From Halorhodospira halophila SL1 (GTDB lineage Bacteria > Pseudomonadota > Gammaproteobacteria > Nitrococcales > Halorhodospiraceae), in assembly GCF_000015585.1 (NCBI RefSeq), contig NC_008789.1, positions 420,001 to 452,000 on the forward strand: 32,000 bases of DNA. Direction: 5' to 3'. Of this stretch, positions 1-32,000 are shown piece after piece. Each line of letters opens with the position of its first letter. Position 1 is the stretch's first letter. A program made the position numbers and the translations under genes. The notes beneath the pieces are model-generated. The model did not search any database. It saw only the letters and a program-made list of their open reading frames with translations, and was not told the DNA's origin.

Positions 1-1885
1 GGTTATGCACGACCTGGCCGAAGCGGGTGGCGTCGCCCCGCACCCATTGCGGCGTGCCCGGCGCCTCCCGGACGGTGAGGCGCAGTCCGGCCTCCTCGGC
101 GACGGCCCGCAGCACCGCCACCTGGCGCTCCACGACCTCCGCCAGCTCGAAGGGCTCGTCGTGCAGGGTCAGCCGCCCCGACTCCATGCGCGAGAGATCG
201 AGCAGGGTGTCGATCAGTGCCAGCAGCTTCTCGCTGGCGCTACGGCACAACCCGAGGTATTCGCGCTGCTGCGGGGTCAGCTCCGTGGCCTGGAGCAAAT
301 CAGTGAAGCCGTAGATGGCATTGAGGGGCGTGCGCAGATCGTGGCTGACCGCCGCGAGGAAGGTTCGTCGATCGCGGTCGGCCTGGGCGCGCGCCCGCTC
401 GGCCGCGACCTGCTCGGTGATGTCGATGCCCACGGCCTGGAAGTGGCTGATCAGTCCGTCCTCATCGAAGAAGGCCTGGCAGGTCCACTGCACCCGGCGC
501 TGCTCCCCTGTGGCGGCGAGCACCGCGAGCTGCACGGTGCCCACCGGCGCCGCCCGGGTGAAGCGGCACAGGAAGGCCTCCAGCTGCTCGCGCGCCTCCG
601 GCCCGAGCCACTCGATCCAGCGCCGGCCGTCCATCTGCGGCGGCGGGATCCCGAACAGCTCGGCCACCATGCGGTTGGCGTAGAGCAGCGTGGTATCCGG
701 CAGGAAGCGCTGGATCAGGTGCGGGTGGTGGTCGAGGATCTCCAGCATCTGATCGCGCTCGCGCTCGATGCGCCTGCGCCGGCTGATGTCCTGGAAGGAG
801 AGCACAATGCCGGTGATCCCGCCCTCCACATCGCGCAGCGGGGCGGCGTAAACCAGCACATCGAAGCCCCGGCCGTCGGTCCGCCAGAAGTAGTCCTGCC
901 ACGCCTCCAAGGGCTCGCCGCTGCGCAGCACCCGGAAAATCGGACATTCCTCCAGCGGATACGGGGTGCCGTCCGGACGGCTATGGTGCGTCAGCGCGTG
1001 GGCCTCCCGGCCGAGGGCGGCCTCCTCGGAGGCAAACCCGAGCAACTGCCGGGCGGCGGGGTTGAGGAAGGTGAAACGCCCGGCGTCATCGAGCCCGCAC
1101 ACCCCTTCGTTGATGGCCTCGAGCAGGCGATCCCGCTCACCCTGCAGGCGGACGTGGGCCGAGATATCCTCGACCATGCCGTCGAATACCGTCCGCCCGT
1201 GCTCATCCTCCACCCGCCGCACTGAAAGCCGCAGCCAGAGCGGCCGACCGCGCAGCGTCCGGGCCTGGAGCTCCGCCCAGCTCACGGAGCCTTCGCGCTC
1301 GATCAGGGCACTGATCTCGGCCCGGCGTTCCGGGTCCCGGTAGAGCGCCGCGACCGGCGTCGCCAGCAGCTGCGCCTCGCTCTCGGCCTCGAAGAGCTCG
1401 ACCATCGCCGGGTTGACCTCAAGGAAACGCCCCGAAGGCCCGGGGGTGTTGCGGTAGATGCCCACCGGCAGGGAGCGGAATAGATCGTGGAAGACCTCCA
1501 GGCGGCGCTGATAGCGGCGTGTATCGGTGATGTCGTGGATGATGGAGTGAAGGTACTGCCGTCCGGCGAGCTCCAGCGGCCCGCTGTAGACCTCGACGTC
1601 CCGGACTTCGCCGCCGCACAAGCGGTGCTGGAAGCGGAAGTAGCGCCGCTGCTCGGCCCGGGCGCGGGCCATTTCGGCGCGCACTTGCGGCTCGTCCAAG
1701 GTATTGATCTGCTGGATCCGCATGCCGCAGAGCTCCTCCCGAGGGTACCCGTAGAAGCGCACGGCACTGGGGTTGGCGTCGAGGATGGCGCCGGTCTCGG
1801 GATCGATGAGCAGCTGAACCGCGACATGCTCGGTGAACATGCGGGTGTACAGCCGCTGCGCCTCGGACTGCTCGGATCGGTTCAT
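1..1885 (-). CDS. Multi-PAS sensor histidine kinase (partial; C-terminus runs off the left edge)
   Basis: Not in the ORF track because the frame is still open at position 1. Manual reverse-complement translation from the ATG at 1885-1883 gives MNRSEQSEAQRLYTRMFTEHVAVQLLIDPETGAILDANPSAVRFYGYPREELCGM... (PAS-like). The reverse complement of 301-370 reads RRTFLAAVSHDLRTPLNAIYGFTD, a canonical HisKA H-box. The 406-aa + ORF at 5..1225 is its antisense shadow. Confidence 0.85.
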   Translation of the reverse strand, partial: MNRSEQSEAQRLYTRMFTEHVAVQLLIDPETGAILDANPSAVRFYGYPREELCGMRIQQINTLDEPQVRAEMARARAEQRRYFRFQHRLCGGEVRDVEVYSGPLELAGRQYLHSIIHDITDTRRYQRRLEVFHDLFRSLPVGIYRNTPGPSGRFLEVNPAMVELFEAESEAQLLATPVAALYRDPERRAEISALIEREGSVSWAELQARTLRGRPLWLRLSVRRVEDEHGRTVFDGMVEDISAHVRLQGERDRLLEAINEGVCGLDDAGRFTFLNPAARQLLGFASEEAALGREAHALTHHSRPDGTPYPLEECPIFRVLRSGEPLEAWQDYFWRTDGRGFDVLVYAAPLRDVEGGITGIVLSFQDISRRRRIERERDQMLEILDHHPHLIQRFLPDTTLLYANRMVAELFGIPPPQMDGRRWIEWLGPEAREQLEAFLCRFTRAAPVGTVQLAVLAATGEQRRVQWTCQAFFDEDGLISHFQAVGIDITEQVAAERARAQADRDRRTFLAAVSHDLRTPLNAIYGFTDLLQATELTPQQREYLGLCRSASEKLLALIDTLLDLSRMESGRLTLHDEPFELAEVVERQVAVLRAVAEEAGLRLTVREAPGTPQWVRGDATRFGQVVHN

Positions 1886-1989
1886 AACGGTCCCTGCCGG
1901 CGCTGCCACCGACCTGTTTCAACTCCGCAGCACCATACCACCGGCGTGCACCCGATTGGGGCGGTGCGGCGGGATGCCGGCTGCTGGCC

Positions 1990-3546
1990 TCAGCCGCTGC
2001 GCCGATCGTCGCCGGCGTCGAGCAACCCCAGGCCCTGCCAGACCGGCAGTCGCTCGCGCAGGATGGCCCCAGCGCGCTGTTGCAGCTCGCGCAGGTTCTC
2101 CCGCTCGGACTCGAGGACCTCGCCGTCCCGCAGCATGCGCCGCCCCACGGGCCGGAAACGCGCCCAGACGGCCTCGGCCAGCCGCCGGGCGCGGGGCGGG
2201 ACCCCGTCAAGCAGCGCACTCAGGGCGACGATCTCGGTATCCGATGCGGCGACGCCACTGCCGATCGCCGGGGCGGGCAGATGGCCGTGGGGTTCATCGT
2301 CGAGGATGCGGGCGGCCAGCAGCTTGGCCAGCCGCCGGGCGGGCCCCGCATCGGCGACTGGCTGGGCCGGATGGGCCTGGCCGGTGGCCACGAGGACGGT
2401 GCAGGCCTGGATCAGGGCCGCCAATTCGATCCCGGTGGCCTCGCGCAAGGCGCCCAGCGTGGTCGTACCGCGGGCGAGGCGGTCCATCAACGGTTCATAG
2501 ATCCGGGCCTGCCCGGTCAGCTCGCCGAGGTTGGTGTGGAACACCGGCGTCATTTCGGAGCGGGTGAGCAGCGGCGCCAGGGACGTCTCGAGCAGCGCCG
2601 CGTCCTGCTGTGCCGTGGTCCCGCGGCGACTGCCCTTGATGAAGATGTCACGGCGGAACACCCGGTTGACCGCGTAGTCGCGCAACAATTCGCGGTAGTG
2701 GGGGTCGGCGACCTCCTCCAAGGCCGCGCGGGCCGCCTCGGGGAGGCTCAGGACGTCGTAGTTCTCCACCAGATCGGCTGAGCCGACGTAGTCGAGCTTG
2801 GCCGGGGCCAGATCGGCGACCACGTCGGTGAAGTACAACGGCTGCGCGGCGCTGTTGAGGTACTCGTGGGCCAGGTAGGTGGCCTCCCGGGCGATATCAC
2901 CGAGGCCGTCAAGCTTGGCCGGGGCCGCCGGGTGGCGGTCGAAGTAGGCCAGCCCCGCCTCACGCAGCCGCTGCAGAAAGGCCAGCCCGGACTGGACCTG
3001 CTCGTCGCTGCGGCCGGGGTGGCGGGCGGCGTGCTCGCGCAGCAGGCGCTGGAAGGGCAGCACGCCGGCCCACCCCGGCATGGCGTTGTAGCTGACGTAG
3101 ACCAGCCCTCCGGGCTTCAGCCAGCGCTCGATGAAGCGCACAATGGCCTGCCGATTGGCCGGGCTGACCCAAGCGTAGATGCCGTGCAAGGTGATGTAGT
3201 CGAAGGGTTCCAGCGCCGCAGCGGGCCAGTCGGCGGCCTCGGCAAAGCTCGCCTCGTGGAAGGTGACATTGCCCAACCCGGCTGCTGCGGCCTGGTCCCG
3301 GGCATTGGCGATCTGCCCGGGGAGGAAGTCGATGCCGACGAACTCGGCGTGGGGATTGGCGGCGGCGAGCAGGTTGGTCCCCAGCCCCTGGCCGCAGCCG
3401 AGCTCGGCGTAGCGAAACGGCCGGGCCGGATCCGGCGCCGGCTCGCCCCGCAGGCGGGCCACGAAACTCAGGTACCCCGGGGCGATCTCCCGATAGAAGC
3501 CGCTGATGTAGTTGATGTCCGAGACGTAGCCACCGCTCCAGTCCAT
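1990..3546 (-). CDS. Class I SAM-dependent methyltransferase with a long C-terminal 'methyltransferase regulatory' type extension
   Basis: ORF 1990..3597(-). Motif I is YAELGCGQGLGTNLL. The remainder resembles methyltransferase-regulatory-domain proteins. Start moved to the ATG at 3546 (MDWSGGYVSD...), which is preceded on the coding strand by GGGGAGGGGGA, a strong SD. Confidence 0.8.
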   Translation of the reverse strand: MDWSGGYVSDINYISGFYREIAPGYLSFVARLRGEPAPDPARPFRYAELGCGQGLGTNLLAAANPHAEFVGIDFLPGQIANARDQAAAAGLGNVTFHEASFAEAADWPAAALEPFDYITLHGIYAWVSPANRQAIVRFIERWLKPGGLVYVSYNAMPGWAGVLPFQRLLREHAARHPGRSDEQVQSGLAFLQRLREAGLAYFDRHPAAPAKLDGLGDIAREATYLAHEYLNSAAQPLYFTDVVADLAPAKLDYVGSADLVENYDVLSLPEAARAALEEVADPHYRELLRDYAVNRVFRRDIFIKGSRRGTTAQQDAALLETSLAPLLTRSEMTPVFHTNLGELTGQARIYEPLMDRLARGTTTLGALREATGIELAALIQACTVLVATGQAHPAQPVADAGPARRLAKLLAARILDDEPHGHLPAPAIGSGVAASDTEIVALSALLDGVPPRARRLAEAVWARFRPVGRRMLRDGEVLESERENLRELQQRAGAILRERLPVWQGLGLLDAGDDRRSG

Positions 3547-3732
3547 TCCCCCTCCCCGTTCGGCGCGGTACGGTACCAGTTTCCGGGCATCTTGCATCCC
3601 CGGGCGCCGGACACAAAGATCGGCTCGGGCCGAGCATACGAAGGACTGGCCGGTGAGGCGATCGGCAACGAGGCGCGCATCCTGATGGTGGCCGATGTCT
3701 ACATGGCCCTGGTCGGCCCACGCCTGGCTTCG

Positions 3733-5766
3733 CTAGGCCGGCGCCGGCCGGGCAAAGAGAAACCCCTGACCCTGGCGACAGCCGACATCGAGCAGGACCT
3801 GGCGCTGCGCCTCCGTCTCGACCCCTTCGGCCAGCACCGCGATACCCAGCCTCTGGCCCAGGGTCACGATGGCCTCGACCACCGCCACCTTCCGGGGGTC
3901 CTCGGTCAGGTCGGCGATGAACGCCCGGTCGATCTTGATCCGGTCCACCGGGAGCTCGGTCAGGTAGTTGAGCGACGAGTACCCGGTGCCGAAATCGTCC
4001 ACCGCCACGCGCACGCCGTGCCGACGCAGATAAGCCAACTCGGTGGCCACTTCGGTGCGCCTCTCGACCAGCAGACGCTCGGTGATCTCGAGCTCCAGAT
4101 CTTCAGGGGCCAAGCCGAAGCGGTTCAGGAACGCCAGCAGCTGCTCCCCCCAGCCCGGCGTCTCCATCTGCGGCGCGGCGATATTGACGGCCAGCCACTC
4201 CGGGGCCACGCCCTCGTCCCGCCACTGCCGGAACTGCCGGCCGGCCTGTTCCAGCACTTGCTCACCCACGTGGTGGATCATCCCGGCCCGCTCGGCGGCC
4301 GGGATGAACCGTCCTGGTGAGATCCAGCCGTCCTTCGGGTGGTGCCAACGCACCAACGCCTCATAACCCAGCCACTCCCCACTGCGCAGATCGACCTGGG
4401 GCTGGTAGTGCACCGCCAGCCCGCCGCTATCCAGGGCCCGGCGGAGTTCTGTGGTCAGATAGACCTGCTCGCGAGCCTGCTCCGTCAGTTCACGACTGAA
4501 AAACTGGCAGCGCGAGGCGGTCCGCTTCGATTGCTGCCGCGCGGCATCCGCCTGCTCCACCAACACCCCCGCCGACTCGCCGCTGTGGCGGGTCACACTG
4601 ATTCCCGCTCGCAAGCTGAGGTGGATCGACCGATCCGACAACGCCAGAGGATTGCCGACTTTGTCGACGATGCGCTCGGCATACCCCATGGCCTCCTGCG
4701 CGTCCGCCAGCCAAGGCAGCAATACCCCAAACTGATCTCCGCCCATGCGCCCGATGGTGGCCGCCTGGGGCAACAGTTCACGCAGCTTACGGCCCACCGC
4801 TGCGAGGATCTCATCTCCAAGATCCTGGCCAAGGCTTTCATTGATGGCGGAAAACTCCTTGATATCGCAGACGATCACCGCGAGCCAATCGGCGCTACCC
4901 TCCTGCAGAGCGTGGGCCTGTTCGATCCGGTCGTGGAAGAGCATCCGATTCGGCAATCCGGTGATCGGATCCCGGTAGAGCAGCCGCTCGATCTCGGATT
5001 CGTGGTGATAGCGCTGCGAGAGATCCCGCATCAATGTGGAGTAGCGCACCACGGCCCCGTGCTCATCGCGGTGCGCAATCAGGAACTGCTCCACCGGCAC
5101 TTCCGCCTCCATCCCCCGGTGGTGCAGGCGGGTCTCGCCGCGCCAGATACCCGTTTGCTCGGCGTTCGGGACCGCTTCGTTCTGGAGGCGTTGAAAGCTC
5201 TCGGGATCATGCGCGCCGGCGAGCCGTTCCAGGAACGAGCCAGATCCGCCCTGCCCCTGCGCCTCGTAGAGGGCCCGGTTGTGGTAGAGCATGCCGCCTC
5301 GGGTGTCAGCGATGCCGATATAGTCGGGCAATGCGTCAAGGAGTTCGAGCAGAAAGCCGCGCTCCTCTTCTGCGGCCCGGACAGCGGTCCAATCCTCGAT
5401 GGCCAGCAGCGCCTTCGGGCCCGCCTCATCGATGCCATCCCGCGCAACCCCATGACAGTGCAAAGTGCGGGGGCGCTGCCACGGATCACGAACATTCAGG
5501 GTCTCTTCGACCACAGGCTGCGGGGCGGCACGGTCAACCAGACGCTCCCACGGCCACCGGGGAACCGGCTCTTTCTCGTTCGCCTCGAACCGCCAGGGCA
5601 GTTGTTCCGGAGGGATCGGCTCGGCCGACCCGGATCGGCCGAGGAGATCCCGCGCGGCGGGGTTGACCGGTTGTAACCGCTGGTGGGCGTCCACCAGGAA
5701 CAGGCCGATGCGGGATCGATCCAGAAAGTCTTCCCAAAGGACCCGGGGCAAACCCTTCGCCGCCAT
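3733..5766 (-). CDS. PAS-GGDEF-EAL c-di-GMP signalling protein (degenerate GGDQF cyclase site, intact-looking EAL phosphodiesterase)
   Basis: ORF 3733..5919(-). The GGDEF region reads RMGGDQFGVLL. EAL-domain motifs YEALVRW, DDFGTGYSSLNYL, IKIDRAFI, EGVETEAQ and QGFLFARP are all present. Start set to the ATG at 5766 (MAAKGLPRV...) because the longer ORF would overlap the upstream MFS gene, which ends at 5864. Confidence 0.9.
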   Translation of the reverse strand: MAAKGLPRVLWEDFLDRSRIGLFLVDAHQRLQPVNPAARDLLGRSGSAEPIPPEQLPWRFEANEKEPVPRWPWERLVDRAAPQPVVEETLNVRDPWQRPRTLHCHGVARDGIDEAGPKALLAIEDWTAVRAAEEERGFLLELLDALPDYIGIADTRGGMLYHNRALYEAQGQGGSGSFLERLAGAHDPESFQRLQNEAVPNAEQTGIWRGETRLHHRGMEAEVPVEQFLIAHRDEHGAVVRYSTLMRDLSQRYHHESEIERLLYRDPITGLPNRMLFHDRIEQAHALQEGSADWLAVIVCDIKEFSAINESLGQDLGDEILAAVGRKLRELLPQAATIGRMGGDQFGVLLPWLADAQEAMGYAERIVDKVGNPLALSDRSIHLSLRAGISVTRHSGESAGVLVEQADAARQQSKRTASRCQFFSRELTEQAREQVYLTTELRRALDSGGLAVHYQPQVDLRSGEWLGYEALVRWHHPKDGWISPGRFIPAAERAGMIHHVGEQVLEQAGRQFRQWRDEGVAPEWLAVNIAAPQMETPGWGEQLLAFLNRFGLAPEDLELEITERLLVERRTEVATELAYLRRHGVRVAVDDFGTGYSSLNYLTELPVDRIKIDRAFIADLTEDPRKVAVVEAIVTLGQRLGIAVLAEGVETEAQRQVLLDVGCRQGQGFLFARPAPA

Positions 5767-5863
5767 CTCCGTGGCTCCCTGTCCGCTCAGGCCCACAGAT
5801 TTCCAAACCGTACAGGGAGTGTAAAGCCCGATCGGTCTACCGCCCCTCGATCCCGCGCTTCGC

Positions 5864-7216
5864 CTACCCGGCGGCTGGCTCTTCGGTGACCTCCGGCAGG
5901 CGGGCGGAGAGCCAGGCACCGGCCAGCCCCATGGCCGAGAGGATGAGAATCACGCCGGTGATCGGCAGGACCGCGGTCAGCGCCCCGATCAGGCCGGTGA
6001 GCAGCAGGACCACGCCGATGACGGTGTTGCTGACCGAGACGTAGTCGGTGCGCTTGTTGCCGCCGGCCAGATCGACCACGTAGGTCTTGCGGCCCATGCG
6101 CACCCCGGCGTGGGCAACGGCGAGGAGGAAGAAGAAGACCGGGTAGAGGGCGGCGTGCCCGGCCAGCCCGGGCGAAAGGTGGACCACGGACACCAGGGCG
6201 ATGCCGACCAGCGCCGCTGCTAGCCCGGCCCGGATCATCACGCGACGGCTGGAGGCGTCGGCGAAACGCCCCCAGAAGGGGGCCGAGAGCAGATCGGCCA
6301 GGCCGTCGGCGATGACGAACAGCCCCAGCGCCAGCGCCGCCGCACCGGTCTGCTCGTAGGCCAGCATGACGATGAACGGGGCCGTCAGCGCCGAGCACAG
6401 CAGCAGGGCACGAGCCAGGACGAAGCGCCGGAACGGCGGATCCTCGACCAGGAGGTGGAGCCGCGCCACGGCCTGGCGGATGGCGTTGCCGCCGCCGTCG
6501 GTCTCGCCGGGCTCCTCGCGGATGGCGGCGTAGAACCCGGCACCCAGAACCCACAGGGCGGCAGCACCGGTGAGCAGCAGCGCGTAGAGACCCGCCCCGG
6601 CATCGGCGCCCATGCCCAGCCAAAGCGCCAGACCGACGCCGACGGTGACCAGTCCGGCGGCGGCCGCCGACCAGCCGTTGACCTGGCCGCGCCGGGTCTT
6701 GGGTACGGTCTTGCCGAGCACATCCTTCGAGGCCACCGAGCACAGCCCGCGGGCCAGGCTGAAGAGCACCAGCGCAGTGATGATCCCAATGCCGGCGGCC
6801 ACCCCTTCCAGGGTCAGCGCCACCCCGGCCATGGCCAGCACCGCCACCGCCTGTAGGAGATTGCCGAGGACGTAGGTCCACTTGCGCACCGCCTGGCGGC
6901 GGATGAAGCTGGCGATGAACAGCTGCGGCAACAACGAGCCCGACTCGCGCACCGGGACCAGGAACGCCGTAAAGATCCCCGGGGCCGCCAGGGCACTGAG
7001 GACCCAGGCGAGGACGGTCTTGGGGCTGGCGATGGCATCACCGAGCTTGGTGAAGAACTGCGCGGCGATCTGCAGGAAGAAGTTGGCCGGCACCACGCGG
7101 CAGGCGTCGGCGCTGATGTCCTTGCAGACGCGGGCGTCCTCCTCGTTGACCAGGGTCCGGTAGGCCTTGTCCAGGGCGGACTCAGTGGGGGTGGCGACCT
7201 GCTGCTCCATGGTCAT
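5864..7216 (-). CDS. MFS-type transporter (about 12 predicted TM segments)
   Basis: 450-aa ORF. It is hydrophobic throughout, with repeated helix-length Ala/Leu/Gly/Val stretches and a central charged loop (AIREEPGETDGGGNAIRQ), as in major facilitator permeases. Substrate not inferable. Confidence 0.8.
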   Translation of the reverse strand: MTMEQQVATPTESALDKAYRTLVNEEDARVCKDISADACRVVPANFFLQIAAQFFTKLGDAIASPKTVLAWVLSALAAPGIFTAFLVPVRESGSLLPQLFIASFIRRQAVRKWTYVLGNLLQAVAVLAMAGVALTLEGVAAGIGIITALVLFSLARGLCSVASKDVLGKTVPKTRRGQVNGWSAAAAGLVTVGVGLALWLGMGADAGAGLYALLLTGAAALWVLGAGFYAAIREEPGETDGGGNAIRQAVARLHLLVEDPPFRRFVLARALLLCSALTAPFIVMLAYEQTGAAALALGLFVIADGLADLLSAPFWGRFADASSRRVMIRAGLAAALVGIALVSVVHLSPGLAGHAALYPVFFFLLAVAHAGVRMGRKTYVVDLAGGNKRTDYVSVSNTVIGVVLLLTGLIGALTAVLPITGVILILSAMGLAGAWLSARLPEVTEEPAAG

Positions 7217-7232
7217 GGCTCGGCTCCGAAAC

Positions 7233-7266
7233 GGTAGGGTTACGAACAGAAGCCGATTACCCTACC
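7233..7266. repeat. Inverted repeat GGTAGGGT-N18-ACCCTACC in the divergent MFS / REC-GGDEF intergenic region
   Basis: Read directly: ggtagggt at 7233-7240 and accctacc at 7259-7266 are perfect reverse complements. Lies 17 nt upstream of the MFS start codon. Could be an operator or a 5'-UTR hairpin. Confidence 0.5.
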
Positions 7267-7423
7267 AGTGGGGCGTGGGCACGGCGAGCAGCCACCCCCG
7301 CCTGCACCGGGCGCAGCACTGGCCCCACGGAACAAAACCCTGCAGAATGTTAGTTTAACCTCTTGCCGGACCCCCTCGCGGTGTACCGAGGCAAGCCCGC
7401 GGACGGGCCGTTGGACTGGACCG

Positions 7424-8350
7424 ATGATGCACGAAGACCCCCTGCCGCAGTGGCCGACGATCCTCATCGTCGACGACGAGCCCACCAACATCCAGGCCCT
7501 GGCCCACCTGCTCAAGGACGATTACCACATCCGGGTGGCCACGGGGGGCGCCAAGGCGCTGGAGATCGCCGCCGGGACACCGCAACCGGACCTGATCCTG
7601 CTCGATGTGGTCATGCCCGAGCCCGACGGCTACGAGATCTGCCGCCGGCTCAAGGCCGACCGGGCCACCCAGAACATCCCGGTGATCTTCGTAACAGGAA
7701 GGGACAGCGCCGCCGATGAGGAGCACGGGCTGGAACTCGGCGCCATGGACTACATCACCAAGCCCTTCAGCCCGCGGATCACACGAACCCGCGTGCGCAA
7801 CCACGTCGACCTTAAGCGCAAGACCGACGCCCTGGAGCGGCTCTCGCAGCGCGACGGGCTGACCGACCTGCCCAATCGCCGGGTCCTGGACCGGCAACTG
7901 CCGGAGGAGTGGAGCCGGTGCCAGCGCGGTGACACGCCGTTATCGGTCATCATGATGGATATCGACCACTTCAAGCCGTACAACGACCACTACGGCCACG
8001 GCGCCGGGGATGAGTGCCTGCGCCGCGTCGCCCGTGTGCTTGCGAATGTGCCGAGCCGGACCACGGACCTGGTGGCCCGCTACGGCGGCGAGGAGTTCAT
8101 CGCCCTGCTGCCCTATACCGATGCCCCCGATGCCTGGCAGATGGCCGAGCGGTTCCGCGCGGCGGTCGCCGCGCTGCAACTCCCCCACGGACACTCTTCG
8201 ACCGACGGCATCATCACCATGAGCGTCGGCGTTGCGAGCCATACGGCCGATCGCCCCTACGACAGCCCCGAGCAGCTCCTGGAGGCCGCCGATCAGGCGC
8301 TCTACGCCGCTAAGAAGGCGGGCCGCAACCGGGTCCAGGCGGCGCAATGA
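7424..8350 (+). CDS. Response-regulator receiver + GGDEF diguanylate cyclase (PleD/WspR-like)
   Basis: ORF 7268..8350(+), with start set to the ATG at 7424 (MMHEDPLPQWPTILIVDDEPTN). Receiver motifs are LILLDVVMPEPDG (acceptor Asp), IFVTG and YITKPF. The active site RYGGEEF is preceded by RTTD, an RxxD I-site at the canonical 5-residue spacing. Confidence 0.9.
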   Translation: MMHEDPLPQWPTILIVDDEPTNIQALAHLLKDDYHIRVATGGAKALEIAAGTPQPDLILLDVVMPEPDGYEICRRLKADRATQNIPVIFVTGRDSAADEEHGLELGAMDYITKPFSPRITRTRVRNHVDLKRKTDALERLSQRDGLTDLPNRRVLDRQLPEEWSRCQRGDTPLSVIMMDIDHFKPYNDHYGHGAGDECLRRVARVLANVPSRTTDLVARYGGEEFIALLPYTDAPDAWQMAERFRAAVAALQLPHGHSSTDGIITMSVGVASHTADRPYDSPEQLLEAADQALYAAKKAGRNRVQAAQ

Positions 8351-8443
8351 CCCCAGGCCTCGGGCCCCGAAGCGGCCGCGCGACGCCGCGACCGACGTGG
8401 TAACCTTGAGCTCCACGGGGTTGTGAGACAGGGAGGGTAGACC

Positions 8444-11400
8444 GTGTCCGAGAGCGCGCCCCACTCTGATCGCCGGGCCGACGAATGGCGCATCCTGTTC
8501 GACCACCTCCCGGACGCCACCCTGCTCATCGCGCCGGACACCGGTCGAGTGCTGGAAGGCAACCCGGCCGCCGCCGCGCACCTCGGCTATACTCCGGAGG
8601 CTCTGCGCGGGCTGACCATCGCCGATTTCGAGGCCGCCGAAACCCCGGCAGAGATCGCCGCACATATCGAGAAGATCCAGCGCGCCGGGCGCGACGACTT
8701 CGAGAGCCAGCACCGGCGCCGCGATGGCACCCTGGTCGATGTCCAGATCACGGTGTCACAGGTCGAATTCGCGGGACACCCCCGCCTGCTCGCCGTCTTC
8801 CGGGATATCACCGAGCGCAAGGAAACCATCCGAGCCCTGCGGACCAGCGAGCAACGTTTCCTGGATGTGGTCGACGCGGCCGGGGAGTACATCTGGGAGA
8901 TCGATCGCGACGGCACCTACCAGCTGGTGACCGCGCAGATCGAGCCCCTGCTGGGCCGCTCCACGGCGGAGATCATCGGTCGCTCCCCGGTCGATTTCAT
9001 GCCGAGCGCCGAGGCCGAACGGATCCAGACGATGCTCTCGGAACGAGCCCAGACCGGTGCGGCCTGGCAGGGGCTGGAGCATGAATCCGTGCGCCCCGAC
9101 GGCACCCGAGTCTGGCAGCGCGTCAGCGGGCTACCGATCTTCAATGAGGCCGGCGAACTCATCGGTTTCCGGGGCACCGGTCGGGATATCACCGCCGAGC
9201 GGCAGGCCCAGCAGAACGAAAAGCGCCTCAATGAGCGGCTTCGCCTGGCCACCACCGCGGCCCGCATCGGCGTCTGGGAACTCGACCGGGCGACGGACCG
9301 ACTCGAGTGGGATGCCGGATCGGCGCGGATCTTCGGGACGGACCCGGCTGCGTTCAACCACCGTCTTGCCAACCTCCAGGCGACCCTGTGGGACGAGAAC
9401 CGGACAATCGCCGAGGGGCTGATCGAGCGCAGTCTCCACAGCGCGGAACCGTGCGAGGCCGAGTTCCGAATCCGTCGCAAAAGCGACGGTGCGATTCGCC
9501 ACATCCGGTCTGTCAGCCTCTCCATCCCCGATGAACACGGCCAGGTTCAGCGCCTGGTAGGGATCAACGAGGACATCACCGACCGGGTCCAGGCCCGCGA
9601 GCAACTGGCCGCGCAGGAGGCGCGATTCCGCGGCCTCTTCGAACTCGCCCCAGTGGGGCTGGCCATGACCGACTTCGAGACCGGCGCCTTCCTGGACTTC
9701 AACGACCAGGTCTCGGAGGCTGCCGGCTATACCCGGGAGGCCTTCGCACAGCTCACCTATTGGGACGTTACCCCGCGCGAATACGAGCCGAAGGAACGCG
9801 AACACCTGGAAGCGATGGCGCGCACCGGGTACTACGGGCCGTACGAGAAGGAGTTCATCCACCGAGACGGGCACCGGTTCCCGGTCCTGCTCAATGGGTT
9901 CCGGATGACAGACCCGCAGACCGGACGAGTGGTGGTCTGGTCGGTCATCCAGGACATCTCCGAGCGCAAAGCCGTGGAGCAGGCCCTGCACCAGGCCAAG
10001 GAGGCTGCCGAGGCCAACAACCGCGCCAAGAGCGACTTCCTGGCCAACATGAGCCACGAGATCCGTACCCCGATGAACGCGGTCATCGGCCTGGGCCAAC
10101 TCCTGATCGAGACGGACCTCGATCCCGTTCAGCGCAATTACGCCGAGAAGATGCACAACGCATCGCGGATGCTGCTGGGGATCATCAACGACATCCTCGA
10201 CTACTCCAAGATCGAGGCCGACAGGCTGACCCTCGACCCCCACCCGTTCGACCTCCACGAGCTGATGGATCAGATGGCTACCCTGTTCGGGGACCAGGCC
10301 GGCGAAAAGGGCCTGGAGCTGTTCCTGCGCGTCGAACCGACCATCCCCTCAAGCCTCGAGGGCGATGCCCTGCGCCTGAGCCAGGTGCTGAGTAATCTGC
10401 TCTCCAACGCCATCAAGTTCACCAAGCACGGCCAGGTTGGACTCAGCATCACGCAGCTCGGTCAGGATCCTGAAGGGGTGCGGTTGCACTTCCAGGTGGA
10501 GGATACCGGGATCGGTATCACCCCCGAGCAACAGCGCAATCTCTTCCAGGCGTTCTCCCAGGCGGACACCTCGACCACCCGCAACTACGGAGGCACGGGC
10601 CTCGGGCTGGTCATCAGTCAGCGGCTGGTGGCGCACATGGGCGGCGAGCTTCGGCTAGAATCCACCCCCGGCGAAGGCACACGCTTTGCGTTCGAGCTCC
10701 ACCTGCCCATCGCCGGGACGGGCCCGTGGACACTGGATGCGCCGAGCCTGCCCGGTGGCCACGTCCTGGTGGTCGACGACCACGATGTCGCGCGCCAGAT
10801 CCTCCGCGAGTATCTTGAGGCCTGGGGGTACACCGTCACCGAGGCGGACAGCGGCCCGGCGGGGATCGAGGCGGCGCTGGCCGCCGAGCGCAGCCGCCAG
10901 CCCTTCGACCTGATGCTGATCGACGGCCACCTGCCCGGCGAAGCGGATGGCTGGGGCACGGCCCGGCGCCTGCGCACCCTGCATGAGCGCGGCGACCTAC
11001 CCACCACCAGGGGGCCGATGATCCTGGTCAGCGCCTATCAGCTGGACGACCGGTCCGTAGGCGATCCCTTCGACGGTTGCTTGCCCAAACCGGTGACAGC
11101 CTCGACGCTCTTCGATGTCGTCCAGAACACCTTCGTCGGCGCACCTGCCGCGACACCGGTCACCACGAGCGGGGCCATTCCGAATCTCTCGGATCGATCC
11201 CTGCTGCTGGTGGAGGACAACGCCATCAACCAGGAGGTGGCCCAGCGCCTGCTAGAGCAGACCGGGGCGCGGATCACCCTGGCCAGCAATGGCGCCGAGG
11301 CCGTGGCGTGGACGCGGGAGGCCACCTTCGATCTGATCCTGATGGATCTGCAGATGCCGGTGATGGACGGCTACGAGGCCACCCGGGAGATCCGCCGCGA

Positions 11401-12244
11401 GCACCCGAACCTGCCCATCCTGGCCCTGACGGCTGCGGTGCTGGATAACGACCGCGCCGGGGCCCGGGACGCGGGCCTGGACGACCACATCGGCAAGCCC
11501 ATCGACAGCCGGCTGCTGTACCAACGGCTGGTCCACTGGCTCGGCGCCGAGGGCACGGCATCGCCCTCCGTGAACGGCCCGACCCCGCCCGGCGCGGATG
11601 GCGAGGACGCCGCGCTGCCCGAGCAGCTTTCGGGGATCGACCAGACAACCGGCCTGCGCCACCTGGAGGGGGATCGCGCCTTCTATCGGCGCCTGCTCCA
11701 GCGCTTTGCCAGCCAACTCGAGGGTGAGCTCGGCCAGCTGCCCGCCGCCCTGGATCGGGGGGACCCGGAGACCGCCCGCCGGGTGGCGCACACCCTGAAG
11801 GGCACGGCCGCCACCGTAGGGGCCACCCGGCTCGCCGAGGCTGCGGCCGGCGTTGACCGCTGCCTCAAGGCCGGAGAGAGCGTTTCCGATGAGCTGCACC
11901 GGGAGCTGCGTGCGGCCCTGGACGAAGTCTCCGCGGGCCTTGAGGTGCTGGCCGATGCGGCCACCACCTCGGCGCCGCAACCGCCGTTGGATGCGACGGC
12001 GGCCCGTGAGGCGCTAAACCGCCTGTACACGGCCCTGCGAGCGAACGAACTCGTCGACGAGGCCCTGGTCGATGCCGCGCTCCACCACCTCCGTGCGCTC
12101 AGCGACGAGGCGACCGTGCGCCGAGTCCGGCAGCAGATCGACCAGTTCGACTACGACGCCGCCACCGAGGTGCTGGCTCCCCACGCCGCCCTCACACCGG
12201 ACAGCGCAGCGTCTGGGGAGTCTCCCCCCGCACGCGACCGATGA
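8444..12244 (+). CDS. Hybrid sensor histidine kinase: multiple PAS/PAC, HisKA, HATPase_c, two receiver domains, C-terminal Hpt
   Basis: 1266-aa ORF with a GTG start preceded by GGGAGGG 7 nt upstream. H-box FLANMSHEIRTPMNAVIG. N-box LSNLLSNAIKFT. G-boxes DTGIGI and GGTGLGLVISQRL. REC1 is VLVVDDHD...DLMLIDGHLPG. REC2 is LLLVEDNAINQ...DLILMDLQMPVMDG...GKPI. Hpt motif AHTLKGTAATVGA. Confidence 0.92.
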   Translation: MSESAPHSDRRADEWRILFDHLPDATLLIAPDTGRVLEGNPAAAAHLGYTPEALRGLTIADFEAAETPAEIAAHIEKIQRAGRDDFESQHRRRDGTLVDVQITVSQVEFAGHPRLLAVFRDITERKETIRALRTSEQRFLDVVDAAGEYIWEIDRDGTYQLVTAQIEPLLGRSTAEIIGRSPVDFMPSAEAERIQTMLSERAQTGAAWQGLEHESVRPDGTRVWQRVSGLPIFNEAGELIGFRGTGRDITAERQAQQNEKRLNERLRLATTAARIGVWELDRATDRLEWDAGSARIFGTDPAAFNHRLANLQATLWDENRTIAEGLIERSLHSAEPCEAEFRIRRKSDGAIRHIRSVSLSIPDEHGQVQRLVGINEDITDRVQAREQLAAQEARFRGLFELAPVGLAMTDFETGAFLDFNDQVSEAAGYTREAFAQLTYWDVTPREYEPKEREHLEAMARTGYYGPYEKEFIHRDGHRFPVLLNGFRMTDPQTGRVVVWSVIQDISERKAVEQALHQAKEAAEANNRAKSDFLANMSHEIRTPMNAVIGLGQLLIETDLDPVQRNYAEKMHNASRMLLGIINDILDYSKIEADRLTLDPHPFDLHELMDQMATLFGDQAGEKGLELFLRVEPTIPSSLEGDALRLSQVLSNLLSNAIKFTKHGQVGLSITQLGQDPEGVRLHFQVEDTGIGITPEQQRNLFQAFSQADTSTTRNYGGTGLGLVISQRLVAHMGGELRLESTPGEGTRFAFELHLPIAGTGPWTLDAPSLPGGHVLVVDDHDVARQILREYLEAWGYTVTEADSGPAGIEAALAAERSRQPFDLMLIDGHLPGEADGWGTARRLRTLHERGDLPTTRGPMILVSAYQLDDRSVGDPFDGCLPKPVTASTLFDVVQNTFVGAPAATPVTTSGAIPNLSDRSLLLVEDNAINQEVAQRLLEQTGARITLASNGAEAVAWTREATFDLILMDLQMPVMDGYEATREIRREHPNLPILALTAAVLDNDRAGARDAGLDDHIGKPIDSRLLYQRLVHWLGAEGTASPSVNGPTPPGADGEDAALPEQLSGIDQTTGLRHLEGDRAFYRRLLQRFASQLEGELGQLPAALDRGDPETARRVAHTLKGTAATVGATRLAEAAAGVDRCLKAGESVSDELHRELRAALDEVSAGLEVLADAATTSAPQPPLDATAAREALNRLYTALRANELVDEALVDAALHHLRALSDEATVRRVRQQIDQFDYDAATEVLAPHAALTPDSAASGESPPARDR

Positions 12245-13808
12245 GCTGCTGCAGGGCGGCCAGCCCGACCCGCTGCTTGAGCACCTGATCGGCGCCGGCC
12301 TGCAGGCAGTCGCGCTGCACCTCGGCCAGGGGGTAGGCAGTCATGACCGCGATCGGCGTTCGCGGTGCATCGACCCCTCGCTCGGCCTCACGCACCCGCT
12401 GAACCACCGTGCGCCCATCCAGATCGCCCAGCTCCAGTTCAAGGAGCATCAGCGACGGCGCCTGGCGCTGCCACTCCGCGAGGGCATCGGCGCCGTTGTC
12501 CACCAGGCGCGGGGCACAATGAATGCGCAGCAGTAGCTCGTAGAGTAACCGCCCCTGATCCGGATCGTTGGCCACGACGAGCACATCCAGCCCCGCGGAC
12601 CGGCGGTGCGCCGGCCTCGCTTCGGGGGGCACCGTATCGGTCTCGCAACACCCCGAGCCCTCGCCTTCAGCAACCTCTGGGTATTCGGCGGAGAAGGTGA
12701 AGGTCGCCCCGGCCCCGGGCTCGCTCTCCACCCGGATCTCACCCCCGAGCAGCCAGACCACCTGACGGCAAATGTAGAGCCCGAACCCGCTGCCCCCGCG
12801 TCCGTTCCCGGCGGAGCGCTCGCGGCGAAACGCCTCGAAGATGAGATCCTGATCTTCCGGCCGGATCCCGGGCCCGGTATCGGCCACCGCCACCTCAATG
12901 CGTGTCGCATCCAAGCGACGCACCCGCACGCACACCCACCCCTGATCGGTGTACTGGATGGCGTTGCGGGTGAGGTTGTGGACCACCTGCAACAGCCGGG
13001 TCTCGTCACCGCAGACCCGAGCCGGCAGATCGCGCCCCCACTCCAGGGACAGGATCAGTCCTTTGCGCTCGGCGAGCTCGCGCAGCAGGGCGATCTGCTC
13101 CGAGAGGCAACGGCGGAGATCGAAGGGTTCGGCCTGCACCTCGGCGCGGCTGCTGTCTGCCCACGCCTGATCGAGAATGGCGTCGATCTGCGCAAGCAGG
13201 GTGTCGCTGGCTATCCGGGCCAGAGCGAGGCAGTGGCGCTGCTCGGCATCCAGGGCCGCAGAATCCAGCCGCTCGTGGCACCGCCGCAACGCGCTCAGGG
13301 GGTTGCGCAACTCCCGGCCGATGGCGCTCAGGGCCCGACAGTGCTCCAGCTCGGACTGTACCCGGGCCCGGTCGGCCTGACAACGCTCGGTGATGTCCTC
13401 GTTGATGCCGAAGAGTCGACTCGGCTCGCCGCGCTCATCGTAGAGCTGCTGGCCCACCGAGCGAATGTCCCGGATCGTGCCATCGCCGCGACGGATGCGG
13501 AACGTGACCTCCCAGGGATGGCCCTGCTCCACCCCCGTCCAGATCCGCTGCAGGGCCCTGCAGCGGTCCTCGGGCAACAGACGCCGCTCCCACTCCGAAT
13601 ACCCCAGGGGACCATCCACCGGGGCGACCCCGTAGAGGTCGTACATGCGCGGATTCCAGTAGAATTCGCCATTGCGCATATCCAGCTCCCAGACACCGAT
13701 CCCGGCGGCGTCCGTGGCGATGCGAAAGCGTTGCTCGTTCTCGTGGATCACTCGGTGATAGGGGGTGGACATGCTCAACAGCCGCAGCCTCGATGTTTCG
13801 TTCTCCAA
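12192..13808 (-). CDS. PAS + HisKA-like + HATPase_c + receiver-like hybrid protein with substituted phospho-acceptor residues (pseudo-histidine kinase)
   Basis: 538-aa ORF. PAS region: IATDAAGIGVWELDMRNGEFYWNPRMYDLYG. The H-box position reads AIGRELRNPLSAL, with Arg where His is expected (checked on DNA: cgg). ATP-binding boxes are intact: VVHNLTRNAIQYT, ADTGPGI, GGSGFGLYICRQV. The receiver-like C-terminus reads LMLLELELGDLDG, with Glu at the acceptor Asp position, followed by VMTA and VLKQ. The listed start is TTG at 13808. The ATG at 13772 (MSTPYHRV) is an alternative. Confidence 0.85.
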   Translation of the reverse strand: MENETSRLRLLSMSTPYHRVIHENEQRFRIATDAAGIGVWELDMRNGEFYWNPRMYDLYGVAPVDGPLGYSEWERRLLPEDRCRALQRIWTGVEQGHPWEVTFRIRRGDGTIRDIRSVGQQLYDERGEPSRLFGINEDITERCQADRARVQSELEHCRALSAIGRELRNPLSALRRCHERLDSAALDAEQRHCLALARIASDTLLAQIDAILDQAWADSSRAEVQAEPFDLRRCLSEQIALLRELAERKGLILSLEWGRDLPARVCGDETRLLQVVHNLTRNAIQYTDQGWVCVRVRRLDATRIEVAVADTGPGIRPEDQDLIFEAFRRERSAGNGRGGSGFGLYICRQVVWLLGGEIRVESEPGAGATFTFSAEYPEVAEGEGSGCCETDTVPPEARPAHRRSAGLDVLVVANDPDQGRLLYELLLRIHCAPRLVDNGADALAEWQRQAPSLMLLELELGDLDGRTVVQRVREAERGVDAPRTPIAVMTAYPLAEVQRDCLQAGADQVLKQRVGLAALQQLIGRVRGETPQTLRCPV

Positions 13809-13850
13809 TTCTCTTTAGACTAACTGATCTTTCCGGATTCGGCGCGACCA

Positions 13851-13871
13851 CAGGGGGCGCCAGGCCCCCTG
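13851..13871 (-). terminator. Short GC hairpin (CAGGGGGC-GCCAG-GCCCCCTG) downstream of the BON gene
   Basis: Perfect 8-bp stem with a 5-nt loop, read directly. Lies 25 nt after the BON gene stop (13896) on the minus strand. No clear U-tract follows, so terminator function is tentative. Confidence 0.3.
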
Positions 13872-13895
13872 CGGGAGGGGGCCACCACGACGCCA

Positions 13896-14219
13896 CTACG
13901 CTGCAAGCCGCAGGCAGTTCCTCACCGAGGTGACGCCCGGTAATCCCGCCACGCGGACGACCATCTGGTTCATTTGCTCCGCGGTGTTCGCAAGACCGCT
14001 TAGTTGCACGACACCAGCGAACGCCTCGATGTGGACCTGCACGCCGCGCAACCCGGGTTCCTCCTGCAGGGCCAGCCGCACCTGCTCGGCCACGGCGAGG
14101 TGATCGAACGCGAAGCTGTCGCCTTCCTCCCTCCGATTGGCGCATGGGGCGCCAGGGATCAACGGAGCGTCCGCGCTGGATTCCCGAACCGGGCTGGCTG
14201 TCGTGTAGATGCTTTTCAT
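13896..14219 (-). CDS. BON domain-containing protein
   Basis: ORF 13896..14402(-). The C-terminal 70 aa (VAEQVRLALQEEPGLRGVQVHIEAFAGVVQLSGLANTAEQMNQMVVRVAGLPGVTSVRNCLRL) fit the BON pattern. Start set to the ATG at 14219 (MKSIYTTASP...). The upstream extension is Arg/Pro-rich junk. Confidence 0.7.
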   Translation of the reverse strand: MKSIYTTASPVRESSADAPLIPGAPCANRREEGDSFAFDHLAVAEQVRLALQEEPGLRGVQVHIEAFAGVVQLSGLANTAEQMNQMVVRVAGLPGVTSVRNCLRLAA

Positions 14220-14505
14220 GATCGACCTCGCGCAGTGTCCTGTGGGAACTTGCCCTCTGTCCCGCGCTACGCGGGCATGCACCCGGTCAGTCCGCCGGGT
14301 GCGCAGCAGCGACGGGCGAGACAGCGTCAGGCCGGAACGCGGCCGGCGTCGGTTCGTTACCGCACACACCGCGATGCCGCCGGGGAACAGCGACCGCGCC
14401 ACGCCCGTCTTTTCGCCCCCGCCCTGCGGGCAGACGCGCTACCATGGCGATACATCACCGTCACGCGGGCAGCGCGCACCCGGACTGCCTGCCCCCGGAG
14501 GCACC

Positions 14506-15102
14506 ATGAAGTACGACGCCGCTGCACAACCGAGCGCCGAGACGCGCTTGCGCCACGAGGCCGAGCAACGCCTGGTCGACGGCAACGCCCCCAGCGCTGG
14601 AGGCTGGACCATCAGCGCCGAGACCCTTTCGCTGCTCTACCGCTTGGCCAGCCAGCCCGAGCGAGCTGCCGATGCGCTGAAACTGCTGCACGAACTGCAA
14701 ACGCACCAAGTGGAACTCGACTTGCAGCAGGAGTACAGCGAGGCGAACGAACAGGCACTCACCGAGGAGTTGCACCACTACCGCACACTGTTCGAACACG
14801 CCCCGGTGGGCTATTTCGTGCTGGATCTCGAGGGGCGTCTTCTCGATACCAATCGGCTCGGCGCGGAATGGCTCAACCTCGAGGCGAGCGCCGCAGCCGG
14901 TCAACCACTGAGCTGGTTCCTGGATCCGGGCTGCCGCCAGGCGTTCACTGCACTCCTGGAGACCCTGCGCCAAGGGGGATCGGGCGCAACCTGCCATGTC
15001 TGTACCCCCAATGGCGCAGACGCACCGCAGCGCTGGCGGATCGACGCCGCTCTCGGGCCAGGAGTGGACAACATCCTCGTGGTCGCATCCGCGACCGAGT
15101 GA
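14506..15102 (+). CDS. Coiled-coil + PAS domain protein
   Basis: In-frame part of ORF 14209..15102(+). The ATG at 14506 is preceded by GGAGG with 5-nt spacing. The sequence LHELQTHQVELDLQQEYSEANEQALTEELHHYRTLFEHAPVGYFVLDLEGRLLDTNRLGAEWL is coiled coil followed by a PAS core. Confidence 0.7.
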   Translation: MKYDAAAQPSAETRLRHEAEQRLVDGNAPSAGGWTISAETLSLLYRLASQPERAADALKLLHELQTHQVELDLQQEYSEANEQALTEELHHYRTLFEHAPVGYFVLDLEGRLLDTNRLGAEWLNLEASAAAGQPLSWFLDPGCRQAFTALLETLRQGGSGATCHVCTPNGADAPQRWRIDAALGPGVDNILVVASATE

Positions 15103-15121
15103 TCGGGCGGGGCCGGCCGGC

Positions 15122-17041
15122 GTGAACACGGCGGGCGTGGATGCGCCTTCGGCGTCCTTGAAGCGAGTCCTGACGTTGCTTCGGCAACGGACGGGGCACG
15201 ACTTCTCGTTGTATAAGCTCAACACCCTCCACCGCCGCATCGAGCGCCGCATGGTCGTCCACGGTGTCGATTCGCCGACGCGCTACGCCGCATTGCTGGA
15301 GGCGCATCCGCAGGAGCTCGACTTCCTATTCCGGGAGCTGCTGATCGGGATGACCAGCTTTTTCCGCGATCCCGAGGTGTGGCAACGCCTGGTTGCAACC
15401 GTTCTTTCCGATCTGCTGGCACGACAACCGGCGGAGCAGACACTTCGGGCCTGGATCATTGGCTGCTCCACGGGCGAAGAGGCGTATTCCCTGGCCATGG
15501 CACTTTCGGAAGCCATGGATCAGGCCGAACCGCTGCAGATCCCGTCGGTCCAGATCTTCGCCACCGATCTGAGCGCAGAGGCCATCGATACGGCACGGCG
15601 CGGCGCGTATCCACCATCGATCTGCGGCAGTGTATCCGCAGCCCGCCTGCGGCGATTTTTCACTGCCCACGAGCACAGCTACCGGATTCACCCCAGCATC
15701 CGGAGCATGGTGCTATTTGCCCAGCACGATGTGGTGCTCGACCCGCCGTTCACCCAGCTCGATCTGATCCTCTGCCGCAATCTGCTCATCTACTTCCAGC
15801 CCACGCTGCAGCGCCGCCTGCTGCCGCTCCTGCACTATAGCCTGAAACCGGATGGTGTACTGGTGCTGGGCCTTTCAGAAACCATCGGCCGGCTCCATCG
15901 ACTATTTGCGCCGATCGACGCACGCCTGCGACTCTACCGGCGCCAGCCGAGCAGCCCGGGTGGCGGACGGGGTTTCCTGTTGAACGCGTTCCCACCATTA
16001 TCCTGCCCCGCGGAGGAGGCCCCGTTGTCGCCCCCCAACCAACCGCCCCCTGCCGCCGAGAGCCTGTCGACCGCCGTCGACCAAGTGCTGCTGCAGTCCT
16101 ACGCCCCCGCCGCGGTGCTACTCAACGATGACGCCGACGTGGTCTACATCAGCGGACGGATCGGCCGCTACCTGGAGCCGGCTGCCGGGAAGGCCAACTG
16201 GAATGTCTACGCCATGGCGCCGGACGGTCTGCGTGAACCACTTTACAGCGCACTGCAACAGGCCGCGGACCAGCACCGCCCCGTCCAGCGCCACGGCCTG
16301 TGCGCGGCCCCGTCCACCGGCACGCAGCTTGTGGACATCACGGTGCAGGCGTTCCGCGAGCCCGGTCCCCTGCAAGGGAAGACCCTCGTCGTATTCCGCG
16401 ACGCTGTTGCTCCGGTGCAGCCCCTCGGCGGCGCCAACGCCCGCCCCGGGGATGATGAGGCCACGCACGCCATCGAGTTGCAGCAGTATCGAGACCAGAT
16501 CGAGCGGCTGCGCGCGCAGGACCGGGCGTCCCGCGAGGAGTTGGAGCACACCAATGAAGCGCTGCAGTCCACCAATGAGGAGCTGCAATCCGCCAACGAG
16601 GAGCTGACCACCACCAAGGAAGAGACGCAGTCGATGAACGAGGAACTGCACGCCATCAACAACGAGCTGCAGGGCAAACTCAACGACCTCGCCCGGGCCC
16701 AGAGCGATATGCAGAACCTGCTCAACAGCATCGATATCGCCGCGCTGTTCCTGGACCAGGACCTGAACGTGCGCCGCTACACCGAGCGCGCCACGCAGCT
16801 GTTCAACCTCCGCGAGAACGACCTCGGCCGCCCGCTGAGCGAGCTAACGACCCGCCTTCGGTACCCCGAACTCCAGGAGGACGCGCTAGGCACCCTGGGC
16901 ACCCTGACCATCTCGGAACGCCAGGTGCTGACCACCTGCGATCAGCGCTGTTTCACCGTACGGATCATGCCCTACCGCCGCCTGGACAACGTCATCGACG
17001 GGGTCGTGATCACCATCGTCGATACCACCGGCTCGGGCTGA
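15122..17041 (+). CDS. CheR-type protein-glutamate O-methyltransferase fused to PAS-like, heptad coiled-coil and C-terminal PAS modules
   Basis: ORF 14996..17041(+). CheR N-domain: LKRVLTLLRQRTGHDFSLYKLNTLHRRIERRM. SAM site: AWIIGCSTGEEAYSLAMAL and LILCRNLLIYF. Seven consecutive heptads follow: TNEALQS TNEELQS ANEELTT TKEETQS MNEELHA INNELQG KLNDLAR. Start is uncertain. GTG at 15122 was chosen because it avoids overlap with the upstream PAS gene. GTG at 15137 is also in frame. Confidence 0.85.
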   Translation: MNTAGVDAPSASLKRVLTLLRQRTGHDFSLYKLNTLHRRIERRMVVHGVDSPTRYAALLEAHPQELDFLFRELLIGMTSFFRDPEVWQRLVATVLSDLLARQPAEQTLRAWIIGCSTGEEAYSLAMALSEAMDQAEPLQIPSVQIFATDLSAEAIDTARRGAYPPSICGSVSAARLRRFFTAHEHSYRIHPSIRSMVLFAQHDVVLDPPFTQLDLILCRNLLIYFQPTLQRRLLPLLHYSLKPDGVLVLGLSETIGRLHRLFAPIDARLRLYRRQPSSPGGGRGFLLNAFPPLSCPAEEAPLSPPNQPPPAAESLSTAVDQVLLQSYAPAAVLLNDDADVVYISGRIGRYLEPAAGKANWNVYAMAPDGLREPLYSALQQAADQHRPVQRHGLCAAPSTGTQLVDITVQAFREPGPLQGKTLVVFRDAVAPVQPLGGANARPGDDEATHAIELQQYRDQIERLRAQDRASREELEHTNEALQSTNEELQSANEELTTTKEETQSMNEELHAINNELQGKLNDLARAQSDMQNLLNSIDIAALFLDQDLNVRRYTERATQLFNLRENDLGRPLSELTTRLRYPELQEDALGTLGTLTISERQVLTTCDQRCFTVRIMPYRRLDNVIDGVVITIVDTTGSG

Positions 17042-17185
17042 GCACCGCGCCGCTCGGCATGGCCGCCCGGCAGCCCCCGGGGCAGGCGCGTGCCGCGGGA
17101 TTCCCCCAACCAAATCACGTTGTGCAGCGCACACCAACGCGCCACTTTAGATGACGCAACGTTCCAACACATGCGGAGGTGCGGA

Positions 17186-17596
17186 ATGTTCGGTGCAACG
17201 CAAAAGGCCCTTGCCCTGATCGTGCTCGGGGTCGTCGGAGTCATCTACGCGGGTATGAACGTCCATGAATGGGCCTGGTGGCAAACCGCCGGTACGCAGC
17301 GGGAGCAGTACGATGCGGTGATCATCGGTCTCAATGGCCTCGCGGGGCTGTGCATGATCATCGGCGGCGCCTTTGGGGGTGACCGGTACTATCGAGACAC
17401 CCACGAAGGGGATTGGCTCGGCGGAAGCGGTGGCGGCGGCGCAGCCCTGGCCCCCAGAATGCCGCTGCGGATCGACCGCGAGATCTTCTTCAGCACCCAG
17501 GGCAGTGCGGCCCCGTTTGATCTGGCCATCAAGCTCGGCTTCGTGATCCTGCTCTGCGGCCACGCCCTGATCGTCTACTCCCGGGCGGTGAGCTAA
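17186..17596 (+). CDS. Hypothetical small membrane protein (3 hydrophobic segments, Gly-rich loop GGSGGGG)
   Basis: ORF 17090..17596(+). The ATG at 17186 is preceded by GGAGG (17175-17179) with 6-nt spacing. No recognisable family motif. Confidence 0.5.
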   Translation: MFGATQKALALIVLGVVGVIYAGMNVHEWAWWQTAGTQREQYDAVIIGLNGLAGLCMIIGGAFGGDRYYRDTHEGDWLGGSGGGGAALAPRMPLRIDREIFFSTQGSAAPFDLAIKLGFVILLCGHALIVYSRAVS

Positions 17597-17636
17597 CGGA
17601 CCACCGAGGCACGGGGGCAGACAACAACCGCTCCAG

Positions 17637-17671
17637 CCGGGGGCGGACACCACTGCGGTGACCGCCCCCGG
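17637..17671 (+). terminator. Strong GC hairpin, candidate intrinsic terminator after the small membrane-protein gene
   Basis: ccgggggcgg (17637-17646) pairs perfectly with ccgcccccgg (17662-17671). An inner cacc/ggtg pairing and a 5-nt loop (actgc) complete the hairpin. Only a weak T-containing tail (tgttcc) follows. Lies 41 nt after the stop at 17596. Confidence 0.45.
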
Positions 17672-17839
17672 TGTTCCACCTCCCTTCCCAGGCCCTGGCA
17701 CGGGCCGACCGAGTGGAAAAGAACTTTCTGATCACCACCTGATTACCACGTAGGCTGTACCGTGCGCCGGCCCGTGGACGCCACCCCGGCGCGCCGATAA
17801 GCTGCGGCCGAACGGACGGCCCACGATAGATTCGAAGCC

Positions 17840-18493
17840 ATGGTACTGAGCGACTGGCTACTGCTGCTCACCGTCTGCGCACTCGGGGCCATGACGCCGG
17901 GACCGAGCCTGGCAGTGGTGGTGCGCCATAGCCTGAGCAGCGGCCGGCCGGCCGGACTCGCCGCAGCCGTGGCCCACGGGATCGGGGTCGGCGGGTACGC
18001 GGCCCTGAGCGTCGCCGGCCTGGCCGGGCTCCTCGCCGCACACCCAACCCTGCTGGCCGCCGTGCAGGGCCTGGGGGCCGCGTATCTGGCCTGGCTAGCC
18101 GTGCAATCGGCCCGCCAGGCCCACTCGAGCGCCGCCGCCTCGGCCACGGCGCATCCCCACTCCACCGCGTCGAGCGCACCCCCCGGCAACCGGATCCAGG
18201 CGGCGCGCGACGGCTTCTTAATGGCATTGCTCAACCCGAAGATCGCCCTCTTCTTCCTGGCGATCTTCAGCCCGTTCACCGACCCCGGGCAGGCGGCCTG
18301 GGAACAGGCCCTGATGGTGGCCGTCGCCGCCGGGGTCGATATGGGGTGGTACGCCGCAGTCGCCACGCTGTTCGCCCTGCCCGTCTGGCGGGCGCGGCTT
18401 GCAGCCCGGCAACGGCTACGCGAAGGCATCTTTGCTGTCGTGCTGGGGATGCTGGCGCTCTACACCGCCTGGGTCGCCTTGGGGAGCGTTTAA
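17840..18493 (+). CDS. LysE/RhtB family amino-acid exporter
   Basis: 217-aa ORF. The N-terminal LGAMTPGPSLAVVV and central GFLMALLNPKIALFFLAIF are typical LysE-family motifs. About 6 TM segments. Confidence 0.85.
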   Translation: MVLSDWLLLLTVCALGAMTPGPSLAVVVRHSLSSGRPAGLAAAVAHGIGVGGYAALSVAGLAGLLAAHPTLLAAVQGLGAAYLAWLAVQSARQAHSSAAASATAHPHSTASSAPPGNRIQAARDGFLMALLNPKIALFFLAIFSPFTDPGQAAWEQALMVAVAAGVDMGWYAAVATLFALPVWRARLAARQRLREGIFAVVLGMLALYTAWVALGSV

Positions 18494-18574
18494 CCCCGGC
18501 CTCACGCCTTTGGCCGTGTTTCGGACCAACGCCGCACCGGGGAACCGGCGCGGATCCGCCGGATCAGGTGGCCA

Positions 18575-19807
18575 TCAGCCGCGCTCGGCGCGGTCGACGG
18601 CCTCGCCCCACTCGTCGTCGTAGCCCCAGGCCATGTGCGGCGAATAGAGCACGCGCAGCTCCTCCTGACGATAGACGCTGCGGATCTCGACCCCCTCCTC
18701 CTCGGCCAGGGCCCGGAACCGGGGGCGAATGAAGATGCTGCCGTCCGGACGACGCAACAGGAAAACCTGCGGGGCCATACTGCTCGGCCCGCGTCGGGTG
18801 ACCACCGCGGTCTCTCCGGTGTTCAGACCGACCAGGGTGCCCGGCGGGAAGATCCCCAATTCGCGAATGAGCAGCCGGGTCAGGGTGGCATCAAACCGGC
18901 GACCGGCATCCTCGTAGAGCTCGCGCAGCGCGTCGCGGATCACATGGGCCGGTCGATGGGCACGCGGGGTGACCATGGCCATGTAGACATCGGCGAGCAT
19001 GACCACGGCGGCCTCGGTACCGATCTGCCCTTGCGTGAGCCCCTGGGGATAGCCGGAGCCGTCCATCCGTTCGTGGTGCTCGCGGACGGCGCGCAGCCAC
19101 TGCTGGTCTTCCAGACCCGCGGCCGCCAGCACGGCCACGGAGCGTTCCGGATGCCCATGGATTTCGCGGCGCTGGTCGTCACTCAGGGCACCTTCTTGCT
19201 GATCCAGCTGTTCCTGGAGGGCCAGCATACTCAGATTGCCCGTCAGCGAGGCACCGACGACCGCCCGACGCTGCCCACCGTCCAGCGAAGCGGAACGGGC
19301 GAGCAGGTCCGCAACGACGGCCTTGCGGATGGGATGGAGCACGAGGTTGGGAAACTCGCGATTGATGTGCGCCGCGGCGAGGGCCGCATCCGCATCGCGG
19401 TCGATCAGGTTGCCGAGCTGACTGATCATGCCCTCGAGACGCGGCAGGAAATCGCGCCGGCCGAGATCGATGGCGTGATGGACCTTCCTCAGCGAGGTAG
19501 CGCAATGGTAGAAGCTGACAAAGGGGTCGAACTTCAATTCGCCGCTGTGGTTCTCCCAGGACGGACTGCCGTCACCAGTCACCACCACTTCATCACGAAA
19601 CGACGCGGCACGGGTTCGCCCCGCCTCCAGGAGCATCTGGCGTTGCGCATCGCTCTTGAGGATCCGACCGGAGCGGAGCAAAAGGCGATCGTAGGTATCG
19701 TAGATCGAGTACGGCACCGGCCGGCCGACCACAAGATCCCGACCACGCACCGGCACAAAGGGGTCGGTTGCCACCTCCTCGGAGCTATGCCTCGCGTTGT
19801 CGTTCAT
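18575..19807 (-). CDS. HD-GYP domain protein (GYP motif intact, HD dyad apparently replaced)
   Basis: 410-aa ORF. HHERMDGSGYPQGL is the signature HD-GYP motif. The LADVYMAM and IFPPGTLVGL tail is typical of the family. At the position where LHDIGK is expected, the protein reads LTGNLSM. Confidence 0.85.
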   Translation of the reverse strand: MNDNARHSSEEVATDPFVPVRGRDLVVGRPVPYSIYDTYDRLLLRSGRILKSDAQRQMLLEAGRTRAASFRDEVVVTGDGSPSWENHSGELKFDPFVSFYHCATSLRKVHHAIDLGRRDFLPRLEGMISQLGNLIDRDADAALAAAHINREFPNLVLHPIRKAVVADLLARSASLDGGQRRAVVGASLTGNLSMLALQEQLDQQEGALSDDQRREIHGHPERSVAVLAAAGLEDQQWLRAVREHHERMDGSGYPQGLTQGQIGTEAAVVMLADVYMAMVTPRAHRPAHVIRDALRELYEDAGRRFDATLTRLLIRELGIFPPGTLVGLNTGETAVVTRRGPSSMAPQVFLLRRPDGSIFIRPRFRALAEEEGVEIRSVYRQEELRVLYSPHMAWGYDDEWGEAVDRAERG

Positions 19808-19904
19808 CAGGCCCGGTGATCACCCTAGTCGATCATCCTACAGCTTGCCGGCACAGGCCCCAGTCCGCAAGCGCGCCCTGCATCCACGCAACCGGCCACT
19901 GCGC

Positions 19905-20870
19905 TCAGAGTCCCTGGGCACCCCGCCGCAACCAGTTATGTACAAACGCCATTTTATGACGGGCGTGGTCCGAAAGCACGAACGGGTAGAGATCGGATAA
20001 TCCCATGGAACGGTTGACGTGGTTGATGCCGAAGCTGAGCGTGACCGCGATGCGGATCAACCGCTCGGCATCGGGTTCCGTATAGGGGTCCCAGCCGGCG
20101 TCCGGCATCTGGGGCGACGACAGCCCCGTGGCGACGAAGCTGTCGGCAATGTCGGTCAGATGCAGCAAGTGCGCCGCCGTCTCCGCCCAGTCTTCATGGG
20201 GATGCGCGGAGGCGTAGCTGGTCAGATAGTACTGCTGCCACCCCGCCGGCGGACCGTTCTCGTAGTGGTATTGGAGCGCTGCTGGATAGTCGATCCGCTC
20301 GTCACCGAACATGGCGCGGAACGCATCGAGAAAGTCCTTGCGCAGGCTCAGCCGCCACCAGAGCATGTGGGCGATCTCGTGGCGCATGTGGCCGATCATG
20401 GTGCGATAAGGCTCGTCCAGCGCCTCGCGGCGGGTGGTGACCAGGACTGGCTCCACCTCCGCCACGCTGATGGTCACCACCCCCTCCGCGTGGCCCATCG
20501 GCACCGGGGTCGGGCCTTCCGCCAGCAGGTGAAACACCGGCCGGGCCCCCGGGTCCTCCGGTCGGAACCAGTGCCAGCGGCCGAGGTTATCCAACACCCA
20601 GCGCTTGGCTGCCTCGGTCTGTGCCCAGTTGGGGATGGCATTGGGGATGCCCGGATCCGGGGCCAACTCGGTCATGGCGCACGAGCGGCAGAATGCGCCC
20701 TCTTCGGGCGCGATCCAGTTACAGCCGATCCGTTCGCGATTGGCACAGAACGGCCTCATGGGCAGGAAAGCCCGGGCCTGGGGGTCGTAGGCGACCGGCG
20801 TCCCGTCGGCCGTGGCCAGGTTGTCGAACCACAGGGAACCGCCACCCACTGGATTAGCAAAAATGCGCAT
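19905..20870 (-). CDS. Putative zinc-binding metallopeptidase family protein (HExxH)
   Basis: 321-aa ORF. HEIAH (in MRHEIAHMLWW) plus a downstream HPHEDWAE. Cys cluster FCANRERIGCNW...FCRSCAMT. Overall resembles the 'zinc-ribbon + putative zinc-binding metallopeptidase' family. Confidence 0.75.
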   Translation of the reverse strand: MRIFANPVGGGSLWFDNLATADGTPVAYDPQARAFLPMRPFCANRERIGCNWIAPEEGAFCRSCAMTELAPDPGIPNAIPNWAQTEAAKRWVLDNLGRWHWFRPEDPGARPVFHLLAEGPTPVPMGHAEGVVTISVAEVEPVLVTTRREALDEPYRTMIGHMRHEIAHMLWWRLSLRKDFLDAFRAMFGDERIDYPAALQYHYENGPPAGWQQYYLTSYASAHPHEDWAETAAHLLHLTDIADSFVATGLSSPQMPDAGWDPYTEPDAERLIRIAVTLSFGINHVNRSMGLSDLYPFVLSDHARHKMAFVHNWLRRGAQGL

Positions 20871-21022
20871 ACCCCCAGTCTATACGCCCGCCCGGACCAA
20901 CGCCTGCACCGATTGCTTACGAGTTGGCCGCGGAATCGACCTTCGGCGCCTGGACCCACCGCCCCGAGGGGCAACGACCCCACGCCTTCCCCAAACGGAT
21001 CACCCTGCTCAAGCCCGGCGGC

Positions 21023-21223
21023 TCAGTCGTCGCCGCGGCGCAGGGTCAGTTCGGGCTCATCGGCGCCCAGGGGCCAGCGCACCGCCACCTCGATGGGGGC
21101 GCAACAGACCGGACAATCCTCGACGTAATCGGCCTCCGCGCCGTCCGTATCCACTACCAGCAGGAAGGGCTCACCGCAGTAGGGGCAGGAGGCGGTGCGC
21201 TCGGGTCGCCAGTCGGAATCCAT
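21023..21223 (-). CDS. CPXCG motif-containing cysteine-rich protein
   Basis: ORF 21023..21247(-). Contains CPYCG...CPVCC. Start set to the ATG at 21223 (MDSDWRPE...), which has GGAGG 5 nt upstream. The listed start is a TTG. Confidence 0.75.
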   Translation of the reverse strand: MDSDWRPERTASCPYCGEPFLLVVDTDGAEADYVEDCPVCCAPIEVAVRWPLGADEPELTLRRGDD

Positions 21224-21385
21224 CGGGGCCTCCGTGGTATGGGACAAGGCGTCCCCCGACGCCTAGCCAGGACGGTTGGCGGGTATTCCTCACCGATCGC
21301 GGCGATTGTGGCCTATGCTTGTCGTGATACCAATCGCCGACCAAGGGCTGCTCGCCCCCAACGCCGGTCTGGAGGGGACACGCCG

Positions 21386-22060
21386 ATGGACGACCGCCGA
21401 TCCTCCCCCCGCCGCTCCATCGGCGGCCGGCGTACCTCGCGCCTCGGAGCGATCGGCCACACGGCCCTGGTCGCGGCCCTCTCGCTGTTAATCGCCCCAC
21501 CCATCGGCGCCGCCGAGATCCTGGAACGTGACTTCGAGGTGCGCCGTCCGGACTTCGAGTTACGGGTCGTCGCCCGACTGGATGCGCCACGGGAGGCGGT
21601 CTGGGCGGTGCTCACGGACTACGAGCGGCTGGCCGAGCTCTCTCCCGGGCTTCTGGAGAGCCGGATCATCGCCAATGACGAGGCCCGGGAAATCCTCGTG
21701 GCCACCGTCACCGAAGGCTGCCTGCTCCTGTTCTGTCGCAAGGTGCAACGCGTCGAGGCCATGGAGGAAGACCCACCGGGACGGATCCGGGCCCGCATCC
21801 TGCCGGAGCACAGTGACCTGCGACACGGCGTGACCGACTGGCTGCTGGAGGATCACGGGGAAGCCACGCACGTGACCGTCCATGCGCGCCTACGCCCCGA
21901 TTTCTGGGTCCCGCCCGGGATCGGGCCCCGCCAGATGCAGCGTACCTTCATGCGCGACATGACCGAACTCATGGAGCGGGTCGAGACCGAAGCCCGGTCG
22001 GCCCGCCGCAGCGAGACCTCCGGGGCAGCGGACCGGTCGCCATACCTGAACCGTTCCTGA
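21386..22060 (+). CDS. SRPBCC (START/polyketide-cyclase-like) family protein with N-terminal signal/anchor
   Basis: In-frame part of ORF 20924..22060(+). The ATG at 21386 lies downstream of GGAGGGG. DAPREAVWAVLTDYERLAELSPGLLESRII is a typical SRPBCC N-terminal strand-helix. The N-terminus has an RR-containing basic region followed by the hydrophobic stretch TALVAALSLLIAPPIGAA. Confidence 0.7.
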   Translation: MDDRRSSPRRSIGGRRTSRLGAIGHTALVAALSLLIAPPIGAAEILERDFEVRRPDFELRVVARLDAPREAVWAVLTDYERLAELSPGLLESRIIANDEAREILVATVTEGCLLLFCRKVQRVEAMEEDPPGRIRARILPEHSDLRHGVTDWLLEDHGEATHVTVHARLRPDFWVPPGIGPRQMQRTFMRDMTELMERVETEARSARRSETSGAADRSPYLNRS

Positions 22061-22063
22061 GGA

Positions 22064-22594
22064 TCAGCTCGCGCCGGCCCCGCCCTGTTCGGCATCTACG
22101 GACCTACGCGGCCGATCCAGGTAGGAGCGCCAGCGCGGCCGCCAGACACCGAGCACCACATTGGCGATACAGATGATCAGCACCACCCAGAGCACCAGCG
22201 GTTCGTTGTTGACGTAGCGCGGGATCTCATCGACGCCGATGCGTCCGGCGGCGGCCGCCTCGGCCGCTGCAGCAGTCTGCATCGCGTTGCCGTGGATAAA
22301 GGCCAGGGTGGCCGAGAAGATGCTGAAGCTGAGAATCCCCTTGATCCAGACCCAGCCTGCCTGCCGGAACCCGGCGTACAGCGCCATGCTGAGCAACCCC
22401 GATAGAAACACCACGGCCAGCGACGGGAGCAGGAGCCAGTTGGCGATCGCGGCGATGCTACCCCGAATGACGGCGTACTCCTGTATAGCCTCCGGATCCG
22501 GGGCGATGCCGAGCAGGATCAGATGGACAGCGACGGCCCCGGTGAGGCCAATGGCACCGAGGGTGTGGAGGATCTTGAGTGATTTGATCAGCAT
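22064..22594 (-). CDS. DUF2269-like integral membrane protein (4 TM)
   Basis: 176-aa ORF with AAGAGG SD upstream. MLIKSLKILHTLGAIGLTG... and four hydrophobic helices. Family call is by resemblance only. Confidence 0.6.
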   Translation of the reverse strand: MLIKSLKILHTLGAIGLTGAVAVHLILLGIAPDPEAIQEYAVIRGSIAAIANWLLLPSLAVVFLSGLLSMALYAGFRQAGWVWIKGILSFSIFSATLAFIHGNAMQTAAAAEAAAAGRIGVDEIPRYVNNEPLVLWVVLIICIANVVLGVWRPRWRSYLDRPRRSVDAEQGGAGAS

Positions 22595-22849
22595 CAGTGG
22601 CCTCTTGCGTGGCGGCAGAACCCCAGCCTATCAAGGCTGCCACTCGCCCTGCCCGGGTTCGAGGGGCATCCGGCGGCTAAGGGGCGGTTCCCCGGAGCGC
22701 CGGAGTCCCTCTGCCGCGCACACTGAGGGAGCCCACCCCGCTGACTCCTGCTACTTGCAAACGCGAGTCATTCGCATTTATGATCAGACGACCATACCAG
22801 CCCGGTCCAGTCCCGAGGCCGGGCCGATTCTCGATACGGAGAACGAGCT

Positions 22850-23131
22850 ATGATCATCGATGCAAGCGAGCGATTCCGGCAGGGAAGACGCGCAAGCTGG
22901 CACTCCAGAGCATCCGCCCCACAACGAGGTCGAGCTGAGAGACACGAACTCCCCGATGTACATGAACTCCATGAACTCCATGAACTCCATGAACTCCATG
23001 AACTGCAGAGCCTCACAGCCTCCGGCGAGTTTCGTCAGGAACTCACCGAGTGCGCAGCCAGGCTGGGCATCAGCGAGGAACTCGCGGTTGCTGTCGCGGT
23101 CAAGCATCTGCACCAGTTCATTGCGGACTGA
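22850..23131 (+). CDS. Hypothetical 93-aa protein with internal (His-Glu-Leu)n repeat
   Basis: ATG at 22850 with GGAG 8 nt upstream. The C-terminal half (GEFRQELTECAARLGISEELAVAVAVKHLHQFIAD) has host-like G/C-rich third positions. The N-terminal half uses atypical codons (aga, gga, cga, caa, gta). Coding status uncertain. Confidence 0.4.
   Translation: MIIDASERFRQGRRASWHSRASAPQRGRAERHELPDVHELHELHELHELHELQSLTASGEFRQELTECAARLGISEELAVAVAVKHLHQFIAD
22961..23005 (+). repeat. 9-bp direct tandem repeat (CATGAACTC) x4 plus one variant copy (CATGAACTG)
   Basis: Read directly: units at 22961, 22970, 22979, 22988 and 22997. A degenerate copy cacgaactc sits at 22943-22951. The repeat is in frame with ORF 22850..23131 and encodes HELHELHELHELHEL. 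Confidence 0.95.
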
Positions 23132-23144
23132 TCACCATCTCCCG

Positions 23145-24539
23145 TCAGCAACCGGGGAGGGTCAGCTGACGTGTGCACGCGCATTCGATCAACTCCAGAT
23201 CGTGCGTGATCACCATCACGCATGTGCCAGAGTCGGCGATGCGCTGCAGATTCTGCACGATGATCGCCAGGTTGGCGCCATCCAACCCGCTGGTGGGCTC
23301 ATCCAGCACGAACAGCTCTGGCTTGCGGGCGTGACCGCATGCCACGACCAGTCGCTGCTTCTCGCCACCGGATAAAGACTGCGGGTGGCGGTGCCTTAAA
23401 GCGGTCAGTCCATACTCGTGCAGCAGCCCTGCGATCCAGGCCGGGTCTGTTTGCACTCGAGCCCCTTGCGCGGCGCTCGTGATCTCTTCCTCCACCGTGC
23501 GCATGTGCAGCTGATGGTCGGTGTTCTGGAGAACCACACTCGTACGGTGCATCAGCGCGCAGCCGCTCAGGACGCGGCCTCGTACCCGGATTTCGCCGGC
23601 ATCCGGCCTCAGCAGGCCGGTCAGTAGCCGGGCCAGGGTCGTCTTACCGGCCCCGTTGGGGCCGAGGACCCCGACAATCTCCCCGGAGGGCAGGCAAAGG
23701 TCCATGCCCTTGATCACCGTCGGCCCGTTGCGATAAGCGAAGGCGAGTCCGGAAACCCGTAGATGCCCCTCGCCGGACGCAGGAACTTCAGGCAGTGCAC
23801 CGCGCTGATCCACCACCTCGAGCCGACGCAGCCCAAAACGAAGCCGCTCCCGCGCGACTTCCGATGCGGACCCGGACATAGCCAGACACCCCCCCTCCAT
23901 GACCAGGATGCGGTCGACCAAATCGGTCAACCAATAGAGCCGGTGGTCGACAATCACCAACGTGACGCCCTCCTCGCGCAGTTCAGCGAGGTGGTCAGCA
24001 AGCTCGCGGGTCGCTTCAGGGTCGAGATTGGCGGTCGGTTCATCCAGAACCAGGACGGACGGGGCACGCGACATCACTTCAGCCAGCCCCACCCGCTGCT
24101 TCTGCCCGTCGGAAAGGTCGTAGACACTGGCATCGGCCAGACCGGTCAGCTGGAACCGCCCCATCGCCCAACGCACCCGCGCCTCAATGACCGCGGGGTC
24201 CTCGCCGCGCTGCTCGTGCGCGAAGGCCAGCTCATCTTCTACATGCAACGCGAAGAACTGCTGCTCGGGGTCCTGAAACAGCGTGCCGACCCGGCTGCTG
24301 ATCTCGGCCAGGCTGGCTTCCCGGGGGCTGTAACCGGCAATTCGGGCCTGCCCGTCCCACTCGCCCTGGTAATGGTGCGGGATCAGGCCATTGATGACGC
24401 GAACCAGAGAGCTCTTACCACACCCCGAAGCGCCCGTGACTGCGATGGCCTCGCCGCGGGCCACGTGCAGGCGAACCCCGGTTAACGCAGCCTGACTCTG
24501 GAACGGATAGATGTAGGTGATGTCGTCTAACGTGATCAT
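23145..24539 (-). CDS. ECF/ABC transporter ATPase, fused double ATP-binding cassette (EcfA-EcfA' type)
   Basis: ORF 23145..24566(-). Cassette 1: GASGCGKSSL, LSDGQKQRV, LVLDEPT. Cassette 2: GPNGAGKTTL, LSGGEKQRL, FVLDEPT. Start set to the ATG at 24539 (MITLDDITYIYPF), which forms an ATGA overlap with the EcfT stop. The listed start is GTG. Confidence 0.9.
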   Translation of the reverse strand: MITLDDITYIYPFQSQAALTGVRLHVARGEAIAVTGASGCGKSSLVRVINGLIPHHYQGEWDGQARIAGYSPREASLAEISSRVGTLFQDPEQQFFALHVEDELAFAHEQRGEDPAVIEARVRWAMGRFQLTGLADASVYDLSDGQKQRVGLAEVMSRAPSVLVLDEPTANLDPEATRELADHLAELREEGVTLVIVDHRLYWLTDLVDRILVMEGGCLAMSGSASEVARERLRFGLRRLEVVDQRGALPEVPASGEGHLRVSGLAFAYRNGPTVIKGMDLCLPSGEIVGVLGPNGAGKTTLARLLTGLLRPDAGEIRVRGRVLSGCALMHRTSVVLQNTDHQLHMRTVEEEITSAAQGARVQTDPAWIAGLLHEYGLTALRHRHPQSLSGGEKQRLVVACGHARKPELFVLDEPTSGLDGANLAIIVQNLQRIADSGTCVMVITHDLELIECACTRQLTLPGC

Positions 24540-25300
24540 GACCACCCCGCTCCTTGTTCGAGCCACAGCGAACCGGCGACCACCAGGGCCGCCATGACCA
24601 GGAATGCCCAGTCCGAGCTACGGAGACGGTCCGCACGATAGCGAGACGCCTGTGTGCCGCCACCGAGCCCCTTGAGTTCCGCGGCCACCGCGAGGTCATC
24701 CGCGGTTCGCAGCGCGCGGAAGAGCAACGGCATGAAGATCAAGCGCAGCGAGGCAATCGGGTGGCGCAACAGCAGGAATGGGCCGGGCTTATACCCCTTG
24801 AGCCGCACCGACTCACCGACCTGCCGGATATCGAAAAGGAACGCCGGTACGAAGCGCACCATGGAGACCGCGGGCAGGTAGAGCCAATACGGCAGGTACA
24901 GCGACTTCAGGGCGGACAGTGCCCCCTGGACGCGGGATGACAGCGCCATCGCCAGCACGGTATTGAGCAGAATCGCTGAGCGGAGGAATGGAACGATGAC
25001 GTCGGCGATGTCGCCATAACCCAGCCGCGGGAGGACGAGCCCCATCAGCTGCATGAACCCCATAGCCATGAGCCAGAGGATCGCGAAGAGCAGGTAGGCC
25101 CCGATCAGGATCCCGTACCGTCGAGTCAGAGCGGCGTAGGCAGCACTGACGGCGAACAGGCTCAGCAGCACCCCCGGCGACTCGAGCACGATTACGGTTA
25201 CCGCAGCAGCTACGCTGATCAGCATCTTGGTCCGCATCGACACCCGGTGCAGCGGGGTCTGCCGCCCCTCGGGCGCATCAGTGATGGATGATACCGGCAT
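24536..25300 (-). CDS. ecfT: Energy-coupling factor transporter transmembrane (T) component, CbiQ/EcfT family
   Basis: 254-aa hydrophobic ORF. N-terminal TPLHRVSMRTKML matches the usual EcfT 'LHRLDPRTKL' opening. Contains Arg-containing coupling-helix-like segments (LRSAILL, MPLLFRALRTADDLAVAAELKG). Lies between the S component and the double ATPase. Confidence 0.8.
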   Translation of the reverse strand: MPVSSITDAPEGRQTPLHRVSMRTKMLISVAAAVTVIVLESPGVLLSLFAVSAAYAALTRRYGILIGAYLLFAILWLMAMGFMQLMGLVLPRLGYGDIADVIVPFLRSAILLNTVLAMALSSRVQGALSALKSLYLPYWLYLPAVSMVRFVPAFLFDIRQVGESVRLKGYKPGPFLLLRHPIASLRLIFMPLLFRALRTADDLAVAAELKGLGGGTQASRYRADRLRSSDWAFLVMAALVVAGSLWLEQGAGWS

Positions 25301-25877
25301 GACGCAGCTCCTGAATGAACCGTCGACCCAGCCATAGTCCGAGCAGGCTGCCCAGATAACTCAACGTCACCACAGCGGCAACCATCATCAGCAGACGTGG
25401 CTCCTCGCGAACCATCAATGCGCCCACCCCGAGACTGATGGCACGGACCAGGAACTCATGGACGGCGATCCCGATCAGCAACCCGACCATGCGCCGATAA
25501 CCGCCGAGCAGCCAGATGACCCCCTCGGCTAGAACACCGGCTAGCAACGACGCCGGTATGCGTACCGGATTACCACCGAGGATCAGGATGTCAACCACGG
25601 CACTGACCAGCAGAAAGATGGTCAACGTGCCCAGGCGCTGGACCCTGTGCAGTAGCACCAGAAGCAGCGCCGTCGATACGATGCTGCTGGCCATGAGCGT
25701 GACCGGATTCATGCCGCCGCCGAAGAGCACGATCAGCAGTCCGGTAACCTTCGCCAACGCGGCGAAGGTGCCCACCATCACCAGATCCGAGACGGACCAA
25801 TAACGACGGCCTCGCCGGAGGGACCCTGGCGCTGAGGCTGCACTGAGGTCCGAAACGCGGGGGTCGATGGTGCTCAT
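25278..25877 (-). CDS. Putative ECF transporter substrate-capture (S) component, 6 TM, specificity unknown (MptD-like?)
   Basis: 199-aa ORF with six helix-length hydrophobic segments and no soluble domain. The start ATG overlaps the upstream reductase stop (ATGA). The 3' end overlaps the EcfT start by 23 nt. The S-component call rests on size, topology and position immediately upstream of T and A-A'. Confidence 0.6.
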   Translation of the reverse strand: MSTIDPRVSDLSAASAPGSLRRGRRYWSVSDLVMVGTFAALAKVTGLLIVLFGGGMNPVTLMASSIVSTALLLVLLHRVQRLGTLTIFLLVSAVVDILILGGNPVRIPASLLAGVLAEGVIWLLGGYRRMVGLLIGIAVHEFLVRAISLGVGALMVREEPRLLMMVAAVVTLSYLGSLLGLWLGRRFIQELRHAGIIHH

Positions 25878-26563
25878 GGCGACGCCCCCTTCTCCGGATC
25901 TACGGTTTGGCGTCGCCGCGCCGCGGAGGGCTGGGTCGGATCAATGGCCGAGAAGGCCTGACCATCACCGTCCTGCTGGTCGATGACCGCCTCAAGCAAT
26001 GCCGCGAGATCGGCACGCCGGATGTTGCCGTGGGCATCAACGGCCCGCGTAAGTTCGGCCTGCCCCGACGGTGGCCCATCCAGCAAACCGCCGGGACGGA
26101 TCAGCAAGTGGGGCAGCCCCGAACCCCGCAGATAGTTCTCCGCGCGGGTCTTGGCATCGACGATCTGCCCGAACGCCTCGATCGCCTGGCGCGATCGGTA
26201 GGGGCGCGTTTCACCGCAGCCGATGGCGGTGACAAGCACCACACGGTAGGGATCCCAGCCGCGGGCCGCATCCGTGATCAGCATGTTCCCCATCTCATCC
26301 ACGAAGCGGCCCCTCTCGAGCATCCCGGACACCGTCGAGACCACGGCTGCGCCCCGGCCCGCAGCCTCGAACGCACGGGGCACCGAATCCGCATCGGTGA
26401 CATCGCCCTCGATGACATCGACCCCCAACCGCTCGAGTCCCTCGGCCTGCTGCAAGGCACGGGCGAGCGCCACCACCCTTCGGCCGCGGTCCCGCAGACG
26501 CTCGGCCAGCAACCATCCCACGCCCCGCGTGGCCCCGAACAACAGCACCGTCCGCATAGTCAT
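25874..26563 (-). CDS. NAD(P)-binding Rossmann-fold oxidoreductase, ChuY-like (candidate anaerobilin reductase)
   Basis: In-frame part of ORF 25874..26779(-). The ATG at 26563 (MTMRTVLLFGATRGVGWLL) gives the glycine-rich dinucleotide motif GATRGVG at the N-terminus. The start forms an ATGA overlap with the ChuX-like stop. The ChuY analogy is from position after chuW-chuX-like genes plus the NAD(P)-binding fold. Confidence 0.7.
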   Translation of the reverse strand: MTMRTVLLFGATRGVGWLLAERLRDRGRRVVALARALQQAEGLERLGVDVIEGDVTDADSVPRAFEAAGRGAAVVSTVSGMLERGRFVDEMGNMLITDAARGWDPYRVVLVTAIGCGETRPYRSRQAIEAFGQIVDAKTRAENYLRGSGLPHLLIRPGGLLDGPPSGQAELTRAVDAHGNIRRADLAALLEAVIDQQDGDGQAFSAIDPTQPSAARRRQTVDPEKGASP

Positions 26564-27117
26564 GGCGCCTCCTCGCCGTCCCCGACCCACAGGCGCGGAC
26601 GACCGGTTCTTTCCGCAGCCAGGGTCTGGAAACGCTGCAGCTGATCCGGTCGCACGCGCCTTTGCTCGTCTCGCCCGAGGAAGATCTTGAACATGCCCTC
26701 CCCTTCCGTGTTGAAGAACTGCAGCGAAGCCGTATCGCACCCCATGAAGGGACGACGGACCAGGAGAATCGCGGCGCACCGTTCAGGACGCAGATGGCCT
26801 CCCAAAGCCCCCTGTCCCTTCAGGTTGTAGAACCCGTGGGCACACTGGCCGGGCGGCATACGGCACCGGACCTCCAGGATCAGATCCTGGTTGTGAACGA
26901 TGACCAGAACCTCGCCCCAGTCACTCACCTCTTGGAGCACCGACTCGAAGTGCTCGCCGGAAACCTCGCACCAGAACGACCCCGGCAGGCAGCGGGTGGC
27001 ATCGAGGGGAGGCAGCCCGTGACGGCGAGCCACCTCCTCGATCACCGCATCCGGTTGTTCCGCAAGCTCCTGACGGACGGCCGCATGGGCCCGCTGCCTC
27101 GTGTCCTCAACCTGCAT
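26560..27117 (-). CDS. chuX: ChuX/HutX-like heme utilisation (cytosolic heme carrier) protein
   Basis: ORF 26560..27150(-). Start set to the ATG at 27117 (MQVEDTRQRAH), which has GGAGG 4-5 nt upstream. The core WGEVLVIVHNQDLILEV...AHGFYNLKG...LQFFNTEGEGMFKIFLGRDE resembles HutX/ChuX. Lies directly after the ChuW-like gene. Confidence 0.75.
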   Translation of the reverse strand: MQVEDTRQRAHAAVRQELAEQPDAVIEEVARRHGLPPLDATRCLPGSFWCEVSGEHFESVLQEVSDWGEVLVIVHNQDLILEVRCRMPPGQCAHGFYNLKGQGALGGHLRPERCAAILLVRRPFMGCDTASLQFFNTEGEGMFKIFLGRDEQRRVRPDQLQRFQTLAAERTGRPRLWVGDGEEAP

Positions 27118-28465
27118 GTACCCTCCTCTCGGCATCCAGTGCCTGGCCACAAATCTGCTGAAAACCCGAAATGAGATTCGGCGCCCAGAACCGCCCTGCC
27201 ACCGTCAGATGGAGGTCCTCGCCGCTCCATACGACTAAACCCGCTTCCACCCAACGCTCGATCAGTTGCCCGGGCCGTGGATCGGCCCGGACCGGCATCG
27301 GCATGCGCGCACGGAGGGCAGGCACCTCGAGACGACCAACCTCAACGCCGCCCATCAAGGCGTCACGAAGGGGCTGCAGGGCATCCGAAACCCGCATCAT
27401 GGCCACCGGTTTGTCACCCCGGGAGACAGCTCGCTCGTAGGCCTCCAGATCCGGGGTGTTGGCGTAGCTGTAGGGCTCTCGACTGCCGCCGGCTCCGGCA
27501 CCGAAAGCGAGTGTCTCGGCGCCGGACTTGATCAGGAGGTTGTAGAGGTTGCGCTCGCGCGGCGTCCGGGCCCAGTGGCTGTTACTGATCTGCCGCCAAC
27601 CCGCAGCCGTCAGCGCCTCGACCGCCTCCGCGTAGAACGCTGCCTGCTCCGGGAGCCCGGCCGGCTGCTCGATGCTCCCGCGCTCGACCTGCTTTTGCAG
27701 CGGAGTCCCCGGGATGAGCTTGAGCGCGTAGGTGTCCAGGCCGTCCAGCCCCAGCTCCTGACAGCTGTCCAGATCACGGTGCCAGCTGTCCATGTCCTGC
27801 CCCGGCAGACCGAACATCAGGTCGGTGATCACGGCGCCCTGCTCTTCGCTGGATAGCAGCGCAAGGCGCTCGGCCACCTCCTGCGCGGTGGCGATGCGGC
27901 CCTGTCGGCGGCGCACCTCGGTATCAAAGCTCTGCACACCGACCGAGACCCGATTGACCCCGCCGGCAAAGGCGGCGCGGACCTTCTCCTCGTTTAACCC
28001 GACGACGCGGGCTTCCAGAGTAATCTCGCAATCTGCGGCGAGAGGTAGGTACTCGCGGAGCACCTCCAGCAGCCGCGCCAGATCTTCCGCCGGCAGGTCG
28101 CTAGGCGTACCACCACCCAGATACACCGCCTGGATGGGCCGCTCCCCGACCAGTGGCTGACCCGCATCAAGCCGAATCTCCTCGATCAGCCAGTCGATAT
28201 ACCGGCTCAGGCGCGGCGCCGCGGAGCGGTGGCGGTAAAAGCCGCAGTACAGGCAGTTGCCCCTGCAGAAGGGGATGTGCACGTAGGCCAGACGCTTGCC
28301 GGCCGCCGGCTCCCGCTGCGCCACCCCGGCCCAGTGGTCGGGGATCTCTGGCGCAGATACCGATTGTTTGTCCTGCCGGGGCATGACCGGGCTGCGCGCG
28401 GTGAACGCGTAGCGCAACGGATCGCTCGTAACCGCGGGGTAAAGGCTTCCCAGCAGATCGCGCAT
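27107..28465 (-). CDS. chuW: HemN-like radical SAM enzyme, ChuW/HutW-type (anaerobic heme-degrading methyltransferase)
   Basis: 452-aa ORF. Radical SAM cluster motif YVHIPFCRGNCLYCGFY (CxxxCxxC), then GGGTPS and a HemN-type C-terminal domain. Assigned to ChuW/HutW rather than HemN/HemW on context (receptor upstream, ChuX-like downstream). Confidence 0.75.
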   Translation of the reverse strand: MRDLLGSLYPAVTSDPLRYAFTARSPVMPRQDKQSVSAPEIPDHWAGVAQREPAAGKRLAYVHIPFCRGNCLYCGFYRHRSAAPRLSRYIDWLIEEIRLDAGQPLVGERPIQAVYLGGGTPSDLPAEDLARLLEVLREYLPLAADCEITLEARVVGLNEEKVRAAFAGGVNRVSVGVQSFDTEVRRRQGRIATAQEVAERLALLSSEEQGAVITDLMFGLPGQDMDSWHRDLDSCQELGLDGLDTYALKLIPGTPLQKQVERGSIEQPAGLPEQAAFYAEAVEALTAAGWRQISNSHWARTPRERNLYNLLIKSGAETLAFGAGAGGSREPYSYANTPDLEAYERAVSRGDKPVAMMRVSDALQPLRDALMGGVEVGRLEVPALRARMPMPVRADPRPGQLIERWVEAGLVVWSGEDLHLTVAGRFWAPNLISGFQQICGQALDAERRVHAG

Positions 28466-28475
28466 GGTACCCCCC

Positions 28476-30659
28476 CTACCAGTCGAGTTCCGCGGACACG
28501 TAGTAGAAGCGCCCGCGCACTGGATCCGGCATCAGGCCGTAAAGGTGACTCGCCTCGTCTGACTCACGAGAGAGGCCGACCTGCGCGGGATCCGTGCCGT
28601 AGGGGCGTTCATCGGTGGCGTTCTCGACGCCGATGCCCAAGGTGACCCCCGCCGGCAGTTGCTGGCGCAGCCCCAAGTGCAGCAGCGTATAAGGCTCGCC
28701 GATTCCGGCCTGGTCACCGACATGCTCGACCCGCGTGTGAGCCATGGCTCTGAACCAAGGCGGTGTCTCGGCAAGCAGGCTGGCGCGCTGACGCGGGCGG
28801 CTCTCAAGCCGGTCGCCGGTCTCTCGATCGTGGGCGGCCAGGTAGGTGTAGTTGGCACGGACCTGGCTCCCGTCCGGCCAGCGCCAGCCGGCGTCCAGTT
28901 CCACCCCCTTGGTGCGGGCCTCGTCGATGTTGTCGTAGCGGCGCACATGGGCTCCGTCGGGTCGCGCCTCACCCGTCCGCTGCTCGACAATCTGATCCTC
29001 CACCTCGGTGCGGAACAGCGTAATGGCCGCGCGGCGATGGTCGCTGATCCGCTCCAGGGCCAGGCTGTAGCTGCGGGAGCGTTCCGGGTCGAGGTCCGGG
29101 TTGCCGTAGAGATGGAATTGCGCCTCCGGGTCCGGCATGTGCGAGTGGTCCATCTCGTAATCCTCGGAGAGCTGGAGCAGGTTAGGTGCGGCGAACCCCT
29201 CCGCGTAATCAGCCTTGATCCGTACCTCGTCGTTGATGGCGTATACGCCGCTAACCCGGGGGCTCACTTCCCCGCCATACTCGCTGTGCCCGTCCAGGCG
29301 GGCACCAAGGGTGACCAACAGGCGATCACCGAGCAGGTGGCTGCGGTTCTCGAGCCCCACGCCGTAATGGTGGGCCCGCTTTCGGGGTACCTCGGGCTCG
29401 TCAGCCACCTCCCGCTCGAAGGTCTCGCGCCGATAATCAACAACCGCGCTCAGACGCTGCAGCTCGCTCCACCACAGCCCACCGCGCGCCTGCGCGATAT
29501 CCTCGGTGTGCTGCATTTCGCGGGGCGCCATTTCAAAGACCGGCACCGCTTCTTGATCGGAAGACGGGCTTTCTCCGGGAGATGCTGGCGGCCAGTCGAC
29601 AAATGCTCGGATTTGCTCCCGCTCCGGTTCCTCGGCCTCCACGCGGGAGCGGTAGAGCTGAACCTGGCCATCCCAATCCGTGCGTTCCAGTTCGTAGGCC
29701 GCGCCAAACGCGTAGCGAGTCCATTCGACGCGCGTAGGCGCGTCGCCAAGCTCATCCAGATCCCAGATCGCGCCGTACATCTGCTGCCACGGGGGGAGTT
29801 CCTCGTCCCGGGGCTGGTCCCGCCCGGTCCGCTCCTCTTCCCCTGCACTGAGGAAGAATTCGAGCTCTTGCCCGGGAGCCAGATCGTAGAACAGGCTTGT
29901 GTAGCCGCTTAGCGCCTCGCGCCCCTCTTGGTAGTACTGGTCTTCGCTGTCGTCGTGATAATCGGGCAGCAACGCCGGCTCGGTATCGACAAAGTCCAGA
30001 CCCGCCATCGCACTCCAGCGCTCACTGAGTGGCCCACCGGCAAACAGCGAGTAATGCTGCTCCTCGCCGTCATAGCCCGAATCCAGGCTGCCGAAACGGG
30101 CGGTTGCGGTGCCTTGCCACTCATCGGTGGGGGGCCGAGTGATGATGTTGATGACGCCACCGAGCGCGTCGGCCCCGTGCACGGCAGAGGCGGGATTACG
30201 GACCACCTCGACGCGTTCGATGGCGGCGGTGGGTGGCAGAGCACCGGTGCGGAAATCATTGTGCGGGAAGAGTTCGTCGAGGTTATTGAGCCGACGCCCG
30301 TTGATCAGCATCAGCGTATGGCGAGGCTCAAGCCCCCGGATCTGGGGCCGTTCGCGACCACCCCGGACGGCCGTGGTGTCCACACCCGGGGTATCGCGCA
30401 GGATCTCGTCCAGGGTGGTGACCGGCCGACGCGCGATGTCCTCCCGGGAAACCTCGCTGTAGCCGGCAGGCGCCTGCTCGCGGCGCACTGCATCCAGGGC
30501 GGAGGTCACCACGACATGATCCAGCCCCGCGTCGCTACGGCCCTCCCCATCGTTCCCGGCAGGCCAGACCACACCGCTTCCGGTACACAGGCCCAAGCCA
30601 AGGCAGGCCAGACCCATCGACCGGCACCGCCCCAGCGCTCCACAGGATCTGTACCCCAT
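28476..30659 (-). CDS. TonB-dependent outer-membrane receptor, heme/hemoprotein-type
   Basis: ORF 28476..30665(-). Start set to the ATG at 30659, which has GGAGG 5 nt upstream (the listed start is GTG). TonB box-like DHVVVTSA. Plug motifs TLDEILRDTPGV, IRGLE and VEVVRNPASAVHGADALGGVINIITR. FRAP/NPNL-like pair GFAAPNL...H.H...H..GNPDLDPE. C-terminal aromatic residue (…ELDW). Confidence 0.9.
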   Translation of the reverse strand: MGYRSCGALGRCRSMGLACLGLGLCTGSGVVWPAGNDGEGRSDAGLDHVVVTSALDAVRREQAPAGYSEVSREDIARRPVTTLDEILRDTPGVDTTAVRGGRERPQIRGLEPRHTLMLINGRRLNNLDELFPHNDFRTGALPPTAAIERVEVVRNPASAVHGADALGGVINIITRPPTDEWQGTATARFGSLDSGYDGEEQHYSLFAGGPLSERWSAMAGLDFVDTEPALLPDYHDDSEDQYYQEGREALSGYTSLFYDLAPGQELEFFLSAGEEERTGRDQPRDEELPPWQQMYGAIWDLDELGDAPTRVEWTRYAFGAAYELERTDWDGQVQLYRSRVEAEEPEREQIRAFVDWPPASPGESPSSDQEAVPVFEMAPREMQHTEDIAQARGGLWWSELQRLSAVVDYRRETFEREVADEPEVPRKRAHHYGVGLENRSHLLGDRLLVTLGARLDGHSEYGGEVSPRVSGVYAINDEVRIKADYAEGFAAPNLLQLSEDYEMDHSHMPDPEAQFHLYGNPDLDPERSRSYSLALERISDHRRAAITLFRTEVEDQIVEQRTGEARPDGAHVRRYDNIDEARTKGVELDAGWRWPDGSQVRANYTYLAAHDRETGDRLESRPRQRASLLAETPPWFRAMAHTRVEHVGDQAGIGEPYTLLHLGLRQQLPAGVTLGIGVENATDERPYGTDPAQVGLSRESDEASHLYGLMPDPVRGRFYYVSAELDW

Positions 30660-30762
30660 TGCCACCTCCAGTCAGGCCAAAGAGCCAGCAGTCAAGGCGG
30701 GTGCAGATCAAGCGCACCCCCTCCCAGACCTGGCTGGCCCGCGCTGACTGGCGGCTGGCTAG

Positions 30763-30800
30763 GATTACGTAAACGATAACGATTCGTATTCCGGAGTCAA
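30763..30800 (-). promoter_or_regulatory. Candidate sigma70 promoter with overlapping Fur-box-like hexamer array for the receptor-chuWXY-ECF operon
   Basis: On the minus strand: TTGACT (30800-30795), N16, TATCGT (30778-30773). The + strand reads gattac gtaaac gataac gattcg tattcc (30763-30792), a run of GATAAT-like hexamers. GATAACGATTCGTATTCCG matches the 19-bp Fur consensus GATAATGATAATCATTATC at 11/19. Confidence 0.4.
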
Positions 30801-30833
30801 CCCTGCATACTGACCCGGGTCAGGAACCATCGC

Positions 30834-30888
30834 TTGCCCGCCCCATCGCGGCGGGCTAGAATCGCTACCGACAATGATTCTCATCCGC
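30834..30888 (+). promoter_or_regulatory. Candidate sigma70 promoter plus Fur-box-like site upstream of hemP
   Basis: TTGCCC (30834-30839), N17, TAGAAT (30857-30862). GACAATGATTCTCATCCGC (30870-30888) matches the Fur consensus at 13/19 and contains the palindrome AGAATC...GATTCT. Lies 64-82 nt upstream of the hemP ATG. Confidence 0.4.
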
Positions 30889-30951
30889 ACTAAAGCGGGT
30901 GTGCGCCCGGAGACACGGGCAAAAACGAACGGCTATCGAAGGGAAGGAGCC

Positions 30952-31158
30952 ATGACCAGAGAGGATCAGGAGCCGACGAAATCCCGCGTACACCAAGAGG
31001 CCCGCGCCCCCGGCACCGATCGGGAACAGCGGCCGCAGATTCCGCGCATCGACAGCGCGACCCTCTTCAACGGCGGGCAGCGTGTTCTCATCCACCACCG
31101 CGGCGAGGATTACCAGCTCCGGGCAACCCGCCAGGGCAAGCTCATCCTGACCAAGTAG
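30952..31158 (+). CDS. hemP: HemP/HmuP family hemin uptake protein
   Basis: In-frame part of ORF 30874..31158(+). AAGGAG lies just upstream of the ATG at 30952. The C-terminal IDSATLFNGGQRVLIHHRGEDYQLRATRQGKLILTK is the characteristic HemP signature (…Y.LR.T..GKLILTK). 68 aa. Confidence 0.8.
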   Translation: MTREDQEPTKSRVHQEARAPGTDREQRPQIPRIDSATLFNGGQRVLIHHRGEDYQLRATRQGKLILTK

Positions 31159-31338
31159 GTACCGGCGCCTCTCACGCACTGCGCCGCGGGCCACTTTCTA
31201 CCGTTTTGTATTCCATTTTAGCAAGCCAGGTGCACCCCCCCTCTCCGCACCCAGCCAGCCAACCCGATACGGGGTCCGTTCGTGGAGCACTCCACACCCC
31301 GGACGGGCTGACGACTGGCCAAGAGGAGAGTGATCACG

Positions 31339-32000
31339 ATGCACCCGAGACAAATCCGCACCATCCGGCCGCTGTTCACGTACTCCAGCCTGGTCGCGCT
31401 CGTTACACTCAGCGCGGCGGTCAAAGCCGATGACCCCCCGGCGGAACTGCCGGAGGTCTTGGTCGAACCCCCCGAGGAGACGGAAGGCAGCGGCACCGAG
31501 CGGAGCGCACGCCAGCAATCCCATCGCCTGCACGACCTCTTCCGTGGGGATTCCGAGACCCACGTCAGCGGCCCGCGGCAGGCCCAGCGCCTCTATCTGC
31601 GCGGCATCGAGGGCAGTCAAACCCAGATCACCATCGACGGCGCCCGCCAGGGCCGCGACCTGCACAACCACCGCGGCGGCCTGAGCGGGATCGACCCCGC
31701 CTTCCTGCGCCGGGCTGATGCCGAACCCGGTCCGCCGGCGGCCGATGACGGCCACGGGGCCACCGGAGGCTCCGTGCGCTTCGAGACCATCGACGCCGGC
31801 GACCTGGTCGATCCCGAGACCGGCTACGGGGGCTTCGCCCGCGGCGTTCGGGGCAGCGCCGCCGATTCCCTGACCACCAGCGCCGCGGGCGCCATCCAAC
31901 CCACGGATCGCGTCGGCCTGCTGGTCGGGGGCAGCTACACTTCATTGGACGATTACCGCGTCGGCGGCGGGGATATCAAGGAGTACACCGGCTACGACGA
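31339..32000 (+). CDS. Second TonB-dependent receptor (partial; continues beyond the right edge), hemin-receptor position after hemP
   Basis: Not in the ORF track because it is open at the window end. Manual translation from the ATG at 31339 (GGAG 10 nt upstream) gives MHPRQIRTIRPLFTYSSLVALVTLSAAVKADDPPAELPEVLVEPP...LYLRGIEGSQTQITIDGARQ...GATGGSVRFETIDAGDLV. This is a signal peptide, a TonB-box-like EVLVE, and plug-domain motifs. The 233-aa minus ORF at 31198..31899 is its shadow. Confidence 0.85.
   Translation, partial: MHPRQIRTIRPLFTYSSLVALVTLSAAVKADDPPAELPEVLVEPPEETEGSGTERSARQQSHRLHDLFRGDSETHVSGPRQAQRLYLRGIEGSQTQITIDGARQGRDLHNHRGGLSGIDPAFLRRADAEPGPPAADDGHGATGGSVRFETIDAGDLVDPETGYGGFARGVRGSAADSLTTSAAGAIQPTDRVGLLVGGSYTSLDDYRVGGGDIKEYTGYD

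Follow-up and report, generated by a model that had tools for sequence, protein, structure and literature searches.

The cytoplasmic steps of oxygen-independent heme breakdown, carried by HutX, HutW and ChuY, are known from orthologues characterized in Escherichia coli, Vibrio and Fusobacterium, and the anaerobilin reductase of F. nucleatum is HmuF, a paralogue of FldH (PMC10404700). ECF-type heme importers are represented in Gram-positive bacteria by LhaSTA of Staphylococcus lugdunensis; the same paper also cites streptococcal and lactobacillus systems (PMC7299338), and the statement in the first-pass annotation of the locus described here, that such an importer was characterized only in S. 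lugdunensis, was too narrow. The three Gram-positive heme S components, of the LhaS, SiaF and Lsa1836 types, have little mutual sequence similarity (PMC7299338). In Gram-negative bacteria without BtuCDF, an S-component-like protein, BtuM, transports B12 behind the receptor BtuB (PMC6072759). In the literature searched, we came across no account of Gram-negative bacteria with an ECF heme system. Here, we analysed a 32,000-nt stretch of the Halorhodospira halophila genome (the window), which carries an operon that probably serves heme utilization for iron scavenging in this anaerobic phototroph, by a proposed import route that includes an ECF module.

A compact operon with a probable role in heme uptake and breakdown

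The operon consists of seven minus-strand genes at 23145-30659 that overlap or nearly touch, in the order TonB-dependent receptor, ChuW/HutW, HutX, ChuY, S component, EcfT and fused double ATPase. All seven packed open reading frames are present in the order given by the first-pass annotation, and their family assignments hold by profile searches and, for ChuY, by homology. After refinement of the gene boundaries with those called on an H. halophila contig of 99.99% identity, the ATPase and EcfT, S component and ChuY, and ChuY and HutX genes overlap by 4 nt each, the EcfT and S component genes by 23 nt, and the HutX and HutW genes by 11 nt, while a gap of 10 nt separates HutW from the receptor gene.

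The first gene (28476-30659) encodes an outer-membrane receptor of 727 aa with Plug and TonB_dep_Rec_b-barrel domains. Among NCBIfam models, TonB-hemin (TIGR01785) is its sole near full-length, single-stretch match, at 157.9 bits, below the cutoff of 316.85, and several siderophore-receptor models outscore it by way of the plug domain. Heme receptors are recognized by FRAP and NPNL boxes with a histidine between them; the operon receptor has degenerate boxes of this kind (GFAAP...DHSH...FH..NPDL), compared with FRAP...KH...NPNL in E. coli ChuA and GYRFP...(H or M)G...NPDL in the receptors of the related loci described below. TIGR01785 is the best model for the two neighbouring receptors, at 178 and 210 bits, both below the cutoff. 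The former, the second receptor (31339-32000, plus strand), is cut by the window end and has 683 aa in full, as seen on contig L087. Together with the divergent hemP (30952-31158, plus strand; 68 aa), whose identical gene product matches Pfam hemP PF10636, the three heme-type receptors make up a heme island.

The radical SAM methyltransferase ChuW/HutW, an anaerobilin synthase (27107-28465, 452 aa), scores 528.8 bits on TIGR04107 (cutoff 400), retains the CxxxCxxC motif as CRGNCLYC, and is 41% identical to E. coli ChuW. The cytosolic heme carrier HutX/ChuX (26560-27117, 185 aa) matches Pfam ChuX_HutX and scores 209.3 bits on TIGR04108 (cutoff 110), and it is closer to E. coli ChuX (42% identity) than to the HutX of Desulfovibrio-type loci (32%). 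The product of 25874-26563 (229 aa, NAD_binding_10) has 38% identity with E. coli ChuY in a full-length alignment of 208 residues, its top PDB matches are the ChuY/ShuY-like entries 5FFQ and 5GUY (E ~1e-32, the next match far behind), and its gene directly follows that of HutX, as chuY follows chuX. It is a predicted ChuY-type, NAD(P)H-dependent anaerobilin reductase.

The receptor gene is preceded by a promoter-like site on the minus strand (30773-30800), with a -35 element TTGACT starting at 30800 and a -10 element TATCGT ending at 30773, separated by a 16-nt spacer. The first-pass annotation had placed Fur-box-like hexamers in this promoter. The promoter-like site stands, but the overlapping Fur-like site (30775-30793, including the -10 element) agrees with the consensus at 12 of 19 positions, which is chance level in shuffled sequences. 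The best Fur-like site of the whole window (30870-30888, 14/19) lies in the same intergenic region on the hemP side, beside a promoter-like site, and the same agreement was reached in one of 30 window shuffles; no site with three or fewer mismatches to the Fur consensus occurs in the window. Among the relatives, 26 loci begin their cluster with a Fur box that agrees with the consensus at 14 to 18 of 19 positions, with clear cases of 15 to 18 in Sutterellaceae and in some Desulfovibrio and Trichlorobacter loci, and the locus-wide best Fur match falls in the cluster start region in 34 of 83 loci. Many related clusters are thus preceded by strong Fur boxes; in H. halophila, the sites of the window suggest Fur regulation of the operon only weakly.

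The ECF module and the inner membrane

The S component (25278-25877, minus strand; 199 aa) scores 40.9 bits on Pfam Trep_Strep (PF09605), above the gathering score of 28.7, and 21.7 bits on NCBIfam MptD (TIGR02185), below the cutoff of 76.45. It matches none of the vitamin or metal S families among the Pfam and NCBIfam profiles, so that the refutation named in the first-pass annotation, a clear match to such a family, does not occur; Trep_Strep/MptD is the only assignment. A search of PDB sequences returned no match. Its AlphaFold model (pLDDT 85.7) has six helices, and the top Foldseek matches are ECF S components, 5EDL (TM 0.60, probability 1.00) and TmRibU (5KBW). The coupling subunit EcfT (24536-25300, 254 aa) scores 39.6 bits on Pfam CbiQ against a threshold of 25. 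The last gene (23145-24539) encodes a fused EcfA-EcfA' protein of 464 aa with two ABC_tran domains, whose top NCBIfam matches are ECF_ATPase_1/2, both just below the cutoff, and cbiO; each half retains intact Walker A, signature and Walker B motifs. With an S-component fold, an EcfT and two ATPase domains, the S-T-AA' genes appear to form an ECF transporter of the dedicated (group I) type, a predicted ATP-driven importer.

We used phmmer to search all open reading frames of the window and of the 9 kb beyond its end (41 kb in total) with the E. coli Chu proteins. ChuT, ChuU and ChuS homologues are absent from this region, and ChuV matches the ECF ATPase only, by generic ABC similarity. This bears out the earlier observation that the operon lacks a binding protein and a type II permease and ATPase, and extends it past the second receptor, where the 9 kb beyond position 32000 hold no ChuT or ChuU homologue, as the first-pass annotation had proposed to check. 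Within these 41 kb, no inner-membrane importer other than the ECF module is encoded, and no tonB-exbBD genes lie near the operon.

Related loci in anaerobic diderms

We found relatives of the S component in the genomes of 235 species. Among these, the best 80 are anaerobic diderms without exception, human gut genera included, and belong to Desulfobacterota, Sutterellaceae, Kiritimatiellia/Lentisphaerae/Verrucomicrobia, Spirochaetota, Deferribacteraceae and Cloacimonadota. Fifty loci have 6 kb or more of sequence on each flank. In these, EcfT and the ATPase are always present (50/50 each); HutW accompanies them in 48 loci, and 44 loci have an HmuF/FldH-like flavodoxin, 37 a receptor and 36 HutX. 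In 49 of these 50 loci, the S gene belongs to a single cluster of co-directional genes that also contains HutW, HutX and/or the HmuF-like flavodoxin, usually directly between the TonB-dependent receptor and HutX genes and often with exbB-exbD-tonB next; outside Halorhodospira, the genes run W, receptor, S, T, AA', X, flavodoxin, ExbB, ExbD, TonB. Eight of ten sampled W proteins exceed the TIGR04107 cutoff; for the remaining two, TIGR04107 is again the top model, at scores slightly under the cutoff. A homologue of the flavodoxin is F. nucleatum FldH (PDB 8G64, E 1.3e-17), and the flavodoxin stands in for ChuY, which is absent from all 85 related loci. The receptors have the heme/hemoglobin receptor model as best match, below the cutoff, and degenerate FRAP/NPNL-like boxes. 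The neighbourhood survey called for by the first-pass annotation therefore finds HutW with an ECF module in several phyla: the combination of an ECF module with anaerobic heme breakdown is widespread and not peculiar to H. halophila.

Because this gene linkage is strongly conserved across distant phyla, we consider it likely that the ECF module is the diderm inner-membrane heme importer of this locus, in place of ChuTUV/HmuTUV, as the first-pass annotation had suggested. A ChuT-like periplasmic binding protein is encoded in none of the 50 well-flanked loci and in none of the 85 related loci in all, and a FecCD permease in only two of the 85 (both among the 50). Against this reading count the sub-cutoff scores of all receptors on the heme receptor model and of the S component on MptD, the chance-level Fur match at the operon promoter, the S-S that the window protein has in place of the clade's K64-N65, and the lack of tonB-exbBD genes near the operon. 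Alternatively, the ECF module could be a redundant or accessory high-affinity heme scavenger, with the main import in H. halophila running through a canonical HmuTUV-type system encoded elsewhere. There is precedent for such an arrangement in S. lugdunensis, which has Isd as well as LhaSTA (PMC7299338), and the two exceptional loci (L007 and L036) have FecCD and ATPase genes nearby, on the opposite strand. However, within 6 to 10 kb, the other 48 loci contain no FecCD gene and none of the 50 encodes a binding protein, and the heme island of H. halophila, with its three receptors and hemP, has the ECF module as its only transporter in 41 kb; we regard an accessory role as quite unlikely.

The predicted substrate, heme, likewise follows from the company that the S gene keeps. 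By sequence, the window S component belongs to a divergent clade of the wider Trep_Strep/MptD family, with which it shares the six-helix layout, a 'KV.K.GTLT' motif and a C-terminal 'KEL.KAG' motif, while the heme-cluster clade is set apart by an invariant GGGMNP loop, Y174, R157-E158 and H193, all missing in distant Trep_Strep members, and by a clear score gap to these. The Halorhodospira proteins deviate at K64-N65, almost invariant elsewhere in the clade, where the window protein has S-S. The family has no assigned substrate, and one distant member (L092) is encoded amid genes of cobalamin biosynthesis, next to a BtuFCD-like system, another (L091) beside a CobN/Mg-chelatase-like gene; moreover, metal-free porphyrins can serve as substrates of ChuW and HutW in vitro (PMC10114669). 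It is thus conceivable, though improbable, that the module imports a non-heme small molecule (a metal-free porphyrin, a corrinoid or a pathway cofactor) and that heme enters through a system encoded elsewhere. Against this reading stand the score gap and motifs that separate the clade from the distant members, its linkage, in 49 of 50 loci, to the heme-specific genes for HutX, HutW and the anaerobilin reductase, and the lack of an alternative same-strand importer in any locus. The linkage is also kept with either the flavoprotein reductase or the NAD(P)H enzyme ChuY, and this independence of the reductase type argues against a role in flavin supply, while HutW, as a class C radical SAM enzyme, is not B12-dependent.

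Similar considerations apply to the direction of transport. Anaerobilin is reported to be cytotoxic and to require further processing (PMC10404700), Listeria ECF transporter subunits are reported to enable extracytosolic flavin trafficking (PMC9973259), and ABC exporter-type genes flank distant Trep_Strep loci. One could accordingly picture an ECF-like module that assists HutW in detoxification and clears the cytoplasm of anaerobilin, of the product of its reduction or of surplus heme. Yet the clusters encode a receptor and TonB-ExbBD for uptake and no other inner-membrane route, and without an importer the degradation enzymes would lack substrate. In one locus (L001), S-T-AA', HutX and the flavodoxin occur with no HutW within 10 kb. 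Furthermore, every characterized S-T-AA' transporter of this architecture is, to our knowledge, an importer. We consider export very improbable, and import the predicted direction.

Taken as a heme importer, the module would work as follows. Heme would pass the outer membrane via the TonB-dependent receptor and would be bound in the periplasm directly by the membrane-embedded S component, whose clade is marked by the invariant periplasmic GGGMNP loop, with no part played by a soluble binding protein or a FecCD permease. The S component would then topple, and EcfT and the fused EcfAA' would drive heme over the inner membrane. In the cytoplasm, judging from the characterized orthologues, HutX would take over the heme, HutW would open the ring without oxygen to give Fe2+ and anaerobilin, and ChuY would reduce the toxic anaerobilin. 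The distant member in a cobalamin-biosynthesis setting implies that specificity at the family level may reach other tetrapyrroles. Whether this clade is the main carrier of heme across the inner membrane in many lineages of anaerobic diderms, fed by TonB-dependent receptors without a soluble binding protein, and the whole Trep_Strep/MptD family a family of iron-tetrapyrrole S components, is a broader proposition to which we give even chances. If true, Sutterella, Parasutterella, Bilophila and Desulfovibrio, all genera of the human gut, would import heme via an ECF S component.

Comparison with known heme and tetrapyrrole importers

The hmuTRUVWF system of F. nucleatum (PMC10404700) likewise belongs to a diderm anaerobe and combines a receptor with HmuW and an anaerobilin reductase. 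An HmuF/FldH homologue is also present in the related ECF loci, as are, often, exbB-exbD-tonB, which the figure of that paper shows too. Fusobacterium-type clusters differ in using HmuTUV, with no mention of ECF in PMC10404700, and Halorhodospira differs further in that ChuY replaces the flavodoxin reductase. LhaSTA and the streptococcal and Lactobacillus sakei importers resemble the operon as dedicated, iron-regulated S, T and ATPase operons among heme acquisition genes, with heme as the proposed or shown substrate (PMC7299338; bioRxiv 10.1101/864751). Their hosts, however, are monoderms without an outer membrane, receptor, TonB or HutW pathway. Among the matches in profile searches, there were no proteins of S. 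lugdunensis or S. pyogenes. BtuM (PMC6072759) offers a parallel in diderms, being a membrane-embedded S-type protein that receives a tetrapyrrole from a TonB-dependent receptor where no binding-protein ABC importer exists, but it is solitary, without EcfT or ATPase, has cobalamin as its specific substrate and is a member of a sequence family unrelated to this one.

With chuA/chuTWXYUV of E. coli O157:H7 and hutWXZ-hutBCD of Vibrio, which serve heme uptake and anaerobic degradation, H. halophila shares the TonB-dependent receptor and the W-X-Y order. Unlike the E. coli locus, it lacks chuT (the binding protein), chuU (the FecCD permease), chuV and chuS. The Halorhodospira locus is thus a mosaic, in which an enterobacterial-type chuW-X-Y module is joined to S-T-AA' genes standing exactly where chuU-chuV would be in E. 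coli.

The heme operon of H. halophila and its surroundings

The seven-gene operon described in the first-pass annotation is real: all its genes lie on the minus strand (23145-30659), and profile searches with Pfam and NCBIfam models, by which the window genes were identified, assigned their families. They encode a TonB-dependent receptor (Plug and barrel domains), ChuW/HutW (TIGR04107, 528.8 bits against a cutoff of 400), HutX (TIGR04108, 209.3 bits, cutoff 110), an NAD(P)-binding protein (NAD_binding_10), a small membrane protein taken as the S component (Trep_Strep PF09605, 40.9 bits, cutoff 28.7), EcfT (CbiQ, 39.6 bits) and a fused ATPase with two ABC_tran domains, the top matches of which are ECF ATPase models. 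The CxxxCxxC motif is present in HutW, and the ATPase motifs are intact in both halves of the fused protein. The NAD(P)-binding protein shares 38% identity with E. coli ChuY over its full length and has the ChuY structures 5FFQ and 5GUY as its best PDB matches (E about 1e-32); on this similarity, it is a true ChuY homologue.

With gene boundaries taken from the genes predicted on a contig of 99.99% identity, the junctions comprise overlaps of 4, 23, 4, 4 and 11 nt and one gap of 10 nt, as in a translationally coupled operon. Terminator-like sites occur inside it at chance frequency (6 found versus 4.9 expected), and were therefore not counted as evidence for separate transcription. A putative minus-strand ORF of 107-109 aa (22784-23113), which has no Pfam match, lies 37 nt past the stop of the ECF ATPase gene and contains a perfect 9-bp tandem repeat (CATGAACTC, 4.9 copies, 22961-23004) coding for FMEFMEFMEFM on the minus strand.

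Upstream and divergent from the operon, the plus strand carries hemP (30952-31158) and a second heme-type TonB-dependent receptor gene (31339-32000, the window end), while the near-identical H. halophila contig L087, which reaches past this end, adds a cytochrome c'-like gene and a third heme-type receptor (12507-15124 of L087). The heme/hemoglobin receptor model is the best match of the second and third receptors, with scores below its cutoff. When E. coli proteins from the Sakai chu locus were used as phmmer queries, ChuT, ChuU and ChuS had no match in the window and the 9 kb beyond it, and ChuV showed only generic ABC similarity to the ECF ATPase. The region is thus a heme island that combines three receptors with one inner-membrane transporter, the ECF system. 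Positions 1-22600 have no relation to heme and encode signalling proteins, with genes for a methyltransferase with a regulatory domain (1990-3597, minus), a PAS-GGDEF-EAL protein (3733-5919, minus), an MFS transporter (5864-7216, minus), a response regulator with GGDEF (7268-8350, plus), a large hybrid histidine kinase (8444-12244, plus), a CheR-PAS methyltransferase (14996-17041, plus) and a DUF2269 membrane protein (22064-22594, minus).

The operon had also been placed behind a promoter with Fur-box-like hexamers. A promoter-like site does lie upstream of the receptor gene; the Fur box finds little support in H. halophila, since the Fur-like site over this promoter matches at 12 of 19 positions, the chance level, and the best site of the window (14/19) is on the hemP side of the same intergenic region. 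The Fur consensus with at most three mismatches occurs nowhere in the window, and a full mismatch scan of it gave weak sites only.

Linkage of ECF and heme-degradation genes across anaerobic diderms

The main result is comparative gene linkage. Scanning one genome per species with an alignment of S-component homologues recovered relatives in 235 genomes, and the best 80 of these carriers are all anaerobic diderms, among them Desulfovibrio, Bilophila, Mailhella, Desulfobacterales and Geobacter/Trichlorobacter, Sutterella, Parasutterella and related gut Burkholderiales, Kiritimatiellae, Lentisphaerae and Verrucomicrobia, as well as a spirochaete, Deferribacteraceae and Cloacimonadota. The ECF heme cluster is widespread and not restricted to H. 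halophila. All ORFs of 85 loci were translated and searched, the queries being window proteins, Chu proteins of E. coli and proteins of one Desulfovibrio-like locus. The usual order in relatives, on one strand, is HutW, receptor, S component, EcfT, fused ATPase, HutX, flavodoxin, ExbB, ExbD and TonB.

Genes were counted in the 50 loci that extend 6 kb or more to either side of the S component. EcfT and the fused ATPase are present in all 50, HutW in 48, flavodoxin in 44, the receptor in 37 and HutX in 36, and 49 of the 50 contain at least one heme-degradation gene. TIGR04107 was the best match of all 10 HutW proteins sampled across phyla, 8 of which scored above its cutoff. FldH of F. nucleatum (PDB 8G64, E 1.3e-17) is a homologue of the flavodoxin and a paralogue of the anaerobilin reductase HmuF (PMC10404700). 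In the receptors of related loci, FRAP/NPNL-like boxes enclose His or Met. A ChuT-like binding protein was found in none of the 50 loci, and FecCD in two, on the opposite strand. That the ECF module is redundant with an HmuTUV system elsewhere in the genome fits this conserved context less well than a role of the module itself in heme import.

In relatives, Fur boxes matching at 15 to 18 of 19 positions stand at the cluster start in Sutterellaceae and in some Desulfovibrio and Trichlorobacter loci, and the locus-wide best match falls in the cluster start region in 34 of 83 loci. Gut Sutterellaceae have near-perfect Fur boxes directly upstream of hutW in their ECF heme clusters. Among the retrieved loci, L040 has an 18/19 box (GATAATGATAATCGTTATC, 6259-6277), and L084 (6414-6432), L078 (2849-2867) and L079 (2786-2804) have boxes of 16/19 each. 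The Oceanispirochaeta locus L006 (13792-14268, plus; 14514-15071, minus) also encodes a DtxR-type iron-dependent repressor, a hint that spirochaetes use another iron regulator here. In the same locus, a PNPOx-like split-barrel protein is encoded between flavodoxin and HutW; the heme-degrading HugZ/HutZ proteins have this fold.

The S component and the proposed heme route

Searched by sequence against the PDB, the S component of the window gave no match even at E = 10, and its fold was then assessed by structure prediction and fold search. The AlphaFold model (21 homologues in the input, pLDDT 85.7) has six helices and most closely matches the structures of ECF S components, namely 5EDL (TM 0.60) and T. 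maritima RibU. Membership in a vitamin or metal S family was rejected, as models of BioY, CbiM/NikM, RibU, ThiT and similar families gave no match. Together with a score of 21.7 bits against the NCBIfam MptD model (cutoff 76.45), this places the protein, by profile, in a divergent branch of the Trep_Strep/MptD family, to which no substrate has been assigned.

In an exhaustive profile search, a clear score gap separates the clade found beside heme genes from the remaining family. Across 86 S sequences of the clade, a GGGMNP loop between helices 1 and 2, which the positive-inside rule would place in the periplasm, is invariant, and W27, R157-E158, Y174 and H193 are nearly so; GGGMNP and H193 are missing from distant Trep_Strep proteins. 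K64 is kept in 85 of 86 sequences, N65 in 84 and D141 in 85, and the Halorhodospira protein has S64-S65 and E141 instead. M56, and possibly Y174, may be considered candidate heme ligands, and the clade-specific residues (the GGGMNP loop, Y174, R157-E158 and H193) are ready targets for mutagenesis.

Outside this clade, the neighbourhoods of two distant Trep_Strep S components offer hints that the wider family handles tetrapyrroles. In L091 (1600-9584), the gene adjoins those for a TonB-dependent receptor and a CobN/Mg-chelatase-like protein that recalls the heme de-chelatase HmuS, and in L092 (3949-16543) it lies amid cobalamin biosynthesis genes, with ChlI/ChlD-like and CobN-like genes. In the Treponema contig L093 (2110-12737), another distant S component lies with EcfT and the fused ATPase between exbB-exbD-tonB and a TonB-dependent receptor plus Calycin_like protein, behind two ABC exporter-type genes. 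A pair of such genes also stands directly before the same three genes in the metagenome contig L094 (3555-9839), an arrangement that resembles the streptococcal siaDE-siaFGH genes.

The best-supported interpretation of the ECF module, through its conserved gene context, is the one first proposed, a diderm heme importer, a function that we infer from sequence and context alone. The receptor would bring heme to the periplasm, the S component would bind it directly, and EcfT with the fused ATPase would power import; for this step, precedent adds to the gene context, both from ECF heme importers of Gram-positive bacteria (PMC7299338) and from BtuM of Gram-negative bacteria (PMC6072759). HutX would then hand heme to HutW, releasing iron and anaerobilin, and ChuY would reduce the latter, as characterised orthologues indicate (PMC10114669, PMC10035031, PMC10404700). 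Carriage of a different substrate by the module, or export of the pathway product, fits the conserved context less well than heme import.

Should heme import be correct, a large S-component family now without a substrate would gain a testable one, and ECF-type heme import would reach from a few Gram-positive pathogens to diderms, in which the S component has to operate with an outer membrane and a TonB-dependent receptor in front of it. It would also constitute a further Gram-negative inner-membrane heme route, in addition to ABC importers of the HmuTUV type and the hmu system of Bacteroidota. Because abundant gut anaerobes (Sutterella, Parasutterella, Bilophila and Desulfovibrio) and environmental sulfate reducers are among the carriers, the route would bear on heme iron sharing in anoxic communities.

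Comparison with known heme systems

In open-access papers and bioRxiv, we found no account of a Gram-negative ECF heme system and no link of an ECF transporter to HutW, HutX, anaerobilin or a heme TonB-dependent receptor. An apparent HutW-'ECF' link was rejected, the text matches being 'EcFldA' and 'EcFpr'. A study on Fusobacterium that includes a survey of hmuW-hmuF clusters shows HmuTUV-type transport only (PMC10404700), and the three Gram-positive heme S components (LhaS, SiaF and Lsa1836) are dissimilar from one another (PMC7299338). Profile searches recovered no protein of S. lugdunensis or S. pyogenes.

The S component of the window is 100% identical to a protein of Halorhodospira halophila, an anaerobic purple sulfur bacterium. 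Among the lineages surveyed, Halorhodospira alone has ChuY in place of flavodoxin (ChuY in 0 of 85 other loci). Its HutX is 42% identical to E. coli ChuX versus 32% to the Desulfovibrio-type HutX, and its gene order from HutW through HutX, ChuY, S component and EcfT to the ATPase mirrors chuW-X-Y-U-V of the E. coli chu locus. On these grounds, the locus can be read as a module of the chuWXY type, with ECF genes standing where the E. coli locus has chuU-chuV. The system would be a variation on two themes that are each already known, heme import by ECF transporters and loci for anaerobic heme degradation.
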